A DNA stretch of 55,360 nt from Syntrophales bacterium (GTDB taxonomy: Bacteria; Desulfobacterota; Syntrophia; Syntrophales; JACQWR01): NCBI GenBank assembly GCA_035283845.1, contig DATESZ010000264.1, positions 1 through 55,360 on the forward strand. The letters are read 5' to 3'. Below the pieces are notes generated by a model. That model saw only the letters and a list, made by a program, of their open reading frames with translations. It made no database searches and had not been told where the DNA came from. The position numbers were made by a program, and so were the translations under genes. Shown here piece by piece: positions 1-55,360 of the stretch; within the stretch, counting starts at the first letter, position 1, and each line of letters begins with the position of its first letter.

Positions 1-141
1 CTATCCGCATACTTCCTCCTCTCCATTCAAAAATTATGCCACGTGCTAGGCAGAATTATCATATCTCAATATCACTAATTATGCCTATTGCGCTGTTGAA
101 CTCCACAAAAGACATGGTTCCTGCTTCATCCGCCGGCATTA
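1..141. repeat. Terminal direct repeat copy 1 (= 55220..55360); assembly overlap of a circular or circularly permuted genome
   Basis: nt 1-141 (ctatccgcatacttcc...catccgccggcatta) recur verbatim as the last 141 nt of the window. Confidence 0.95.
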
Positions 142-300
142 AAACACCACACGTCCGCAGGCTCTTTCCGAGGTTCCCCCGGTGGCTGAAATCAAGTTCT
201 GTTTCTGTAATCCGAATTTAAGGATATTCTGCGCTGCAAGATGGTCTCTGTCATGGGCTGCCCCGCACGTCTCACATGTCCACACGCGGTCAGATAGCGT
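95..300 (-). ncRNA. Candidate TnpB guide RNA (omega/reRNA) scaffold overlapping the tnpB 3' end
   Basis: Inference only. In characterised TnpB elements the RNA overlaps the 3' end of tnpB and stops at the element right end. Here the minus-strand sequence ...GTGGAGTTCAAC ends at nt 95. The 5' limit cannot be set by eye. Confidence 0.3.
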
Positions 301-1302
301 CAGCCGAGCATTCACCTTGCCACAGGTACACATACGGCTTGAAGGCTCAAAACGGCCTATCTCCAGATAGTTCTTGCCACTGTCTGCAAGTTTATACTGG
401 AGCATCCGGTAGAAATCTCCAAGCCCTAAATCAGAAATGCTCTGAGCAAGGCAGTGATTCTTCACCATGCCCTTGATGAAAAGGTCTTCACACACAACCG
501 TATCGAAGCGGTTGACTATCCCGCTTGTCGTCTTGTGTAAGAAATCCTTTCTCTGGTTTGCCACATGTTCATGATACCGCGCAAGTTTCAATACGGCTTT
601 GCGTCTATTGCCACTTCCTTTCACCTTCCGGCTTGCCCTACGCTGTAAAACCTTCAGCCTTCCGAGTGCCTGCTTCAGGTGCTTCGGATTTTCTATCTCC
701 GTTCCATCTGAAAGAACGGCAAACGTCTTGATGCCTGTGTCAATCCCGACCGCCGTTGCCTTGCGGATCGCCTTCTGCTTTGCCTTCTTGTCTTCTGCCT
801 CAACGGCAATACTCACGAAGAACTTGCCTGTTGCCGTCTTCTTAATCACTGCTGTCTTTATTGTTCCCTCGAATGTCCGGCTTATTCGTGTCGGTATCCA
901 TCCGAGCTTAGGAGCAAAGACCCTATTTTCATCAAACTTGACCTTTACATTTTGCGGAAAACCTACAGTATGCCGTTTGTCATGCTTGCGCTTGAACTTT
1001 GGGAATCCGTGCTTTTCCCTAAAGAAACGAGTGAAGGCTTTTTCCATATTCACAATAGACTGTTGGAGGCTCTGAGCAACAGACAGATTCAGCCATTCAT
1101 ATTCAGGTTTCTTCTTTATCTGCGTTAATTCTGCCATCAACGTGAAGGCACTCATGGTTTTTTTATCCTTCTGGTACGCCTCAATCCTTCGGGCAAGAGA
1201 CCAGTTATACACCCATCGGGCATTACCGAGCATCTGTTCAAGCTGCCCTGCCTGATGCTGGTTCGGATAGATTCTGTATTCGTAACCACGTATTTTTACC
1301 AT
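139..1302 (-). CDS. tnpB: TnpB RNA-guided endonuclease (IS605 OrfB family), 387 aa
   Basis: ORF track. RuvC triad motifs VGIDTG, VCEDL and DRDHLAAQNI, with a CxxC...CxxC zinc finger (CTCGK..CETCG) between the last two. Confidence 0.93.
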   Translation of the reverse strand: MVKIRGYEYRIYPNQHQAGQLEQMLGNARWVYNWSLARRIEAYQKDKKTMSAFTLMAELTQIKKKPEYEWLNLSVAQSLQQSIVNMEKAFTRFFREKHGFPKFKRKHDKRHTVGFPQNVKVKFDENRVFAPKLGWIPTRISRTFEGTIKTAVIKKTATGKFFVSIAVEAEDKKAKQKAIRKATAVGIDTGIKTFAVLSDGTEIENPKHLKQALGRLKVLQRRASRKVKGSGNRRKAVLKLARYHEHVANQRKDFLHKTTSGIVNRFDTVVCEDLFIKGMVKNHCLAQSISDLGLGDFYRMLQYKLADSGKNYLEIGRFEPSSRMCTCGKVNARLTLSDRVWTCETCGAAHDRDHLAAQNILKFGLQKQNLISATGGTSERACGRVVF

Positions 1303-1310
1303 GTTTAGAA

Positions 1311-1338
1311 TTTATCATAGTTCTCCAGAGAATGTCAA
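1311..1338 (-). promoter_or_regulatory. Possible sigma70-like promoter in front of tnpB
   Basis: Minus strand TTGACA (1338..1333), 16 nt, GATAAA (1316..1311). The -10 is weak and would give a nearly leaderless tnpB mRNA. Confidence 0.25.
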
Positions 1339-1366
1339 GTCTTTTTAGAAAATAAATAAATATGGG

Positions 1367-1425
1367 GTTCAACAAAGGTTTCGAGCGGACGGGGTGAAGC
1401 TCCGCCGCTCAAACCGGCGTTATCC
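1367..1425 (+). repeat. attC-like folded repeat a (59 nt)
   Basis: GTTCAAC-AAA-GGTTT[C]GAGCGG[A]CGG-ggtgaagct-CCGCCGCTCAAACC-GGC-GTTATCC. The TTA of the right core is the stop of 1420..1599. Confidence 0.75.
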
Positions 1426-1599
1426 TAATATCAACTGCCGATGTTTCCACGCATCGTCGGCAAGCCCTTCGGCGTCCTCTACTGGTAATTTCCGCAACCT
1501 GTCATGTTGTCCGGTCTGACACGCGTCATCATAAATATTCGCCGCATAGGTAGCTAAAAATGTTACCGTAAAGTGTTCTTTAAATTCTTTTTCGTCCAT
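1420..1599 (-). CDS. Hypothetical cassette protein, 59 aa
   Basis: Internal ATG of ORF 1420..1776 preceded by GGGGGGAAG. The longer ORF-track start would read through repeat b. Confidence 0.6.
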   Translation of the reverse strand: MDEKEFKEHFTVTFLATYAANIYDDACQTGQHDRLRKLPVEDAEGLADDAWKHRQLILG

Positions 1600-1618
1600 A
1601 ATCTTCCCCCCATTAAAA

Positions 1619-1705
1619 GGATAACAATTAAATGAAGCGGAGCGGAAAGTCGCTCGTCGCGCCTCATTCTTGGGCTTTGGCCGCCCGCTTATTCCTGCGT
1701 TGTGT
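1619..1705 (+). repeat. attC-like folded repeat b (87 nt)
   Basis: GGATAAC-AATTA-AAT[G]AAGCGG[A]GCGG...CCGCCCGCTTATT-CCTGC-GTTGTGT. About 88% identical to repeat e. Confidence 0.75.
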
Positions 1706-1783
1706 AAAATAAAACCATAAACTGAAAGATGCCCACAAAGTGAAACAAAAAATCCCAGCACCAAGAAAGGCACCATAAAAAAG

Positions 1784-2227
1784 ATGACGGATACGATTGT
1801 TGGAGCACTTATCGGGGTCGGCAGTGCTATTCTCGGCGCGATTGTTGGAGCTTGGATCGGTTATCGACTCTCCATTTCTTTGGTTCATGTCACTACTCGA
1901 CACAATGCTGCGTCCAATTTGAGGAAAGCTTTCTATGACGAACTTGCCATCTTGAATATGAGCAGCCTTAAAGATATTGATGCCTGTTCTATGCTTGAGG
2001 GTGCTTTCAAGAAACATATGATCGCTTTTTGGGAACTCAAATCCACCTTGCCGAAAAGCAAATGCGTTGCTTTCACCCAGGCATGGGAAGAGTATTATTG
2101 TTATCCAGGAACAGGGGACCATCATCTTGAACAATACGACACACTTACTGGAGGCTCGGAACAGCGTAAGGGGAAAAGAACGCTTGCAATTAAACGGATT
2201 GAACATATTCTCTCCTTTACTGAATAA
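1784..2227 (+). CDS. Hypothetical membrane-anchored protein, 147 aa; the only plus-strand gene in the array
   Basis: ORF track. N-terminal hydrophobic helix (IVGALIGVGSAILGAIVGAWIG). More protein-like than the antisense ORF 1664..2245. No clear SD. Confidence 0.5.
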   Translation: MTDTIVGALIGVGSAILGAIVGAWIGYRLSISLVHVTTRHNAASNLRKAFYDELAILNMSSLKDIDACSMLEGAFKKHMIAFWELKSTLPKSKCVAFTQAWEEYYCYPGTGDHHLEQYDTLTGGSEQRKGKRTLAIKRIEHILSFTE

Positions 2228-2239
2228 ATGAAAAAGACC

Positions 2240-2298
2240 ACACAACCAAGCACTACAGCGGACAGGCTGATCGCCTGCCGCTGACCTTTGCGTTATGT
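2240..2298 (+). repeat. attC-like folded repeat c (59 nt)
   Basis: ACACAAC-CAAGC-ACT[A]CAGCGG[A]CAGGC-tgatc-GCCTGCCGCTGACC-TTTGC-GTTATGT. The right core holds the stop of 2293..2496. Confidence 0.8.
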
Positions 2299-2496
2299 TT
2301 CAAAATCCTTCAAAGTCATATGTCCCTGGCATACAAAAACAATGACAGAGAAGAAACAACATTCCCAATACGTGGGTTGGAGTATGGCAAAACGAGCGGG
2401 TACGTTCCATAAATAGTAATAACCAAACCACAATAATCCGCCCGTGGCTGCCCACCAGAAAATACAGTACAAAGCAAATGCAAAATATTTTAACAT
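2293..2496 (-). CDS. Hypothetical small membrane protein, 67 aa
   Basis: ORF track. Two hydrophobic segments rich in W/Y/F. The start codon is the CAT of the left core of repeat d. Confidence 0.5.
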   Translation of the reverse strand: MLKYFAFALYCIFWWAATGGLLWFGYYYLWNVPARFAILQPTYWECCFFSVIVFVCQGHMTLKDFET

Positions 2497-2580
2497 AACA
2501 AGCTCACTGAACCCGACCGGAATTACGTCCGGTGCGTTTCAGCCAAATCCGTGGCCAGCGGGTTATCTCTGGCGTTATCT
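2493..2580 (+). repeat. attC-like folded repeat d (88 nt)
   Basis: ACATAAC...AACCCG-ACCGGaattacgtCCGGT...CGGGTT-ATCTCTGGC-GTTATCT. The central ~60 nt are identical to repeat g. Confidence 0.7.
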
Positions 2581-2581
2581 A

Positions 2582-2788
2582 TCACTCAAGTACCCGATAG
2601 TTTTTAAGTGGAATCCATCGGCCCTTGTCCTCGATCATACACCCACCGAAAAAAGTCCATTCATGTTGTTTCCCTATACGGCTTGCCTGGCCATCGCATT
2701 CCATTTTTCCCGCGATAGGGATTAGTGCAAGAATTGCAAGAATTGCGACCGCTATGACCACTTCGATAATTGTAAATCCTTTCATCAT
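2582..2788 (-). CDS. Prepilin-type N-terminal domain protein (pilin/pseudopilin-like), 68 aa
   Basis: MMKGFTIIEVVIAVAILAILA matches the G-F-T-L-I-E prepilin cleavage/methylation motif plus a hydrophobic helix. AAGGAG SD lies before the ATG at 2788. Confidence 0.7.
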   Translation of the reverse strand: MMKGFTIIEVVIAVAILAILALIPIAGKMECDGQASRIGKQHEWTFFGGCMIEDKGRWIPLKNYRVLE

Positions 2789-2809
2789 CCGTCTCCTTTT
2801 AAATTTAAA

Positions 2810-3283
<474 letters not shown>

Positions 3284-3302
3284 CTAACTCCTTAAAATAA
3301 AA

Positions 3303-3362
3303 GCATAACAATTAGTTGCAGCGGACAGGCTAATCGCCGCGCCGCTGACCTTTGCGTTAGCT
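3303..3362 (+). repeat. attC-like folded repeat f (60 nt)
   Basis: GCATAAC-AATTA-GTT[G]CAGCGG[A]CAGGC...CCGCTGACC-TTTGC-GTTAGCT. The right core holds the stop of 3357..3545. Confidence 0.8.
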
Positions 3363-3545
3363 TCCGTAGCATCTTTTCCTTGGCCCTTTGCATCCCATAC
3401 ACGGGTTCTCTCCCTTATTTACAAGTCCCATCACAATCATTCCACCCAATAAACACGTTTTGGGAACGTACCCTTGTCCGATTGCCATTTGCAGATTAAT
3501 ATCGTCGCTGTCTGCTTCTATTTGACTAAAATAATGTGGTTTCAT
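3357..3545 (-). CDS. Hypothetical cassette protein, 62 aa
   Basis: Internal ATG of ORF 3357..3575 preceded by AGGAGAG. Confidence 0.55.
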   Translation of the reverse strand: MKPHYFSQIEADSDDINLQMAIGQGYVPKTCLLGGMIVMGLVNKGENPCMGCKGPRKRCYGS

Positions 3546-3566
3546 TCGATCTCTCCTTTCAAAAAT

Positions 3567-3649
3567 AAAGAACAATTCAACCCCGACCGGAATTACGTCC
3601 GGTGCGTTTCAGCCAAATCCGTGGCCAGCGGGTTATCTCTGCGTTATAT
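3567..3649 (+). repeat. attC-like folded repeat g (83 nt)
   Basis: AAAGAAC-AATTC-AAC[C]CCG-ACCGGaattacgtCCGGT...CGGGTT-ATCTCTGC-GTTATAT. Confidence 0.75.
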
Positions 3650-3654
3650 CCCGA

Positions 3655-3873
3655 TCATTTAAAGTACCGCAAGAAGCAATCGTAGCAGCATTCCTTGTCT
3701 TCATAAATACCATCAAGGCCAAGAATTACATGTTTACCGCACTTGAAGCACTTCCCCGTTAGTGGCAACGGTTCCGTCCCGACATTTGAGAACATTGCAT
3801 TAAAGTGGTCGGATATTCTTAACCTTTCTGCCTTTCCTACTTCCGACTCTTCCCATTGTCCTTGTGTTGGCAT
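3655..3873 (-). CDS. Hypothetical zinc-ribbon protein, 72 aa
   Basis: ORF track. CFKCGKH...CCYDCF cysteine pairs. AGGAGG SD. Confidence 0.6.
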   Translation of the reverse strand: MPTQGQWEESEVGKAERLRISDHFNAMFSNVGTEPLPLTGKCFKCGKHVILGLDGIYEDKECCYDCFLRYFK

Positions 3874-3896
3874 ATTGAATTCCTCCTAAAATACTG

Positions 3897-3982
3897 ATTT
3901 AACCAGTCACTACAGCGAACGGGGATCACACGCTGCGGCTTCCATCATGCCCGTGGCCCCGCCGCTGACCTTAGCGTTAGCA
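3897..3982 (+). repeat. attC-like folded repeat h (86 nt)
   Basis: ATTTAAC-CAGTC-ACT[A]CAGCGa[A]CGGGG...CCCCGCCGCTGACC-TTAGC-GTTAGCA. The left core fits RYYYAAC exactly. The right core holds the stop of 3977..4219. Confidence 0.8.
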
Positions 3983-4219
3983 TTTAGGACATGAAACTCG
4001 TTTGTTGTACGTTTGCCAGCCCATAAATGTCTTGATGCTTTGCCAAGGGTGATGTTCTAATTTCTTAATAAGTTCCACATTACATCTTTGGCATTTAGTA
4101 TGAAAATTAAGGCCATCATAAAAACATTCACCAACAATATGACCAAGGGAAAAACATAAAAGAATGCTAACAATTTTATCCAGCGGACGGGTAATTTCGT
4201 CCTGTGGTTTTTCATTCAT
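3977..4219 (-). CDS. Hypothetical Cys-rich protein, 80 aa, with a repeat-encoded N-terminal leader
   Basis: ORF track. The only start codon and SD (GGAGG) lie inside repeat i. The first 17 codons (MNEKPQDEITRPLDKIV) are shared with 10081..10608. Confidence 0.5.
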   Translation of the reverse strand: MNEKPQDEITRPLDKIVSILLCFSLGHIVGECFYDGLNFHTKCQRCNVELIKKLEHHPWQSIKTFMGWQTYNKRVSCPKC

Positions 4220-4254
4220 GTTCTACCTCCCCGCCGATGATAACGGCGTTATAT
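4165..4254 (+). repeat. attC-like folded repeat i (90 nt)
   Basis: TGCTAAC-AATTT-TAT[C]CAGCGG[A]CGGG...CCCGCCGATGATA-ACGGC-GTTATAT. nt 4168..4224 are identical to 10557..10613 in repeat o. Confidence 0.75.
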
Positions 4255-4497
4255 TCTGATACACCTTACTGCCGTCTCCTGCCCCAACGGGAACTCAAAG
4301 CACGATGACCACTTAGTGCAGCATCTCCTCGTATGCGGAACTGAATGTAGACATGTGTATCCCGCCATTTTGAAACATTTGTCAGCGTTGATACACCTTA
4401 CATCGGGCTTTAGTTTAAACCTCCTCCCTTTTTTTATTACAACGGCTTCCCCGATTTCTCCTTTTTCACCCGCAACATAATTCCTGATATTCCCCAT
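4249..4497 (-). CDS. Hypothetical cassette protein, 82 aa
   Basis: Internal ATG of ORF 4249..4557 preceded by GGAGGGG. The stop lies in the right core of repeat i. Confidence 0.5.
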   Translation of the reverse strand: MGNIRNYVAGEKGEIGEAVVIKKGRRFKLKPDVRCINADKCFKMAGYTCLHSVPHTRRCCTKWSSCFEFPLGQETAVRCIRI

Positions 4498-4513
4498 AAC
4501 CCCTCCAAAAACC

Positions 4514-4599
4514 AGATGACAATTAAATGAAGGCGACGGGAAGTTACTCCGTCGCATTCAGACACGCTCACCGTCCCGCGCCTTATTACTGCGTTAGCA
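4514..4599 (+). repeat. attC-like folded repeat j (86 nt)
   Basis: AGATGAC-AATTA-AAT[G]AAGGCG[A]CGGGA...TCCCGCGCCTTATT-ACTGC-GTTAGCA. Same plan as b and e, with compensatory changes. Confidence 0.75.
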
Positions 4600-4953
4600 T
4601 CACCACTTGATTAATAAACCCCAAAATTCCGACTCGTGCGTCTTTTCAAACCACACTCCCATATTTGCAAAACAAGAAAACCCATCTGCGTGGGCCAGCG
4701 TTTCTTGTTCTTCTGCCGTGAGCCATCTTCCTGCCAGGCATACGCCTCTCCAGTTAAGCGTGATCTCCTGCACTGATTTACAAACGCACTCTCCGATTTT
4801 ACGACACGCCTTCGTTCTGAGGCCGGTATAGAGGTAGAGTTTATCCCCCGGTTTTGGGTTCCTCCCGTCCCGCCGTTTCGCCCGGATCGTTTGTGTTTTT
4901 AACCCGGCTTCAACCAATGGCGCAAATTGCTTTTTAAATCCTAATAATGGCAT
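4600..4953 (-). CDS. ASCH-domain-like protein, 117 aa
   Basis: ORF track. N-terminal GFKKQFAPLVEAGLKTQTIR...PGDKLYLY resembles the ASCH beta-barrel signature (from memory). G-rich SD. Confidence 0.55.
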   Translation of the reverse strand: MPLLGFKKQFAPLVEAGLKTQTIRAKRRDGRNPKPGDKLYLYTGLRTKACRKIGECVCKSVQEITLNWRGVCLAGRWLTAEEQETLAHADGFSCFANMGVWFEKTHESEFWGLLIKW

Positions 4954-4983
4954 CTCTCCCCCCTATGCAAAAGATAATAAAAA

Positions 4984-5046
4984 TGCTAACAAATCGCTCC
5001 AGCGGAGTGCCAAAGGACCGGCACCCGCTGACCTTTGGCGTTATGA
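4984..5046 (+). repeat. attC-like folded repeat k (63 nt)
   Basis: TGCTAAC-AAATC-GCT[C]CAGCGG[A]GTGCC-aaaggacc-GGCACCCGCTGACC-TTTGGC-GTTATGA. The right core holds the stop of 5041..5208. Confidence 0.8.
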
Positions 5047-5208
5047 TTCATCATCTAATGGACAATCCCCCGGCATACAACAGGCATGCTGCCTCTGTAT
5101 ATCCCCTCTCACCAAGAGCAAGCTGCATTCCCCATCAAGATTCTGCCGGGAGGGAAGAAAACAAGGGCACATGCCGCAACTTGTTATTTTATCAGGCAAC
5201 TTTTTCAT
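5041..5208 (-). CDS. Hypothetical Cys-rich miniprotein, 55 aa (below ORF-track cutoff)
   Basis: Hand translation: MKKLPDKITSCGMCPCFLPSRQNLDGECSLLLVRGDIQRQHACCMPGDCPLDDES. GGAGGAG SD 3 nt before the ATG at 5208. Confidence 0.45.
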   Translation of the reverse strand: MKKLPDKITSCGMCPCFLPSRQNLDGECSLLLVRGDIQRQHACCMPGDCPLDDES

Positions 5209-5227
5209 AACTCCTCCATAAATAAAG

Positions 5228-5287
5228 ACATAACAATGAAATCAAGGCGACGGATTTTACTCCGCCTGCTCTTTCGCTGATTCCTGA
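5228..5287 (+). repeat. Degenerate attC-like repeat l (left half only)
   Basis: ACATAAC-AATGA-AATCAAGGCGACGGA...CGCTGATT. No GTTA right core before the exonuclease gene. Confidence 0.4.
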
Positions 5288-5309
5288 TACAGGTGGCTAT
5301 AAAACGCTC

Positions 5310-5939
5310 TCAGGAAGTCATCATTTTTTCGTAAATTGCCATTGTCGTTTTGATGTCTCTCAAACAGTGGTTATCTATCGCCTCGTAGTCCCCCATTAAC
5401 CAGAGTTGGTAAATCTCCGATCCATTGCCGCCGCCGTGCTGAACGCCCAAGAAATCAGCACACGAGGCCAAAGAAACATAGTCTTTAAAATCTGCCGCCC
5501 AGACCTTCATCAAGTCCGTCGTTAGATGCGGGTTGCCCCTCGGTATGGCGTTCCTTATTCCCGTGAGGCCATATTTTATGGCTTTTCTCCATATCCACGG
5601 CATGTCAAACGTGATGATATTCCATCCCACCAAGTGCAGCGGTTCATGCCATGCGCCTGCTATTTTATCAAAAGCCCCGGCTAAAAGCTCCATCGTTTCC
5701 CGTTCGTTTGCCCCTCGGATGATTTGGGCTTCCCCGCCTTCAAGGCAGAGGCCAACACAGAAGATTTCCCCCTTCATGCTGTTAAGGCTCTGCTTTTGGT
5801 ATTCATTCTCGACATTGGCTTCTTGATATGCCCTGATGGTTTCCGGCTTGGACATTGTGCCGGGAGCTTTTATATCTTCAGGGAGTGGCCTGGTCGGGCC
5901 GGGGGTAGATTCTATGTCCAGGAATAATTTTGGTATCAT
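5310..5939 (-). CDS. DnaQ-like 3'-5' exonuclease (PolB-exonuclease-related family), 209 aa
   Basis: ORF track. LFLDIESTP Exo I motif. Start overlaps the ERF stop (ATGA). Confidence 0.7.
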   Translation of the reverse strand: MIPKLFLDIESTPGPTRPLPEDIKAPGTMSKPETIRAYQEANVENEYQKQSLNSMKGEIFCVGLCLEGGEAQIIRGANERETMELLAGAFDKIAGAWHEPLHLVGWNIITFDMPWIWRKAIKYGLTGIRNAIPRGNPHLTTDLMKVWAADFKDYVSLASCADFLGVQHGGGNGSEIYQLWLMGDYEAIDNHCLRDIKTTMAIYEKMMTS

Positions 5940-6676
5940 GGTTGACCTCCGATATTATCCGGGACATCCTGCGGTTCTACGATGGTGATCGACACAAGAT
6001 TGTTTCCGTATTGACCTTTGACAAACGCGACCTTGACGGGAACGATATTTGCCGCCGCGCCGGATGCAATGAGGCTTAGGTCTTTCTTGAAAGTCTGATA
6101 AATATTCCCGTCTTCGTCTGTTATCCCGTACTTGACATACGGTTTACCCTTGTTCGCTCCGGCGGTTGACACCCCCGGCTTTTCCTCTACTGACTTGATG
6201 TAAACGGTTTTGGTTTCCTCGTTTCCGGCAAGGGCTGTTTTTTCGGCAGGCGGCTTTGTCGTTTTATTGTCGCCCACTCCTGCGCTCGCCGCGTTTCCGT
6301 CATCATCCTCCGGTGCTATTCCCACAATGGATTGTAGAGAATAACGCCGCAGGTAGGTTATGCAGCTTCCGATGGCCTGCGGGTCGCTTTTAACCGGCCT
6401 TGCCACAAGCCGCCCTCGCATCCACTCGCCGGAAGAATGGCAAAGCGTAGTATCTATGCAGACCATCTCCGGGTGTTCTGGTAGGAAATCTGCCGTTTGC
6501 ACAACGCTTAGTCCGTTGTTGGCAAGCGGCTTCCGGCACGCATCCCATACAGACGCAAGGTCGGCGTAGGAGCTTTTAAAGAAGGGGTTTTGGCTATCCT
6601 TTACGGCCCCCTCCATTATCCCCTGTGCTTTCGCCAGGGCGTCTGCTAATTTCCCTATTGTCTCTGATTGGCTCAT
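5936..6676 (-). CDS. ERF-family single-strand annealing recombinase, 246 aa
   Basis: Internal ATG with AAGGAG SD. IGKLADALAKAQ...NPFFKSSYADLASVWDACR is the remembered ERF N-terminal signature. Confidence 0.8.
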   Translation of the reverse strand: MSQSETIGKLADALAKAQGIMEGAVKDSQNPFFKSSYADLASVWDACRKPLANNGLSVVQTADFLPEHPEMVCIDTTLCHSSGEWMRGRLVARPVKSDPQAIGSCITYLRRYSLQSIVGIAPEDDDGNAASAGVGDNKTTKPPAEKTALAGNEETKTVYIKSVEEKPGVSTAGANKGKPYVKYGITDEDGNIYQTFKKDLSLIASGAAANIVPVKVAFVKGQYGNNLVSITIVEPQDVPDNIGGQP

Positions 6677-6713
6677 CGAAAAAACTCCTTGCTGATTTTG
6701 TAGGCACCTTCTT

Positions 6714-7040
6714 TCATAATTTATTCCCCGCAAAGGCATTTAGTATTGATCTCATCGGTTCTGTCACATGGGCGTTTAATTTTCCCGGCTCCTCTCCCGC
6801 TTCCCACGGCTCGGAAGTGAGGCACATGAAGTTTACCCCGGCCGCTAAGATTTCGTACCGCGTGGGCCACGCCTCATCGTGGAAGGTTTTTCTGCAATCT
6901 CCCCGAGAAAACAGGCGGAACAATGCCTCGCTATCTAGGTGGATACTGAAGCTGCTCACCCCAATACACCCCTCGGCGTGCAGCTCCGCATATTTTTTCG
7001 TTAACTCCAATGCCTTCGATATAAACTCTTGTTTTCCCAT
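6714..7040 (-). CDS. Hypothetical protein, 108 aa
   Basis: ORF track. Contains the 34-nt segment (6789..6822, LTSEPWEAGEE) duplicated at 9757..9790. Confidence 0.6.
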   Translation of the reverse strand: MGKQEFISKALELTKKYAELHAEGCIGVSSFSIHLDSEALFRLFSRGDCRKTFHDEAWPTRYEILAAGVNFMCLTSEPWEAGEEPGKLNAHVTEPMRSILNAFAGNKL

Positions 7041-7060
7041 TTTCCGCCTCCCTCGTTAAA

Positions 7061-7748
7061 TTATTCCCCCGCCTTTGAGTAGTCGCTCAACAACAAGCTC
7101 GGCTGGAATGGCTTGCTCAGATGGGCGCCCTTTTTTAAATTATCTATTGCCCACAGTGGTTGTAAATTCTTTAGCGCCCACGCCCGCCTGAAATCTAAGT
7201 CATCCGGTGTCTCGAAGTTGAAGGCAGACAGCGGGATCTTATGATCAATATGCCATTCTCCCCTGTTTTCCCAAGTCATACCCGGCTTGAACTTCTTTGC
7301 CAGGTGCTTCATTAATTGATCTAAGGTAAAATCCACTAGCGACTCCCAGCGCCGACCGTTTTTGCTCCCGTCAAGCGATTCCCAGATAGAGCGGCGCATC
7401 CCTTCGTTAAGACTCCCTTTCGGGGTTGGCATTGGCCCATGCTTGGCAGCGTCCCCTGTGCGCTTCGGGGTTACGACTGTAGTATTCTTTGTGTCTTGCC
7501 AGGGTAATGTCGCGATTTTGCGTATAATATTTTTTGCGATGCCGACTCGCGGCGGCCGCGTGGTTTTTCCAGTAAACCCTTGACCAGATATTTATGCAAT
7601 CCTTGCATCTATTGCCGCTCCATGAGTAAAAATCACAGATTTTCTTTGTCCCTTTGCATTTTGAGCATCTTTTTTCTATCCCAATAGAAGGACTTGCATT
7701 TAGGACACCTTCGCACGTCTGAGCTTCTAGCAACCCACTCATGATCAC
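7061..7748 (-). pseudogene. HNH endonuclease split by a frameshift (ORFs 7407..7748 and 7061..7432)
   Basis: The N-terminal Cys-rich, Y/N-repeat part and the C-terminal WHIDHKIP...NLQPLWAIDNLKKG HNH part lie in different frames and overlap by 26 nt. In related phage HNH genes (from memory) these form one protein. Confidence 0.65.
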
Positions 7749-7816
7749 ACCTCTTGCATATGATTTTGGTAATTTTGATTTTCATGGGTTATATGTATGC
7801 TCCATAAGTAAGATTG

Positions 7817-8101
7817 TCAAGAGTTATTATAGTCGCATCCGTGAGCGGCGATCCCCTTTTCCTTCCGCCCCATCACCATGCAGTCTTCGGGGTGATATTC
7901 TGAGCGTTCCAGCTCGGCGCTCTGGCTGTCCAGTTTAAGCTCTTGCGAGTGGAAGAAATCGCCCGCAAAAACGATCAGATCAACGGCTTCCGCCTCTGCC
8001 GTTTCAACGATAAAGTTCAGGCACTTTTCGCATTCCTTAATATCTTTGTCCCGTAGGTGGGCGTCGGCAAAATGGAGTAGCTTCATGATATTATTACCCA
8101 C
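7817..8101 (-). pseudogene. Truncated calcineurin-like/SbcD-type metallophosphoesterase fused to a duplicated 25-aa tail
   Basis: MKLLHFADAHL and GDFFH motifs only. Homology ends after ~60 aa and continues into ERSEYHPEDCMVMGRKEKGIAAHGC, which is shared with 10081..10608. Confidence 0.55.
7835..7910. repeat. 76-bp dispersed direct repeat, copy 1 (copy 2 at 10105..10180)
   Basis: gcatccgtgagcggcgatcccc...ggggtgatattc[t/g]gagcgttcc, 75/76 identical. Confidence 0.9.
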
Positions 8102-8340
8102 CCTTCCTTTAACCCGTAAACAGGGCCTCTAAGAATGTAGTTTATGGGCATGTGCCAGATGTACCCCGTATATTCAAGAGGGGCTCCGGCTTTCATTTCC
8201 TCGCCGCTATATTTCGTCTCTTCGAGCTGTAGGTCATCCCCCACCTTAAAGCCTCTATCATCAAAGCGTATTTCAAACCGCTTGCCCATATCTGCCGTTG
8301 CCCGGAAGGCTTCTGTATCTGTCTTTAATATGTGTTTCAT
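8083..8340 (-). CDS. DUF3850/ASCH-like protein, 85 aa
   Basis: MKHILKTDTEAFRA...KRFEIRFDDRGFKVGD...YILRG...GLKEGWVIIS matches the remembered DUF3850 pattern. GGAGGTG SD. Confidence 0.7.
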   Translation of the reverse strand: MKHILKTDTEAFRATADMGKRFEIRFDDRGFKVGDDLQLEETKYSGEEMKAGAPLEYTGYIWHMPINYILRGPVYGLKEGWVIIS

Positions 8341-8344
8341 GGCT

Positions 8345-8932
8345 TCACCTCCACCCTTCTGCTCGGTTTCCAGGGATAAAAAATAACTCCCAAAAGGCCG
8401 TAAGTCTGATCTTCTCGTAATCGGCCCTGGCGGGCTTCTCGATCTTCTCGTAATCGGCCCTGGCAGGATTCTCGATCTTCTCGTAATCGGCCCTGGCAGG
8501 ATTCCTGATCTTCTCGTAATCGGCCCTGGCAGGATTCTCGATCTTCTCGTAATCGGCCCTGGCAGGATTCTCGATCTTCTCGTAATCGGCCCAGGCGGAC
8601 TTCCTGATCTTCTCGTAATCGGCCAAGGCGGAGGGAGATAAAAGCCCAAGCGGAATCCCCATCAGATAAAACTTTCCTGTCTTTATCGCCTCGGCAATCA
8701 CCACGGGAAATTTGCTAGGGGAAGAAAAATCTGTGCACTCTTTTTTCACCCCCTTGCCGTCCAACTCATAAAAGAAATCAATCGCTCCGTGTCCGACAAA
8801 ATCATCGGGCGTGGTGTGCTGCTGTAATTTTTTCCCTCGTTTAGAATTATAAATATCGTCATAGGTGAGGAAAAGGATTTCTGTGGCGCCGTCTGTTCGT
8901 CGCACCTCTTTCCAGCTGATAAATACGCACAT
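8345..8932 (-). CDS. Hypothetical protein with C-terminal ADYEKIENPAR tandem repeats, 195 aa
   Basis: ORF track. GGAGGG SD. About seven 11-aa repeats. Confidence 0.6.
   Translation of the reverse strand: MCVFISWKEVRRTDGATEILFLTYDDIYNSKRGKKLQQHTTPDDFVGHGAIDFFYELDGKGVKKECTDFSSPSKFPVVIAEAIKTGKFYLMGIPLGLLSPSALADYEKIRKSAWADYEKIENPARADYEKIENPARADYEKIRNPARADYEKIENPARADYEKIEKPARADYEKIRLTAFWELFFIPGNRAEGWR
8408..8630. repeat. 33-bp tandem repeat, ~6.7 copies
   Basis: Unit gatcttctcgtaatcggccctggcaggattctc starts at 8408, 8441, 8474, 8507, 8540, 8573 and 8606. Confidence 0.9.
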
Positions 8933-8935
8933 GGC

Positions 8936-9271
8936 TCATCCCTCCATAGCAAAAGGGACGTCCTGCCCGCCCGCAATGTCCTGGACGCGGAAAGGCTCCC
9001 CGGTTGATGTCCTAATCATCCCCTCAACGCTTGCCATCATGCGGCCGGATACGTTAGGGTCGCGCACAATCTGAGCGGGAAGCCAGTCCACCTTTGCCGC
9101 CTGAGCAAGCCGGTCGAGCCCTTGCTTGTGGATTCTTACCGGCTCCACGATCAGGGCGAACCCCGGCGCGATATCCGCGGGGCTGGTTCCCGTGGGGATG
9201 AGCATATGGCAGCCCTTGGACTCAAACTCCTTTAACCTCTGGTACGCTGTTTTCTGTGATTGATCTGTCAT
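8936..9271 (-). CDS. Hypothetical protein, 111 aa
   Basis: ORF track. GGGAGG SD. Confidence 0.65.
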   Translation of the reverse strand: MTDQSQKTAYQRLKEFESKGCHMLIPTGTSPADIAPGFALIVEPVRIHKQGLDRLAQAAKVDWLPAQIVRDPNVSGRMMASVEGMIRTSTGEPFRVQDIAGGQDVPFAMEG

Positions 9272-9273
9272 GA

Positions 9274-9426
9274 TAATAACCTCCCACCGGTTAGGTTGGG
9301 GAAGGCCCCGCTGCCTGCCCTAGAGCAGACAACGGGTGGGGATGGCCTTCCGTATTAGTCTTTGCGATCTCCCATTAACCGCGCTGGTCTTATGTAATGC
9401 CGCGTGCGGCATATCTCTCGTTATCT
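9274..9426 (+). repeat. Long composite attC-like repeat m (~153 nt)
   Basis: TAATAAC...CGGTTA/TAACCG, GGAAGGCC/GGCCTTCC and ATGCCGC/GCGGCAT stems...ATCTCTC-GTTATCT. The right core holds the stop of 9421..9573. Confidence 0.5.
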
Positions 9427-9573
9427 ACCATTACAAACGGATTCTTTCTGGGGACGTATTTTTAGAAGACGATCCACTGCTTCTGGTGTTAGGTACACTT
9501 CCTCCCCACTACAATCATAACATCCATCGAACTCGATATGTAAGTCTCCGTCTAAATCCCATTCTATTTTCAT
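9421..9573 (-). CDS. Hypothetical cassette protein, 50 aa
   Basis: Internal ATG of ORF 9421..9621 with GAGGA 8 nt upstream. Confidence 0.45.
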   Translation of the reverse strand: MKIEWDLDGDLHIEFDGCYDCSGEEVYLTPEAVDRLLKIRPQKESVCNGR

Positions 9574-9603
9574 GTTCTCATCCTCAAATCTCCTAAAATA
9601 ACA

Positions 9604-9669
9604 AGATAACAAAGCGCTCAAGACGGACGTGGCATACAGCCGCCACGCCGCTTAGATTGAGCGTTCCCT
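9604..9669 (+). repeat. attC-like folded repeat n (66 nt)
   Basis: AGATAAC-AAAGC-GCTCAAgaCGG[A]CGTGGC-atacagcc-GCCACGCCGcttagaTTGAGC-GTTCCCT. Confidence 0.65.
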
Positions 9670-9744
9670 ACCACCAATAACCAAATGCTCCGTTATTCCT
9701 ATATGCAACTTCGCGCCCTCCGCCGTTTCATGCGCTCTTCTAAA

Positions 9745-9921
9745 CTAAACATGGGTCTCCTCTCCCGCTTCCCACGGCTCGGAAGTGAGGAACGCCCGGA
9801 CGCCATCGATAAGCTCGTCCAAGTTGTTCGTGCTGATAACATTGGTATGGCCCGAATAGGCGTTGTACCTGCCGAAATTGTTATCCCGGCCCCCGTCGCT
9901 TATGGTTAGATTTTTAGTCAT
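9745..9921 (-). CDS. Hypothetical protein, 58 aa
   Basis: Internal ATG overlapping the stop of 9914..10081 (ATGACTAA). The C-terminus carries the duplicated LTSEPWEAGEE segment. Confidence 0.5.
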   Translation of the reverse strand: MTKNLTISDGGRDNNFGRYNAYSGHTNVISTNNLDELIDGVRAFLTSEPWEAGEETHV

Positions 9922-10081
9922 GGGTTTTCCCCAGCTTTTTAGTGGGCAACCTGCCCTTTCCGTCAATCTTACATTTGGGACATTTGCGCCGCCGTATTGC
10001 ATGCATGAGCGGATACTCTTCGCGACAAGCATAATTTCGGCACCGTACCCACTTTATATCAAAACAAGACACATACCACAT
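9914..10081 (-). CDS. Hypothetical zinc-ribbon protein, 55 aa
   Basis: Internal ATG overlapping the stop of 10081..10608 (TAATG). CRNYAC...CPKC. Confidence 0.5.
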   Translation of the reverse strand: MWYVSCFDIKWVRCRNYACREEYPLMHAIRRRKCPKCKIDGKGRLPTKKLGKTHD

Positions 10082-10608
10082 TATTCCCCTACCTCCTTGT
10101 ACTGGCATCCGTGAGCGGCGATCCCCTTTTCCTTCCGCCCCATCACCATGCAGTCTTCGGGGTGATATTCGGAGCGTTCCGGTTCGTAGTCATTCGCCCA
10201 CTTAAACGGTATTTCGTGTAGCTCTTTACCGCAATAACAGCAGAACCCCATGCCATTTTCAGAGGGTGTCCCCTCGATTATGCAATGGAGTTGACCGCAT
10301 TCTGTTGACCAGCTCCCCTCTTCGTCCGCTGTCCAGGAGCACCCCTGCCCCGGCCTATTTTCACCCATTTTAACCAGAGGTTCCTCTGTGTACTCTTTTT
10401 TTACGTAAAGCATGCCTGTCTTGTGATCTTCAATACACCAAGACTTTTTTGCTATATGCTTAGCTATTATCATTAAGGTTCTGATGTTATTGCTCACCCC
10501 CTGCCAGTGCCAATAAACAGAGTATGGCCCCTTGGTACGAAGCGAATAACGGGGCATAACAATTTTATCCAGCGGACGGGTAATTTCGTCCTGTGGTTTT
10601 TCATTCAT
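10081..10608 (-). CDS. Hypothetical protein, 175 aa, with a repeat-encoded leader and the duplicated C-terminal tail
   Basis: The ATG at 10608 with GGAAGGAAG SD lies inside repeat o. An alternative ATG lies in the GTTATG core (MPRYSL...). Confidence 0.55.
   Translation of the reverse strand: MNEKPQDEITRPLDKIVMPRYSLRTKGPYSVYWHWQGVSNNIRTLMIIAKHIAKKSWCIEDHKTGMLYVKKEYTEEPLVKMGENRPGQGCSWTADEEGSWSTECGQLHCIIEGTPSENGMGFCCYCGKELHEIPFKWANDYEPERSEYHPEDCMVMGRKEKGIAAHGCQYKEVGE
10105..10180. repeat. 76-bp dispersed direct repeat, copy 2
   Basis: 75/76 identical to 7835..7910. Confidence 0.9.
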
Positions 10609-10643
10609 GTTCTTCCTTCCCGCCGCTGACCTTTGCGTTATAT
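10554..10643 (+). repeat. attC-like folded repeat o (90 nt)
   Basis: GCATAAC-AATTT-TAT[C]CAGCGG[A]CGGG...CCCGCCGCTGACC-TTTGC-GTTATAT. Confidence 0.8.
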
Positions 10644-10858
10644 TACTGATGACCATCTAAACCTTCGTTCCAAGTATTAACCCCAGGATTTTCTACATCT
10701 CCGTTATTTCTTATATCGGCAAATGACCAATCTTCATCCCCGTCGACGTGTAGGGAAAAAGAAATTTCACCGTCTTTTGGTAATTCAGGATGATTGGTTT
10801 CCCGAAGTATTTTTTGGACTGCATCAGCTATTTCTCGTTTTTGTCTTACTGAAAACAT
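10643..10858 (-). CDS. Hypothetical acidic protein, 71 aa
   Basis: ORF track. GGGAGGTG SD. Confidence 0.65.
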   Translation of the reverse strand: MFSVRQKREIADAVQKILRETNHPELPKDGEISFSLHVDGDEDWSFADIRNNGDVENPGVNTWNEGLDGHQ

Positions 10859-10879
10859 GCGCCACCTCCCTTATAAAAA

Positions 10880-10942
10880 ATATAACCAGTCACTAAAGCG
10901 GCGTGAGGCTGTTTGCCACGCCGCTTACCTTGGGCGTTATGT
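10880..10942 (+). repeat. attC-like folded repeat p (63 nt)
   Basis: ATATAAC-CAGTC-ACT[A]AAGCGGCGTG-aggctgtttgc-CACGCCGCTTACC-TTGGGC-GTTATGT. Confidence 0.8.
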
Positions 10943-10953
10943 GACAAAATCCC

Positions 10954-11112
10954 TCACTCATATTCAGTGCAATCATGGTTCTCGTGTTTCGCGCAATATT
11001 CACAAAAACCTTCGCGCCCGCAAATATCGCAAGTGCTTGTGTCATCCGAGCCATCAGGGTTTTTTATCTGCTCGCAACATACATGACAAAAACCTCTATC
11101 TTCGTCTCTCAT
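10954..11112 (-). CDS. Hypothetical Cys-rich miniprotein, 52 aa
   Basis: Internal ATG of ORF 10954..11136 with GAGGGA SD. CHVCC...CDICG...CEYC. Confidence 0.5.
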   Translation of the reverse strand: MRDEDRGFCHVCCEQIKNPDGSDDTSTCDICGREGFCEYCAKHENHDCTEYE

Positions 11113-11132
11113 ATTTCCCTCTATAAATAAAA

Positions 11133-11221
11133 GCATAACCAGTCACTGAACCCGCCCGGGGAATTCCGGTCTGGGTTTTCCGTCAAGGCTTAGGCCCCGG
11201 CGGGTTATCTCTACGTTATAT
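11133..11221 (+). repeat. attC-like folded repeat q (89 nt)
   Basis: GCATAAC-CAGTC-ACTG-AACCCGCC[C]GGGG...CCCCGGCGGGTT-ATCTCTAC-GTTATAT. Confidence 0.75.
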
Positions 11222-11458
11222 TTAAAATTCATCAACCAGTTCATCAAATGGGCGTCCCGTGCGTATTGCTTCGGCGGATAGGTGGAGAAAAACGCGTGGG
11301 CTAAATTTACGAACCTTTTCATATCTTTCATTGCCCTTACGGATATCGTGCAGAACCATATAATCTAACGCCTTCAGGTGGTCAGCGTGGAGGACAACCG
11401 CATCGTCACGGTGTAGTTCCCATGCCTCGTATGTTTTAGCATTATATGGGTTACTCAT
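11222..11458 (-). CDS. Hypothetical protein, 78 aa
   Basis: ORF track. GGAGGA SD. Preferred over the overlapping ORF 11143..11331. Confidence 0.65.
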   Translation of the reverse strand: MSNPYNAKTYEAWELHRDDAVVLHADHLKALDYMVLHDIRKGNERYEKVRKFSPRVFLHLSAEAIRTGRPFDELVDEF

Positions 11459-11534
11459 TCCAGTCCTCCATTAAAAGAATAAGATCATCTTTTGTATATG
11501 GTTGTTTTTTACTTGGTTTTCTCCAAAAAACAGA

Positions 11535-11583
11535 AAACAACTTAATCCAGCCCGTGGCCCGGCGGGTTATCCTTGCGCTATAC
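11535..11583 (+). repeat. Short attC-like repeat r (49 nt)
   Basis: AAACAAC-TTAAT-CC-AGCCCG-tggcccgg-CGGGTT-ATCCTTGC-GCTATAC. The GCTA variant of the right core supplies the TAG stop of 11578..11763. Confidence 0.5.
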
Positions 11584-11763
11584 AGCACAAAATAAAATAC
11601 AATCCTTAGCGTCGGATTGGCTAATCTCTATCAATCCATACGATCCATCACCCTCGTCAAGCCACCCTTCACCTGAGCAAATAAAAATCCTCTGATCGCG
11701 GGTTTTAACGGCCTCATATTCCGTTCGATGTTTACAATCGCTGCATTTTGGTGTGGTTTTCAT
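11578..11763 (-). CDS. Hypothetical Cys-containing protein, 61 aa
   Basis: Internal ATG overlapping the stop of 11760..11918 (ATGA). Confidence 0.55.
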   Translation of the reverse strand: MKTTPKCSDCKHRTEYEAVKTRDQRIFICSGEGWLDEGDGSYGLIEISQSDAKDCILFCAV

Positions 11764-11918
11764 TTTCTCGTCCCCGGCATCTTGATCCAAACGATCTCTT
11801 CAAGGCAGTCGCAGCTCCCCTGCTGCCAGCGCCACAACGGCACGAGGAAGCCTGGCGTGTGCATCAGCGGTAATGTCTCTTTTTTCCTGCCTACCCACTC
11901 GATAAATTGTTTCAACAT
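11760..11918 (-). CDS. Hypothetical protein, 52 aa (first gene of the early-left operon)
   Basis: Internal ATG of ORF 11760..12098 with AGGGGGG SD. The upstream part of that ORF reads through repeat-like leader sequence. Confidence 0.45.
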   Translation of the reverse strand: MLKQFIEWVGRKKETLPLMHTPGFLVPLWRWQQGSCDCLEEIVWIKMPGTRK

Positions 11919-12065
11919 TTTGACCCCCCTAATTGCTTTTTGCCCACCTACCGCGTCCCGAAGGCACATTGCCCAGGTGAGCTCATCTGCCGACTGCTCG
12001 GCTACCCTTCCGTTTCCCGTAGGATCGGTTGGGCGGGTGTTACTTTTGTCTCTTTTGTGACTGCT

Positions 12066-12090
12066 CCGCCAGCTTATCCGCACGTTATAC
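12066..12090 (+). repeat. Right-half attC-like sequence s in the early-left leader
   Basis: CCGCCAGCTT-ATCCGCAC-GTTATAC resembles the right arms of d, g and q. No convincing left arm found. Confidence 0.3.
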
Positions 12091-12106
12091 TTTTTCATTC
12101 GTCCGC

Positions 12107-12135
12107 ATCATACACCCGTCAAATGTGTTTGTCAA
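12107..12135 (-). promoter_or_regulatory. Early-left promoter (PL-like)
   Basis: Minus strand TTGACA (12135..12130), 17 nt, TATGAT (12112..12107). Confidence 0.6.
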
Positions 12136-12177
12136 GCATTATTTTCATTTTATTATTGCTAATCGTAAAAATAATAA

Positions 12178-12205
12178 TTGACATATATATTGACTTGTGT
12201 ATAAT
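12178..12205 (+). promoter_or_regulatory. Early-right promoter (PR-like)
   Basis: TTGACA (12178..12183), 16 nt, TATAAT (12200..12205), 30 nt upstream of the HTH gene. Confidence 0.65.
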
Positions 12206-12235
12206 GGGCATAACTGGAAGAAAGGAGGAGTGAAT

Positions 12236-12442
12236 ATGGGTAATGCTTTTGAGGGGTTTACCACAGTTCAGAAGGTTAAGGCATTCATGGCTGCAAACGA
12301 CATGAATATGCAAGCGTTAGCTGATTATCTAAAAATTTCCATTGGAACGGTAAGCAACAGATTTGAGAAAAACGACTGGACGGTACCTGAGCTTAAATTG
12401 TTGGCCGAAAGGTTCGGGACTACAATAGTAGACCTTATTTAA
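12236..12442 (+). CDS. Cro/CI-type helix-turn-helix regulator, 68 aa
   Basis: ATG with AAGGAGG SD. MQALADYLKISIGTVSNRF is a typical HTH. Confidence 0.75.
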   Translation: MGNAFEGFTTVQKVKAFMAANDMNMQALADYLKISIGTVSNRFEKNDWTVPELKLLAERFGTTIVDLI

Positions 12443-12454
12443 TCGGGTGGCGTT

Positions 12455-12802
12455 ATGCGAAAAGAAGTACGCGAACGCATCCTATTAAAATGCAAAGGGA
12501 AGTGCGTCGAATGCGGTGCTGTTGAACACCCTGAAGTAGATCATATCATCCCATTAGCCCGAGGCGGAAGGCATGATGAAGATAACTTCCAAATCCTCTG
12601 CAAAAAATGCAATCTCAAAAAGGGAAAAGGGATAGATTATTCTAAGTATGTTAAAATGGGTAAATCTCCAGAATACATAGAGGTTAACCAATCAATACTT
12701 GAAACTGATTTTTTCCGCCGAGGTTCTAAATTTGTAGCGATGCAATTAGAGTCGTGGCACAGACAAAACAATGCTCTTTTTGAGGTTAATAATGGCGGTT
12801 GA
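12455..12802 (+). CDS. HNH endonuclease, 115 aa
   Basis: ORF track. CVECG...EVDHIIPLARGG...NFQILCKKCNLKKG. Confidence 0.85.
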   Translation: MRKEVRERILLKCKGKCVECGAVEHPEVDHIIPLARGGRHDEDNFQILCKKCNLKKGKGIDYSKYVKMGKSPEYIEVNQSILETDFFRRGSKFVAMQLESWHRQNNALFEVNNGG

Positions 12803-13550
12803 CGGATGGGTTAAAATCCATAGGATATTATCTCTTGACCAAATATGGACAGCCGAACCATTTACGCGAGGGCAGGCGTGGGTTGACTTGATCCTTTTAG
12901 CTAACCATGTTCCTGGGGCAATAAGGGCCAGGGGTGTCTATATTAATATAGACCGTGGACAGGTAGGTTGGTCTGAGGTGAAACTCGCTGAACGATGGAG
13001 GTGGTCAAGAGATAAAGTAAGAAGATGGTTGTCGGAATTGGAAAAAAAGGAGCACAAGATAATACAGCAGAAAAACAACGTAACCAGTTTAATTACAATA
13101 ATAAAATACGATTTGTATCAGTCCAGCGATACAGCAAACGATACAGCAAACGATACAGCAGAAAAACAGCAGAAAAACAGCAGACAAGACACTAACAAGA
13201 ATGTAAAGAATGTAAAGAATGTAAAGAATAAAACATATACGTCTGATTTTATCTCTTTTTGGGACTGCTATCCAAAGAAGGTTGCAAAAGATGCGGCATG
13301 GAAGTCATGGCAGAAAAGAAACGGCGAAAGGCCGGACATTGCCGTTCTTATTTCCGCAGTTGAAAACCAGAAGAAAAGCGAGCAATGGGCAAAAGACGGA
13401 GGCCAGTTTATCCCTCACCCAGCGAGTTGGTTAAACCAGGGCCGCTGGGACGATGAGGCCCCTGCACAAGAAAACAACAGTGCGCTCGATAGGAACGATC
13501 CCGTTTTTAAGTCCTGGTACTACGGAGATAAAAAAGATGAACATCAGTGA
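12792..13550 (+). CDS. Replication initiator-like protein (winged-helix N-domain), 252 aa
   Basis: ATG with GAGG SD. VGWSEVKLAERWRWSRDKVRRWLSELE. Contains internal iterons, as in lambda O. Confidence 0.6.
   Translation: MAVDGWVKIHRILSLDQIWTAEPFTRGQAWVDLILLANHVPGAIRARGVYINIDRGQVGWSEVKLAERWRWSRDKVRRWLSELEKKEHKIIQQKNNVTSLITIIKYDLYQSSDTANDTANDTAEKQQKNSRQDTNKNVKNVKNVKNKTYTSDFISFWDCYPKKVAKDAAWKSWQKRNGERPDIAVLISAVENQKKSEQWAKDGGQFIPHPASWLNQGRWDDEAPAQENNSALDRNDPVFKSWYYGDKKDEHQ
13128..13230. repeat. Iteron cluster (candidate origin) inside the replication gene
   Basis: gatacagcaaac x3 (13128, 13140, 13152), cagcagaaaaa x2-3 and aatgtaaaga x3, followed by an AT-rich stretch. Confidence 0.6.
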
Positions 13551-14064
13551 ATTGAGAAGTTTTCTTGACAGCTTAACGGGTTTTTTCGAGAAGAAACATC
13601 CGAGCGACAAGACCGTTGAGTTATGGTTTGATACCGCAAACGGGATACCGTCGGCGGAGATAAGGCAGATTTATCAGCGCATAACCAGAGAGTGCGAATC
13701 ATGGCCGCGCAACCTACCGGCAACCATGTGGGCGATCCACTACGATATTATTGCCAACCTTCACACCGCAGAGAAAACGTATAAATATTGCGATGCTGGA
13801 TGCAATGAGGGCCTTTTCCACATGAGGAAAAAGAACGAGTTGGGGTTTTACGGGCAGCACTGTGTTTTCCGCTGTGACACCTGTAAGCAGCGAACAGAGG
13901 GGGGCTTCCCGTGGGGTAACAAACACATGCTCATCCGGCAGGGACATGAATCCTTGCCAATTATGGAGGGAGCGGAAAATATTAAAAGTATCAGAGAATT
14001 AAAGGCGTTCATTCTGGTAAAATTCGGGGAAAGCGAACGGGCACCAGGCAGGGTTAGCCCATGA
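13537..14064 (+). CDS. Hypothetical replication-module protein, 175 aa
   Basis: Internal ATG overlapping the end of 12792..13550. Confidence 0.6.
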   Translation: MNISELRSFLDSLTGFFEKKHPSDKTVELWFDTANGIPSAEIRQIYQRITRECESWPRNLPATMWAIHYDIIANLHTAEKTYKYCDAGCNEGLFHMRKKNELGFYGQHCVFRCDTCKQRTEGGFPWGNKHMLIRQGHESLPIMEGAENIKSIRELKAFILVKFGESERAPGRVSP

Positions 14065-14127
14065 AGCTGCGATGCTTTTTGCCGGAGAGGGATCGGTGTT
14101 ATCAATACTAGAAAAGGAAGGCACTAA

Positions 14128-14364
14128 ATGTCAGTAGAACGTAGAATCCGTTGGCGGTTTGAAGGCGAATCCCCGTCATCAGTCATCAAAGGTTTTATTA
14201 AATTTGGGTATGGGAAACTTGCCACAGCCCAGATAATGGGAATCAACCCCCGTACACTAGGCAAACTCACAAGTAGGTATGGCCTACAGTTCAGGCCCTA
14301 TATTGAATTAAATTCATCATGTAAGGCACCTGGTCGGAAACCAAGAGAAAGGGGCCAGCAATGA
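14128..14364 (+). CDS. Hypothetical protein, 78 aa
   Basis: ORF track. GGAAGG SD. Confidence 0.6.
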   Translation: MSVERRIRWRFEGESPSSVIKGFIKFGYGKLATAQIMGINPRTLGKLTSRYGLQFRPYIELNSSCKAPGRKPRERGQQ

Positions 14365-14498
14365 ACATCGGCGACGTGATAAATTGCGACTATTGCCTAG
14401 GGGAAATCACCCTGGACGCGCTAGAGATAGCGGACGGTCTGGCGTGGTGTTTAAACTGTAGTAAATATACAGAGATACCGGAGGAGGAGGAAGAATGA
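14361..14498 (+). CDS. Hypothetical zinc-ribbon miniprotein, 45 aa
   Basis: Hand translation: MNIGDVINCDYCLGEITLDALEIADGLAWCLNCSKYTEIPEEEEE. ATGA overlaps at both ends. Confidence 0.45.
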   Translation: MNIGDVINCDYCLGEITLDALEIADGLAWCLNCSKYTEIPEEEEE

Positions 14499-15061
14499 AC
14501 ATCGAAACGATCAAACAATTTTGCTTTTGCGGTAAGGATGAAACGTGGCCACCATTGATGAAACCCTGGCAGCGTGACGGGTACATTTACGCCAGCGACG
14601 GAGAGGTTATGATCCGTGTGCCCGCGGGGGGAGTCAACGACCCGGTCGAGGATGAACCAAAAGCCCCCAGTGGAGCGTTTGTGTTTGATGCAACGCCGAT
14701 CCCCCCGACGTTTTACCCGATCCCCGACATTGAGCCACCGGCAGAGCAGCCACGAGAAAAAGAGGCGTGCGAGCGGTGCAGCGGCGAGGGGTTTGGTGAG
14801 TGCCCCACCTGCGGCCAGGTGGCACCGTGCGGCGAATGCGAAGGAACGGGAAAAGTAACACCAAAAAGGAACGTTAAACGAATAACCATCGGAGGCCGGG
14901 ATTTTGCCGCCGCGAAACTCTACCGCATAAAAACGCTGTTGCCGGGGGCGCACATCGGGCCGAATGAGCCGAGAAGGGGGGCAACCTCTTTGCCTGCCGC
15001 CCGGATAACATTTGACGGCGGCGAGGGCCTGATTATGCCGATGAAAGCGCAGAAGGGGTGA
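14495..15061 (+). CDS. Protein with a DnaJ-type CxxCxGxG zinc finger and clamp-like termini, 188 aa
   Basis: ORF track. CERCSGEGFGECPTCGQVAPCGECEGTGKV. YASDGEVMIRV and GLIMPM are reminiscent of beta-clamp motifs (weak, from memory). Confidence 0.6.
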   Translation: MNIETIKQFCFCGKDETWPPLMKPWQRDGYIYASDGEVMIRVPAGGVNDPVEDEPKAPSGAFVFDATPIPPTFYPIPDIEPPAEQPREKEACERCSGEGFGECPTCGQVAPCGECEGTGKVTPKRNVKRITIGGRDFAAAKLYRIKTLLPGAHIGPNEPRRGATSLPAARITFDGGEGLIMPMKAQKG

Positions 15062-15089
15062 ATAGAGAGAGAGACAGGAGGAAATACGA

Positions 15090-15293
15090 ATGGCCGGGAT
15101 ACCGCTTGCAGTAATTAAAAAGGCAACTACGTTTGCGCTGAACCACTACATCCGAGAAGGAGATGTCAACTTCGACGCCAAAAAGATATACTTTTACGCT
15201 CCAGACGGGGGCCTGATAGCCTGGGTGCGGCGGGATGCGACAAACGGCAGGAACAAAGGCAGCTATTGGGTTCTAAGCGGCAAAGAGTGTTGA
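15090..15293 (+). CDS. Hypothetical protein, 67 aa
   Basis: ORF track. AGGAGG SD. Confidence 0.6.
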   Translation: MAGIPLAVIKKATTFALNHYIREGDVNFDAKKIYFYAPDGGLIAWVRRDATNGRNKGSYWVLSGKEC

Positions 15294-15312
15294 ACTTTGG
15301 AGACGTGAAATT

Positions 15313-15501
15313 ATGACCGACTACACGGAGATACAGACAAAAGCGGTATGCACAGCCCCGGCAGATGACCAGCGAGACTGCACGGGGTTTAGGGCGACGA
15401 CGATCAGGAAGCGTTGCCGTCATTTGGAGTTTTATTCACGGGCTTGTGGCCGGCAGGAATGGGAGCGGGCGCACGGGCATAGCAAAAAGGAGGGGGAATG
15501 A
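15313..15501 (+). CDS. Hypothetical protein, 62 aa
   Basis: ORF track. Its end overlaps the next start (ATGA). Confidence 0.5.
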   Translation: MTDYTEIQTKAVCTAPADDQRDCTGFRATTIRKRCRHLEFYSRACGRQEWERAHGHSKKEGE

Positions 15502-15989
15502 TAATCGTAGGAATTGATCCCGGAATGAGCGGCGGAATTGCGGTGATGGCGTATGATGACATCCCCATCGCGTACAAGATGCCAGAAACCGAGCGGGATA
15601 TTTATGACATTCTTGAGGCAGTAGGATGCGAGGCAAGTGAACCCATCGCAGTTTTTCTTGAATCCGTCCATTCCATGCCGGGGCAAGGAGTGGCCTCGTC
15701 GTTTAAGTTTGGGAGGGGTTATGGCTTCTTGAGGGGTGCGATAACGGCGTTGAAATACCCGCTGTATGACGTAACGCCCCAGAAGTGGCAAAAGGCGCTG
15801 TCGTGCCTCACAAGGGGCGACAAGAACGTGTCCAAGCGGAAGGCGCAGCAACTTTTCCCTCGCTTAAAAATAACACATTGCGTTGCTGACGCACTTCTTA
15901 TCGCAGAATATGGACGCCGGGCTTTGTCTGTCAACCACGCCGCCGTGCCTGGCGTCACGATCAGGACGGGCGACACAACCGACATATGA
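15498..15989 (+). CDS. RuvC-like Holliday junction resolvase, 163 aa
   Basis: ORF track. MIIVGIDPGMSGGIAV N-terminal catalytic Asp motif and a C-terminal DALLIA motif. Confidence 0.8.
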   Translation: MIIVGIDPGMSGGIAVMAYDDIPIAYKMPETERDIYDILEAVGCEASEPIAVFLESVHSMPGQGVASSFKFGRGYGFLRGAITALKYPLYDVTPQKWQKALSCLTRGDKNVSKRKAQQLFPRLKITHCVADALLIAEYGRRALSVNHAAVPGVTIRTGDTTDI

Positions 15990-16049
15990 GGAGGAATTGT
16001 AAATGGATGATTTATTTATAAAAACGGCTGGAACGAATGGGGTTGTCTG

Positions 16050-16232
16050 ATGGCGGCGGCATATTGCAATAAATGCGGGCGGATTGTGGGCACGCTAACC
16101 GGGCGGCTGCTCAAAGGCTATGCGATTCTGTGCCCGGATTGCGCAACGGCATCCAAGCGGGCGTCAGGCAGGCCAAAAGACGACATGATGTTGGACTTTT
16201 TGAAGGACATTTTTTCAGGAGGGAAACGATGA
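16050..16232 (+). CDS. Hypothetical zinc-ribbon protein, 60 aa
   Basis: ORF track. CNKCGR...CPDC. Confidence 0.5.
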   Translation: MAAAYCNKCGRIVGTLTGRLLKGYAILCPDCATASKRASGRPKDDMMLDFLKDIFSGGKR

Positions 16233-16450
16233 GCATTTTATTGGGTCTGGCAGGGTGGATGTTGGCGGCGGTATTGTTGGTGGTCTTGGCGGTGATGTGG
16301 GAAAAAAGGAAAGAGGCCGAGGAAATGACGGATTGCCTCTGGGCAGCCCTTGACCGGGCGGAAGGGGAAATTGATTCCCTGGCGAAAAACCAAAGCGCGC
16401 CCAGGAACAAGCAAGGGCGATTCGTCGCTAAGCACAAAAAGGGAGGCTAA
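16229..16450 (+). CDS. Hypothetical membrane protein, 73 aa
   Basis: Internal ATG overlapping the previous stop (ATGA). N-terminal TM helix. Confidence 0.5.
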   Translation: MSILLGLAGWMLAAVLLVVLAVMWEKRKEAEEMTDCLWAALDRAEGEIDSLAKNQSAPRNKQGRFVAKHKKGG

Positions 16451-16451
16451 A

Positions 16452-16730
16452 TTGACGATAATTGCATGGGATTCGACATCCCCAAAATGCCGGGATGAAA
16501 AGGACGCCTGGGGCACTTTGATTGTAGCCGGGCGTGACGGGTGCTTTTTTTACGAGCGTTACGGCGTGCCGATCAAAGTCGAAGACCCGTTTATGGCATG
16601 GGGGGCGGGCAGAGAAGCCGCCCTGGGCGCTATGGAGATGGGAGCCGACGCGATTCGGGCCGTTGGGGTTGCGTCAAGGTGGGTCACGGGCTGCGGCCGG
16701 GGCTGCGACTGGTTTGAGGTTGATGGATGA
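16452..16730 (+). CDS. Hypothetical protein, 92 aa (TTG start)
   Basis: GGGAGG SD 5 nt before the TTG. The ORF-track ATG at 16350 would fully overlap the previous gene. Confidence 0.4.
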   Translation: MTIIAWDSTSPKCRDEKDAWGTLIVAGRDGCFFYERYGVPIKVEDPFMAWGAGREAALGAMEMGADAIRAVGVASRWVTGCGRGCDWFEVDG

Positions 16731-16888
16731 AATACCGATGCAAGCACTGTAAGACGGTTCTTGAGCGCGACTCAACAAAGCAGTGGGTAAAGTCCTACTG
16801 TGAGAAAACAGGCAGGACGATACATTTAAAAAAGGTTAAAGGTTCCTCCCCGGTAATAAAATCCCAAGGGGACTTTCCGCAAGGATAG
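16727..16888 (+). CDS. Hypothetical zinc-ribbon miniprotein, 53 aa
   Basis: Hand translation: MKYRCKHCKTVLERDSTKQWVKSYCEKTGRTIHLKK.... ATGA overlap with the previous gene. Confidence 0.45.
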   Translation: MKYRCKHCKTVLERDSTKQWVKSYCEKTGRTIHLKKVKGSSPVIKSQGDFPQG

Positions 16889-16907
16889 CCGGGGAGGTCA
16901 CTCACTA

Positions 16908-16938
16908 AATAGGCCCCCGCGTTAAGAGGGGGCCTATT
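16908..16938. terminator. Hairpin between convergent transcription units
   Basis: AATAGGCCCCC-gcgttaaga-GGGGGCCTATT, an 11-bp stem between the last plus-strand early gene and the minus-strand cluster. Confidence 0.6.
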
Positions 16939-16958
16939 CCTTTAGTTCAAAAACAATC

Positions 16959-17069
16959 TTATTCGCCGCTGACAATAATCGCCAGCAAGATCAATCCCAA
17001 AGTCACCCAAAAGGGCGCTAAAGCCACAAGCATAATGGCCAGCACGATAAAAATAGCAACTCCGCCCAT
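16959..17069 (-). CDS. Hypothetical 36-aa membrane peptide
   Basis: Hand translation: MGGVAIFIVLAIMLVALAPFWVTLGLILLAIIVSGE. Confidence 0.3.
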   Translation of the reverse strand: MGGVAIFIVLAIMLVALAPFWVTLGLILLAIIVSGE

Positions 17070-17070
17070 T

Positions 17071-17244
17071 TTACGCACCCGCCTTCCCGCCCGACGGCCC
17101 CAGCCGCACAAGCATTTCCCGAATCCGCGCGTTCTCATTGGCCAGCTGGTCGATTAGCTCCTGTTTGGCTCTGATGTTGTCCCTCATGGCCTCGTTCACC
17201 GCTCTGAGGGTCTCGATTTGCTCATCCCATTGATTGTTTATCAT
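17071..17244 (-). CDS. Hypothetical coiled-coil protein, 57 aa
   Basis: Hand translation: MINNQWDEQIETLRAVNEAMRDNIRAKQELIDQLANENARIREML.... ATGA overlap with 17241..17558. Confidence 0.4.
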   Translation of the reverse strand: MINNQWDEQIETLRAVNEAMRDNIRAKQELIDQLANENARIREMLVRLGPSGGKAGA

Positions 17245-17558
17245 GGCTTGACCTCCGCTTTGGCAACCGCCGCCTCTAGTGCCCGATATTCCCGATATGC
17301 CGTCCCCGTGGTGATCTCATTTTCAAGCGCCAATACCGCCCTGGCCGCATCAAAAAGGTCACGGCTTGCAGAAATTAGCCGGGCATTTGCCTCACATTCC
17401 GCTACCCGTTCCGCCCGTTCCGGCTCGGTCAAAAGAGCGTGCATTACCCAATAGGCACGCTTAGTGTCGCAGATAGTCCTCCCGTTACCCAACACAAGCC
17501 CCGTCTGCTCGCCCTCAATTTCGTGGATTTCCCACGGCCCGCATGTGATTTTGTCCAT
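17241..17558 (-). CDS. Hypothetical protein, 105 aa
   Basis: Internal ATG with GGGAGGGAGG SD. Confidence 0.6.
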   Translation of the reverse strand: MDKITCGPWEIHEIEGEQTGLVLGNGRTICDTKRAYWVMHALLTEPERAERVAECEANARLISASRDLFDAARAVLALENEITTGTAYREYRALEAAVAKAEVKP

Positions 17559-17580
17559 TACCTCCCTCCCTTTCAACTCG

Positions 17581-17919
17581 TTAAAAAACCCACAGAAAAA
17601 CATATGCCAGCGCCACAACTCCCAGGAGCAGAACCGCGCCCCCGGCAACGTCCCACCAGCTATACACCGGCAGCGGATCCAGATACGGATGCCGCCGGTT
17701 CGCTAGCTCATTTTTCGTCATTTTACAATCCTCCCTCATCACCGTTTTCGTGTAATCCGCCTGAGACAGACTATTTGCCGGGTAATGATACCCATCCATT
17801 TCATAGCCGTTTTTCTCTCGGACAAAATTGGATAACATTGGATTGCCGCCACAAAAAGCGGAAGCTGCTAATTTCTGCCGGTCGTGCATTATCCTCCAGT
17901 CCCTATATTGCATTTTCAT
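17581..17919 (-). CDS. Hypothetical protein with a C-terminal TM anchor, 112 aa
   Basis: Internal ATG with GGGGGGAGAG SD. Confidence 0.55.
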   Translation of the reverse strand: MKMQYRDWRIMHDRQKLAASAFCGGNPMLSNFVREKNGYEMDGYHYPANSLSQADYTKTVMREDCKMTKNELANRRHPYLDPLPVYSWWDVAGGAVLLLGVVALAYVFLWVF

Positions 17920-18026
17920 CTCTCCCCCCCTTTCCGGCGATAGGCTCGCCGGGGGCCATTGTAGGTTAGTCCTCTGCCTCCACGATTGCGCAGGTGTTGG
18001 CACTCGCCAGTCAGTATGTTAATTTA

Positions 18027-18275
18027 TTATTTTACCCCACCATATTTTTTAATATCATCAGTTGGAATATTGACGTTTCCCCTCCAACCGCTAACGTAAT
18101 ACGATTCGATAACATTTGGGTTGTCTGTGTAAAATTTTGTTAGCGCGGGACGCGGCGTTCCGGGGTTGACAACGGTAACGGTAACATTATTATCGCCTCT
18201 GCCCGCATTATTTGCATAATGCAAATGGATATCCGCGTTTTTCAATTCGATGACTTTTTTACTGTAGAATTTCAT
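18027..18275 (-). CDS. Hypothetical protein, 82 aa
   Basis: Internal ATG with AGGAGG SD. Confidence 0.6.
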   Translation of the reverse strand: MKFYSKKVIELKNADIHLHYANNAGRGDNNVTVTVVNPGTPRPALTKFYTDNPNVIESYYVSGWRGNVNIPTDDIKKYGGVK

Positions 18276-18473
18276 TTTGTAACCTCCTATTATAGTTATT
18301 GCCCTCTCGCCACGGCACCGTTGCCGCTGTGGGCCTATCCTGTTAAACACCTGCACCATTAGTATTGCAGGTACCGTGCCAACTACAGGCGTAAGGGGTA
18401 AGTAGCCGAAAACACAACCAAATCACCAACAACCCCCGCCACAAACTGTGTCGCAAAAAACACACCAAAGACG

Positions 18474-18640
18474 CCATAATGGAGTACCCAAAAGCACGAA
18501 AGCGCCTAACTATATAATCTCGCTAACAAATCAGGCCATCCATAATGGAGCACCGCCATTCCATAATGTAACAATAGAACGGGCGTTCGAAAAATGTGTT
18601 GACATAATGGAATATCCGTGCCATAATATACGTAATGGCA
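18474..18640. promoter_or_regulatory. Cluster of CCATAATGG-type repeats (candidate operators)
   Basis: CCATAATGGAG at 18474 and 18540, CCATAATGTA at 18561, ACATAATGGAA at 18602, CCATAATATA at 18621 and GTAATGGCA at 18632. Confidence 0.5.
18599..18627 (+). promoter_or_regulatory. Sigma70-like promoter overlapping the repeat cluster
   Basis: TTGACA (18599..18604), 17 nt, CATAAT (18622..18627). Confidence 0.5.
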
Positions 18641-18695
18641 AATCGATTCTGTGCCAATTACGACCCAGAAAACCCCCCAACACGAGCAGGGGCAC

Positions 18696-18932
18696 ATGAC
18701 GCACACCAGAATAACCATCCTCAAAAATTCTCTCACCCTCAAAATAGACGATACCAAATCAGACCTGCAGGCACTGGAACGCCTCGCCGATCAATTATCA
18801 GAATCAATCGGCTGCTGGTTAACGATCGAACGAGACACACAGTCATGTTGCCCCAGATGCGATGTAAAACACCGCCTATACGAGCGTCACGACCTCGAAC
18901 GGTGCCCCTATTGCCACAAAAAAATAGTGTGA
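18696..18932 (+). CDS. Hypothetical zinc-ribbon protein, 78 aa
   Basis: Internal ATG of ORF 18651..18932. CCPRC...CPYC. Confidence 0.5.
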   Translation: MTHTRITILKNSLTLKIDDTKSDLQALERLADQLSESIGCWLTIERDTQSCCPRCDVKHRLYERHDLERCPYCHKKIV

Positions 18933-19543
18933 CTCCAGGGCGCGCTCCTGGCGCCCGTCGGGAAAACTAACCAGAGACGCAGATCATATAATTCCGGCAC
19001 ACCACGCAACACAATCACCGATGCCAAAAACCCCAGAGGTAAGCAAAAAAACATGCCAACCGGGTGACCTCAGCCCGAACGGAAATAATAAACAATAGCG
19101 CCCCTTCACACCAAAAGAACACAAAAAAAAGAAAAGCGTCAATTATTTGACGGTCTAACCGACTCTATCCGACACAGGCAGGCCGGGTATGCAGGCCAAC
19201 GCCCGGCAGGCCTCCTGCCCCGTCAGCGCACCCGGCACAGGCCGCGACTGGTAAAGTTTGGGCAGAAGTTAGTGAGTTTAGCCTAATAGTTCTGGTTAGT
19301 TACTGCATCTGGCCCAGGCTTTTGAGTTATCAACAGGCGGGATGGGCGCCAGGTATTTCGGGATGCCCCCACCCCTACCCCCCATAGTCGGGTTTTCGCT
19401 CGATTTGGGCCCGGAATTATCGAATTACCGCTCCATATCGCGTGGGTCAAATTTCGTTAAAGTTATGTCTCCTCTGTTAGGATTGTGAGTTCTTTGGTGT
19501 TCGCCGCCATTCCGCCGCCCTACTTATTCCCCAGAAATAAACC

Positions 19544-19572
19544 TTGACAACCCGTAAAGTAAATGCTATTAC
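19544..19572 (+). promoter_or_regulatory. Sigma70-like promoter of the recombinase gene
   Basis: TTGACA (19544..19549), 17 nt, TATTAC (19567..19572). The ORF-track start at 19544 is this -35 box. Confidence 0.5.
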
Positions 19573-19591
19573 AGCCCAAAATGGAGCGCAT

Positions 19592-20188
19592 ATGACCAAG
19601 CATCAGCAATCGCTTAACCACCCCCAGAAGGGGTCTCGGATAACCGTTGACCCTATTAGAAGTCTCGAAGACATAAACGAGATCAAGCTGCTACTGAGGA
19701 ATGATCCGCTTTATCTTTGTCTTTTCACTCTAGGGATAAACACAGGATTGCGTGCTTCGGACTTACTCCATATTACGGCGGGGCAGGTCAAGGATTTATC
19801 CCCGATGGACGAGTTGTGTTTGAACAAGCGTAAGACCGGCAATGGTCGGAGGATGAATTTAAACTCGGCCTGTGTTGATGCGATACATTCTCTTTTGGCT
19901 AGCAGGGGGTATCTTGACGAAGAAGTCTTGTTTATTGGGCAGCGGGGGCCGTTGACTGTTTCGTCTGTGAATCGGTTGTGGAAAAGGTGGGCGAGGCAAT
20001 GTGGGATTCGGGGGAACTTCGGCAGTCATTCTGCCAGAAAGACTTTTGGCTATCATCAGCGCGCGACCTTTGGGGTGTGCCTGCCCGAGCTGATGCGGGT
20101 GTTTGGGCATTCAAGTGAACGGCAAACCCTTGCCTACATAGGCATCCAGGATGAGACGATAAAGAACATTTACGCAAACACACTATAA
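19592..20188 (+). CDS. Tyrosine recombinase, catalytic domain only, 198 aa
   Basis: ATG with GGAG SD. Catalytic motifs TGLRASDL (R), HSARKTF (HxxR), VFGHSS (H) and LAYIG (Y). No N-terminal core-binding domain of normal length. Confidence 0.85.
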   Translation: MTKHQQSLNHPQKGSRITVDPIRSLEDINEIKLLLRNDPLYLCLFTLGINTGLRASDLLHITAGQVKDLSPMDELCLNKRKTGNGRRMNLNSACVDAIHSLLASRGYLDEEVLFIGQRGPLTVSSVNRLWKRWARQCGIRGNFGSHSARKTFGYHQRATFGVCLPELMRVFGHSSERQTLAYIGIQDETIKNIYANTL

Positions 20189-20203
20189 AGGGGGGTAAAT
20201 TAG

Positions 20204-20482
20204 ATGAGTGGATTGAGCATGGTTATGTTTGGCGGTAATATGTTCATAATGGGGAAGCTTGAAGGGCAGAAGCTATTTAACCCAAGGCAATATGCTCTGG
20301 TGCAGACATCCCCTGGGCGGTTCCAGCACCACTTGTCTCCACCCCCTGCGGCCCCGGCATTTATACATCTTCCTAAAGATATTTTTTATTACCCCATTGC
20401 TGATGGCGAGCTTTCGGCTTTATACACTGAGGCGACCACCGGGATAAAGATTGCCAATCCTCTTATTGGGTTGGTCCGCTAA
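20204..20482 (+). CDS. Hypothetical protein, 92 aa
   Basis: ORF track. GGGGGG SD. Confidence 0.5.
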   Translation: MSGLSMVMFGGNMFIMGKLEGQKLFNPRQYALVQTSPGRFQHHLSPPPAAPAFIHLPKDIFYYPIADGELSALYTEATTGIKIANPLIGLVR

Positions 20483-21102
20483 TGGCCGTCTGTGGGGTAA
20501 AGGGCAAGATAGACAAGATCGTCATGGAGCAGAAGATCAAAGCTGGCGAATCCTACGCGGCGATTGGGGCTTATTTTGGTGTGGGCAGGGAGTCTGTGCG
20601 GATGGCTCACAAGAGGCTGGGGGGCGCGGTGGAGTCCACGCCGGAACTGATTGAGAAGTCAGAATTATCTAAAGGCAATCTTGACACTATAAATCAGCTT
20701 GTAAAAATCAATTCTGCCATCATGGATGAACTCGATCGCGCTCGAAGGCTTATTTTACGAGAGGACATAAAAGTAAAAGAGCGGGAGCGCCTTGAAGACC
20801 AGGTGGAACGCGACCCCACCCGGACGGATTTGGTAGAGAAACTAAAAGAGAAAGCCAATATTAATTTTTCTAATATTCTGAAGATTCAAGCCAGCGTGAT
20901 TGATATATCCGCTGAGGTCAGGAAGCAACTCGAATTGCAAATAAAGATCGCTGAGACGCTTTACAGTGCGACGATGGTGGCGCAGTTTCAAGAAGAGGTG
21001 TTAAACGCAATCGCGTCGGCGGACACAAATGTCAGAACCAGGATAATCGTTAAGCTCAAAGAACTTAGGACAATCCGGGGACTGATCCAGATAAAGAAAT
21101 AG
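20482..21102 (+). CDS. Probable small terminase subunit, 206 aa
   Basis: ORF track. N-terminal HTH-like segment plus a long coiled coil, directly upstream of the large terminase. Confidence 0.5.
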   Translation: MAVCGVKGKIDKIVMEQKIKAGESYAAIGAYFGVGRESVRMAHKRLGGAVESTPELIEKSELSKGNLDTINQLVKINSAIMDELDRARRLILREDIKVKERERLEDQVERDPTRTDLVEKLKEKANINFSNILKIQASVIDISAEVRKQLELQIKIAETLYSATMVAQFQEEVLNAIASADTNVRTRIIVKLKELRTIRGLIQIKK

Positions 21103-21108
21103 AGGATC

Positions 21109-22731
21109 ATGGCCGTTATAACCGAAGCACACAAGACCGACATGTTCGCTGAGTTGATAAATTCCATCGACCAGAAGTTCGGAGGCAGCAGCGAAACCTC
21201 CTCCGACTTGGGGCAGTGGGCCGTTAACAATGAGATTATGCTTGATGGCAAGAAGTTCACCTTCAAAAAGCACGAATACCTTATCGAGCCCTACAGCGAC
21301 AAACACCCCTACCAGGTAGAAATAAAAGCTACACAACTGGGTCTCACCTCAAAGGCCATGCTCAGGGTATTCCATACGGCACGGTATGGAGGCGACAGCT
21401 ACCGGGGCATTGGATACTACTTCCCGTCCAGAACCGACGTTACAGACCTCAGCAAGACCAGGATAGACCCGCTTATTGATGACAACCCCGAAACCATAGG
21501 GCAGTGGATGCGCGACACCAACGCCGCTAATGTGAAAAAGATATGGAATACGAACCTTTACCTTCGCGGCATGCGGTCTCGGGTCGGAGCAAAATCATCC
21601 CCGATGGACTTCGTGGTGTTTGATGAACTGGACGAAGCCCCCCCAAAAATGGTGGATATGATTCTCGAACGTATGGCGCATTCCGAAGAGGGGGAATTAC
21701 TCTACTTGTCCAACCCCACCCTTCCGGATTACGGTATCGATCGGCTTTTCCAGCTTTCCAACCAGATGTACTGGCTGATTAAGTGCCCAAAGTGCAATCA
21801 TTACACCGATCTGGTGGGAACCTTCCCGGAGTGCCTACTAATGGCAAGGGGCAGAGTTATAAGGGCCTGCGAGAAATGCCATGCAGAACTTGACCCTTCT
21901 AAGGGCGCATGGGTTGCCAAAAGACCCGACATAACCGATATACATGGTAGGCAATTCAGCCAACTTTACTCCCAGACTAAAATGACCAACCCGGAGAAGA
22001 TACTGCATACCTTCCAGACAACGAACAATCTGACCGATTTCTACAACCTTAAGCTCGGGATAGCCTACGTAGAGGCGCAGAACCGTCTCTCTGTTCAACA
22101 AGTGCTTGATTGTTGTGGCGACAGGGGCATTGCGTCGAGTTGCGACGAGGGCACATTCATGGGGGTGGATCAAGGCAACAACCTCCACGTGGTTATTGGC
22201 AAGCCTCATCCGAAACGTGCCGGCGAGGTAATCCATATCGGGGAATATCTTGGGAACAAGGGCAAGGAAGGCGGCTCATGGAAACAACTTGATGAATTGA
22301 TGGCTAGATTTAAAGTTATGCGTTGCGTGGTTGACGGGCTGCCAGAGACCAAACATGCCAGGGCGTTTGCGGAGAGGTTCCCTGGAAGGGTATTCTTATT
22401 GTTTGCCAACGTCCACCAGAAGGGATCGTATAGGTGGGATGAGCGGGCGCATCTGGTGAGTGCGAACATTACGGAAACACTTGATGCCAGCCATAGGTTG
22501 ATAGCGGATTGCGATATTATACTACCCAGAAAATCATCGGATGTTGTCCAGGAATTCGCGCGCCATTGCCATGCCGTAGCAAAAAAACTTGAGGAAGACG
22601 ACGAAACGGGATCAAGCAGATATGTTTACATACATCGGCTCGCCGGTCCTGACCACTACGTAATGGCCTTTGACTATATGGTCATGTGTCTTCTTGATGC
22701 TCCGGCGCTTATGTTCCCGGAGCTTTTGTAA
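21109..22731 (+). CDS. terL: Large terminase subunit (GpA-like), 540 aa
   Basis: ORF track. Walker B-like VVFDELDE, a CPKC zinc motif, and typical size and position. Confidence 0.85.
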   Translation: MAVITEAHKTDMFAELINSIDQKFGGSSETSSDLGQWAVNNEIMLDGKKFTFKKHEYLIEPYSDKHPYQVEIKATQLGLTSKAMLRVFHTARYGGDSYRGIGYYFPSRTDVTDLSKTRIDPLIDDNPETIGQWMRDTNAANVKKIWNTNLYLRGMRSRVGAKSSPMDFVVFDELDEAPPKMVDMILERMAHSEEGELLYLSNPTLPDYGIDRLFQLSNQMYWLIKCPKCNHYTDLVGTFPECLLMARGRVIRACEKCHAELDPSKGAWVAKRPDITDIHGRQFSQLYSQTKMTNPEKILHTFQTTNNLTDFYNLKLGIAYVEAQNRLSVQQVLDCCGDRGIASSCDEGTFMGVDQGNNLHVVIGKPHPKRAGEVIHIGEYLGNKGKEGGSWKQLDELMARFKVMRCVVDGLPETKHARAFAERFPGRVFLLFANVHQKGSYRWDERAHLVSANITETLDASHRLIADCDIILPRKSSDVVQEFARHCHAVAKKLEEDDETGSSRYVYIHRLAGPDHYVMAFDYMVMCLLDAPALMFPELL

Positions 22732-22768
22732 TAATGACCGACGAACCCAAAAAGGAAAGGGCAAGACC

Positions 22769-23152
22769 ATGATAACATTTACTACAATCAGGGTTGTAAA
22801 GTGCGATACGTGTGGAAGGTCAGTTAGTGGCCCTACAGTTAGCGGGGAGTGGAAAGTTGAATGGGATTTTGGCCTTGCTGCGGGGTGGACAAAAACAACA
22901 CACAATAAGGTTCTTTGCCCTGCCTGCAACACCTACGGAACGCTTGCGCCAGACACGATATGGAATATAAATCCTCCGAAACCACCACTAGGGGCCCAAC
23001 CGCATCAGATATGGATTGAAAAAAGGGTGGGGGAGTTATCGCGTGCAATCCATGATTATGTATCCACTGGCAACTATATAGAGGGCTTAGGCGTATGGTC
23101 GAAAGAATTAGCCGAATTGATACCGAGGATGATAGACAAGAATGACCGATGA
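22769..23152 (+). CDS. Hypothetical zinc-ribbon protein, 127 aa
   Basis: Internal ATG of ORF 22670..23152. CDTCG...CPAC. Confidence 0.55.
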   Translation: MITFTTIRVVKCDTCGRSVSGPTVSGEWKVEWDFGLAAGWTKTTHNKVLCPACNTYGTLAPDTIWNINPPKPPLGAQPHQIWIEKRVGELSRAIHDYVSTGNYIEGLGVWSKELAELIPRMIDKNDR

Positions 23153-23210
23153 CCCCAAAAAAGAAGTCCCAAAGCCCTCAACCAGCCCAGAACTTTTATA
23201 AGGAGACATT

Positions 23211-23570
23211 ATGTTTGATGACCGAGATAAATTAGACCAACATGGGTACACTACAGAAAAGGATACAAGGTGGAGGGATTTTCTTAAAGAACCCCCGGAA
23301 GCGGGACGGTTTTTCTTGGGAAGGTGGGTATGGGAAAACGAAAAAGATAAATGGTCAAAACAACATCTTATTGCTTTTGGGAAAAGAGAGGCAAACGGCT
23401 ATTGTGTTTATGATGAGCATCTGCAAAATAATTGGCAAACAAAATCATTGAGCTATTTCCCCTTTGAATGGGTGCCATCTCCATCCTCTGAGAAAGAATA
23501 TTTTGAACACCAAGAATGGATAAAAAAGTATAAAGAGGAAAGGAAACTTTCAAAGGCTAAATATGAGTGA
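23211..23570 (+). CDS. Hypothetical protein (DUF551-like?), 119 aa
   Basis: ORF track. AGGAG SD. Confidence 0.6.
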   Translation: MFDDRDKLDQHGYTTEKDTRWRDFLKEPPEAGRFFLGRWVWENEKDKWSKQHLIAFGKREANGYCVYDEHLQNNWQTKSLSYFPFEWVPSPSSEKEYFEHQEWIKKYKEERKLSKAKYE

Positions 23571-24135
23571 TCCTCAAAAACCCGAGCCCAAACGTCCGCC
23601 CACGCAATCTTTATGTGGCCTGAGTTGGGCGGACTCCGGCAACCCTTTCTTTTACTGCGTGGTGACAGAAAAGCACGATGGCCAGGAAAAATCCTTTGAC
23701 GAAGCGCTGCCGGTCATCGAGATAATTAACGAGGGCGAGGCAAAGACATTCAAGGACTTGACGGATCAGCTTGAATTGGTTCACAAACTTCACTGCAAGT
23801 CGGTTTATGTCATTCTCGACCAGCGATATTTGACGTTCATTCATAGCTTCAATCAGTGGCGCCGGGGGGGACGAATACCATTAGTGCTGAAACACACCAA
23901 ATCATCTTCATTTGAGGCGTCACTGCTCACGATTAAGGAATTGATAGGCGAAAAACGACTGATATTCCCGCCGGATTCAACAATAAAGTCACAATTAACG
24001 GCATTTTCTAAGACAAGTCTAAAAGATGCGGTTGATTTTTACGCGGTGCTGGCGTTGACGATGGTCATTGATGCGTTCGGGAAGCAAAAGGCGGTTGAAT
24101 CGGAAGAAAAACCTAACATGAGAGGGTGGTGGTGA
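23563..24135 (+). CDS. Hypothetical protein, 190 aa
   Basis: ORF track. Confidence 0.6.
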   Translation: MSDPQKPEPKRPPTQSLCGLSWADSGNPFFYCVVTEKHDGQEKSFDEALPVIEIINEGEAKTFKDLTDQLELVHKLHCKSVYVILDQRYLTFIHSFNQWRRGGRIPLVLKHTKSSSFEASLLTIKELIGEKRLIFPPDSTIKSQLTAFSKTSLKDAVDFYAVLALTMVIDAFGKQKAVESEEKPNMRGWW

Positions 24136-24136
24136 G

Positions 24137-24334
24137 ATGAGAAAGGAAACCAACGGGGAATATTGGATAAAACATAGCTCGGGAATGTGGACGATCGGGC
24201 ATGGGGATGAATCCGGCCAAATTGGATGGAAGACGAGGAATATGGGGCTTTGCCACGGAGAGCCCATGCCGCTTCGTAACGGCCCCCCTGATATTGTAAA
24301 AGAACTTATGAGACTTAATTATGGTGTGGTATGA
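24137..24334 (+). CDS. Hypothetical protein, 65 aa
   Basis: ORF track. Confidence 0.45.
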   Translation: MRKETNGEYWIKHSSGMWTIGHGDESGQIGWKTRNMGLCHGEPMPLRNGPPDIVKELMRLNYGVV

Positions 24335-24627
24335 GTAATCTTACCGAAAAGCAGTCGCTCTGCCTATCCTGCCAATATTGTTGCAAAACAATAGCCTTCC
24401 CGTTTGCCGCAGACCCGGTAAGCCTGGAATTTTATAAAGCCAGAGGGCTAAAGGTTATCCATTCGACTGAAACGGAAGAATCATGGGTCACCTTTCCTCA
24501 CGTTTGCCCGCATATTACCAAAGAAGGCTGTAATATTTATGTTAAAAGGCCATACGCCTGTATGGTATTCGATGGCAGCAAGCACCCGGTAAGCTCCAAC
24601 CAATGCCTGTGGCCAAGGAAAGATTAA
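24331..24627 (+). CDS. CxxCxxCC metal-cluster domain protein (YkgJ-like), 98 aa
   Basis: ORF track. CLSCQYCC motif. Confidence 0.6.
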   Translation: MSNLTEKQSLCLSCQYCCKTIAFPFAADPVSLEFYKARGLKVIHSTETEESWVTFPHVCPHITKEGCNIYVKRPYACMVFDGSKHPVSSNQCLWPRKD

Positions 24628-24763
24628 ATTAAATAGCGTCAAATTTTTGACGGTCTGCCCCCCCCTGCGAAAAAATAGTTGACAAATAAACAAAACCGTG
24701 CGCATATCGCACACCGTCGGATAATTGACGCGATATATGTCATAAAAAAGACGGGGATAACGC

Positions 24764-26896
24764 ATGAGAAACGACCTACTCCTGATTTTATCGCCATCAG
24801 ATGTGATGCAGGCCGCACAAGAAAAGGAGGCCGCGTCTCAAGAGGCTGAACAGCCCTCCGAACACTTTGTATCGGCCCTTTCACAACACATAATCCCCAA
24901 ATGGCAAGCGGCTCAACAGGCCAAAATAATCCCAGAAATGGAAATGTTGGCGTCTGTGCGGCAAAAACGCGGCGAGTACGATCCGCAGAAATTAGCCGAG
25001 ATACAAAACGTTGGCCAGCCCGAAATATTCATGAATGTCACCGATACGAAGGTCAGGAATGGCGTTGCCTGGATAAAGGACATCATCATCCAGCCAACTC
25101 AGCGGATAATTGCCGTTGATCCCACACCGCTGCCAGATTTACCGCAAGACATAAAAGAGCAGATCACCAGTTCCGTTGTCAGGCAGTATCTTGACATGGC
25201 TGTTTCTCAGGCGGCGCAGACAGGGCAACAAATATCTTCTGACCAGCTCCGTGCTTGGATGCAGCAGGAGTCGGACGCAGTAGGGGATCGCGTCCATAGT
25301 GAAATCGTTAAAAAAGCCAAAGCAATGGCCGAAGACATAACCGACCAGATAGACGATCACTTTAAAGAGGGGGGCTTTTACAAGGCGCTCAACCAGTGCA
25401 TCGATGATATTGTCGGGCTGAAGGCGGGGTTTATAAAGGGGCCGACCTTTCGGAAGGAAAGACTCAAGAAAACCTCGCAAGACCCTGCCACCGGCAAACT
25501 GGTACGGAACATTGAAACGAAAATCGTCCCTCAGTATGATCGCGTTTCCCCATTCGCGGTATTCCCGTCGCCACGAAGCACAACCGTTGATAATGGTTAT
25601 CTTTTTCTTGTTGGGTCAATCAGACCCCACCAGCTCCATGAGCTTATTGGTGTGCCAGGTTACGATGAGGCCGAAATAAGGGAAGTCCTGAAGGAGTTCC
25701 AAGAAAAGAAGCTTAACGACGAATGGCTCACGTTATCTCTGGAAGCCAAGGAAGGAATAGGGGAAGAGAACCCCGACCAGCCGTGGTCTGCCCCGGAAAA
25801 CATTCCTTACCTCGAACTGTGGGACGAACTTCCGGGCAAACTTCTTCTCGAATGGGGGATGACGGCGGAAGATATTCCCGATCCGGACGACGATTACGCC
25901 GTGTGCGTTTGGCAGATCGGAACCCATGTCATAAAGGCCATGCTGAATTATGACAGTCTCGGCAAGAAACCTATTTCCAAAATATCCTTTGAGAATGACA
26001 ACGATTCTTTTTGGGGCCGTGGAGTAGCCGAGATGATCGCAGATTGCCAGCAGGTTTGTAACGCCTGCGCTCGTTCGATACTGGCAAATATAGCGATGGG
26101 TGCCCTTCCGATGGTAGATTTGAACATCGACCGGCTTGAACCTGGCGCATCTCGGAAGATTTGGCCTGGGCGTGTATTCCCGACTACCGACGAACAGATG
26201 GCATCGGGCAGCAAGGCAGTAAACTTTTATCAGCCCCAGATGGTTACACAACAGTTACAGGCCGTTTACGATGCCTTCTCCCGCATAGCAGATGAGCATT
26301 CCGGCATTCCGGCGTATGCGCATGGAGGAGACGTAGGCGCCGGCGGAAACGCGAGCGGGCTTGCTCAGCTAATCGGGATGGCAACCCGTGGCATAAAAGC
26401 AGTGATTCGTAACATCGACCTTGACGGCATAGTGCCCTGCCTTGAGCGCCACTATGATTATTTGCTTGAAAACTTTGAGATTTATGGGTTGATGGGTGAT
26501 TACAAGGTATCCGCCAAGGGGACGGCGGCGCTGCTTGCTAAAGAGCAGCAGACCGCTCGCAAGAACGAGTTCCTTAATTATACCGCGAACCCTGTCGACA
26601 TCCAGATTATAGGGACTGAAAATCGCCGCAAGATTCTATTCTCGGTTGCTAAGGATTTGGGTATCGATATTGATGAAAATATCTTACCGCCGATTCCCCA
26701 GGGGGGGCCGACGCAACCACAACCTGGTACTCCTCTCCCCGGTATGGTTTCCAGCCCCCCCGCTCCCTCACCACAAACCTTGGATGCGGCAGGGAATCCG
26801 GCTCAAGGAGTTGACGACCGCCAGTTCAACGAGTCGCGGCCCCGGATGGAAGTAAGCAGCCCAGGCCAGGCGGGCGGCGCTGAGGGATACCAGTGA
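24764..26896 (+). CDS. Probable portal protein, 710 aa
   Basis: ORF track. Called from size and position between the terminase and scaffold/capsid genes. No motif-level proof. Confidence 0.7.
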   Translation: MRNDLLLILSPSDVMQAAQEKEAASQEAEQPSEHFVSALSQHIIPKWQAAQQAKIIPEMEMLASVRQKRGEYDPQKLAEIQNVGQPEIFMNVTDTKVRNGVAWIKDIIIQPTQRIIAVDPTPLPDLPQDIKEQITSSVVRQYLDMAVSQAAQTGQQISSDQLRAWMQQESDAVGDRVHSEIVKKAKAMAEDITDQIDDHFKEGGFYKALNQCIDDIVGLKAGFIKGPTFRKERLKKTSQDPATGKLVRNIETKIVPQYDRVSPFAVFPSPRSTTVDNGYLFLVGSIRPHQLHELIGVPGYDEAEIREVLKEFQEKKLNDEWLTLSLEAKEGIGEENPDQPWSAPENIPYLELWDELPGKLLLEWGMTAEDIPDPDDDYAVCVWQIGTHVIKAMLNYDSLGKKPISKISFENDNDSFWGRGVAEMIADCQQVCNACARSILANIAMGALPMVDLNIDRLEPGASRKIWPGRVFPTTDEQMASGSKAVNFYQPQMVTQQLQAVYDAFSRIADEHSGIPAYAHGGDVGAGGNASGLAQLIGMATRGIKAVIRNIDLDGIVPCLERHYDYLLENFEIYGLMGDYKVSAKGTAALLAKEQQTARKNEFLNYTANPVDIQIIGTENRRKILFSVAKDLGIDIDENILPPIPQGGPTQPQPGTPLPGMVSSPPAPSPQTLDAAGNPAQGVDDRQFNESRPRMEVSSPGQAGGAEGYQ

Positions 26897-27153
26897 TAGC
26901 GCCTTCAGAGCAAACGGCGAGGGCCATAGTGAATCTGGCCGGGAATCCTAATTGGGATACGATACTCAGATGGATAGACGAATCCGCCATACTGCAAAGC
27001 CTCAAGAATAACCACAACCGAGGCGAAGAGACCATTGTCATGCAGGGGCGCAACATGGAACTCGAAGACTTCTTGAAGATAGTGGCAAAAGCTAAAGCCG
27101 GAGACTACACGAGGAATGTGGAAGAGGCGAGAAGGATGGAGAACAAAAAATAA
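26893..27153 (+). CDS. Hypothetical protein, 86 aa
   Basis: ORF track. GTG start overlapping the portal stop. Confidence 0.55.
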   Translation: MIAPSEQTARAIVNLAGNPNWDTILRWIDESAILQSLKNNHNRGEETIVMQGRNMELEDFLKIVAKAKAGDYTRNVEEARRMENKK

Positions 27154-27169
27154 ACAGGAGGATGTTTCA

Positions 27170-27283
27170 ATGGTCAAGACGTTTAAGAAGAACGACAAGA
27201 TGGATAAAGGAATGCCGGACAAAATGATGGACAAGATGCACAAGGGCAAGAATATGCCACCTCCCAAAAAGGGGAAGAAGTAA
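27170..27283 (+). CDS. Lys-rich miniprotein, 37 aa
   Basis: Hand translation: MVKTFKKNDKMDKGMPDKMMDKMHKGKNMPPPKKGKK. AGGAGG SD. Confidence 0.4.
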   Translation: MVKTFKKNDKMDKGMPDKMMDKMHKGKNMPPPKKGKK

Positions 27284-27354
27284 CACATAAAATAAAGATT
27301 TAACCGAGTTCTTGAACCTTCCGGCCAGAAGGAGAGAGACGAAAGCAGTTTTTT

Positions 27355-27401
27355 AGGCGCACAGCAAGGTGCTTGCTCACTTTGCATGCGCCTTTTTTAT
27401 T
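27355..27401 (+). terminator. Intrinsic terminator
   Basis: AGGCGCA...(inner AGCAAG/CTTGCT)...TGCGCCT followed by TTTTTTATT. Confidence 0.65.
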
Positions 27402-27420
27402 GGCTCAGTTATCAAAGGCT

Positions 27421-27519
27421 GAAGCCCGTAAAAGTCGGATCAGCCTTTATAAGCAACGCGAAGCCCGTGAAGGTCGGATCGCAAAAATAAGCAGTTGTGA
27501 AGCCCGTAAAAGTCGGATC
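27421..27519 (+). repeat. Three phased copies of GAAGCCCGTRAARGTCGGATC (39-nt period)
   Basis: Copies at 27421, 27460 and 27499. The spacers share ATAAGCA. The cluster lies between the terminator and the scaffold-gene SD. Confidence 0.9.
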
Positions 27520-27534
27520 ACAGAAAGGAACAAA

Positions 27535-28557
27535 ATGAGCACTTACGAGGAATTGGAAAAAGCAGAGCAGGAAGCGGACGCGGCATTGGCGGCGATGAAC
27601 GCCGATGAACCCGCTATCGAAGCCAAACCGGAAGATGACAAGCCCGTAAAGCCGGATGTCGTTGATGAAGGTGTGGTGTCTGATGGCGTACTCGTCGCGG
27701 ATGATCCAGCGATTAAGGCAACCCCAGCCGAAGCGCCAGTCAAGAAAGACGATGACGGCATTGACTACAAGCAAAAGTTTCTTGTGGTTGACGGGATGCT
27801 GAAGGCCGACACCGCCCGGTTAAAAGCTGAAGCGGCGCAATGGAGGGAATACGCCACGGGGCTCCAGGAACGAATATCAGTTCTTGAAGACACCGTAAAG
27901 GCAAAATCTTCCGCCGTAGAGACACAGCCGGACGAAGAAGACTACGAGGTTGATGCTTTCGTAGCAGACAACCCAGGTGCCGCTAAGCTGCTCAAGAAAA
28001 TGGAGGCCAAGCACAAGGCCGAGCTTGCCAGTCTGCGGGACGAGATAAAGTCCGTGGATCAAAAGAGCGTTGCCACAAGCGCTGAGTTTAAGCAGACCAC
28101 CGCTATCAGCCAGTTCGATAGGGCAATGGCAGATGCCGGAGCTCTAGACTGGAGGGCGATCGACACCGACCCAGGTTTCACGGAATGGTTGAACCGCTCT
28201 CCTTACAATGTCAAGGTTCTTCAGGCAGCCGCAAGCGAGTTCGATGCGCCTACTGTTTCAGCGTTCTTCCTCGATTACAAGCGCTCATTGGAAACAAATG
28301 GTGGCGACCCGCCCACTGATAATGGGAACGGTAGCCAGAGCAAAATTGAAAAATTTACCGCGCCGCCACGTTCCGGAGGGGGTGGCCCTCCTCCGAAGAC
28401 AGCGGTGTCACCGGTTCTTACGAAAGAAAATTACGCCAAATTCTCCAAACAAGCCATGACGCCAGGTGCTTATAACCCGGCTCAGTGGGGCGGCAAAACA
28501 GTGGCACAGATGGACGCCATATTTGATGCTGCCATAGCAGGGAATGAATTAAGGTAA
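27535..28557 (+). CDS. Probable scaffolding protein, 340 aa
   Basis: Internal ATG with GAAAGGA SD. Acidic, Ala/Lys-rich and coiled-coil. Lies between the portal and capsid genes. Confidence 0.6.
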   Translation: MSTYEELEKAEQEADAALAAMNADEPAIEAKPEDDKPVKPDVVDEGVVSDGVLVADDPAIKATPAEAPVKKDDDGIDYKQKFLVVDGMLKADTARLKAEAAQWREYATGLQERISVLEDTVKAKSSAVETQPDEEDYEVDAFVADNPGAAKLLKKMEAKHKAELASLRDEIKSVDQKSVATSAEFKQTTAISQFDRAMADAGALDWRAIDTDPGFTEWLNRSPYNVKVLQAAASEFDAPTVSAFFLDYKRSLETNGGDPPTDNGNGSQSKIEKFTAPPRSGGGGPPPKTAVSPVLTKENYAKFSKQAMTPGAYNPAQWGGKTVAQMDAIFDAAIAGNELR

Positions 28558-28593
28558 TACTTCTTTACGTGAGGGCCTCAATAGGAGGTTTAT

Positions 28594-28740
28594 ATGGGTT
28601 TTTCACGAGCAGCAGGCTATCCAGACTTTTCCAGCGCGGGGACTAACAAGTTTATTCCCCAGGTATGGTCTTCGAAAATGGCCCGGAAGTATTATAACAA
28701 AACAGTTCTCACGTACATCGCCAATAACGATTACGAGGGT
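28594..28740 (+). CDS. Major capsid protein, exon 1 (49 codons)
   Basis: AGGAGG SD. MGFSRAAGYPDFSSAGTNKFIPQVWSSKMARKYYNKTVLTYIANNDYEG. Unspliced reading stops after 2 more codons. Confidence 0.7.
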
Positions 28741-29651
28741 GGAGTTTAATGATTTTGCCCTCTTTAAACGCCTTTAATTGCGAGAACACCCTGAGAGTCA
28801 AAACGACGATACCGTCCGGTAACGAGATGGCGAACCGTAAAACTGTTTTGAATTGGGCAATTCGCAGCCAAGGTGCCAAGAAATTGGCACAAGGTTCAAC
28901 GACTACTCCAAGTAACCTAACCCATATTGGTAGGGTTAACGGGGCACGAATGGGGCGGTTTTTTCGAGTTCTTGCGTGGCTTTTTGTCTGGGCCTCTTCC
29001 CTTCTTCCCACAGTGGTGGAGGCGAACATGCTCAGGAACAGTCATAATGGACAGGTTTTCGATTCGGTTGTCGGTTCTATCCCCATTAATATGGTGGACG
29101 ATTTCACCATCGAAAAGATACCTGCCAAGATAGTTTGCCATAACGAGTCTATGTTTCCTGACATAACCCTTGCTGTCTCTATCGGGATGGCTGGGCATAT
29201 AAACAGAAACATAGCCCCCGTGGGTGGTGATAAACCCAGGATGATATTTGTCTATAATCGTAAAACCGTTTTCTTGGGCAATCCCGACAATATGGTTGGC
29301 GTTTCTGTTGAGAATGATTCCAATTTCCTTGGAACTAAGCCCCGCTTGGGCAAGTATCTTGATGGTGCCCAGCGAAACAACTTCTCTTTGGTTACGTTCA
29401 ATCCCGAACTTCTTCATATAATTAAGAATGAGTCGCTTACTTACCCCATAATGATTGGCAAGTTTCAACAGCGATGGGTAAATAGCGTAGCTTGCTCTAA
29501 GTTCGTCAGCGGTAATGAAGAATTTCTTTTCAGCCATAATCGGATTGTATCACCGCATCTTTCTATTTGTCAAGAAGAAAAAACAAGAAATAGTCTGACC
29601 CTGTGTGAAAATACAGGAAAACAGGATAAAGAGCCTGTTGATAACACTTTG
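28741..29651 (+). mobile_element. Group-I-like intron (~911 nt) interrupting the capsid gene
   Basis: The 5' exon ends GAGGGU, which pairs with GCCCUC at 28757..28762 (P1 with a U.G at the splice site). The last intron nt is G. Removing the intron restores the reading frame and the ...DYEG|EIKAGGDTV... junction. Confidence 0.65.
28917..29537 (-). CDS. HNH homing endonuclease inside the intron, antisense to the capsid gene, 206 aa
   Basis: ORF track. HHINGDRTDNRIENL...PEHVRLH (HNH_3-type) plus an N-terminal HTH-like region. Confidence 0.8.
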   Translation of the reverse strand: MAEKKFFITADELRASYAIYPSLLKLANHYGVSKRLILNYMKKFGIERNQREVVSLGTIKILAQAGLSSKEIGIILNRNANHIVGIAQENGFTIIDKYHPGFITTHGGYVSVYMPSHPDRDSKGYVRKHRLVMANYLGRYLFDGEIVHHINGDRTDNRIENLSIMTVPEHVRLHHCGKKGRGPDKKPRKNSKKPPHSCPVNPTNMG

Positions 29652-30446
29652 GAAATCAAAGCCGGTGGCGATACAGTCATTGTCCGTGGCATTCCCGATA
29701 TTACCATCGGCAATTACTCGAAAGGCATGACTCTCGCCATTCAGCACCCTGAAGCACCCGCTGTAACCATGCTGATCGACAAAGGCAAGTATTACAATAT
29801 CTACCTGGATGATGTAGATGCCGTTCAGTCCGACTTGCCTCTTCTGAATAAGTTCACAGAAGCTGCGGCAAGAGACAATGCCATAGCCATCGACACCGAC
29901 GTGCTGGGCAATATCTACGCGGATGCTCATGCCGATAATATCGGTTCCACAGCGGGCGCAATCACGGGTGGATTCGACCTCGGTGCGTCCGGTGCCCCGA
30001 TCCAGATCACCAAGACCAACGTGCTTGACTACATTGTCGATTGCGGAACGGTACTGGGTGAAAACGAGGTGCAGGACGAAGATTGCTGGATGGTCATCAC
30101 CGAATGGATGGCTGGCATGATCCAGAAGAGCGATTTGAAAGATTCGGCCATGACCGGAGATGCAAAGTCGGTTCTTCGCACCAACCTCCTGGGCAAAGTA
30201 GGAAGGTTTGATCTCCTGAAGTCCAACCTCCTACCCACGGTGGCTTCTGGCACTGAATCTTCCGGCTTCCAGGCGTTCTACGTCCTGTTTGGCAACAAGG
30301 ATGCTCTCAGTTTTGCCAACCAGTTTACCAAGACGCAGAAATTGGATTCTGAGTTGACGTTTGCTCAGATTGTCCGGGGCCTCAACGTGTACGGGTACAA
30401 GGTCATCAACCCGCAGGGGCTGGGATACATGTACGTTCGTCAGTAA
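29652..30446 (+). CDS. Major capsid protein, exon 2 (264 codons)
   Basis: C-terminal part of ORF 28749..30446, starting at EIKAGGDTVIVRG. Followed by a strong hairpin. Confidence 0.7.
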   Translation, partial: EIKAGGDTVIVRGIPDITIGNYSKGMTLAIQHPEAPAVTMLIDKGKYYNIYLDDVDAVQSDLPLLNKFTEAAARDNAIAIDTDVLGNIYADAHADNIGSTAGAITGGFDLGASGAPIQITKTNVLDYIVDCGTVLGENEVQDEDCWMVITEWMAGMIQKSDLKDSAMTGDAKSVLRTNLLGKVGRFDLLKSNLLPTVASGTESSGFQAFYVLFGNKDALSFANQFTKTQKLDSELTFAQIVRGLNVYGYKVINPQGLGYMYVRQ

Positions 30447-30452
30447 CTAACG

Positions 30453-30478
30453 GAGGGGATTCGTCCCCTCTTTCCTTA
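30453..30478 (+). terminator. Hairpin/terminator after the capsid gene
   Basis: GGAGGGGA-ttcg-TCCCCTC followed by TTTCC. Confidence 0.5.
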
Positions 30479-30494
30479 AAGGAGGAAATAAACT

Positions 30495-31001
30495 ATGGCT
30501 CTTTTGATTGATTTCACAGGGGCGGCAACCGTTCATTCGGGAGCTACTTTTGCAAACAGTAACGTGACCGATATAGGAACACCGTATCATTCACCGGGCG
30601 GGGTATGGAGTATCGCTAAGGTAAGGCTGGATACGGCCAATGTCCCAGGGACTAAAACATCGACCGATGTTTACCAGATGATTGCAGTTCCGGCATATAC
30701 CTGGTGCCTTGGGTGTTGGTTCAAGGTCATCGAGGCGGAACTTACGGCAACTACGGCAACTATTGCTATCGGGGATGGAGACTCTACCGCTGGCTACCTG
30801 ACGGCGGTGCAGCCTTCTACCACGGTCGGTACGATTCACGCGCCCCTGTACGGCGGTTCGGAAGCGTTCAACGTCAAGGCTGGCCGCATGTATCCGGCGG
30901 CAGATACGATTGACGTGCTTGTCGGCACGGCGGCATTCACCTCCAGTAACGGGGTCTATGACATTTATGCGTTGTTGATGAGCTACAACGTGCCGTTTTA
31001 A
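30495..31001 (+). CDS. Hypothetical capsid-module protein, 168 aa
   Basis: ORF track. AAGGAGG SD. Confidence 0.65.
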   Translation: MALLIDFTGAATVHSGATFANSNVTDIGTPYHSPGGVWSIAKVRLDTANVPGTKTSTDVYQMIAVPAYTWCLGCWFKVIEAELTATTATIAIGDGDSTAGYLTAVQPSTTVGTIHAPLYGGSEAFNVKAGRMYPAADTIDVLVGTAAFTSSNGVYDIYALLMSYNVPF

Positions 31002-31064
31002 TCTGTAGGCGGGGGTCAGGCTTTTTGCTAATTCCCCCGCCGACTTACATTGGAGGAACAACTT

Positions 31065-31880
31065 ATGTCTCGCTATGAAAACTTTAATGTCGGCCAGCTT
31101 CACGTCGAAAAGATAGACACGGTTGGGGGTACGGCGGCAGGCGCAGGGAAGTCTCCCGACATCTGGGCGGATTGCCCGGCCTTGAACATGCTGGTTGATC
31201 CTACACTTGGCCATTTCATCGGAGATGATTTTGCCCAAGCAAACACCAACAGTTTTACTACGGCCTACGAATACACCCTGGCCGGTGCAAATGGCACGTT
31301 CACCCATCTTGCGGCTGATCCTAATGGAGTCGCAGTGCTGACCGCCCCTGGGACTGATAACGACGAGTGCAATGTCAACGCCGCTCTGGGAGTGGGGTGC
31401 ATTAAGCTCGACGCCACCACGAATTGGTGGTTTGAGACGCGGGTAAAGATCAGCCAAATAACCACGGCACAAGGTGTGTTTGTCGGCCTGATCACGGATG
31501 ACATCACGATGGGTGTTGACTTTATGACGGATAACACGATGGCCATGAAGGTTCAGGATGCTCTTGGATTCCAGATTGTCCACGCAACTGATACTGCCGC
31601 TATATGGCAATCGATGATGATTCTTACCGGCGGATCAAGAGTGGCACTTAACTCCACGTTTCTTACGGCGTCAACCGGGTGGCTCAAGCTTGGGATGAAG
31701 TGCGTTTCCGGGGTTGTGACCTTCTATAAGAACGGCGCGGCAAGTGGTACGACAACCACGGCAGCCACGAACTTCCCGCTGGATCAATACGTAGTTCCGG
31801 CGTTTGCCACCAAGTGCGGCACGGCGGCGGAGAACACGCTGTCGGTCGACTGGTGGTTTGCGGCCCAGCTGAGATCGTAA
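31065..31880 (+). CDS. Hypothetical virion protein, 271 aa
   Basis: ATG with GGAGGA SD. Confidence 0.65.
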   Translation: MSRYENFNVGQLHVEKIDTVGGTAAGAGKSPDIWADCPALNMLVDPTLGHFIGDDFAQANTNSFTTAYEYTLAGANGTFTHLAADPNGVAVLTAPGTDNDECNVNAALGVGCIKLDATTNWWFETRVKISQITTAQGVFVGLITDDITMGVDFMTDNTMAMKVQDALGFQIVHATDTAAIWQSMMILTGGSRVALNSTFLTASTGWLKLGMKCVSGVVTFYKNGAASGTTTTAATNFPLDQYVVPAFATKCGTAAENTLSVDWWFAAQLRS

Positions 31881-31886
31881 CTTATT

Positions 31887-31917
31887 GGGCGGTACGCTTC
31901 GGCCTCTGCCGCCCTTT
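31887..31917 (+). terminator. Possible terminator hairpin
   Basis: GGGCGG...CCGCCC followed by TTT. Confidence 0.35.
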
Positions 31918-31934
31918 AACCAGAAAGGATTTGT

Positions 31935-32393
31935 ATGGCACGAGAATACAGGATGCTTTTGAAAGAAGGGACATCCTCTCCCATTCATTGGTCTGAAATG
32001 TTATCCAAACGCCCCGACATGAAAGAAGTCATGATGACACACGACCAGATCATGAAAGCAAGTGGGAAATCGGCACCCATAAAGTCCCAGCCTATAGAAG
32101 TGGTCACCGCACTTTCTTTCAATGAGCAACGGAGACTCAAACACGAAGAATTAGTGGCGGCAAACAAGACTGCGGCACCTCGGTCTATTCCTGTGCCCTC
32201 AGCCCCCTCCGAGCGGCACCTGGACGGGAAGCCCGCAGAAAATCCTGTGGAGGTATCCTCTGCGGAGAAGACATTGGAGTCAGCCGAAGAAAAGGCGGCA
32301 CGAACCAAAAAAGCAAGAGCAGAAAACCTGAAAAAGGCGCATGCAAAATCTGCCGAGATTCGGAGATTGAAGGCAGAAGCCAAAGCTGCGTAA
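31935..32393 (+). CDS. Hypothetical Lys/Ala-rich protein, 152 aa
   Basis: ORF track. Confidence 0.6.
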   Translation: MAREYRMLLKEGTSSPIHWSEMLSKRPDMKEVMMTHDQIMKASGKSAPIKSQPIEVVTALSFNEQRRLKHEELVAANKTAAPRSIPVPSAPSERHLDGKPAENPVEVSSAEKTLESAEEKAARTKKARAENLKKAHAKSAEIRRLKAEAKAA

Positions 32394-32450
32394 CCGATGA
32401 CAACGAACGAGCGAAGATAAGGAAACATGGCGGGGTAGGAGGACAACCAC

Positions 32451-33353
32451 GTGAATCTGCAAGAAATTATCGATTATGAACGGAGTTCTGTACTTGACGA
32501 CGTAACTTTGCCGCAAGATTGGTTTGACGCGCAGCTCGTTTTATATGCCAATGAGGCCCAGAACATTATTTGCAGAGATGCCAGGATCCTCATAGACGCG
32601 ACAACCGCTGCGGTTTGCAACATTGCAACCGTAGCCGGGACGTTTGACTACGAATTGGCGTCATCCATCATTTATGTCACATCCGTAAAGTTGCTTTCCG
32701 AAGAGCTGCTTACGCTTGATGTTGCACCAACTCCTGCGGAATGGGCGGCAGGCGCGACTGTGACAGGCGGCACCAGCAACAAGACCTGTTACATAAAAGA
32801 AAAGCTTACATCCACAACCTATACCATCCAGAACAGAACCGGCGAGTTCACGCTTGGCGAAAGCCTCAGTGACGGCACGAATGCCGCCGATCAGGGCGCG
32901 ACATATCCCCTGGTGACCGACAGCTCGGAAAGCCCGTACCAACTCTCAAAGCGGACGCTCGTTGAAATGAACCGAATTTCTAATTGGAGATCAGGAACCA
33001 CGGGAAAGCCAACCAGCTACCTGCTCGATTATCGTTCGGGATATATTGCCCTATATCCTGCCCCCGATGCCGTTTACACCGTTAAATTGACCGTTATCCG
33101 TTATCCGATTACGGCTTTTTCTACCACGTCGATGTCGGGGCAGACCCCCGAGATAGCATCTCAGTATCACCATGCCTTGCTTGACGGCATTGCTTGGCAG
33201 GCGTTCTTGAAGAGAGGGGAGAATACCTACAATCCACAGAGAAGTGACTACTATTACAAATTATTCCGAAAAGCGATAAGCGACATGAAAATCACGCAGA
33301 ACATGCAACATGCGAACGAATCAACAATGAATCAGCATGCGGGATTCATGTAA
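32451..33353 (+). CDS. Structural paralog family member 1, 300 aa
   Basis: ORF track. GTG start with AGGAGG SD. Shares the ...Y..P.PDAVY.L...V... framework with 33372, 34910 and 36088. Confidence 0.7.
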   Translation: MNLQEIIDYERSSVLDDVTLPQDWFDAQLVLYANEAQNIICRDARILIDATTAAVCNIATVAGTFDYELASSIIYVTSVKLLSEELLTLDVAPTPAEWAAGATVTGGTSNKTCYIKEKLTSTTYTIQNRTGEFTLGESLSDGTNAADQGATYPLVTDSSESPYQLSKRTLVEMNRISNWRSGTTGKPTSYLLDYRSGYIALYPAPDAVYTVKLTVIRYPITAFSTTSMSGQTPEIASQYHHALLDGIAWQAFLKRGENTYNPQRSDYYYKLFRKAISDMKITQNMQHANESTMNQHAGFM

Positions 33354-33371
33354 TAAAAGGAGGATTTTACA

Positions 33372-34352
33372 GTGTCGGGTGTATGGCCACTACTTGATGC
33401 AGCGGACTTAGAACTGAGGGTTAGAACATATCTTAACGAGGTGGCGGCAGATTTTTACACGCAAGCCGAGATCTGGCGCTGGCTATCCATAGCCGCAAAG
33501 GACATAGCCCAAAAAACTCTTTGCGTCCGCCGGATTCTTGACGTCAAAACGACAAGCGCGGCTCGTAATGTGGCAACAAGGTGCTATAAGGTTCTGCACG
33601 TTGAGTATGTGCCATCGTCTGGTCGGGCGCAAATGCTCACCAAGATTGACCCCTTGAGAGCAGGGCATTACCCGACAAACGGGACGGCGCCTCAGTATTG
33701 GTATGAGTTTGGCTCTTATATCGGCATTGACCCTGTCCCTGATGCAGTCTATTACCTACGCCTTTATGTGGCAGATTTGCCGAAAATGCAGACTGTTTAT
33801 AACGGGATCGCCTTTGTAGAGGGCGGAGCTGCAAACCAATGGACTGATAGCGGGACAGGCTGGGCATGTTCTACTACGGCGACGCATTCGGGCACTGGGC
33901 CAGACACCTTGACAGCAAACACCGCTCTCGCCGCTGCCAATACCGACGTAACAATGGTTTTTACTGTTGATAGCATTGGGGCGACTGGAACTTTGAGCGT
34001 TTCTTGTGGAGCGGGGTCACAAGTAATAATCCCCGTCGCGGGGGTCCACATGCACTCTCGTCTTGCTACGACTCCATGGCAACCGGCATTAATTGCGACA
34101 AATGATGTTGTTATCAGCGGATTCTATGCTTATATCGAAAAGGACTATACCGTAGTTGGAGACCAGACCGAACTCCCCGCCGCCTATCAGCATCTCCTGG
34201 CCCTGTATGCCACCTATAGCGGCTTGACGAAAGATCGGAAATATGGCCCGGCGCAGATGCTGGAGTCGATCTATAATAACGAGCTGGCATATCTAAGGGC
34301 CAATATCGTGGAAGTGATCCCGGACGGGAGAGCCAGTCTAAAATATAGTTAG
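33372..34352 (+). CDS. Structural paralog family member 2, 326 aa
   Basis: ORF track. PQYWYEFGSYIGIDPVPDAVYYLRLYV. Confidence 0.7.
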   Translation: MSGVWPLLDAADLELRVRTYLNEVAADFYTQAEIWRWLSIAAKDIAQKTLCVRRILDVKTTSAARNVATRCYKVLHVEYVPSSGRAQMLTKIDPLRAGHYPTNGTAPQYWYEFGSYIGIDPVPDAVYYLRLYVADLPKMQTVYNGIAFVEGGAANQWTDSGTGWACSTTATHSGTGPDTLTANTALAAANTDVTMVFTVDSIGATGTLSVSCGAGSQVIIPVAGVHMHSRLATTPWQPALIATNDVVISGFYAYIEKDYTVVGDQTELPAAYQHLLALYATYSGLTKDRKYGPAQMLESIYNNELAYLRANIVEVIPDGRASLKYS

Positions 34353-34359
34353 GTGTAAA

Positions 34360-34653
34360 ATGCAAACACATTTTGTATCAAAAGAAAAACTTTATCCGTG
34401 GTTTGGATATGCCGAACCGGCCAATGACGCCATCTTTATCAGGGCAGACTTGCCTAAACGTGTCCAAGCTTCCGTGATTGCCCACGAGACGTATCATATC
34501 CACGATAAGTCCACGAATATATTTTGGCGAGAAGTGAAAGCCAACGCCTATAGTGCTTGGAAACAGCCGATAGGATTCCTGTACTCCTGTGTCTTGAGCC
34601 TAAACATGGACAGAATTAACGCGAATATCCAAAGGTTTAGAAAAAGGAAGTAA
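34360..34653 (+). CDS. Small HExxH protein (possible mini-metalloprotease), 97 aa
   Basis: ORF track. VIAHETYHIHD. Confidence 0.5.
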   Translation: MQTHFVSKEKLYPWFGYAEPANDAIFIRADLPKRVQASVIAHETYHIHDKSTNIFWREVKANAYSAWKQPIGFLYSCVLSLNMDRINANIQRFRKRK

Positions 34654-34896
34654 ATGTCTCTTTACGATGTAGCATCTATGGAGTCCATTGTACGCGCCCG
34701 GTTGCAAACACCGGCACAGGCCAACATGGATTCAGTAACAATCCTCGCTGCCCTGAATGACGGTTATCGGGATGTGGCAAGTAGGGCCTTCTGTATTGAG
34801 CATGAGGATACGGCATACGCGGTGGAAGGCAATAGGCTGGTGCCCTTTATCGGGCACCGGGTAACCTTTGTAGAATATGTCGTTGTGGGGGGCTAG
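34654..34896 (+). CDS. Structural paralog 3, detached N-terminal module, 80 aa
   Basis: ORF track. Aligns by eye to residues 1-85 of 36088..36762 and stops at VEYVVVGG. Confidence 0.55.
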   Translation: MSLYDVASMESIVRARLQTPAQANMDSVTILAALNDGYRDVASRAFCIEHEDTAYAVEGNRLVPFIGHRVTFVEYVVVGG

Positions 34897-34909
34897 TGTA
34901 GCATAAATT

Positions 34910-36091
34910 ATGGCAGTAGATGACTTTAACAGAGCTGATTCCAACGACCTCGGCGTTAACTGGACCGAATCAGACTATAGTACGCCCAACTCACTGCGTA
35001 TTTTGAACAATCGATTACGCATGGGGGAGGCGAACGGGATTGCCCACTATAACGGAACTTTTGCAGATGATCAATATGTCGAGGCTACAGTTACAGGCAT
35101 GCAATTCGGGGACGGCCAGACTGGGATTGCGGTACGCGTCAGTGGTTCGCAGGGTGGTTTTTCGGCGTATGCGGCGATTCTTTGGCCCGTTTCAGGCCGA
35201 GTCCGTCTATACAAATACGTGAGTGCGTGGATTGTTGCGGACGCACAGGTGGAATTGGCGAATGTTCCATATACTCTGCTAACTGATGGGGTACTGCAAT
35301 TTTCTACCGTGAAAATTGCAGCTATCGGAGCGACTATCAAGGTTTATATTGATAGTGTGGAGGTTATTAGCGTAAGCGACAACAGCATTGCGTCCGGTAA
35401 TCCTGGATTGATCGCCCGGAGTTCTTATTGGGTTGAGTTAGATGATTGGACAGGACAAAGCTTGTCTTATGATATTACAGCTGATGCTGTGACAAACGGA
35501 TCAATAACTCCTGCCGGCGTAACATCGGTGGTGGGGGGGGGAAGCCAAATGTATGCCATTACCCCCGATAGTGGCTATGGCATATTTGACGTTTTAATTG
35601 ACTCAGTATCTGTTGGGGCGGTGTCTTCGTATAATTTCACCAATGTCGCTGAAGCACATACAATATCCGCTACTTTTGGGCCCCTGATGGGTCAGAGAGC
35701 CCTCCTTAAGATTCGCCCAGAAAACTGCGGCCATATCACCATAAATGATAACAGTCCACAATACTGGTTTCAGCACGGCGACAATATCGTTATTGAACCC
35801 GTTCCGGATGCGGTTTATGCCCTAAAACTTTATGTGTCGGATTTCCCGGACGCGGCGCTTACCACGGGCGAACCCGATTCGCTCCCCGATGAGTTCCACT
35901 CGTGCATCGTTGACTTTGCCTGCTACGCACTCTCGATGAAACTCAAGAAGTGGAAGCAGGCGGCGAAGTATTATAACATATACGTCAAAAACTTGACGCA
36001 AAGGCGGAAGGATTACATAGACCGGAAAGCAGAAAAACGGGCAATTCACCAGATACCAAATAACATAAAATATGGAGGAACAAGGCAATGA
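34910..36091 (+). CDS. Structural paralog 3, inserted jelly-roll/Ig-like domains plus the C-terminal family module, 393 aa
   Basis: ORF track. The N-terminal ~250 aa are unrelated to the family. The C-terminal SPQYWFQHGDNIVIEPVPDAVYALKLYV... is the family module. Confidence 0.7.
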   Translation: MAVDDFNRADSNDLGVNWTESDYSTPNSLRILNNRLRMGEANGIAHYNGTFADDQYVEATVTGMQFGDGQTGIAVRVSGSQGGFSAYAAILWPVSGRVRLYKYVSAWIVADAQVELANVPYTLLTDGVLQFSTVKIAAIGATIKVYIDSVEVISVSDNSIASGNPGLIARSSYWVELDDWTGQSLSYDITADAVTNGSITPAGVTSVVGGGSQMYAITPDSGYGIFDVLIDSVSVGAVSSYNFTNVAEAHTISATFGPLMGQRALLKIRPENCGHITINDNSPQYWFQHGDNIVIEPVPDAVYALKLYVSDFPDAALTTGEPDSLPDEFHSCIVDFACYALSMKLKKWKQAAKYYNIYVKNLTQRRKDYIDRKAEKRAIHQIPNNIKYGGTRQ

Positions 36092-36762
36092 GCACTCTTA
36101 CGTTGGCAGTGATACGATCTCTCGTAAGGAGCGATTTAAACGAATCCGGAACCACGATCCTCAGCGATACGGAACTGAACGCAATTATAAATGACGGGAT
36201 GAAGGATGTTGCCGTCAAGGGGCTCTGTTATGAAAACAAGATAGCTTTCGACAACATTGCGACAACGCAGAAGATCGTTCCACTCTTGCAGGCCACCAAC
36301 CATATCCTCCGCGTGAACTTTGTGGAATATAAGACCGGCACAACCGAGGGGGGGCTTGGGATGCTGGGTGTACTTCCTCAGACCATAGGTCATTCAACTA
36401 TCAATGGTAACACGCCGCAATATTGGTTCCAGTGGGGAGATTTCCTGATTGTCGAACCGATTACCGATGCGGCCACCTACGATTTGGCGGTTTACGCCAC
36501 CTGCTATCCGGCTGCGGTGCTGAGTGCGGATGGCGAGATTCCTTCCAGTTTGCCAGTGGAGTTCCACGAGGATGTTTATCTTTTCGCTTTAGCCTTTGCT
36601 GCTCTAAAACTTAAACGGTGGGCCGATGCAGGGAACGCTTATAACCGATATATTTCAAGTGTCCAGAGAAAGCGGTATGAATATATCATGAAGTATCCGG
36701 ATGGCAGATCAACCCATGAACTGCCCGACAATGTAACGATGGAGAGTCCTAGAAATGGCTGA
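36088..36762 (+). CDS. Structural paralog family member 4 (minimal form), 224 aa
   Basis: ORF track. TPQYWFQWGDFLIVEPITDAATYDLAVYA. Confidence 0.7.
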   Translation: MSTLTLAVIRSLVRSDLNESGTTILSDTELNAIINDGMKDVAVKGLCYENKIAFDNIATTQKIVPLLQATNHILRVNFVEYKTGTTEGGLGMLGVLPQTIGHSTINGNTPQYWFQWGDFLIVEPITDAATYDLAVYATCYPAAVLSADGEIPSSLPVEFHEDVYLFALAFAALKLKRWADAGNAYNRYISSVQRKRYEYIMKYPDGRSTHELPDNVTMESPRNG

Positions 36763-39700
36763 AAAAGGAGCAGTGGATAGAGGACATAACCTCAATATCC
36801 CGCCGACAACTGTACCGCCGATCCAGCCTGCCGGAAATGAAAGGCAGGCCGACCTTAACGTCCCCGTTGTTGCGATCCCCACGATCCAGCCCGTGGAGAA
36901 CGTCCCTGAAAGTGACTTTACAGTCCCCTTGGTAGAGTTAAAAGAATCCCCCCTTGCTGAGGATGAGCGGGACACAGCGGTAAGCGTCCCCGTTGTCTTG
37001 ATAGGCCAAGCAAGCCCCGCCAATAATGAACCGCTTGAAAAGTACATCATCCCCCTTGACGGTAAATGGATACCATCCGCTGACGCTTCCCAGATCGGCA
37101 AGAACTTTACTACCCTGACCAATATGCGTTATGCTGATGGGCACCCTGAATCTATTCTTGGAATGACCAAAATAAACAGTACGGCCTTGACCACATACCT
37201 GAAGGCACGGACGGCATTCCACTTCCGCAAGTCACAGCCCGCTGAGTCTCATGTTTTGGTGCAAGCCCACAATACCGGATTGACGGCTTCAAGGATTATT
37301 CAGAGCATTACGGCGATCCCGTCGGCTGGTGATTTTGTTGGTGGGGCCGCAGCAACGACTCTATTTGATGAAACCGGCGATGTAGGAATTGGCCAGTTCT
37401 CTGATGCTCCAAACGGCCAGGTGGTTTACTGCAATAAAGTGGACTCTCTTATCTGGGGCGGGGATGAAATGCGAGTAGGTGCCCTTATCGCATCCTCGGC
37501 GGCATTGTCTGCGGCAGCCGATACTGCCACTAATCCCAAAAATTACACGGAGGTTATAAACAATACCAAGACGGACTCGGCGAATAGTGCCATTCTGGGC
37601 GGGGGGATTGATTCGTTCACAAAGGCGATATGGCATTTCGACGAGGCGCAAGGTGCTGTTTCGTTTGCCGATTCTTCGGGGAACGCGCATACCCTCACGG
37701 CTGCGGGAACGGCCATAACACAGGAAGGGTGGGGCAAGTTCGGCCCGTCTGGATTGTCCACCCCCGCCAGTGGTGATTACGCATCAGCCGCCGACTCTGC
37801 TGATTGGGCGATGGGAACAGGTGTTTTCACAATAGACTTCTGGCTTCGTATCGTGGCCCCCGCGACGGCGGGATTATGGCAGCAATATGTTGACGGGAAT
37901 AATAAGGTAATTTTTAAGGTTGACGTGGCCTCCGGCCCAACATGGAAATTATACTTTGCTATCGTAACGGCTGCATCCCAAACAGTTCTTATCGAGACCA
38001 GCACGGAGACCGTCAACTTGGGGTTCCATCACGTTGCTTTAATAAGAGGGTGGGGCGGGTCTGCAAACGCTTGGGCTATCACTATCGACGGAACAGCCTA
38101 CGGCACCACGACTGATGTAGATACTTGGCCGGACATCGCGGCTGGATTCGATGTTGGTAGATCAGCGAGCCAGACAGTCGGGGAGACGACCATGTCCTCT
38201 CTCGTCGGCGGCTATATAGATGAGTTCCGCGTTTCAAAGGGAATTGCGAGGTGGACGGCGAATTTCTCCCCGCCTGCTGCACCATCCGCGGCGGCCTACT
38301 ATACTTTTTTGATAGGCTCTACCCGCCCAGCGCAGGGGGCAAAGTTTTATATTCCCGTCCCCAATGGCACAGCCGATACGCTGACCGTCAAGGAGTTCAA
38401 TGGCAACACTTGGGTGACTCTCACCCACACCGACAACACCGACTCAGGCGGCGCATCTTTTGCCCTTACCGGCACTTCCGTAACTTGGCCGTCCACCTTA
38501 ACCACATCGAAGCCAAAGTATCTTGAAGGTTACTATTTATACTGGTATCAGTTTACCGTGACGGCAGGATCGGCAGAGATTTCCCACATGACCCTCGATT
38601 GCCCTTTCCAGCCCATTATCGACTTATGGGACGGCGTTTTCAGGCAAATCGTGTCTTTTTATGTTACCAAGACTGCGCCGCTCGATAATAGCATAAACGT
38701 CAGAGACGATGTTTACGCCTCTGATGATCCTGCGACTTACGCGGATGTGAGTTCACTGACCGCCCTTACTCAGTACCTTGAGCTAGGGTTTACTGAAAAG
38801 ACCACCGGAGTCATGCTCAACATTCCCTCGGAGTTTGCCCAAGTGGCGGCCACAGTAATGACCGTGGATTATTGGAACGGCACGGAATATGTCACGGTTG
38901 GTGCCATCTCCGACGGTACTTCTGCGGCGGGGGTGTCGTTTGCCCGTTCTGGTGTTGTCACCTGGAGCAATAACAGCATAAATGCAGAAACAAAAAAGAT
39001 AGTTGCCGGCGGCCACCGGCAAGTATATACCCCAAGCGGGAATATTGACGTCTATGCCACCATTGAATCCCCGTCTCTCTATTTTTACCGGATAAAGTTT
39101 TCCGTTGCCTTGGATCTCACGACGCGCCTTTATTATGTCGGCGGGATTCCGGTTAAAAAGGAAATCGCTGGTTACTCGTTCGGGATCCATGCCGCCGACA
39201 GGCTCTTGCTCGGATGCGATAACTACGAGAAGAAAAATGAGTTTCTTATCTCGGCTCAGAACCGACCGGACGTTTTCAATGGCCTAGACACAGATAGGAT
39301 TGAAATAGGTACCGAATCGCCGTTGACTTGCGCCGCTTCTCTCTCCGCTCAATATGCCTCGAATATTTACAATCTCATTCTGGTGTTCAAGCCAGAAGAA
39401 ACGTGGGTTATGAAATGGGAACAGACCGATAACGGGACGGTATGGGAGCGCTACCGAATATCCGCGAATATCGGGTGCCCGGCTCCGCAGACGCTCAAGA
39501 CCGTATCGGCCAGCTTTGGCGATGATCTTTCGCAATCCAAGTTAATCGCAATCTGGCGAGGCAATGACGGCATTTACGTTTCTAATGGCCAAGCCCCGCA
39601 ACTGGCGTCCAAAGACATTCTCAACGTGTTCGATCAGTACAAGACGCCACATGTCAATCTGGCCATGGTGCCCTATGAATCGGCGGGCATTGTTCAGTAT

Positions 39701-40534
39701 AACGGGATTCTTGAGTATCATTGGTGTTGGGCCACCGACCTCTACCAAATAAGCTTTACTGCCGGGGATAATGAACCAGCGGTTGGCTCAACTATTACGG
39801 GGAATACCAGCGCCGCCACGGGAGTAATTGACCACATCGGGACAATAACTGGTTCGTGGGCAGGTAACGATGCCGCTGGGATTTTCTATGTCAGGCCAAT
39901 TACCGGAACCTGGCAGGCGGAAACCATTAAGCAGGGGGCGACCACAATCGCAATATGCTCAGGGGCGGCGGCGTTAACTACCGACCTTTCCCATATAACG
40001 CTTGATAAGGAATTTGTCCTCGACCTCCACCGTTTCAAGTGGTACGAGGTTGACCGATCGTCGGGTAAATATCTCCAGTGCATCGTGAGCGTTGGGGATA
40101 CTTCCGGGAACCCCTACCCGTTCGGTTTCATCGACACCGGGTACATGGAACGGCTGGAATATGGGGCATCTTTCGATGGTGGCACGATAACCGCGACCAT
40201 GCAGGTAGGGGATCAGATACTTTCGGCAAACGATCCGTTGACCGAAACGGAAGTCATTATGGCAAACTTAATTTCCATTCCGCACACCACGACGACCACG
40301 GCAACCTTGACCAACTATATTGATGGCGCTACTTCTGGATCGGCAAATTCAATGTCGCTTGCCAATAGCACTCACAGGACGGCGAACACCATTACAACTA
40401 TCGCCTCGGTACCGGGGGTGCTCCACGGGTTTAAGCTGGTGTGGGCGTCAAGCACGGATGCGGTTAAATTTATTCCGATGATTTTGGCGGTTTTTTATCG
40501 GAAAACGAGGGATCATTTAAGAGGCGTTAGCTAA
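36755..40534 (+). CDS. Large virion/tail protein with a LamG-like domain, 1259 aa
   Basis: ORF track. YIDEFRVSKGIARWTANFSPP is typical of LamG/concanavalin-like jelly-roll ends (from memory). Confidence 0.7.
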   Translation: MAEKGAVDRGHNLNIPPTTVPPIQPAGNERQADLNVPVVAIPTIQPVENVPESDFTVPLVELKESPLAEDERDTAVSVPVVLIGQASPANNEPLEKYIIPLDGKWIPSADASQIGKNFTTLTNMRYADGHPESILGMTKINSTALTTYLKARTAFHFRKSQPAESHVLVQAHNTGLTASRIIQSITAIPSAGDFVGGAAATTLFDETGDVGIGQFSDAPNGQVVYCNKVDSLIWGGDEMRVGALIASSAALSAAADTATNPKNYTEVINNTKTDSANSAILGGGIDSFTKAIWHFDEAQGAVSFADSSGNAHTLTAAGTAITQEGWGKFGPSGLSTPASGDYASAADSADWAMGTGVFTIDFWLRIVAPATAGLWQQYVDGNNKVIFKVDVASGPTWKLYFAIVTAASQTVLIETSTETVNLGFHHVALIRGWGGSANAWAITIDGTAYGTTTDVDTWPDIAAGFDVGRSASQTVGETTMSSLVGGYIDEFRVSKGIARWTANFSPPAAPSAAAYYTFLIGSTRPAQGAKFYIPVPNGTADTLTVKEFNGNTWVTLTHTDNTDSGGASFALTGTSVTWPSTLTTSKPKYLEGYYLYWYQFTVTAGSAEISHMTLDCPFQPIIDLWDGVFRQIVSFYVTKTAPLDNSINVRDDVYASDDPATYADVSSLTALTQYLELGFTEKTTGVMLNIPSEFAQVAATVMTVDYWNGTEYVTVGAISDGTSAAGVSFARSGVVTWSNNSINAETKKIVAGGHRQVYTPSGNIDVYATIESPSLYFYRIKFSVALDLTTRLYYVGGIPVKKEIAGYSFGIHAADRLLLGCDNYEKKNEFLISAQNRPDVFNGLDTDRIEIGTESPLTCAASLSAQYASNIYNLILVFKPEETWVMKWEQTDNGTVWERYRISANIGCPAPQTLKTVSASFGDDLSQSKLIAIWRGNDGIYVSNGQAPQLASKDILNVFDQYKTPHVNLAMVPYESAGIVQYNGILEYHWCWATDLYQISFTAGDNEPAVGSTITGNTSAATGVIDHIGTITGSWAGNDAAGIFYVRPITGTWQAETIKQGATTIAICSGAAALTTDLSHITLDKEFVLDLHRFKWYEVDRSSGKYLQCIVSVGDTSGNPYPFGFIDTGYMERLEYGASFDGGTITATMQVGDQILSANDPLTETEVIMANLISIPHTTTTTATLTNYIDGATSGSANSMSLANSTHRTANTITTIASVPGVLHGFKLVWASSTDAVKFIPMILAVFYRKTRDHLRGVS

Positions 40535-40545
40535 AAGGAGAGATT

Positions 40546-41760
40546 ATGGCAGACATTTACTCGGCTTCACCCCAGATTGCTGGCGGCAGAAAATTTCAAA
40601 CCTACTTAAACCAATGGGGGGCCACTTCGGGCCGCGTTCCTTCGGCGACCATGCTGGATCAGATAATTCAGGGCGAGCTTGATGCCTCAAGCAGACGGAT
40701 GGCAGAGTCACGAAGACTTGCAGAAAAGCAACGGCAATTTGACATAAGCCAGAAGAATGCAGCAGATACGGCAGGCGCCAACAGGAGTGCTGGCTTAGTG
40801 GGGACAACCACCAACGCATTGACTACCGGAGCAACCTTGAGGGCCTTGACTAAGCTGCCGGGCGAGCCATTTAACCCCTGGGGCGCCGCACATGAAACTT
40901 GGAGCGCCACGCAGGGCCCTGCGGCAGCCGAGGGGATACTTAACGGAACGATACCGTCCACATTACCCTCGACAGTGGCGCCAACCGTCGCGGGGCCGAC
41001 GGTTCTTGCTTCTACCCAAGCACCTGCCACGACAGGGCTTGCAATGGCGCCCGCTACTGGTAATTTCGGCGTTGATACGGCGCTTGGCAATATGGCGACA
41101 CCTGAACTGGCGACGGGGGCGGGTGCCGAAACGGCAGGATTCGGCGCCACTACTATGCCCTACCTGGGGCCAGCCGCGGCAGGATATGCGGCTCCGGGGA
41201 TAGTGAATATGCTTGGGAAAAAGGTAGGCGGGTTCAGTAACCCCACCGAATCACTCGGCAAGAATCTCTCCCTTGGTCTTGTCCAGAACGAGAAGTCCGC
41301 AGATATGGTTGGAAGCACGGCGGTGGGCGCGGGCGCGGGCGCGTTAATTGGGGCGCAAATCGGGGCGGTTGGTGGCCCTGCGGGCGCCTTGGTGGGCGCG
41401 GGCGCAGGGCTCCTTTCAAGCGTTCTATCAGACACTTGGATTTGCACAGCGATAGAAACGCTTTGTGGCCTTTCTGCGAGCACGCTACAGGGGCTTTCCG
41501 ATCTTCGTCGGTACTCGGTTAAACACTACAAGGAAGAATCAAAGAAGTATTTTAAGAACGGGCATTTGCTTGTGACGGCGATAAACCAAGGGGAATTGCC
41601 AGATATGGTTTACGGGACGCTTAAGGAAACTCTCGTTAACGAATGCGTGAATCTGGTAAGCGGCGGAGATTTAGAGCTTGCCTATCAGCACTATAAGGAA
41701 GTAGTAGAAGCCCTTTGCAAACAATACGATGTTGACCTTTCCATGAAGGAGGAAAAATAA
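40546..41760 (+). CDS. Gly/Ala-rich virion protein, 404 aa
   Basis: ORF track. Confidence 0.65.
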   Translation: MADIYSASPQIAGGRKFQTYLNQWGATSGRVPSATMLDQIIQGELDASSRRMAESRRLAEKQRQFDISQKNAADTAGANRSAGLVGTTTNALTTGATLRALTKLPGEPFNPWGAAHETWSATQGPAAAEGILNGTIPSTLPSTVAPTVAGPTVLASTQAPATTGLAMAPATGNFGVDTALGNMATPELATGAGAETAGFGATTMPYLGPAAAGYAAPGIVNMLGKKVGGFSNPTESLGKNLSLGLVQNEKSADMVGSTAVGAGAGALIGAQIGAVGGPAGALVGAGAGLLSSVLSDTWICTAIETLCGLSASTLQGLSDLRRYSVKHYKEESKKYFKNGHLLVTAINQGELPDMVYGTLKETLVNECVNLVSGGDLELAYQHYKEVVEALCKQYDVDLSMKEEK

Positions 41761-41762
41761 CC

Positions 41763-42956
41763 ATGGCGAATTTTAGCAATACTTCACCTTGGATAGGAGC
41801 CGGACAAGGGATCGAGCAAGGTATCCAGAACGCCGGGGTTATTTCGGGACTTTTGCAGCGAAAAGAAGCGGCAGATCAAGAGGCGGCTCTAGCCCCGTTA
41901 CGAAGGAAGGCGCTTGAACAAGGTGTCGCGGCAAGCGGGATGGGATTAGAAGACGCGAGAAGGAAAGAGGCGGAGCTCAACCGCCCTGTTGATTATAAAT
42001 CTCATCCTCTCTTCCAGAACATGACTGATGAAGCCAAAGCAACGGAAGAAAGCAGGTTCCTAAGCTTTGGCCCCCCAACAGTTCGCACGATGCGAAGCTA
42101 TCTTAAGGATACTGGGTCCAACTTGCAAGGTTTTCAGAACCTGGCAGCCTCACAAAAGGCGATGATTGGGCAACAGTTACTGCCACTAACAGCAGAAATA
42201 ACAGCATTGCAGGCGGCGGGACAACCGGTACCGGACGAGAAGATGCAACTATTCCAGAACCTTTCAGCCAAAAGTCAATCAGTAGATTATCAAACACGGG
42301 CGGTAAAAATGAATGCCGCAGTTAAGGATGATCCGAACCTCTTAAAGAATGCAGGAATAGCGGCAGCAGTTCGCAGCCAGAACCCCGAACTTTACGAAAA
42401 AGCTATTGCTGAACTGCCCGGCATACAAAGAGAAGAAATCAAGGCAAGGGCAGCAGAAAAAAACCGGCTGGCAGGGATAGCAGCGACGGCTTTAGAGGGC
42501 GAGAAAAACCGACAGAATAGGCTTGATTCGGCGAAGGTAACGGCGGCGGGGAAAGCAGATACGGCATCCGAGAAAAAAACAGCGGCGGCGCAGAAGATAA
42601 CGGAAACCCAGATAACTGGATACATGGCCAGAAACGATGCAAAAATAAGAGAATATACGAGCCTCCTCAATAAGGCAAAGAAGAATGACCCCAATAAGCG
42701 AAACTATCAGCTTACGATAGATGGCTTTGTCGAGGCCAATGCAAAGGCTGGCGACACCCTCGCTCATGTTCGTGGTGGCGGCGGCGCATCGTGGAACGGC
42801 GGCACTGTGTCGCGGTCAGTGGGAGCGAAGCCATCGGGGGGCAATGTGTCTGTTCATCGAGCGAATGCCGCGGCACAAATATCGAAGCTTAAGAATCCGG
42901 CAGCGATACAGGCGGTAAAGGATATGTTCAAGAAGGAAACCGGGCAGGATTTATAA
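41763..42956 (+). CDS. Hypothetical internal virion protein, 397 aa
   Basis: ORF track. Confidence 0.65.
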   Translation: MANFSNTSPWIGAGQGIEQGIQNAGVISGLLQRKEAADQEAALAPLRRKALEQGVAASGMGLEDARRKEAELNRPVDYKSHPLFQNMTDEAKATEESRFLSFGPPTVRTMRSYLKDTGSNLQGFQNLAASQKAMIGQQLLPLTAEITALQAAGQPVPDEKMQLFQNLSAKSQSVDYQTRAVKMNAAVKDDPNLLKNAGIAAAVRSQNPELYEKAIAELPGIQREEIKARAAEKNRLAGIAATALEGEKNRQNRLDSAKVTAAGKADTASEKKTAAAQKITETQITGYMARNDAKIREYTSLLNKAKKNDPNKRNYQLTIDGFVEANAKAGDTLAHVRGGGGASWNGGTVSRSVGAKPSGGNVSVHRANAAAQISKLKNPAAIQAVKDMFKKETGQDL

Positions 42957-42958
42957 AA

Positions 42959-45900
42959 ATGGAAGCAAACCCTTACGCAGCGATTACCGATACCAATTAT
43001 GCAGCGGCAAACCCTTACGCCTTGATTAAGGATGAGGATTTTGCCATGCCTAAAAGCATTGGTGACGAAGCCTTGAACCTTGGGAAAACGGCGGTATCTC
43101 TTTCGACGCCGCTGGTTACTTTCCCAACCGAATTGATTAGCGGAGTGGTTGCGGGCTTCAAGGAAAAATATAAAGAAGGCATGTTGCCGAAAGGAACTGA
43201 ATCAGGAGCAGGAGCGGCATTTGCGAGAGGACGGGAAGAGTCCGCCCAAAAATCTGCCGATATGCTGAAGATGTATGAACCTGATCCGGGGAGTCTGGCA
43301 GCAAAATATATTCAAAACCCTGTATCCGCCCTTTTCGGCGAGGTGGCTAAAGAAGGCCAGCGATTTGGTAAGCATCTTGTTTCGACGTGGGGAATACAGC
43401 CTGAAGACCTCATGTGGGAGCTGGGCGGGGCTGTAGGCGAGCTAAAAGCCTTTGGAGTCTTAGGGGAAGCTGGCAAGGGGGTTAAGTCGGCAAAAGAAGC
43501 TGTTGTGCAGGCAGCGAGACGAGCGAAGGCCGGGCTAGAAGCCAGGCGGATAGAATCTTCCCTGGAATATACGCCTTCAGTTGAACCGCCTTTGCCTCCC
43601 GCTACAGGCGGCGTTTCGGCCCTTCCTATTAAAGTTCCGGCAACAAGACCAACGCCACGAGAAGAAATCGACCGGCTAAAAACAGAAGATTTACGAAGGG
43701 GTGCCGTAAAGGATAATCCCTATACGGACATAACTGACGAAAAGTTTACTGCCACCGATAAGGCAGTTGAGAACCCCTATGCTTCGATTACGGATGAATC
43801 CGTAAAGGCAGCACCGTCGGTTAATCTTCCCGAACCAGTCATTGAACCGGCCCCTGAACCCGCTATCGAGCCACAGCCGGTAACGATGAGGAGCATTGAC
43901 GATCTCCGCCGTGACTTTGTCGATTCGATGGATGTGCAGCCAGAACCAGCAAAGATTGAAACCGTAAGCGATACACAGCCATCTCGCCAGCCAGGCGCGG
44001 AAGGAGTTACTGCGGCGCCAATAGAGGCGGCGCCATCTGGCCCGCCTGCATCGAAGTTTTACAGAGACTACACCCCAGAAGACTTTATCAATACATCTTC
44101 GCGTGAGGAGTTAAGAAATACCGTTGACAACTTCCTCAGTATGGATGATAATCTTTTCCAGAAGATGTGGGACGGGGAAGTTCCCGGACACAGGAAGTTG
44201 TTCGCTTTCAATCAGAAGTATAGGGAGGCGCTTGAGCTTGCAGCGATCGACAAAGACCATTCCGCCGTCAAATCAATTATCGAACGGGTTAAACGGCAAG
44301 TTACCCCTGAAGAAGTCGAAGCCCTACAGAAAACCAAAAGAGAAATTGCTGCCTCCGAAGCTGAAGCTGCTTTACGTCCCCAAGAAATACCCGCTGATAT
44401 TGGAGTAAGGCCAGAAGAAGATTGGGGCGTGTTTCATGCTCTTGACTCTCGTGTGGTTAAAAACCCTTATCCTGAAGACCTCGCCTATATGGGCGAAAAT
44501 TTCAGAAAAAACAACCCCTCCGCCCCCGACGAGATAGCCATAAGGCACGCCTACGACGCACAGGGCAACAAGTACAGTTGGGAAGGGCACAACACCCTCG
44601 ACCAATTGCGGCCCCTTATCGAATCACGGTTTGCTGCAAATTTAACAGACAAAACTCCAGAATCATTGCGATACCCCGAAAGAGAGGTGGCGAAAGCACC
44701 ATCTCCTGCCGAAAGTTTCCCCAATAAAATAGAGCCCGAGCAGGCCGCGACCCCGATCCGGAAAGCAAAACCCCTCCGCATGGATGGAACAACGCGACCG
44801 GAGAAAGCAGTGCCCATCCCCCCTGCTGGCTTCGATTCCCTGCCCCAGTTAACCCGTGACAAGTTCAACGCGGCCTTTGAATCCAAAGATGCGGCAACCA
44901 TGCAGGGCTATCTTTACGCAGCCAACAAGAACCTCCGTACTGAATTTGAGAGTAGAACAGGGGTAAAGTTACCAAAGGCCGTCAAGGATATGCGAAAGAC
45001 GGTGAGTGATTATTTCAATGACGCAGACAGGGCGGCGGTTCAAAACGATATTTCCGCCAGATTAAAAGACCAAAATACCCGTGATGCCGAATTTGCAAGT
45101 CAAGGCCTTCGCCAACAGTTGTTCGCAGCGCCCGATGCCGAGAAAGCGGCAATAGTGTCAAGGATGACAAAAGAGCAGGCGGCGGATGCGCTCAAGCAGT
45201 TAGACGCGGCCCCCGGCGATGACATTGGGGCAAGAAAGGCAATCGGCGATACGTTCCCAGAATTGGCAGCGGCAGCAAGGCCAACACCAAAGCAGGCAGC
45301 TACCCCGGTCATTGAGCAAATAGCCCCCGCTGAGGTCAAGGTAATCCCCACAACAAAATCAGCCGAGGCCAACGTCGTCAGTCCGAAAGAACAAAGGGCA
45401 TACGTTCAAACAAAAGTTGACGGTTTGATTAAGGATGCGCGGCAACGGTGGAGAGACCAGAATGGCGGCGGAGGGGAGTTCACAGATAAAGAGATTGATG
45501 CCACTATGTCGAAAGGTTTTTATCGGGCAGAGATTCCGCCTGACGGAGCGCAGAAAGTTACGATTGACGTTCCGAACGATGGACAATATAGGGTCAACAA
45601 TGATCTAAAGTCTTTGCTGACGTTTCAGAAAAACCTTTCCAAAATGACGGAACCGACGCGAGATGCTTCTAAACCGCCCGGACTGCCATCCACCAAGCCA
45701 ACCGGTAAGACTCCTGCACAGTTCGAGGCTGAATACGAGGCTGAAAAAGCGGCATATAACGAAAAACGCGAGGGAGTAAAACAAGAGTACCTTGATTATC
45801 CGAACCGGATTGAGAGAGCCAAGCAAGAGGAGGCGAAATGGCAACAAATATATGCCGATGTGCGAGACAAGAAAATTACGCTTAAATCTTTGGCTCCTGA

Positions 45901-48900
45901 ATTTCGCGGGAAAACACCCTCCGGTTATGACGTCAACACACGGGTTTTAGAGAAGCAAATATCTGTCAAAAACATAGAACAACAGGTCAAGGATTTAGAA
46001 ATTGAAATCGCTAAAAATTGGAAGGGTCTTGATAAAGAATTAAAAGCGGCACCACGTACCATCGTTGACATTGCCAAAGACATCAGCACCGCCCTGGGCG
46101 AAAAAGGAACAGTAGGCAAACAGGAACTTACCGAAAAGCAGGTTGCTGCCCGTGCCCGATTAACGGAAGACATGCGGCAAATCAAAATGGCCGCGGATAA
46201 TGCTAAGGTATCGATCGAAGAACACCTGAAGAAGATTTACCCCGACCTGACTGATGCAGAGTTAAGCCATTTGATGCAGTTCGCGCCAAAGGCACCACCC
46301 AAGGCAGACGCTCCTACCAACCGGCAAGAGATCGTTGAACCTGGGGCTTCTCAGGGCAAAGGGCCGGAGATTCCGCGTAGTCAAGAGATTGCGGCGGAGT
46401 TGCCAAAAGAAGATGTAATCAGTCTTAAAAAACGCATTGTCGATCCTCAAGACCAGTCCATGGGGCTAAGCGAAGTTGAACGAGAAATTCTAAGGGCAGT
46501 CCCCACATACGAAGAAGGACGCAGGTTACTTGCATCAGGCAGACGTAACCCCAGGACGATTACGGCTGATGTTGTCGAAAACCATAGGATGATGACGCTT
46601 GAAGAAGCCGGGGTAGTTCTCGCCGACCGTGTAACTCTTGATAACCAGCGGATGCTTTTGGAAGCAGATATTGCGAAGGCGATAACTGACGGAGACACCG
46701 CAACGATTGGTGAAAAAAAGATTGCTCTCGAAATGACCAAACGAGACTTGCAGGTTAGTTCACAATCCCTTCAAAGCAATCGTGAACTCTGGAGCGCTAT
46801 TGGCAAGGTGATGCAGCTCGAAGCAAAGCGCGATTATTCTCTTGAGTCCATGATTCGCAAGGCGAAGATCGACACCGGCAAAGAAGTAACGCCTGAACAC
46901 AGGGCAATACTCGAAAAACACGCCAAAGAGATCGAGCGTCTTCAGTCCGAAATAGCGATGCGAGACGAGAAGATTTCTCAGGCTGAAATGATTAAGACCG
47001 TTGAAAAGCTGAAAAACACTGTTTCCAAGGAGCAGCGAGACGTAAAGAGATCGATTAAGAAAGAGGTCTTGGATGCAGAGATAAAAGGGCTTTACGCAGA
47101 ATTTAACTCTAAATTCGGTGCGACACGCCTTAACGCCAATATCCCATTAGATGCAATCCCGGTGTTAGGCAAGCTGGCAAAGGCTTATGTCGAGCGTGGC
47201 GTGATAACGGCGGAGGGCATTGTCGATGCCATTTACACCGAAGTAAAGAACCTTGGCCTTGAAGTAAGCAAGCGCGACATCAGGGATGCCATAAGCGGTT
47301 ACGGTACTACCAGAACCATGAATCAGGACGTTATTATTGCTCAGTTGCGCGAACTTAAGCGGCAGATGGCTTTGATTTCCGGTCTTGAGGATGCGCAAGG
47401 CGGCAAGTCTCCCACAAAGAGATTTCAGTCGGATGTTGAAACCCCGAGAGTGCGAGAGCTTAAAAAGCAAATTAAGCAGGCCATGAAAGAGAATGGGCTT
47501 GATACCAGCAAGATTCCGACAACTGAACAGCAGTGGAAAACATCTCTGGAAGCCACAAAGACGCGGCTGAGAAACCAGATAGAAGACCTTACCTCTGCGA
47601 TTTTGGGTAGAAAAGAACTTGCGAAGAAGAAGGGAATATCTGCTGTTGATGAAGAAACGGCAATTTTAAAGAGTTATTCTGAATCCCTCAAAAAGGTCTA
47701 TGACCAAGTGTTTGAAGACCCGAATCTTGAGGCGCAGAAAAAGGCACTGGCGGCGCAACGGGCAATCAGTATCGAACTGATCCGCCTTGATAAGCAGATT
47801 TCCGACTATATTAAGCGAACGGAAGAAAAAGATGTTGCATCCCGTGCAAGGAAGTTATCGCCTCCAAAGACCGAAGACATCCGGCTCATGCGAGAGGTCA
47901 GGGATACCGCAAAGCAGACTTTTGAGGACATGAAAAAAGAACTTCGGCCTAAGAAGTCACCTGATGAAATAGCCCTGCAATCCTATAAGACCAGAACGAA
48001 GAACAAGATTGCCGAACTGGAAGCCAAGCGAGAAAGCGGGGATTTCACCAAGAAAGAGCGCAAGCAGTTGGAGCTTGATAAAGAAGGAACCAACCTAAAG
48101 TTCAAGCTGTCGCAAGAACAAAAGTCATATTACGAAGCTGCGGAAAACTACCGCCTGGCTAACCGAGGCAGGGTCGAAAGGATTTGGGACGGGATAAAGG
48201 AAGTGGGCAACCTTTCGCGGGCGATCAAGACCAGTATGGATTTATCCGCTGTTTTAAGGCAGGGCGGCTTTATTGCCTTGGGTCACCCAGTGCGGGCATT
48301 AATGGCTTTTCCTGATATGTTTAAGGCATTGAAGTCCGAAGAGGGCCGCTTTGCTGTAGATCAAGAAATATTGGCAAGGCCGAATTACCAACTTTACGAG
48401 CAGTCAAAACTTTATCTTTCTGAGCATGGGCAGGTTTTATCTAGAATGGAAGAGGCGTATATGTCCCGTTTGGTAGATAAACTTGCGAAGGGCAGTGCCT
48501 GGAACCCCGGTCGGCTTGTTTTCAAAGGAGCCGCGGCTTCTGAACGGGCCTACACCACCTTCTTGAACAGACTGAGAGCGGATTCTTTCGATGCCATGTA
48601 TAAGAATCTTGCCATTGACGGGACACCGACAGAACTTGCCGCCATATCGAACTATGTCAACGTGGCTACGGGGCGGGGAAATATCGGGACAAACCGGCAG
48701 GGAATTATCAATTCTCTTACCACCATGAACAGCGTGTTCTTTGCGCCTCGGTATGTTTTAAGCCGATTCCAATTACTCGTGGGTCAACCCGCCCTTCGTG
48801 GAACCGCTCGAACGCGTATTATGGTAGCGAAGGAATACGGACGGTTCTTAGGGGGGCTTGCGGTGTTTTATGTTTTGGGTACGGCGGCAGGCGGGGACAT

Positions 48901-49360
48901 AGAGACTGACCCTCGCAGCACAGATTTCGGGAAGATAAGATTCGGCAACACGCGGCTTGATCCGATGTCAGGATTATCGCAGACGGCGGTAGTAACAAGC
49001 AAAATCGGCGCTTCCATAATAAACCGCATAGCGCCCGATACGTTTGAGGGCAACGTTAATACCGAAGGCGACATATCAGACCGCGACATTTCTTATGTCG
49101 GTGGGCGCTTTGTCAGGTCTAAGCTCAACCCAATAGTGGGCATCTCGTATGATTTGATGACCGGCCGGGCTTATCTAAATAAGGAAGTCGGACGCGGGGT
49201 GCCTATGGAAGAAAATCTATCATATGCCGCAGGGCAGCTTGTCCCTCTGGCGCTCAGTGACATTTTCGCAGTAATGGAAGAGCAAGGCGTTCCAGCAGGT
49301 ACGGCCTTTGCCATGCTTTCAATATTCGGGATGGGATTGCAGACTTATAATAACGAGTAA
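42959..49360 (+). CDS. Giant virion protein (ejection/internal-protein-like), 2133 aa
   Basis: ORF track. Long coiled coils and C-terminal hydrophobic segments. No polymerase or lysozyme motif seen. Confidence 0.75.
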   Translation: MEANPYAAITDTNYAAANPYALIKDEDFAMPKSIGDEALNLGKTAVSLSTPLVTFPTELISGVVAGFKEKYKEGMLPKGTESGAGAAFARGREESAQKSADMLKMYEPDPGSLAAKYIQNPVSALFGEVAKEGQRFGKHLVSTWGIQPEDLMWELGGAVGELKAFGVLGEAGKGVKSAKEAVVQAARRAKAGLEARRIESSLEYTPSVEPPLPPATGGVSALPIKVPATRPTPREEIDRLKTEDLRRGAVKDNPYTDITDEKFTATDKAVENPYASITDESVKAAPSVNLPEPVIEPAPEPAIEPQPVTMRSIDDLRRDFVDSMDVQPEPAKIETVSDTQPSRQPGAEGVTAAPIEAAPSGPPASKFYRDYTPEDFINTSSREELRNTVDNFLSMDDNLFQKMWDGEVPGHRKLFAFNQKYREALELAAIDKDHSAVKSIIERVKRQVTPEEVEALQKTKREIAASEAEAALRPQEIPADIGVRPEEDWGVFHALDSRVVKNPYPEDLAYMGENFRKNNPSAPDEIAIRHAYDAQGNKYSWEGHNTLDQLRPLIESRFAANLTDKTPESLRYPEREVAKAPSPAESFPNKIEPEQAATPIRKAKPLRMDGTTRPEKAVPIPPAGFDSLPQLTRDKFNAAFESKDAATMQGYLYAANKNLRTEFESRTGVKLPKAVKDMRKTVSDYFNDADRAAVQNDISARLKDQNTRDAEFASQGLRQQLFAAPDAEKAAIVSRMTKEQAADALKQLDAAPGDDIGARKAIGDTFPELAAAARPTPKQAATPVIEQIAPAEVKVIPTTKSAEANVVSPKEQRAYVQTKVDGLIKDARQRWRDQNGGGGEFTDKEIDATMSKGFYRAEIPPDGAQKVTIDVPNDGQYRVNNDLKSLLTFQKNLSKMTEPTRDASKPPGLPSTKPTGKTPAQFEAEYEAEKAAYNEKREGVKQEYLDYPNRIERAKQEEAKWQQIYADVRDKKITLKSLAPEFRGKTPSGYDVNTRVLEKQISVKNIEQQVKDLEIEIAKNWKGLDKELKAAPRTIVDIAKDISTALGEKGTVGKQELTEKQVAARARLTEDMRQIKMAADNAKVSIEEHLKKIYPDLTDAELSHLMQFAPKAPPKADAPTNRQEIVEPGASQGKGPEIPRSQEIAAELPKEDVISLKKRIVDPQDQSMGLSEVEREILRAVPTYEEGRRLLASGRRNPRTITADVVENHRMMTLEEAGVVLADRVTLDNQRMLLEADIAKAITDGDTATIGEKKIALEMTKRDLQVSSQSLQSNRELWSAIGKVMQLEAKRDYSLESMIRKAKIDTGKEVTPEHRAILEKHAKEIERLQSEIAMRDEKISQAEMIKTVEKLKNTVSKEQRDVKRSIKKEVLDAEIKGLYAEFNSKFGATRLNANIPLDAIPVLGKLAKAYVERGVITAEGIVDAIYTEVKNLGLEVSKRDIRDAISGYGTTRTMNQDVIIAQLRELKRQMALISGLEDAQGGKSPTKRFQSDVETPRVRELKKQIKQAMKENGLDTSKIPTTEQQWKTSLEATKTRLRNQIEDLTSAILGRKELAKKKGISAVDEETAILKSYSESLKKVYDQVFEDPNLEAQKKALAAQRAISIELIRLDKQISDYIKRTEEKDVASRARKLSPPKTEDIRLMREVRDTAKQTFEDMKKELRPKKSPDEIALQSYKTRTKNKIAELEAKRESGDFTKKERKQLELDKEGTNLKFKLSQEQKSYYEAAENYRLANRGRVERIWDGIKEVGNLSRAIKTSMDLSAVLRQGGFIALGHPVRALMAFPDMFKALKSEEGRFAVDQEILARPNYQLYEQSKLYLSEHGQVLSRMEEAYMSRLVDKLAKGSAWNPGRLVFKGAAASERAYTTFLNRLRADSFDAMYKNLAIDGTPTELAAISNYVNVATGRGNIGTNRQGIINSLTTMNSVFFAPRYVLSRFQLLVGQPALRGTARTRIMVAKEYGRFLGGLAVFYVLGTAAGGDIETDPRSTDFGKIRFGNTRLDPMSGLSQTAVVTSKIGASIINRIAPDTFEGNVNTEGDISDRDISYVGGRFVRSKLNPIVGISYDLMTGRAYLNKEVGRGVPMEENLSYAAGQLVPLALSDIFAVMEEQGVPAGTAFAMLSIFGMGLQTYNNE

Positions 49361-49423
49361 CAAAAACATTGTCTTAAAGCAATAACTGTGCGAAAATCGC
49401 ACACCTTAAGGAGGTAATGGAAA

Positions 49424-49990
49424 ATGGGCGTATATAAGCAATTTGGCCCTAACCCTTTTCAGATAGTTAATAATGTATGCTTTCTTGGGTTAACAGATAA
49501 AAAAGGGCATATTAAGCATTGCACAGTTATTGATGCTGAAGACTATCCGAAAGTATCTAATATTCGATGGGGGAGCACAACGACACTTGATGGGCGGCAC
49601 TATGTAAGGAGCTCTAAGCATCGCGTATCTTTACATCGTTTTATTGTTGGTCTAAAAAAACAGGAAACGCTCGATCATAAGAACCGTAATCCTCTGGATA
49701 ATAGAAAGGATAATCTTAGATTATGCCCAATCGAAACTCAGAACCATTGGAATACAGGGCCAAACCGAGATAGCTTGCACGGTTTTAAGGGCGTTTGGTA
49801 TCACAAAGAGAGAGATAGATATGTAGCAAGAATTGTTTGCAATGGGGTCAAGCATTGGATTGGATCGTATAAAACCAAAGAAGAGGCGGCATTAGCATTT
49901 AATGATGCCGCTATAAAATATCAAGGCGAATTTGCCTATCTTAACAATATTCCTATTATGGAGGTAAATCATGGGCGCATCAGTATGTAG
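49424..49990 (+). CDS. Free-standing HNH-AP2 homing endonuclease, 188 aa
   Basis: ORF track. LDHKNRNPLDNRKDNL (HNH) plus an AP2-like FKGVWYHKERDRYVARI...WIGSYKTKEEAALAFN. Confidence 0.8.
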   Translation: MGVYKQFGPNPFQIVNNVCFLGLTDKKGHIKHCTVIDAEDYPKVSNIRWGSTTTLDGRHYVRSSKHRVSLHRFIVGLKKQETLDHKNRNPLDNRKDNLRLCPIETQNHWNTGPNRDSLHGFKGVWYHKERDRYVARIVCNGVKHWIGSYKTKEEAALAFNDAAIKYQGEFAYLNNIPIMEVNHGRISM

Positions 49991-50336
49991 TTCGAGCACA
50001 GGTACAGTCACCGGCACAGATCCTGATTTTGTACTCACCCAGAAAATCAACAATCCCCAGGGCGTGGTTCTTCTGGTCAAATACACCAGAACTGCGGCGT
50101 CTGACCTCACGATTACCATTGATAAAATTTTCCGGCCAGTCCATGCGACCGATCTTTACCGGATGACCTCACTAACCGGAACGGCGTTAGGGGCATGGGC
50201 TATGGTGATTTCGGCAACAGGTAACTATGAAATCCCAATACCCATTATCGAGCCGGTCAAAACCATTGTCGTTAACCTGACGGTAGGGGCCGCTGCGCAG
50301 GGCAACGCGATTGTCTGCAATGTGGTAGAGAGCTAA
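49971..50336 (+). CDS. Hypothetical virion protein, 121 aa
   Basis: ORF track. Confidence 0.55.
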   Translation: MGASVCSSSTGTVTGTDPDFVLTQKINNPQGVVLLVKYTRTAASDLTITIDKIFRPVHATDLYRMTSLTGTALGAWAMVISATGNYEIPIPIIEPVKTIVVNLTVGAAAQGNAIVCNVVES

Positions 50337-50347
50337 AGGAGGCTGTA

Positions 50348-52141
50348 ATGATAAAAAACTTCAAAGGCTTCATAAATGAAGTCCAAAGAAAAATAGGAAC
50401 ATTGGGCGCGCAGGATGCCGATAACGTGGCCATCACGGGAGGCACAATCTCCGGCGCAGTCATAACCGACCAATTCACCACTTCGACAGACCCCGCATCG
50501 AGTGCTGCGGTGACGACAGCAATCGTTGATGCCTACAACGGGGTAGTGATTACCCTGACCGGTGCGGGGAACGCTCAGACAATTGCAGCTCCTTCAGCGG
50601 CGACGGTGAAGAGGTTCCAGGTATTCAACAATGATACCTCAACCAATTCGATTGCAATTAATGGGATTACGCTTCAACCGGGCAAGGGACAGTCTTTTGT
50701 ATATGATGGTTCTGCCTGGGGGCCTATAGATATAGGCATAACTGCAATCCCCGTTCCCGAAACACAAGGTGGAACGGGTCAGAGTAGCATGGCAGCCAAG
50801 AACCCTCCCATTGATGCTGACCTTGCCGTTTACCGTGACAGCGCAGCCTCTGATGCATTGGTCACTTCTACCTGGACACAAGTAAAGGCGTTTCTTAAGA
50901 CCTATTTTGATAGCATTTACGATGCTGCTGGTACAGCCGCAGGTAAAATCGCCTCATCCATCTCCGACGGAGACACCACCCACGCCCCGGACGGCAATTC
51001 TGTCTTTGATGCACTGGCACTGAAGGCCCCATTAGCGAGTCCCACATTTACAACTCAGATTACCACGCCTGTAGTTTATGGCTCCTCTGCCGCCGATGGA
51101 GATATTACAATTGAGGGGACATCATCTGCAACGAAGACGACCAGTTATGTGATTTTACAACCGACAAGCGGCAACGTCGGCATCGGGACGACTCTGCCAG
51201 CGGCGATTTTACATATAAACAACGATTTTAGTGCCGCTACATATGAGAGATTATTACAGGGTAGGTCATCGGGGAATAATAGTTTTGGAATTGGTGTCGG
51301 CGGTAATGATACTTACATATCAGCCGCAGGAGCTGGGGGTATGCATTTTGCGACCAACAGCAACTTAGGTGTAACTGGAACTTCCGTGCCCACTAATGTC
51401 ACAATGTCAATTTTAAATACCGGCAACGTCGGCATCGGGACGACCGACTTAGATGGCACTCCCGCAGCTGGCCAAGTCACAATCAAGGGCACCACTAATG
51501 ACGGCGCCACACAAGTTCAGGTTTGGCGCGACTCCGACGAAGCTAATGTCGCTAACCTCAACACCAATGGCGACTTCTACTCGGCAGGAGATGTTTCAGC
51601 CTTAACATTCACTGATCGTACTCCCGTGTTTGATGGCGATGCAATCTCAGCAATCAACGCTATCAAGTCAATAGACGGCGAACTGGATCATAATTCACTG
51701 CATCCATTTTTGCAGAAGACAATCATCCGACGGAACAATAAATTCGTAACTGAAGTTCCAATCGAAGACGCCCTTGAAACTGTGACAATTGAGGAAGATG
51801 AAACGGAAGAGGTTCATGTTTTTAATGAAAAAGGGGTTGATACAGTTACGCAGGAGCCTATCATCCTTTCCTCTGAGATGGTGCAGGATGGATTCAAGAT
51901 CGAAAAGGGAGATATCGTCCCGAATATGATCGAAGAGAAAATCATCAAGAAAACCACAAAGGAAATCACTCGACAAAGAACAGATGTGAAGTTTGATTCT
52001 GAGACGGGTAAATTCTATTTGCGTGAAGTGGACATTATCGAGACTCCTGGACGTAACATCGGTGCTACCGTATCCATATTGATCAAAGCGGTGCAGGAGT
52101 TGACAGCAGAGATTGAGAGATTGAAGAAAGCGAAGAAATAA
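50348..52141 (+). CDS. Tail fibre/spike protein, 597 aa
   Basis: ORF track. Gly/Thr/Ser-rich beta-type repeats (GNVGIGTT twice) and a charged C-terminal domain. Confidence 0.65.
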   Translation: MIKNFKGFINEVQRKIGTLGAQDADNVAITGGTISGAVITDQFTTSTDPASSAAVTTAIVDAYNGVVITLTGAGNAQTIAAPSAATVKRFQVFNNDTSTNSIAINGITLQPGKGQSFVYDGSAWGPIDIGITAIPVPETQGGTGQSSMAAKNPPIDADLAVYRDSAASDALVTSTWTQVKAFLKTYFDSIYDAAGTAAGKIASSISDGDTTHAPDGNSVFDALALKAPLASPTFTTQITTPVVYGSSAADGDITIEGTSSATKTTSYVILQPTSGNVGIGTTLPAAILHINNDFSAATYERLLQGRSSGNNSFGIGVGGNDTYISAAGAGGMHFATNSNLGVTGTSVPTNVTMSILNTGNVGIGTTDLDGTPAAGQVTIKGTTNDGATQVQVWRDSDEANVANLNTNGDFYSAGDVSALTFTDRTPVFDGDAISAINAIKSIDGELDHNSLHPFLQKTIIRRNNKFVTEVPIEDALETVTIEEDETEEVHVFNEKGVDTVTQEPIILSSEMVQDGFKIEKGDIVPNMIEEKIIKKTTKEITRQRTDVKFDSETGKFYLREVDIIETPGRNIGATVSILIKAVQELTAEIERLKKAKK

Positions 52142-52428
52142 TGAACCAATACGATCACTGGCTGGGCAAGCTATTCGGCAGATTATTCGGCAAGGGCAAG
52201 GGCAGGCCGTATGCTGTGACATTAGGACAGACAACCTACTATTCCTGTTCCTACGAAAGAACCTCCCTTCGATGGCGGTATCACGAAGCGTGTCACCGGG
52301 AACAATGGGCTAGAGAGGGTAGGCTGAAATTCCTTATATGTTATATTTACGAATGGATTAGACATGGTAATCTCAACAAGTACGAAGTAGAAGCACGAAA
52401 AGCAGAGGTGAATATACGTTATGCTTAG
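52141..52428 (+). CDS. Small HExxH protein (DUF4157-like?), 95 aa
   Basis: ORF track. YHEACHREQW. Confidence 0.5.
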   Translation: MNQYDHWLGKLFGRLFGKGKGRPYAVTLGQTTYYSCSYERTSLRWRYHEACHREQWAREGRLKFLICYIYEWIRHGNLNKYEVEARKAEVNIRYA

Positions 52429-52627
52429 TTTTGATTTAGCTAAAGGGGGGTGTATGTTTGAGAACACAAATCTTTATAGTTGGTACGAAGAATCATTAAG
52501 TGGTGGTACTATGCAAGTGAAGGCAAGGGCGGCAGAACCGCCCACATGCAAAGCATCCCCCTGGTCATCAAGGGTCTGTGAATTAGGAACAAAATCGTGT
52601 GATGTACGGCACTCTAAAGGAGGAAGC

Positions 52628-53023
52628 GTGAAATACTCCCGCTGGATAGGCCTGATAATTGCATGTCTCTTGCTCTCCGCCTGCGCAACAATACAGGAAG
52701 CAAACAAGAAAGGCACCTGGACGCACGCCGACACAACTGTTCTCGTAGTTGGCACTATAGTCTCTGCTATGGATTGGAGCCAGACCCTGCACATAGCAGA
52801 CTACCCTAATGACCACAGGGAAATGAACACGCTCATGGGAGGGAACGGACATCCCTCCCGTGGCCAGGTGAATACTTATTTCGCTCTTAATTTATTTGTC
52901 CTACAGCCCATCGTCCTCTACTTCTGCCCGCCGAACTGGAGACGATACATCATAGGGGGCAATGCAGCAGTTGAGGGCACAATGGTCTTGCATAATCAGG
53001 GAAAGGGGATTCACCCGTTTTGA
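52628..53023 (+). CDS. Lipoprotein, 131 aa (GTG start; an in-frame upstream extension from 52454 is possible)
   Basis: AAGGAGG SD 5 nt before the GTG. VKYSRWIGLIIACLLLSAC is a signal peptide with a lipobox. Confidence 0.55.
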   Translation: MKYSRWIGLIIACLLLSACATIQEANKKGTWTHADTTVLVVGTIVSAMDWSQTLHIADYPNDHREMNTLMGGNGHPSRGQVNTYFALNLFVLQPIVLYFCPPNWRRYIIGGNAAVEGTMVLHNQGKGIHPF

Positions 53024-53069
53024 ACTGAGTAAATAAAATTGAGTTCGGCCAATCAAATCAGAGGAGGAC

Positions 53070-53486
53070 ATGCCGGTGGTAGATGTAGAAGTTGTTTTAA
53101 CAGGAGTAGGGGTTGTCATCAGTAACGGGATATTTTTTAAAATCTCTGCTTTCTTTGTAAAACGGTGGATGGATCAGAAGGATGCAAGCGAGGCGCGGGC
53201 CAAGCTTGATCTCGAGAAATCCGCGCAGAGGGTGGCGGCTGAATTAGAGCGAACAGCAGGGAAACTTGCTGTTGATTTAAAAGACTCCGTTGCGGAACAC
53301 AGGCAGGAAATTAAAGATATGACGAAGAAACTGGACGGCTCCCTAGGTGAAATTTTTAACCAACTTAGAATTGCAAACGGGAGAACGGCGAAGATTGAGG
53401 GCGGAGTCATAGAGGCGAAAAAGGGAATAGAGAAAATAGAAGCAGTTTGTGCCGAGAGACATAAGGGGAATGGGGATGGATCATAA
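53070..53486 (+). CDS. N-terminally anchored coiled-coil protein (i-spanin-like?), 138 aa
   Basis: ORF track. One N-terminal TM helix followed by a charged helical region. Confidence 0.55.
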   Translation: MPVVDVEVVLTGVGVVISNGIFFKISAFFVKRWMDQKDASEARAKLDLEKSAQRVAAELERTAGKLAVDLKDSVAEHRQEIKDMTKKLDGSLGEIFNQLRIANGRTAKIEGGVIEAKKGIEKIEAVCAERHKGNGDGS

Positions 53487-53625
53487 CTGCCCCCGCTGCC
53501 AGAGTGACCGCATAGGCCATAACATCGGCATGTATTTTGTAGCCTACGAGTGCCACGATTGTAAGCATCAATGGATTGAGAGACTTGAAATCAAGAATGA
53601 TAAGGAGGCTTCGGTATGTGGCTGA
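53476..53625 (+). CDS. Zinc-ribbon miniprotein, 49 aa
   Basis: Hand translation: MDHNCPRCQSDRIGHNIGMYFVAYECHDCKHQWIERLEIKNDKEASVCG. Confidence 0.4.
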   Translation: MDHNCPRCQSDRIGHNIGMYFVAYECHDCKHQWIERLEIKNDKEASVCG

Positions 53626-53795
53626 ATAATATACACGCAAACCAACCATCACCCCCGGATGGATTTGGTGGCGCCATGTGTTCGTGTGCGGAATGTACAA
53701 AGGCAAGATGTAAATCAATAAAAATTTCAGTGTTAGAAATATTGCAGGAAGCGAATGGGATAAAGGAGGCGACCGATGTCACGGGATACAAGTAA
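53616..53795 (+). CDS. Hypothetical miniprotein, 59 aa
   Basis: Hand translation: MWLNNIHANQPSPPDGFGGAMCSCAECTKARCKS.... AAGGAGG SD. Confidence 0.4.
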   Translation: MWLNNIHANQPSPPDGFGGAMCSCAECTKARCKSIKISVLEILQEANGIKEATDVTGYK

Positions 53796-54267
53796 AGCGA
53801 CACCTTTTCTACGGGAGTTTTCCGCTCTGCTGATAGCCAAGGCTAAATCTGATCTTGATCTCAAGGTAATTGTGACCTCAGTTGATCGGGATTATAAAGA
53901 GCAAATGGCCCTCTTCGCCCAGGGGAGGCAATCGCTGGCCGAGGTAAACTTGTTGCGAAAGGCGGCAAAGATGGCGCCGATCACAGCAAAAGAGAACACC
54001 CGCAAGGTCACATGGACAATGGCCTCGAAGCACATTATCAACCTGGATGATAGGTTCCCGGAGAACAACCTGTCTCGTGCGATTGACTTCGGCATCCTCG
54101 ACAAAAACGGACATTACATGGGTAGCATCAAGGCTGATGTAAACAAGGATAACATTGCTGATTACGTCCAGCTTGGGGAACTTGGCGAAGCAATCGGCGC
54201 AGGCAGGATAAAGTGGGGCGGGAGATGGAAAAGCCCCGATATGCCACATTTCGAGGAAATCGGTTAA
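53776..54267 (+). CDS. Peptidase M15-type endolysin, 163 aa
   Basis: ORF track. AAGGAGG SD. SKHI...AIDFGI...GGRWKSPDMPHFE metal-ligand pattern. Confidence 0.75.
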   Translation: MSRDTSKATPFLREFSALLIAKAKSDLDLKVIVTSVDRDYKEQMALFAQGRQSLAEVNLLRKAAKMAPITAKENTRKVTWTMASKHIINLDDRFPENNLSRAIDFGILDKNGHYMGSIKADVNKDNIADYVQLGELGEAIGAGRIKWGGRWKSPDMPHFEEIG

Positions 54268-54278
54268 AGGAGGGATAA

Positions 54279-54884
54279 ATGCCAGAAGAGAATAGTAAAT
54301 CAATTTTCCAAAAGATTGGGGACGCTGTCGTCAACTTCGCGCCGGGGATAGCGGGAATTCTCGCAGCAACAGGTGTGGGTGCTCCTGCGTCGGGGGCAGT
54401 AATAGCTCTCTCCGCCTTGGGCAAAAGCTTCGGCCTGGGCACTCAGGCAACGCCTGCGGACATTCTGAAGGTTGTCACAACTGACCCCGAAATTCAGCTA
54501 AAAGCAATGCAAGCTGAAAATAGCTTTACCTTGGCTATGCGACAGGCTGACCTCGATGAGATAAAAGCCGGCCTGGGTGACATCCAAAGTGCCCGGCAGA
54601 GAGATACTGCCATCAGATCAACCGGGCAGTTAAATGTCCGGGCGGACGTGATGCTGGCAGGCACATATGTCAGTATCATTGCCATTATTGTTGTCCTGGC
54701 GTTTACTGGGATCGGAGCAAACCTCTTGGTGGCCGGTTGCTTGACTACCCTTGTCGGTACGCTGGTTAAGTATATAGGAACTGCCTTTGACTTTGAGTTT
54801 GGGTCAAGCAGGGGGAGCATACAAAAGACCGAGATTGCCGCTGATACCGCAAAGGAATTGGCAAGGGTGGCCGCGGGTCAATAG
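54279..54884 (+). CDS. Holin-like membrane protein (3-TM GTA-type holin family?), 201 aa
   Basis: ORF track. Hydrophobic segments at both ends. Adjacent to the endolysin. Confidence 0.5.
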   Translation: MPEENSKSIFQKIGDAVVNFAPGIAGILAATGVGAPASGAVIALSALGKSFGLGTQATPADILKVVTTDPEIQLKAMQAENSFTLAMRQADLDEIKAGLGDIQSARQRDTAIRSTGQLNVRADVMLAGTYVSIIAIIVVLAFTGIGANLLVAGCLTTLVGTLVKYIGTAFDFEFGSSRGSIQKTEIAADTAKELARVAAGQ

Positions 54885-54920
54885 ACAAAGGACAATCAAT
54901 CCTACGAGCCATTGCCTCCA

Positions 54921-55097
54921 TCAAGCCCGTGCGAGATGGGAGTAGTTTTCATCGGCAGCGACCGCTTTCCGTCTGGCATATTCAGCATCGAGCATAGCCT
55001 TCCTTGCCCGATCCTCAAACGTCCAGTGGTCTATATGGTTTATCCTGTTAATCTCGGCTCCGATTTCCTCCAGAGACATTTTTGTAAAGTCCATCAT
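54921..55097 (-). CDS. Hypothetical protein, 58 aa (last gene of the wrapped early-left operon)
   Basis: Hand translation: MMDFTKMSLEEIGAEINRINHIDHWTFEDRARKAMLDAEYARRKAVAADENYSHLARA. AGGAGGA upstream. Confidence 0.4.
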   Translation of the reverse strand: MMDFTKMSLEEIGAEINRINHIDHWTFEDRARKAMLDAEYARRKAVAADENYSHLARA

Positions 55098-55133
55098 TGC
55101 CTGCCCGTCCTCCTGCGAAAATTACTACTTCCA

Positions 55134-55229
55134 TTACCACCACCCCAAACTCTTCCCGGCCATCCCCCACAACCAAGCTCCAACTAGGGCCAAAAGAACC
55201 ACCCAGACAATATCCGCATCTATCCGCAT
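55134..55229 (-). CDS. Hypothetical 31-aa membrane peptide
   Basis: Hand translation: MRIDADIVWVVLLALVGAWLWGMAGKSLGWW. GGAGAGGAGGAAG directly upstream. Competes with ORF 55048..55245. Confidence 0.3.
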   Translation of the reverse strand: MRIDADIVWVVLLALVGAWLWGMAGKSLGWW

Positions 55230-55360
55230 ACTTCCTCCTCTCCATTCAAAAATTATGCCACGTGCTAGGCAGAATTATCATATCTCAATATCACTAATTA
55301 TGCCTATTGCGCTGTTGAACTCCACAAAAGACATGGTTCCTGCTTCATCCGCCGGCATTA
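55220..55360. repeat. Terminal direct repeat copy 2 (= 1..141)
   Basis: Verbatim repeat of nt 1-141. Confidence 0.95.

Follow-up and report, generated by a model that had tools for sequence, protein, structure and literature searches.

An attC-like site family in phage cassette arrays that may supply a start codon and a shared N-terminal leader to unrelated genes

The hairpin repeats that separate the early genes of an uncultivated phage are, judged by sequence and covariation, recombination sites of the integron attC type. One subfamily of them, L1, probably supplies the gene of its own cassette with a ribosome binding site, a start codon and an N-terminal extension of 17 residues, a reading that draws on the conservation of these elements in front of many unrelated genes. 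The window, by which we mean the whole stretch of 55,360 nucleotides analyzed here, resembles a complete phage genome of about 55 kb. Pfam and PHROG profile scans of 38 of its larger ORFs recovered a terminase, a portal, a major capsid protein, an SU10-type adaptor, an ERF recombinase, an exonuclease, a DnaD-like loader and an IS605-type TnpB. More than 50 assemblies contain the same contig (about 55.3-55.6 kb), with an identity of about 99.9%. Positions 1-12500 gave zero matches to GenBank phages by megablast, and TerL is at most 27% identical to that of any cultured phage.

Fifteen attC-like hairpins form two blocks flanking the ERF and exonuclease genes. They are listed here with bit scores from R1, a covariance model built from 18 phage repeats only, with no canonical attC in its training.

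11134..11220, minus strand: attC-like repeat (65.0 bits)
10881..10941, minus strand: attC-like repeat, short loop (46.7 bits)
10555..10642, minus strand: repeat o, L1-type attC-like hairpin with a hybrid 5' arm of the GCAAAGGTCAGCGG type (81.4 bits, E 9e-20)
9605..9668, minus strand: attC-like repeat (42.6 bits)
4985..5045, minus strand: attC-like repeat, short loop (49.6 bits)
4515..4598, minus strand: attC-like repeat with 3' core GTCA (69.4 bits)
4166..4253, minus strand: repeat i, L1-type attC-like hairpin (73.2 bits, E 1.6e-17)
3898..3981, minus strand: attC-like repeat directly 3' of the 80-aa ORF (66.0 bits)
3564..3648, minus strand: attC-like repeat whose 5' arm and loop are 100% identical to 2494-2579 (family D10; 71.2 bits)
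3304..3361, minus strand: attC-like repeat, short loop (53.0 bits)
2811..2895, minus strand: attC-like repeat (82.3 bits)
2494..2579, minus strand: attC-like repeat; the downstream ORF 2293-2496 begins at its GTTATG core (72.8 bits)
2241..2297, minus strand: attC-like repeat, short loop (54.3 bits)
1620..1704, minus strand: attC-like repeat, 88% identical to 2811-2895 (family D6; 75.9 bits)
1368..1424, minus strand: attC-like repeat, the last of the array, 5' of the TnpB gene (44.7 bits)

On the minus strand the 15 copies share the consensus xTAACGC - spacer - CAGCGGCGGG - loop - CCCGtCCGCTG - spacer - GTTAT, with spacers of 8-9 nt, loops of 5-39 nt and total lengths of 53-88 nt. Across the 18 repeats used for the model, 92.9% of cells are paired, and 0 of 500 shuffles equaled the paired and compensatory pattern. 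The L box forms a 10-bp helix that is 95.6% paired, with compensatory changes at eight of its ten pairs and slid controls far below these values. The AAC/GTT of the lower stem is invariant or nearly so; it is kept by sequence, and the upper stem is kept by pairing. A conserved T bulges from the coding-strand 3' arm 6 bp above the spacer; a second extrahelical G is inconsistent among repeats. Mosaic attCs (2512-2571 equals 3582-3641, and the 5' arms of copy o and of a copy in locus L098 are hybrids) show that exchange occurs inside the hairpins. The cores also punctuate the neighboring genes, as the original prediction had proposed: the TAA of the 5' TAAC ends the long upstream ORF in 6-7 of the 15 copies, and the GTTATG core starts ORF 2293-2496, there without a Shine-Dalgarno sequence.

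The model places these repeats among known recombination sites. R1 found all 15 window sites on the minus strand, between 1368 and 11220, and 60 sites in 12 related leader-bearing metagenome loci, where the repeats keep one orientation throughout even where genes switch strand. It gave 0 matches in 1.65 Mb of unrelated viral loci. When applied to class 1 integrons, it matched five of five canonical attC sites of pFBAOT6 and R46 (27.9 to 50.6 bits; E down to 1e-11), namely attC-aadA2 of pFBAOT6 (50.6 bits) and attC-aadA1, attC-orfD and two attC-oxa2 sites of R46, and the rest of the 26 kb in class 1 loci L183 and L184 held no further match with E<1. Because a model trained on phage repeats alone finds every canonical class 1 attC tested, the repeats group with integron attC sites; the recombination-site nature claimed for them at the outset is thus of the integron kind, by cross-detection and by covariation. 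The arrays appear to be lineage-specific, since R1 found no repeats in 80 loci (883 kb) of ERF relatives.

Repeats i and o are 91% identical across 88 nt (repeat family D8) and, as originally noticed, share 57 identical nucleotides when the window is read directly (4168-4224 = 10557-10613). A 56-nt core of this stretch has exactly two exact matches in the window, with 0 expected from 100 shuffles. The identical nucleotides make up the loop and 3' arm of the L1 subfamily. The parts of the two copies and the genes joined to them are as follows.

4251-4248 and 4171-4168, minus strand: 5' core TAAC and 3' core GTTA of repeat i, read from the letters
4226..4230, minus strand: Shine-Dalgarno GGAGG of copy i, 6 nt 5' of the leader ATG, at the junction of L-box stem and loop
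4169..4219, minus strand: leader of copy i, ATG plus 16 codons, encoding MNEKPQDEITRPLDKIV
3977..4219, minus strand: fused ORF of 80 aa, its TAA stop inside the TAAC core of the next repeat
4249..4557, minus strand: upstream ORF of 102 aa, its TAA stop (4251-4249) being the TAA of the 5' core of repeat i
10613..10618, minus strand: weaker Shine-Dalgarno-like AAGGAA of copy o, 5' of the leader ATG, likewise read directly
10558..10608, minus strand: leader of copy o, identical to that of copy i
10081..10608, minus strand: fused ORF of 175 aa, for which the JGI gene caller also picks the leader ATG (locus L180)

In both copies the minus strand reads, as predicted, from a Shine-Dalgarno sequence and ATG through the core into the downstream gene. 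Copy i has GGAGG-TAGAAC-ATG, then MNEKPQDEITRPLDKIV, and passes through GTT-A into ORF 3977-4219; copy o has AAGGAA-GAAC-ATG, then MNEKPQDEITRPLDKIV, and passes through GTT-A into ORF 10081-10608. The leader takes in the loop and the 3' L box (CCCGtCCGCTG), then the spacer and the core's GTT. Its peptide includes the stretch NEKPQDEITRPLDKIV. The 80-aa protein is 99% identical to P0002, and its body, which carries a zinc-ribbon-like CQRC...CPKC arrangement, has no start codon of its own. Besides the leader ATG, the frame contains just two start-like codons, GTG (codon 48) and ATG (codon 66). This leaves the leader ATG as the sole start for the full-length product, in agreement with the original prediction. 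In copy o the GTTA core (10560-10557) is followed by TG, which creates the predicted alternative start, an in-frame ATG at codon 18 of the 175-aa ORF; the same frame has a further ATG at 10656, to which gene callers extend the protein (P0001). A look-up of the 102-aa protein encoded upstream of repeat i returned no record.

The same leader heads other genes in related DNA, as had been suggested would be worth searching for. A wobble-degenerate pattern led to two Hainich groundwater contigs (L083 and L084), in which the leader runs in frame into new ORFs and the likeness to the window is confined to the repeat of about 86 nt. A protein search with the leader concatenated threefold, and then a profile search against 1.84 billion representatives, brought the set to 30 leader-headed proteins (28 from databases and the two window ORFs) with about 26 unrelated bodies. 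All 30 start with the leader or a close variant. At the DNA level there are 12 distinct contexts, with 0-4 substitutions in 52 nt, and the sequences are unrelated immediately after GTTA (pi 0.71). The junction residue is Met, from a GTTATG core, in 12 of the 30 proteins and S, I, K, R or V in the other 18; in many bodies a CxxC motif begins 1-8 residues past the leader. Leader sources were only ENA, Logan and NCBI metagenome assemblies, and leader patterns had 0 matches in IMG/VR and GTDB genomes. A sister leader family, L2 (MNKxxTSDIPAPLDCLV), has its ATG at the same -48 position and no GGAGG. For one MT-A70 methyltransferase, with its DPPW motif nine residues beyond the core, no start other than that of L2 is possible; at another L2 site (L084, 2776-2863) the ORF ends after 33 codons beside a gene on the opposite strand.

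Which gene an attC site belongs to follows from the polarity of the sites and from one insertion. All canonical matches of R1 fall on the strand opposite aadA, oxa2 and orfD, which makes the coding strand of the phage equivalent to the bottom strand of a canonical attC. Extrahelical bases opposite the AAC triplet mark the recombinogenic bottom strand (PMC5027507), and the bulged T of the phage repeats lies on the arm opposite that triplet, in agreement with the coding strand being the bottom strand. On the bottom strand, canonical crossover takes place at AA|C in the 5' end of the repeat (PMC5027507). Loci L086 and L085 are 100% identical apart from a 552-nt block in L086, which starts with the attC sequence C-GCCAAGGTCAGCGG, continues with a UTR and a 139-aa gene, ends in ...GGGATAA and is inserted exactly at TAA|. 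This single clean indel and the polarity carry the border claim: the cassette consists of attC first and gene second, and an attC with a leader moves as one unit with the ORF that follows it. That unit explains why L1 sites are always joined to bodies lacking their own translation initiation region. For repeat i we infer a cassette border TAA|C between 4249 and 4248. Two other comparisons were rejected as support. The homologies between L085 and L093 and between L091 and L092 do not prove that an attC travels with its downstream gene, as L1 sites are all alike anyway, and L087 against L085 is not a clean cassette event because the break lies within the UTR, away from the core.

We therefore favor a model in which each cassette has the form C + attC + (UTR) + gene + ...TAA, with recombination at TAA|C and each gene preceded by its own attC. 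In most cassettes a short UTR with GGAGG and ATG follows the 3' core. L1 cassettes lack one: their loop bears GGAGG and, after a spacer of 5-6 nt, an ATG with 16 sense codons, which run via L box, spacer and core GTT into the body. Ribosomes would initiate at the leader ATG, and the bodies would once have been joined to the leader at the GTTA core. Conservation covers the Shine-Dalgarno sequence and ATG, the attC nucleotides and the openness of the frame; the 17 residues would be a tolerated by-product whose amino acid sequence is probably irrelevant.

An alternative, which we regard as unlikely, is that the site with the leader is part of the upstream cassette or works like an attI, with crossover at GTT|A and the insert translated from a resident leader. 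The homology among copies does end exactly after GTTA in every context, and the in-frame GTT-ATG design would suit any cassette starting TTATG. A 1.3-kb contig (L002) also joins an o-type 5' arm and the 71-aa gene upstream of it to the 80-aa body that normally lies behind copy i, at 100% and then 98.4% identity to the window. A crossover located 3' of the 5' arm would give such a junction. At least equally likely sources are homologous recombination, for which the phage has ERF, and a chimeric assembly, as the contig is short, its junction falls inside the 57-nt exact repeat and it ends in another repeat. Against a resident leader, the polarity test puts crossover of the canonical kind at the opposite end of the repeat, the L086 indel borders TAA| and not G|TT, no cassette of the UTR type lies behind an L1 copy, and more than 50 assemblies of about 55 kb retain the arrangement of the window. 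The original prediction, of a translation initiation region embedded in the recombination site and driving whatever cassette lands there, thus divides: a Shine-Dalgarno sequence, ATG and leader are indeed fused to unrelated ORFs, whereas the landing pad is opposed by the AA|C polarity and the borders in L086.

The case for initiation inside the L1 hairpin comes from what has been conserved. In 11 of 12 distinct copies GGAGG or GGGAG lies 5-6 nt (once 8) from the ATG, and the sequence of the spacer varies. Nucleotide diversity among the 12 copies is 0.13 in the Shine-Dalgarno sequence, 0.455 in the spacer between it and the ATG, 0.06 in the part of the leader within the loop and 0.06 in the 3' arm. 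A functional initiation region should show just this: a fixed motif at a fixed distance across a free spacer. The loop is ordinarily the most variable part of an attC; in L1 its diversity is roughly one seventh of that in the spacer next to it. On the other side, the Shine-Dalgarno sequence is partly within the L-box stem. Among 71 repeats, the attCs without a leader are followed by their own Shine-Dalgarno sequence and ATG 15-40 nt after the core, within the UTR, and L1 copies are fused directly to a body without its own initiation region in 12 of 12 distinct contexts. In two homologous pairs pN/pS is 0.17 and 0.26, which marks the bodies as real genes.

It is also conceivable, if improbable in our judgment, that the fusion is an annotation artefact: the leader frame would be open by chance in conserved DNA, and translation would start at the core ATG or elsewhere. 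The leader itself gives this reading some room. Its pN and pS (0.074/0.095 and 0.099/0.094) are both low and nearly equal, which indicates a peptide without detectable selection and constraint on the nucleotides instead. The open frame could be partly a by-product of attC sequence constraints, and these, with an internal GGACG/CGTCC hairpin, partly account for the nucleotide conservation. Moreover, the 12 bodies with Met at the core have a start that is usable in principle, L2 sites lack a Shine-Dalgarno sequence, and gene callers extend the 175-aa frame as far as ATG 10656. Yet the 18 bodies without a junction Met would have to start at the next Met, which costs several of them the first CxxC or the DPPW, and the core ATG has no preceding Shine-Dalgarno sequence. 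The placement of GGAGG 5-6 nt from the ATG across a free spacer, the low diversity of the loop and the codon positions of the leader, of which the third is the most variable (0.061, 0.042 and 0.093 for positions 1, 2 and 3 in 12 copies), also argue for the leader ATG.

A very improbable reading takes the repeats for RNA elements (RNase III sites, terminators or mRNA stabilizers), with the shared leader spread by duplication of the element. They are intergenic on one long early transcript, terminator-like matches are about twofold enriched in the array region, and the layout of lower stem, internal loop and upper stem resembles the RNase III sites of T7. However, the single-copy fold energies are unremarkable as DNA and as RNA (z-scores), and an Rfam scan of positions 1-13000 matched no family. 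Also against RNA elements, a model of these repeats detects canonical class 1 attCs, AAC/GTT is kept by sequence and not pairing, one orientation holds where genes switch strand, and a cassette indel lies exactly at TAA|. Simple gene duplication, in which the two window ORFs would be paralogues with a common N-terminus, can be set aside despite their 17 identical first codons: the 80-aa and 175-aa bodies have no BLASTP match at E<=10, nucleotide identity stops at GTTA, and the leader is common to some 26 bodies that are unrelated.

Around the fused genes, the setting of the arrays suggests how they may be expressed and moved. Near 12 kb lie a GC-skew switch in strand composition and divergent promoters, one of which faces the arrays.

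12107..12135, minus strand: near-consensus sigma-70-type promoter, TTGACA-17-TATGAT (consensus match only)

This promoter probably drives the leftward early transcript that bears the arrays. With this polarity of the sites, a fork moving leftward from about 12 kb would have the recombinogenic strand as its lagging-strand template. It is tempting to extend the L1 model to the whole system, and we do so tentatively, as a possibility that we would not call likely: polarity is reversed, the 5' attC serves as an expression module, and L1 acts as a universal start-codon donor, such that any in-frame fragment arriving at GTT-A may become a new cassette.

As to the enzyme, the window encodes one candidate, the only tyrosine recombinase in the scanned ORFs, about 8 kb from the array.

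19592..20188, plus strand: Xer-like tyrosine recombinase of 198 aa, catalytic domain only (PF00589, E 7.9e-16; XerA-like)

We set it aside as the likely cassette recombinase, as no homologue occurs in any leader locus and 59 homologues have no attC-like repeats within 10 kb. Pfam and PHROG scans of 38 of the larger ORFs gave neither an integron integrase nor an attI, and the adjacent intI, attI and Pc promoter of a complete integron were not found, which makes the array CALIN-like. The cassettes would be moved by an integron-type integrase, probably encoded by the host.

CALINs, clusters of attC sites without an integrase, have been reported in a few virulent phages (Qi et al. 2023, PMC9892861). 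The phage repeats share with integron attCs and CALINs the imperfect palindrome, AAC...GTT cores, covarying L box, unpaired spacer, extrahelical T and variable loop, and with CALINs the same-orientation arrays, one small ORF per unit and an integrase that is not adjacent. In canonical cassettes the gene is on the top strand and the attC 3' of it, whereas the phage genes lie nearly all on the bottom-strand side and the attC precedes the gene. Spacers are also longer (8-9 nt against 5-6); total lengths, 53-88 nt, agree with the range of about 57-141 nt for attC sites. Unlike known attC collections, the phage arrays include a subfamily with conserved Shine-Dalgarno sequence, ATG and leader, and they hold fifteen sites in 55 kb.

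The original prediction likened the leader to the short ORFs of attI and attC regions. Of these, ORF-11, ORF-17 and ORF-18 of attI1 and short attC ORFs aid cassettes deficient in translation initiation regions (Hanau-Bercot 2002 and Jacquier 2009, reviewed in PMC8876359). The likeness holds in part. As in the ORF-11 type, L1 has a Shine-Dalgarno sequence and ATG inside the recombination site and a frame that crosses the core, and a gene without its own initiation region would be rescued. The ORF-11 type makes a separate peptide that stops at or near the core, acts by termination and reinitiation and sits upstream of a different cassette, whereas L1 has no stop, its leader is the N-terminus of the protein, and site and gene are one cassette. 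The L1 leader is furthermore a conserved family common to about 26 unrelated genes. Closer to the ORF-11 type are window repeats 2811-2895 and 1620-1704, with an ATG in the loop and a stop in the UTR just before the Shine-Dalgarno sequence; in 2811-2895 the loop ATG, at -42 and in the same frame, opens a reading frame that crosses the core and stops at the UTR TAA.

In start-less or fused cassettes, aacA4/aac(6')-Ib among them, the start codon comes from upstream sequence (PMC8876359; PMC4670013). They resemble L1 in taking an N-terminus from outside the original gene, with variable fusions. Such fusions are sporadic and usually follow loss of an attC, whereas L1 is a dedicated and conserved attC subfamily.

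Phages offer two further parallels. Arbiol et al. in 2010 reportedly described PeSLs, mobile regulatory cassettes in which a promoter and stem-loop repeats move by homologous recombination, and Repoila et al. in 1994 are said to have found that internal proteins of T4-type phages share a capsid-targeting leader that is functional and cleaved by a protease. Common to these and to our arrays are hyperplastic regions of phage genomes, stem-loops flanking small novel ORFs and a short leader on unrelated proteins; the present repeat differs in being attC-like, and its leader peptide in being without detectable selection. We found no description in the literature of a conserved leader-bearing attC family or of reversed-polarity phage arrays.

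In the usual view, an integron cassette is a gene that lacks a promoter, and the recombination site at its 3' end plays no part in expression. To our knowledge, translation help in integrons is known only from attI1 and occasional short ORFs, and we know of no explanation yet for cassette genesis in integrons. Here an entire attC subfamily appears to have translation initiation built in, and its members are joined to about 26 unrelated genes, in arrays where the polarity of gene and attC is reversed. The small set of phage-borne attC arrays is enlarged by a 15-site example present in more than 50 assemblies. If the polarity and leftward-fork reading is true, rapid cassette turnover would be favored. 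If the leader is translated, recombination sites would be selectable as expression modules, a simple annotation rule would become available for many small phage ORFs that seem start-less, and there would be a rare sequence-level handle on the assembly of new cassettes. Moreover, if L1 does act as a start-codon donor, its fusions would be a visible trace of cassette genesis.

A second family of leader-bearing attC sites, whose leader reads MNK[NK]xTSDIPAPLDCLV, occurs on metagenome contigs compared with the window:

L091, 4593-4680, leader-bearing attC site
L093, 975-1061, leader-bearing attC site
L084, 2776-2863, leader-bearing attC site

The leader ATG of this family lies at position -48 and in the same frame as in the first leader family, and GGAGG is absent from all of these sites. 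On L091, an MT-A70 methyltransferase has no start except the leader ATG; on L084 (2776-2863), the leader ORF stops after 33 codons and adjoins a gene on the opposite strand. Within the first leader, the second ATG of ATGAATG starts a +1 frame that is open across the repeat and on into the cassette. This open frame may be a coincidence.

Window, 4057-4215, - strand, +1-frame ORF of 52 aa, hydrophobic and membrane-like
L084, 4114-4359, +1-frame ORF of 81 aa

The 5’ arm and loop of the attC at window 2512-2571 are 100% identical to those at 3582-3641 while the 3’ ends differ, and the attC pair at 1612-1704 and 2803-2895 is 88% identical over its full length. These mosaic sites point to exchange within the hairpins, beyond what an AA|C crossover can explain. 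The contigs L085 (9392-9500) and L087 (1-100) are 98.6% identical and carry the same gene with differing attC sites in front, which in one contig is complete and in the other is truncated and of another type. Because the break lies in the UTR, this is a rearrangement away from the core.

A 1.3-kb contig, L002 (ENA ERZ28564304 scaffold_90990), was compared with window 11309-10557 and 4260-3632. It attaches the body behind copy i directly to the region upstream of copy o, which relative to the window would mean a 6389-bp deletion that includes ERF and the exonuclease. Either recombination really took place across the 57-nt repeat, or the contig is a chimera produced during assembly.

The ORF at 8345-8932 contains a 33-nt tandem repeat (8373-8669, about 7-9 copies). 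Genomes that are otherwise 99.9% identical differ in its copy number, and the resulting products are 173, 195 and 239 aa long. The 175-aa ORF fused to the leader has its C-terminal 30 codons repeated, at 93% identity, in the ORF at 7817-8101. The matching stretches are partial paralogues within the early arm:

Window, 7827-7916 and 10097-10186, C-terminal 30-codon match, 93% identity
Window, 6789-6825 and 9757-9793, recurring 37-nt stretch, 97% identity

Further genes and promoters in the window are:

139-1302, - strand, TnpB (OrfB), IS605-type
1338-1309, promoter-like site of the TnpB gene’s own
12107-12205, two sigma-70 promoters placed back to back, both near-perfect (11/12 and 12/12 matches)
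19592-20188, + strand, XerA-like tyrosine recombinase of 198 aa, catalytic domain only
49424-49990, + strand, HNH endonuclease with an AP2 DNA-binding domain, among the late genes

Homologues of the recombinase are frequent among IMG/VR contigs, and no attC-like repeats were found near them there. The HNH/AP2 protein is a probable homing endonuclease. The back-to-back promoters coincide with a switch in the sign of GC skew, and this region is probably an early control region and possibly a replication origin. The TnpB gene occupies the cassette position beyond the last attC-like repeat (1368-1424).

In related arrays (L084 2387-4163, L086 842-2172, L096 and L098), all attC-like sites share a single orientation and some cassette genes lie on the other strand, in canonical polarity. 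Both gene/attC polarities are therefore present side by side in these arrays.

Follow-up and report, generated by a model that had tools for sequence, protein, structure and literature searches.

Integrons are seen as bacterial gene-capture platforms, and to our knowledge reports of attC sites in phages have so far been limited to small clusters and captured host fragments. In the phage represented by the window (the whole 55,360-nt stretch analyzed here), most of one early operon is built from attC-bounded, phage-expressed cassettes. Fifteen clear sites and several decayed ones, all co-oriented, form two arrays flanking an exonuclease/ERF core, and these sites make up the bounds of most of the leftward early operon.

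CALINs (clusters of attC sites lacking an integron integrase, in which at least two sites lie within 4 kb of each other and no intI is close by) have been described in phages before (Qi et al. 2023). The published virulent or uncharacterized phages have CALINs of 2-4 sites (PMC9892861) versus 15 clear sites in the window, and their CALINs are unlike the two arrays described here, which occupy most of the leftward early operon and bracket the recombination genes. Pseudoalteromonas phage H101 resembles the window phage in having co-oriented attC between small genes of unknown function and no IntI, and its genes also lie on the attC bottom strand (the same inverted layout), a polarity on which we found no remark in the available text of Qi et al. 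2023 (PMC9892861). Two H101 attC sites were recombined by IntI1 in the experiments of that study (PMC9892861); by indirect analogy, the bottom strand of the window sites, once folded, may likewise be a substrate for an integron integrase. Tetrasphaera phage TJE1, unlike the window phage, has the usual polarity. The Vibrio anguillarum prophage Va_90-11-286_p16, with 16 attC sites, is similar to the window phage in number, but the paper identifies its array as a captured fragment of the host chromosomal integron, excised between two chromosomal attC (PMC9892861), whereas in the window phage the array is an early operon native to the phage, and arrays occupy the same position in mosaic relatives.

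Among bacterial systems, sedentary chromosomal arrays (e.g., the Vibrio cholerae superintegron) and class 1 cassettes have the same hairpin to the nucleotide, the elements in common being a 7-nt R box, a 5-nt spacer, 3 bp, a bulge and a stem. As in chromosomal arrays, attC sites within one array are similar while the intervening genes are unrelated. Unlike chromosomal and class 1 integrons, the window phage has no intI, attI or Pc, its genes are on the bottom strand with a phage promoter at the far end, and the third position of the extended core is A/T in ~60% of sites where the consensus has Y/R. Repeated intergenic stem-loops around small accessory genes are also a likeness to the PeSLs of T4-type phages, which Arbiol et al. 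reportedly described in 2010 as a promoter plus stem-loop repeats flanking small accessory genes, with modular shuffling proposed. PeSLs act through homologous recombination and carry an early promoter, whereas the window sites have no promoter motif and match attC models instead. A PeSL identity was rejected: positions 1-12400 contain 17 promoter-like sites versus 16.7 expected from shuffled sequence, and none recurs inside the repeats.

attC sites and the operon they divide

The identity of the repeats was assessed with two covariance models, R1, trained solely on 14 window repeats (site n was left out of training), and R2, trained solely on 15 bacterial attC sites. R1 recovers all the cassette attC sites of four class 1 integron loci (23-53 bits; arr-3 is weak, at 11.6 bits), including those of aadA2 (52.9 bits), aadB (38.9), blaVIM-2 (36.5), aac(6')-29a (27.4), aac(6')-29b (23.4) and aacA4 (23.3), with no further match at E<0.01 across the 60 kb of these loci. 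The same model has zero matches in ~2 Mb of controls (883 kb of ERF-phage DNA plus 1.16 Mb of other viral DNA), and by its search attC-type sites are absent from 80 other ERF-phage loci. R2, in turn, matches 15 sites in the 55-kb window (19-57 bits), all on the + strand and confined to 1367-5048 or 9604-11223; the window reverse strand yields at most 13.6 bits, and the rest of the 55 kb has no match at E<1. Because these reciprocal tests agree, the intergenic repeats are, judged by sequence, integron-type attC recombination sites and not chance resemblances. An earlier note on this DNA had read the repeats as recombination-type sites that box genes and had suggested a covariance-model comparison; the reciprocal models uphold that reading, which is in essence the idea of integron cassettes, and extend it to bacterial attC, an identity that the note had missed. 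The sites and associated features are as follows.

1367-5048, + strand, block 1, eleven attC sites (R1 45-83 bits; R2 19-57 bits)
1367-1427, + strand, attC a
1619-1707, + strand, attC b
2240-2300, + strand, attC c
2493-2582, + strand, attC d
2810-2898, + strand, attC e
3303-3364, + strand, attC f
3563-3651, + strand, attC g
3897-3984, + strand, attC h
4165-4256, + strand, attC i
4514-4601, + strand, attC j
4984-5048, + strand, attC k
5229-5290, + strand, degenerate site l, adjoining the core (member of repeat family D2)
5310-9271, - strand, repeat-free core: exonuclease, ERF annealing protein, metallophosphatase fragment, DUF3850 and unknown genes (Pfam matches)
9396-9427, + strand, right-end remnant in the region of site m: hairpin ATGCCGCGTGCGGCAT, ATCTCTC, GTTATCT (read from sequence)
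9604-9671, + strand, attC n (R1 25.9 bits, E 5e-5; R2 24.8 bits; DNA fold z-score -3.8 to -4.6)
9676-9697, + strand, bare core pair AATAAC-N10-GTTATT (R1 6.2 bits, E 6.4)
10554-10645, + strand, attC o (R1 80 bits; R2 46.5 bits; repeat family D9)
10880-10944, + strand, attC p (R1 42.2 bits; R2 46.3 bits; DNA fold z-score -3.1 to -3.5)
11133-11223, + strand, attC q (R1 66 bits; R2 38.7 bits)
11528-11585, + strand, degenerate attC r (R1 11.7 bits, E 0.13 in 7 kb; missed by R2)
12066-12090, + strand, right half of site s: L' arm, spacer, GTTATAC (motif TTATC-N4-5-CGTTAT)
9421-11919, - strand, block 2 cassette genes on the attC bottom strand (ORF list, gene calls in identical contigs, orientation test): 9421-9573, 9745-9921, 9914-10081, 10081-10608, 10643-10858, 10954-11112, 11222-11458, 11578-11763, 11760-11919
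12107-12135, - strand, leftward early promoter of the whole cassette operon (TTGACA-17-TATGAT, 11/12 matches)

Each site is an imperfect inverted repeat that forms a hairpin as single-stranded DNA. In the R box, xTAAC pairs with GTTAx; the central spacer is unpaired (5 nt against 5-7 nt); and the L box comprises 3 bp, a bulged base, 6 bp, a second bulged base and ~4 bp, followed by a variable loop. Loops vary and core-to-core distances are 53-85 nt; for attC sites a length of ~50-150 nt is expected, and the window sites have the hairpin, spacer, L box and variable ends by which such sites are recognized. Covariation backs the hairpin, since 84% of cells are paired versus 33-48% in slid registers and 10 of the 18 hairpin pairs are altered on both sides. 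Another recognized attC feature is the conservation of the triplets 5'-AAC-3' and 5'-GTT-3' where the R'' and R' boxes pair (PMC5027507). All clear window sites but one keep both triplets (14 of 15; the exception, j, has GAC), and in distinct related viral sites they are nearly invariant (116-119 of 119). The extended consensus RYYYAAC/GTTRRRY is matched only in part, which weighs against the attC reading: the typical left core is GCATAAC and the typical right core GTTATAT, and at the third position counted from the triplet ~60% of sites carry A-T in place of Y-R and still pair. For the family as a whole, the extrahelical bases (a G16-equivalent G and a T near L'', on the bottom strand) are present, the first bulge being a top-strand C (bottom-strand G) in 91/119 viral sites (76%) and the second a top-strand A (bottom-strand T) in 116/119 (97%), as in canonical attC. 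In the window itself, the second bottom-strand bulge is T in 13 sites, and the first is C in 6/14, T in 3/14 and G in just 5/14, the last a point counted against the attC reading.

Block 2 contains fewer sites than the seven or eight drawn in the earlier note. Sites n, o, p and q are confirmed at the positions given there and share the block 1 plan, whereas r is degenerate and m and s are partial. Site n has an unusual right core (GTTCCC; its top strand is the window + strand), the variable loop of site o contains the ribosome-binding site and ATG of the downstream gene, site p is of the short type with a perfect 10-bp L stem, and site q pairs a CAGTC-type left spacer with an ATCTCT-type right spacer. 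In site r the right core reads GCTA in place of GTTA and the left arm is decayed. Neither model found a left arm for site s, which lies just downstream of the leftward transcript start; its motif has four occurrences (d, g, q and s), all on the + strand, versus 0.03 expected. Site m as drawn was rejected: its region (9274-9427) has no R1 or R2 match, and only the right end (ATATCTCTCGTTATCT, 9409-9427) fits the family. The supposed left TAAC of this site is probably coincidental because it falls between the ribosome-binding site and ATG of the gene at 8936-9271. The TTA of the remnant core is the stop codon of the gene at 9421-9573. The bare core pair, which the note had taken for a possible remnant or "empty" site, is marginal at 6.2 bits; its pattern occurs once versus 0.03 expected, it looks like a k-type left arm joined straight to a right core, and it may be an attC with its center deleted.

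Between the blocks, neither model has a match at E<1 from 5048 to 9604 (likewise elsewhere in the 55 kb), in agreement with the repeat-free core described previously. Site l, at the core's edge, has a conserved left arm and a decayed right core (CTTTCGCTGA) and is matched by neither R1 nor R2. Pfam confirms the exonuclease, ERF and DUF3850 genes as core contents, but the HNH gene formerly placed among them lies at 12455-12802 on the + strand. The contrast drawn earlier between boxed accessory minigenes and an unboxed recombination core holds, as attC sites surround the former and none occurs in the core. The accessory genes of the leftward early operon are split by the sites into cassettes of one gene each, occasionally several.

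A tblastn search of the window with IntI1 found no integron integrase (E>0.5), and no attI site was identified; both results weigh against host-integrase exchange. The only tyrosine recombinase in the window, at 19592-20188, was rejected as an IntI: it is a 198-aa catalytic domain that scores 56 bits against the NCBIfam XerA/integron-integrase model (cut-off 220), has no IntI extra domain by sequence inspection, and is of a type unlinked to attC arrays elsewhere. A complete integron, in which intI with its extra domain lies next to attI and Pc, is therefore not what the window contains. Because the phage encodes no integron integrase, its attC clusters are CALINs, with 11 sites in 1367-5048 and 4-5 in 9604-11585, and they count as two because the inter-block gap is 4.56 kb.

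Mosaicism and possible routes of cassette exchange

At 91% identity, sites i and o are distinguished by a ~10-nt patch in the right arm, and sites d and g have 60 identical nt in common while their left arms differ. The mixed left-end and right-end types reported in the earlier note are real, and parts of sites have indeed been exchanged, although the junctions are inside the hairpin, away from the TAAC/GTTA cores at which exchange had been envisaged, and do not match the integrase crossover (G|TT). Such internal junctions point to an origin of the hybrids by homologous recombination or gene conversion among sites rather than by core crossover. Three mosaic relatives (L103, L113 and L147), which share late genes of ~91% identity, have a different 4-site array with unrelated genes at the same genome position, so that different cassettes lie between homologous attC sites. 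Long contigs of the window phage are carried by >50 assemblies; among the 24 near-identical copies examined, gene order was the same, with no reshuffling, and the eight aligned over the arrays were 99.9-100% identical, an invariance that counts against cassette exchange.

Since the phage has no integron integrase, site-specific cassette movement would need a host-supplied enzyme. Excision, insertion or exchange of cassettes would be carried out by an integron integrase of the infected host, which would cut the attC bottom strand at TAA|C; this is the window - strand and the mRNA-sense strand, and many gene stop codons coincide with the TAA of TAA|C. Additional mixing inside sites would occur by homologous recombination, plausibly driven by the ERF and exonuclease that the phage itself encodes. 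The most likely account is that a host integron integrase exchanges the cassettes and homologous recombination shuffles them further. The identity and polarity of the sites, the absence of IntI and the mosaicism are shown directly, and from these we infer that host IntI recombination takes place on the window phage. Overall, we have good confidence that these are co-oriented integron attC cassettes in a phage, which would be moved by host IntI and mixed further by homology.

Alternatively, the sites could be nothing more than portable homology, with shared stretches of 60-90 nt letting the phage ERF and exonuclease shuffle modules, much as has been suggested for PeSLs, and the attC likeness reflecting only ancestry. 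The mosaic junctions inside sites (i/o and d/g), the arrays' position flanking the ERF and exonuclease genes, and the presence of attC arrays with an ERF gene in both the window and contig 3300020171_000022 (L136) are consistent with this possible but somewhat unlikely explanation. However, it leaves unexplained the compensatory changes that keep the hairpin, the near-invariant AAC/GTT and bulged bases in 119 divergent sites, and the strict co-orientation of sites, and the 80 other ERF-phage loci have no such sites. Portable homology is best seen as a process additional to host-integrase exchange rather than as an alternative to it.

If host integrases do act on these sites, they would provide a site-specific route to phage mosaicism and to the exchange of early genes (possibly anti-defense genes), and would physically connect the genomes of phages with the cassette arrays of bacteria in a direct way. 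A broader and more speculative proposal, which we regard as rather doubtful, is that phages, in this case from aquifer groundwater, keep their own reverse-polarity cassette pool apart from the bacterial one, with host integrases or an unrecognized phage recombinase serving as a dedicated means of swapping early accessory or anti-host genes among phages, as opposed to accidental carriage of bacterial integron fragments.

Gene polarity relative to attC

In clear window cassettes, 9 of 10 genes are on the attC bottom strand and one is on the same strand as its site (orientation test); in other viral loci the bottom strand accounts for 41 of 42 clear cassettes, again with one same-strand case. The polarity given by R1 was checked on IntI-bearing integrons (class 1 arrays and a Smithella MAG integron, L185), in which genes are on the attC top strand. 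The polarity in the phage is the reverse of that of bacterial integron cassettes, where a top-strand gene lies upstream of its own attC and is read from Pc; the bottom-strand genes of the window therefore depend for expression on the phage promoter at 12135-12107 instead of an integron Pc. Under the speculative proposal of a cassette pool kept by phages, this placement of the genes would make the recombinogenic strand the early operon's non-template strand and, probably, its lagging-strand template. Dozens of viral contigs show the inverted layout too, as does H101, an isolated phage. After capture at a bacterial attI, cassettes of this polarity would not be expressed, an expectation counted against the integron reading.

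A near-fixed polarity relative to transcription (the 41/42 cases above) is also what might be seen if the hairpins acted as RNA elements in the polycistronic early mRNA, controlling its processing, stability or translation; the T7 early operon, with RNase III sites between genes, is a model for such elements. All sites are placed after a stop codon and ahead of the ribosome-binding site that follows, and the structure covaries, as this explanation would have it, but the conserved parts are attC DNA features (AAC/GTT cores, spacer geometry and bulged bases), there is no U tract or terminator likeness, and no Rfam family matches at E<=1. Moreover, G-T pairs are equally rare on the top and bottom strands (one non-pairing column set aside), so there is no RNA-strand signature. 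We consider an RNA-only function quite unlikely, although the hairpins could also act in RNA alongside their role in DNA. Intrinsic terminators were rejected as candidates: the main stems on the - strand run into sequences such as GATAAAATTGTTAT or TAGTGACTGG, with no U tract, and terminator-type matches are weak only and fall on inner loop hairpins. It is highly improbable that the repeats are miniature mobile hairpins (IS200/IS605-related palindrome-associated elements spread with the neighboring TnpB element) since, although a TnpB gene adjoins site a and another is near the L136 arrays and inter-copy homology begins and ends at site ends, the window has no TnpA transposase, L103, L113 and L147 have arrays without TnpB, the sites match bacterial attC and not IS ends, and the TnpB flanks are matched by neither R1 nor R2.

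For host-integrase exchange of attC cassettes, the exceptional gene of the window is informative.

1784-2227, + strand, the sole cassette gene with bacterial polarity (attC top strand; antisense to the operon)

The + strand ORF is protein-like, while the - strand ORF is junk-like despite a good ribosome-binding site. attC c begins 13 nt after the gene and is co-oriented with all the other sites, and an antisense cassette with a co-oriented attC fits polarity-preserving, site-specific insertion.

Identity of the repeats as integron attC sites

The intergenic repeats share a single plan on the + strand: xTAAC and a 5-nt spacer (AATTx or CAGTC) are followed by a left arm in which one bulged base separates 3 nt from a GC-rich stem of 6 bp, then a variable middle, then a right arm made of the complementary stem, 2-3 nt, a 5-7-nt spacer with a GC end, and GTTAx. 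In a 14-copy alignment, the proposed hairpin paired 84% of cells, versus 33-48% in registers slid by 1-3 columns, and both sides had changed in 10 of the 18 pairs. Nivina et al. 2016 (PMC5027507) define attC sites by an R box, an unpaired central spacer, extrahelical bases in the L box and a terminal structure that varies, and these repeats show the same architecture.

Covariance models were applied reciprocally: R1, built from the 14 window copies, was run on four plasmid class 1 integrons (60 kb), and R2, trained solely on 15 bacterial attC sites of class 1 cassettes and metagenome-assembled bacterial genomes (MAGs), was run on the window. Although it contains phage sequence only, R1 found every cassette attC of the four integrons, on the cassette coding strand, and the rest of the 60 kb gave no R1 match with E<0.01.

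R1 scores on class 1 integron cassettes
aadA2, 52.9 bits
aadB, 38.9 bits
blaVIM-2, 36.5 bits
aac(6')-29a, 27.4 bits
aac(6')-29b, 23.4 bits
aacA4, 23.3 bits
arr-3, 11.6 bits (weak)

Conversely, R2 recovered 15 + strand sites in the window, scoring 19-57 bits; its scores on the reverse strand did not exceed 13.6 bits, and there was no other match with E<1. R1 matches in the window were likewise restricted to the + strand and confined to 1367-5048 and 9604-11585. The covariance-model check proposed in the earlier note placed the sites on one strand with both models, and the repeat-free core between the two blocks stands. AAC and GTT were nearly invariant in a set of 119 distinct related sites taken from viral contigs, and the bulged top-strand C and A correspond to bottom-strand G (76%) and T (97%), as in canonical attC. 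Judged by architecture and by the reciprocal matches, the window repeats are integron attC sites. An exact attC 18-mer from the window was also present in attC sites of Methylococcaceae, Smithella, Verrucomicrobiota, Nitrospirae and Deltaproteobacteria MAGs; host assignment by this 18-mer was rejected, as it is spread over many phyla.

The sites may also act at the RNA level, and their constant orientation with respect to transcription would fit this; however, the conserved features are those of a DNA recombination site. Wobble pairs compared between both strands did not tell RNA folding from DNA folding. A likeness to the T4 promoter/stem-loop cassettes (PeSL) failed for want of a promoter motif of that kind, and terminators (no U tract follows the hairpin), known RNA families (no Rfam match) and TnpB-linked elements (the sites are not tied to TnpB) were rejected. 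Nor are attC-type sites a general trait of ERF phages: R1 had 0 matches in 883 kb of sequence flanking the ERF genes of other phages.

Block 2 and probable exchange between sites

The window spans one complete phage genome (~55.2 kb) with a terminal repeat (bases 1-141 recur at 55220-55360). Genes lie on the + strand from ~12.2 kb to 55.2 kb and on the - strand from 12.1 kb down to 139, the latter read from a near-consensus promoter that makes block 2 the promoter-proximal part of the operon.

12135-12107, - strand, leftward near-consensus promoter (11/12 matches)
12178-12205, + strand, divergent rightward near-consensus promoter (12/12 matches)
12197..12442, CI/Cro-like helix-turn-helix gene downstream of the rightward promoter
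12455..12802, + strand, HNH gene
28722-29617, + strand, group I intron in the late region (Rfam RF00028, 53.3 bits, E 9e-11)

The HNH gene, which the earlier note had placed in the core, lies outside it on the + strand. A 24-nt inverted repeat (12122-12145 / 12168-12191) overlaps both divergent promoters and looks like an operator. GC skew flips sign at ~12 kb; if this flip marks a replication origin, lagging-strand synthesis would use the attC bottom strand as its template, though GC skew in phages tracks transcription too, which weakens it as an origin marker.

Of the block 2 sites listed in the earlier note, n, o, p and q share the block 1 plan according to R1; o, p and q are training copies, while n, outside the training set, scored 25.9 bits. 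Site r was weak (11.7 bits). The pattern TTATC-N4-5-CGTTAT has four matches (d, g, q and s) versus 0.03 expected, which marks site s as a genuine right half. Site m (9274-9427) had no R1 match: its left TAAC sits between the ribosome-binding site and ATG of gene 8936..9271, and it fits the family at its right end only (ATATCTCTCGTTATCT). The stretch 9272-9430 nevertheless has a strong predicted fold (-52 to -59 kcal/mol for 161 nt) and contains GTCTTTGCGATC and ATCTCTCGTTAT, which resemble decayed right ends of two attC sites. The bare core pair at 9676-9697, previously suggested to be a remnant or 'empty' site, is marginal: its pattern matches once versus 0.03 expected, and it reaches 6.2 bits with R1. 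It resembles a right core joined to the left arm of site k.

Left-end and right-end types combine variably, as had been noted: spacer CAGTC is paired with ACCTT in h and p and with ATCTCT in q, and AATTT with ATAACGG in i and with ACCTTTG in o. Outside a ~10-nt patch, which breaks the 3-bp part of the L box of o, sites i and o are 91% identical. The pair d and g is identical over 60 nt and differs in the left arms. The i/o and d/g junctions fall inside the hairpin, which points to exchange by homologous recombination or gene conversion rather than crossover at G|TT; the neighbouring ERF and exonuclease could plausibly drive such within-site exchange. Two duplications (7827-7916 versus 10097-10186, 93%; 6789-6825 versus 9757-9793, 97%) link core genes to block 2 cassette genes and point to past recombination between core and array. 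Sites i (4166-4254) and o (10554-10645) also carry a ribosome-binding site and ATG inside the variable loop; because of this, the otherwise unrelated ORFs 3977..4219 and 10081..10608 have identical first 17 codons, encoded by the attC sites themselves.

Recombinases and cassette polarity

No IntI was found in the window by tblastn with IntI1; the two attC clusters, 4.56 kb apart, are therefore CALINs (attC clusters that lack an integrase). ORF 139..1302, a candidate integrase in an integron-like layout, was rejected since it encodes a TnpB nuclease.

139-1302 (flanks ~98-1366), - strand, TnpB-only IS200/IS605-type element (NCBIfam NF040570, 323 bits)
19592..20188, + strand, sole tyrosine recombinase of the window (198 aa), just upstream of the terminase genes

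The tyrosine recombinase is a bare catalytic domain of Xer type (Pfam Phage_integrase, 58.7 bits; nearest solved structure XerA 5hxy, E 1.6e-5), and sequence inspection found no IntI-specific insertion. It was rejected as the attC recombinase: its best 80 viral homologue loci (1.16 Mb) gave 0 R1 matches and included no array-bearing contig.

In IntI-carrying integrons (class 1 arrays and a Smithella MAG), genes lie on the model-called top strand, whereas in the window the gene strand is opposite to the attC top strand in 9 of 10 clear intervals. Other viral loci gave 41 opposite, 1 same and 23 ambiguous. The TAA of the - strand TAAC core often doubles as the stop codon of the gene upstream (at a, c, e, f, h, i and k); an integron integrase would make its bottom-strand cut at exactly this point. 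Cassette 1784..2227 (+) is antisense to the operon, with its attC co-oriented with the other sites; it probably has the usual bacterial polarity, as would be expected from polarity-preserving site-specific insertion.

Phage CALINs are already known, and in Qi et al. 2023 (PMC9892861) most such phages have 2-4 sites. In Tetrasphaera phage TJE1, a published phage CALIN, sites and genes share one strand, the usual polarity and unlike the window, while in Pseudoalteromonas phage H101 (KR534323, 71919-79976) four attC sites are opposite all annotated genes, as here. In the experiments of that paper, IntI1 recombined two H101 attC sites; in the parts of it consulted we found no remark on the polarity difference between H101 and TJE1. 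Relative to known phage CALINs, the present arrays are new in site number, in their integration into an early operon around recombination genes, and in systematically reversed cassette polarity.

Cassette content in related phages

Isolated phages searched by megablast had no match to the window, and cassette proteins had almost no matches in PHROGs and Pfam. IMG/VR, scanned for exact motifs and then with R1, yielded relatives with 121 sites in ~40 loci, in arrays of 3-10 sites; one contig (3300020171_000022) combines TnpB, ERF and 17 sites. Three relatives (L103, L113 and L147) have late genes ~91% identical to those of the window, and the corresponding position of their genomes is occupied by unrelated genes and four attC sites, the latter homologous to b/e and j. 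The same phage occurs in >50 assemblies as circular contigs of 55.3-55.5 kb, and the 24 near-identical copies examined have one gene order throughout, with no cassette rearrangement. Cassette content therefore varies between related phages, with no rearrangement seen within the clone. Only three distant pairs of cassettes were shared between arrays, too diverged to place crossover junctions. On the whole, the first observation was largely right and its interpretation close to the truth.

Eight copies aligned over the arrays were 99.9-100% identical and varied only in a 33-nt tandem repeat.

8373-8669, 33-nt tandem repeat (7-9 copies) within ORF 8345..8932

Phage copies that are otherwise 99.9% identical differ in the number of these repeat units, giving gene products of 162, 173 and 239 aa. 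The TnpB element, absent from L103, L113 and L147, is inserted between the late-gene end and attC site a and has its own promoter-like site (1338-1309). Its nearest named homologue (86% identical) is an annotated protein of a Candidatus Zambryskibacteria genome bin; groundwater phage-like contigs (L285-L290) contain further homologues, and a crude motif scan and inspection by eye indicated attC-like sites antisense to the genes of these contigs.

Follow-up and report, generated by a model that had tools for sequence, protein, structure and literature searches.

Group I introns in phage capsid genes have already been published, one of them, in mycobacteriophage LittleE, with its endonuclease gene on the bottom strand. 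[quoted passage not shown] Other phage introns, those of SPO1 and SP82 (I-HmuI), Bastille (I-BasI), Pf-WMP3 (I-PfoP3I; PMC3428280) and T4 nrdB (I-TevIII), are compact ribozymes inserted at a conserved codon in an essential gene, with the HNH gene housed in a peripheral loop. In these classic phage HNH introns the endonuclease gene is in sense orientation and the host genes serve DNA metabolism; T4 intron endonuclease genes have their own promoters within the introns (PMC2988022). Endonuclease genes that lie opposite the ribozyme and have their own promoter are known from the nuclear rDNA introns with I-DirII of Didymium and the L2066 I-DsqI (PMC3073962, PMC9548176). These are eukaryotic introns of subgroup IE with His-Cys box enzymes, Pol II promoters, spliceosomal introns and polyadenylation, and among them one insertion site is known with the gene in sense as well as in antisense orientation. 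In cyanophage S-PM2, the endonuclease F-CphI is free-standing and lies downstream, and the CfrI antisense RNA is non-coding. According to the title of Millard et al., 2010, cited in PMC3428280, CfrI links the intron-bearing psbA with a homing endonuclease gene.

We analyzed a 55,360-nucleotide stretch of a Syntrophales bacterium assembly (contig DATESZ010000264.1; hereafter the window). We put at about 93% the probability that a self-splicing, mobile group I intron occupies 28741..29651, one of compact phage type and IA-like subgroup, with an autonomous HNH cassette in its P8 loop. As judged from its sequence, the intron separates codon 49 from codon 50 in the major capsid gene, and the phage is a tailed one of SU10-like type. 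Like the LittleE intron, it is about 0.8–0.9 kb long, interrupts a tailed-phage major capsid gene and has an endonuclease gene on the opposite strand (gene 14 in LittleE). In contrast, the two ribozymes are unrelated in sequence (the LittleE intron reaches only 30.7 bits with Rfam), the capsid families and insertion sites are different, and the LittleE endonuclease gene follows P9 (L096: core 3859..4062, gene 4065..4598) rather than lying in P8; neither a promoter nor an orientation polymorphism has been described for LittleE. The core DNA in the window is similar to introns of Bastille-like Bacillus phages, of Enterococcus phages and of the KASIA terminase gene, and the intron has in common with those of I-HmuI, I-BasI, I-PfoP3I and I-TevIII a compact ribozyme, an insertion point at a conserved codon in an essential gene, and a peripheral loop that bears the HNH gene. 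Unlike in the classic introns, the HNH gene here is antisense, lies in a late structural gene and is probably leaderless. As in the I-DirII and I-DsqI introns, the gene lies opposite the ribozyme behind a promoter of its own, from which transcription is predicted, and the insertion site holds genes in both orientations, but the eukaryotic features of those introns are not shared. An opposite-strand ORF under selection and a conserved predicted promoter, the two marks of an antisense-endonuclease intron, are both present. Unlike the free-standing F-CphI gene of S-PM2, the HNH gene in the window is intron-internal and antisense.

The capsid gene lies on the plus strand and has the Shine-Dalgarno sequence AGGAGG at 28583..28588, 5 nt upstream of its ATG at 28594. 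Exon 1 (28594..28740) has 49 codons that are colinear with residues 1–49 of 313-aa homologues and ends in GAGGGU (GAGGGT at 28735..28740 in the DNA), with its last base, U28740, as the 5′ splice-site base. Two intron codons (GGA GTT) precede an in-frame UAA at 28747..28749, upstream of the internal guide sequence, and in all 11 of the 11 full-length related introns an in-frame stop follows after 0–5 further codons. Exon 2 (29652..30446) comprises 264 codons plus the stop and lies in another frame than exon 1. When 28740 is joined to 29652, which removes a 911-nt insert, one 313-aa ORF results with the junction DYEG/EIKAGG (the slash marks the splice junction). We found dozens of 313-aa homologues, with 57–81% identity, that align without gaps across this junction, which sits in a nearly invariant motif (D46 E50 I51 K52 in the homologue alignment). 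The spliced product matches the phrog_267 major head protein (1.8e-44) and the capsid protein of PDB 8e16 (4e-17), and a Pfam scan of it matched no family. The neighboring genes, all on the plus strand, encode the terminase, an SU10-type portal, the scaffold and an SU10 adaptor. The window also encodes a TnpB of the IS605 type and a short member of the integrase family. An initial annotation of this DNA had proposed a capsid gene interrupted by a group I-like intron, and on re-reading the sequence we found all of its coordinates to be correct, from the Shine-Dalgarno sequence, ATG, 49 codons and stop to the resumption of exon 2 at 29652 in another frame and the final G29651 of the insert; the 313-aa ORF was reproduced, and its statement that the junction is contiguous in related coat proteins agrees with the gapless alignments. 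It had named capsid homologues that are naturally split at this position as an outcome that would speak against splicing, and unsplit 313-aa homologues were found instead.

The Rfam covariance-model check that the initial annotation proposed for its group I claim gave a match to RF00028 at 28722..29617 (53.3 bits, E 9e-11, all 253 model positions matched), only 3 bits above the curated gathering score of 50. Chance would not produce a match of this strength. In a scan of the window at E≤0.1, RF00028 was the sole match and no group II intron was matched; the RF00028 gathering threshold is also exceeded in the related loci L010 and L020–L022. A full core with P1, P3–P9, P7.1/P7.2, P9.1 and P10 could be modeled on the plus strand, where the initial annotation had counted failure to model one against itself. 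The P1 hairpin that it had described (28735..28762) pairs GAGGGU at 28735..28740 with GCCCUC at 28757..28762, 16 nt into the insert, and contains the wobble U28740.G28757. P1 is 100% paired across six introns, with one compensatory pair; the splice-site U.G is kept in the six aligned introns, and the relative L083 has C.A there. Rfam's own P1/P2 alignment, which contains several non-standard pairs, was dropped in favor of this P1, which covaries. P10 is a 6-bp helix between the guide GAUUUU in the P1 loop (28751..28756) and the start of exon 2, GAAAUC (29652..29657). This helix covaries, exon GAAAUC with guide GAUUUU as against exon GAGAUC with guide GAUCUG; it tracks exon changes in L033 and L068 and is weak in L010 and L052, with 72% of cells paired overall.

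Within the core, P3 (28769..28774/28952..28957, CGCCUU/GGGGCG) is 100% paired, and four of its six pairs are changed on both sides. The P4-P5-P5a domain (28779..28866) is built from P4 (28779..28784/28861..28866, two compensatory pairs), P5 (28789..28791/28855..28857, one compensatory pair) and P5a (28798..28804/28845..28851, 5/6 compensatory). P6 (28867..28869/28893..28895) and P6a, which has a GAAA tetraloop (28873..28879/28884..28890), are found in the structure model, the covariation alignment and RNAalifold alike. The J6/7-P7 element GUUCAACGACUA (28894..28905) matches the Rfam consensus and is invariant in six introns. P7 pairs GACUA (28901..28905) with UAGUC (29591..29595) and crosses P3 as a pseudoknot; because it is invariant, it gives no covariation evidence either way. 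P7.1 (28906..28909/28941..28944), with all four pairs compensatory, encloses P7.2 (28915..28917/28934..28936), which has 3 bp and is 93% paired. In P8, the 5′ arm GUUUUUUC-GAG-UUCUUG (28958..28974) pairs with the 3′ arm CAAGAA-GAAAAAAC (29571..29584), and six of the eight basal pairs are compensatory. A repeat search of the window did not report these arms, probably since single-base runs were skipped, so P8 rests on direct reading and covariation. J8/7 and the P7 3′ strand (AAGAAAUAGUC, 29585..29595) align to the Rfam consensus AAGAUAUAGUC. They are followed by the P9 hairpin CCUGUGU-GAAA-AUACAGG (29600..29617, six of seven pairs compensatory) and by 29621..29651, which holds the P9.1 hairpin ACAGG-AUAAAGAG-CCUGU, a conserved GAUAACA tail and the terminal G29651, invariant in alignment A2. 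We also considered a pairing of the invariant P9.1 loop with CUCUUUA after P1, which fits the window and fails in L021 and L010.

Across six homologous capsid-site introns the P1–P10 model is 92.4% paired, a value inflated because the model was drawn from the window sequence, and in 40 of 76 pairs both bases have changed; no shuffle out of 500 did as well, and slid controls were 34–47% paired. The compensatory counts and RNAalifold are less affected. RNAalifold, run independently, predicted 58 pairs, of which 34 have compensatory changes, and recovered P1, P3, P4, P5, P6, P6a, P7.1, P7.2, P8, P9 and P9.1. By the Michel-Westhof criterion, subgroup IA introns have extra P7.1 and P7.2 helices between the P7 5′ and P3 3′ strands. 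The modeled P7.1 and P7.2 would place this intron as IA-like by that criterion.

The P8 loop contains a gene for an HNH homing endonuclease of 206 aa (29537..28917, minus strand), antisense to the intron, whose last ~19 codons overlap P8, P3 and P7.1/7.2. The protein matches Pfam HNH_3 (PF13392; 4.8e-13, 48.9 bits against a cut-off of 24.8, residues 127–172) and phrog_7545 (1e-25) and has the HNH motif HHINGDRTDNRIENL..H; a PDB sequence search returned a weak helix-turn-helix match only. Among the antisense homologues the frame has a dN/dS of 0.12–0.19 and, by this comparison of sequences, is under purifying selection. A predicted sigma-70-type promoter (29573..29544, minus strand) consists of TTGACA at 29573..29568, an 18-nt spacer with TGn and TACAAT at 29549..29544; it matches 11 of 12 consensus positions plus the TG, on the assumption that the sigma-70 consensus applies in the host. 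Six such sites were found in the window versus 0.9 expected, and in 12 of 12 related cassettes the promoter adjoins the P8 arm at the same place. Six nucleotides separate the –10 box from the ATG at 29537, which leaves no room for a ribosome-binding site, so the HNH mRNA is probably leaderless. No terminator-like site was found on the minus strand just past the gene, the nearest being a weak one at 28519..28502, ~400 nt further on. Gene callers read the locus as a 51-aa ORF and a chimeric 525–565-aa ORF (database protein P0001); the 565-aa plus-strand ORF (28749..30446) is an artefact because it fuses HNH antisense to exon 2. Two 9-nt direct repeats, CAATCCCGA, at 29279..29287 and 29399..29407, bound 120 nt that are missing from P0001; contigs encoding this protein were sought and none was found. 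These data support the view that the initial annotation is incomplete, not wrong, the intron being a mobile one with an antisense HNH homing endonuclease gene. The P10 helix, the minus-strand 206-aa ORF and the artefactual 565-aa ORF were absent from it.

Fourteen distinct capsid genes have an interruption at the same codon, and the HNH cassette at this site is antisense in 12 distinct introns and sense in 2. Between the two forms the whole P8 hairpin is inverted, with breakpoints at the base of the stem: when L052 is compared with L068, 12–229 align +/+, 225–863 align to 856–218 +/–, and 874–939 align +/+. In introns of other genes the orientation is antisense in 1 and sense in about 9. The contrast with the capsid site is suggestive, but the shared descent of the capsid introns keeps us from treating it as a test. 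L092, taken at one point for a capsid intron, interrupts a RuBisCO large-subunit gene and was removed from the tally. The P9.1 tail motif is present in at least 59 viral contigs, beside many different 3′ exons.

Both intron-bearing and empty alleles of the capsid site exist, with 14 interrupted genes and many uninterrupted ones. Intron-less junctions include the L017 type (GACTACGAGGGT/GAAATCAAG) and the L019 type (GATCACGAATCG/GAGATTAAA). Contig L019, from IMG sample 3300009285, is 100% identical to the window over 26690..28700; its first mismatch is at 28701, so that identity ends 40 nt before the splice site, and thereafter it is ~70% identical and has no intron. The divergence is confined to the last ~150 nt of L019, at the contig end, and the L019 junction may be an assembly chimera. 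A search with this junction matched L019 alone, the window's own junction had no match in the viral and genome collections, and the capsid-site pattern had no match in the genome collection.

One alternative, which we consider improbable, is that the prophage is defective and its capsid gene a pseudogene, the insert being either an intron that has decayed or lost its activity or what remains of an insertion. An RF00028 score barely over the threshold, TnpB and short integrase-family genes of kinds frequent in decaying prophages, and a database protein (P0001) that points to a variant whose HNH gene lacks 120 internal nucleotides would all agree with decay. However, all core helices are intact and their pairing is kept in the family by compensatory changes, the exons retain an open and conserved 313-aa frame, the HNH gene is under purifying selection, and the remaining structural genes examined in the window are intact.

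There are phage genes that a free-standing endonuclease gene divides, as mobE reportedly does with nrdA of Aeh1. The Aeh1 mobE case is listed among the T4-type endonucleases (PMC2988022). A capsid protein naturally produced in two separate chains of 49 aa and about 264 aa, with a free-standing HNH gene between their genes and no splicing, would also suit an HNH gene that has its own promoter, but we regard this as very unlikely: exon 2 has neither a start codon nor a ribosome-binding site at 29652, the insert holds an entire ribozyme that shows covariation and has a guide able to pair with the ends of the two exons, and the split would fall inside the nearly invariant D46 E50 I51 K52 motif. 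The chance that the insert is instead an intein, a group II intron or an insertion sequence is slight in the extreme. Phage structural genes often contain inteins and insertion sequences, with examples given in PMC3706429, but the stop two codons past the junction and the different frame of exon 2 leave no continuous frame for an intein, the insert contains no transposase and ends where a P1/P10 guide of a group I intron would place its limits, and for a group II intron there was no match even at E≤0.1 and no reverse transcriptase.

For the mobile group I intron that we favor, the late structural transcript would contain exon 1, the intron and exon 2. Ribosomes that pass exon 1 would halt at the UAA at 28747..28749, and the ribozyme would then fold. 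In the predicted catalysis, P1 would offer U28740.G28757 to attack by exogenous guanosine, P10 would align exon 2, and G29651 would fill the P7 guanosine site, so that ligation of the exons would yield ..GAGGGU/GAAAUC.. and a message encoding the 313-aa capsid protein. Host polymerase would transcribe the promoter and HNH cassette in the P8 loop apart from the late operon, as a leaderless mRNA. We expect the HNH enzyme to cleave or nick capsid alleles that lack the intron, close to the GGN/GAR junction, and repair would copy the intron in (homing). It is also possible, though we hold this only tentatively, that the P8 hairpin is an invertible module and that in the late capsid gene, which is very highly expressed, the antisense orientation (12 of 14 introns at this site) has been favored, uncoupling HNH expression from late transcription. 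As the P8 arms are inverted repeats in the DNA, recombination between them could flip the promoter and HNH cassette and leave the ribozyme unharmed. With transcription by the host polymerase, the enzyme could be produced early, or in the prophage state, and could attack co-infecting or superinfecting relatives that lack the intron; in addition, the convergent transcript would serve as antisense RNA to the capsid message. In the literature we found no account of a homing endonuclease hairpin flipping between sense and antisense in bacterial or phage introns.

As a result of chimeric gene calling at this locus, the most diagnostic phage gene is truncated or mis-called, and given that the P9.1 tail is so widespread in viral contigs, the correction probably applies widely in viromes. 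The capsid intron does not overturn current understanding. Taken together, one capsid codon presents a natural series, with the same ribozyme, the HNH cassette in both orientations and an empty allele in an otherwise identical genome, and this series bears on how endonucleases and introns become associated, on how orientation relates to splicing under heavy transcription and on the extent of exon co-conversion in homing.

Reading the sequence around the capsid gene, we found AGGAGG at 28583..28588 upstream of the ATG at 28594, in agreement with the strong Shine-Dalgarno sequence and 49-codon ORF described in the initial annotation; codons 1–49 finish with GAGGGT at 28740, the early stop is the TAA at 28747..28749, and exon 2 resumes in another frame at 29652 and extends to 30446. 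The protein restored by joining 28740 to 29652 is indeed 313 aa long and reads DYEG|EIKAGG across the junction, and the expected colinearity holds: dozens of metagenomic capsid homologues, each exactly 313 aa and 57–81% identical to the spliced product, span the junction without a gap. In the homologue alignment, the junction falls within a nearly invariant motif (D46 E50 I51 K52). In database searches, the spliced product hit phrog_267 (major head protein; 1.8e-44) and the PDB 8e16 capsid protein (4e-17). Its plus-strand neighbours are a large terminase (21109..22731), an SU10-type portal (24764..26896), a scaffold-like protein (27373..28557) and SU10-type adaptor proteins, and the gene order is identical in L002, an intron-less relative. 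Elsewhere, the window carries a short integrase-family gene (19544..20188) and, at its left end, a 387-aa IS605-family TnpB/OrfB transposase-like gene (139..1302, minus strand) that matches OrfB_IS605, Cas12f1-like TNB and phrog_506 (1.7e-116).

The capsid insert (28741..29651) is a group I intron, as had been proposed, and its splicing is predicted. The Rfam model Intron_gpI matches 28722..29617 on the plus strand (53.3 bits, E 9e-11; gathering score 50), with all 253 of 253 model positions matched and a single large insertion, in the P8 loop. At E ≤ 0.1, the Rfam search of the 55-kb window returned nothing else, and no tRNA genes were found in it. P1 forms as first described, with GAGGGU pairing with GCCCUC (28757..28762) and a U28740.G28757 wobble, and the last intron base, 29651, is indeed G. 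We also found a P10 helix absent from the initial annotation, in which GAUUUU (28751..28756), the six bases immediately 5' of the P1 guide, pairs with the exon-2 start GAAAUC (29652..29657); because the two guides are adjacent, both exon ends are held by one 12-nt internal guide. Between P7 and P3 are the extra helices P7.1 and P7.2, a mark of subgroup IA.

We gathered related loci by capsid and HNH protein searches and then with a conserved 3' intron motif, and found 14 distinct capsid genes interrupted at the identical codon. In an alignment of six full-length introns, made without their P8 loops and scored for P1, P10, P3, P4, P5, P5a, P6, P6a, P7, P7.1, P7.2, P8, P9 and P9.1, standard pairs fill 92.4% of cells and 40 of 76 pairs change on both sides, values that were not attained in any of 500 shuffles; pairing falls to 34–47% when partners are slid by 1–3 columns. 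RNAalifold, blind to the helix model, recovered the same helices save the P7 pseudoknot, with compensatory changes at 34 of its 58 pairs. P10 covaries with the exon, GAAAUC occurring with guide GAUUUU and GAGAUC with guide GAUCUG. The capsid intron of L083 follows an exon 1 with a final C (GAGGGC), and its guide begins with A (ACCCUC), so the splice-site pair is C.A, not U.G, a double change known to keep the wobble geometry.

The 3' motif, CAGGATAAAGAGCYTG-N2-3-GATAACA, consists of the P9.1 hairpin with its invariant loop AUAAAGAG plus a tail (window copy at 29622..29646). It is present in 59 viral contigs (the L024-L081 set), beside many different 3' exons and mostly in introns without an ORF; in L047 it occurs twice, at a spacing of 2.4 kb. 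In L092 (JACCDO012067121.1, ~11610..11649), a RuBisCO large-subunit gene is split by an intron that has this motif and, upstream of its core, a 255-aa HNH ORF on the sense strand, so this intron class extends beyond phage genes. The window's intron core is similar in DNA to introns of Bastille-like Bacillus phages and Enterococcus phages, to the Shewanella phage KASIA terminase gene (MZ568826.1 51985..52125, annotated terminase large subunit) and to Yersinia phage phiR1-37 (NC_016163.1 124475..124527, annotated HNH endonuclease CDS g179); the latter match suggests an unannotated intron at that locus. The KASIA paper mentions group I introns (PMC8541194).

We found that the P8 loop holds a minus-strand ORF of 206 aa (29537..28917), which the initial annotation had missed. 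It encodes an HNH_3 domain (PF13392, 4.8e-13) preceded by N-terminal helix-turn-helix repeats, and it is the sole minus-strand gene identified inside the structural gene block. Homologues occupy the same loop in related introns; among the antisense copies, pairwise dN/dS is 0.12–0.19 and differences fall mostly at third codon positions, indicating that the antisense frame is a real gene. The plus-strand 565-aa ORF at 28749..30446 is the mirror image of this gene fused to exon 2, and a database protein matching it, P0001, shows that gene callers accept the artefactual fusion. P0001 lacks 40 aa of this ORF, equivalent to the loss of 120 nt between a pair of 9-nt direct repeats, CAATCCCGA (window 29279..29407); such a deletion would remove one helix-turn-helix unit of the HNH protein in frame and may mark a decaying endonuclease variant within the population. 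In the viral contig L053, an intron of the same class near 955..980 carries an antisense 193-aa HNH-like ORF in a host gene other than capsid, so antisense cassettes also occur outside the capsid site.

The HNH gene has a predicted promoter at 29573..29544 on the minus strand (TTGACA, an 18-nt spacer with TGn, TACAAT), an extended –10 promoter matching 11 of 12 positions of the sigma-70 consensus, which may not be the host's; equally good sites number 6 in the whole window, compared to 0.9 expected from shuffles. The ATG lies 6 nt beyond the –10 box and a Shine-Dalgarno sequence is absent, so mRNA from this promoter would probably be leaderless. A similar promoter stands at the same position beside the P8 arm in 12 of 12 related cassettes examined. 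By sequence, the L001, L033 and L078 cassettes are likewise leaderless; the remaining ones have a leader of ~25 nt with a Shine-Dalgarno sequence, mostly GGAGG. Where the minus- and plus-strand gene blocks meet, back-to-back near-consensus sigma-70 matches (11–12 of 12) at 12135 (–) and 12178 (+) may be an early regulatory region.

At the capsid site, the HNH gene is antisense in 12 distinct introns (the window, L001, the L020 group, L033, L068, L078, L082, L083, L086, L087, L088 and L089) and sense in two (L010 and L052). Proteins from the two orientations are homologues of one another, and a rough neighbour-joining tree intermixes them. When L052 was compared with L068 by blastn, positions 12-229 aligned forward, 225-863 aligned in reverse to 856-218, and 874-939 aligned forward, indicating that the entire P8 hairpin, with both arms, promoter and gene, is inverted, with breakpoints at the stem base. 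Since the P8 arms form inverted repeats at the DNA level, a flip still leaves a stem, and recombination between the arms would be the simplest cause of the inversion.

Capsid alleles without the intron occur among relatives. One of these, L019, is 100% identical to window 26690..28700; it first departs from the window at 28701, 40 nt ahead of the splice site, and identity from there on is ~70%, continuous through the empty site GATCACGAATCG|GAGATTAAA. Homing with co-conversion of the flanking exon would leave such a pattern, as would an exchange boundary at a nuclease gene. The divergent segment sits at the contig end, and an assembly chimera is a possible source of it.

Capsid-gene group I introns have already been published for other phages, and the window intron adds another. 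The capsid gene of mycobacteriophage LittleE contains an intron that is spliced out and bears a bottom-strand endonuclease gene (PMC3706429; GenBank annotation); however, the ribozyme of that intron is unrelated to the window's (just 30.7 bits), and its endonuclease gene lies after P9 rather than within P8. Lactococcal phage Tuc2009 is cited in PMC3706429 as another phage with a capsid intron. For nuclear rDNA introns, antisense endonuclease genes that each have a promoter of their own have been described, as has the occurrence of both orientations at a single site (PMC3073962, PMC9548176). T4 intron endonuclease genes also have their own promoters (PMC2988022), as predicted for the window HNH gene, but they lie on the sense strand, in contrast to the antisense gene here. 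In the full-text papers searched, we found no account of an inverting endonuclease-cassette hairpin in phage or bacterial introns. What goes beyond the ordinary in this intron is only the antisense endonuclease cassette, with its own predicted promoter, and the polymorphism of its orientation.
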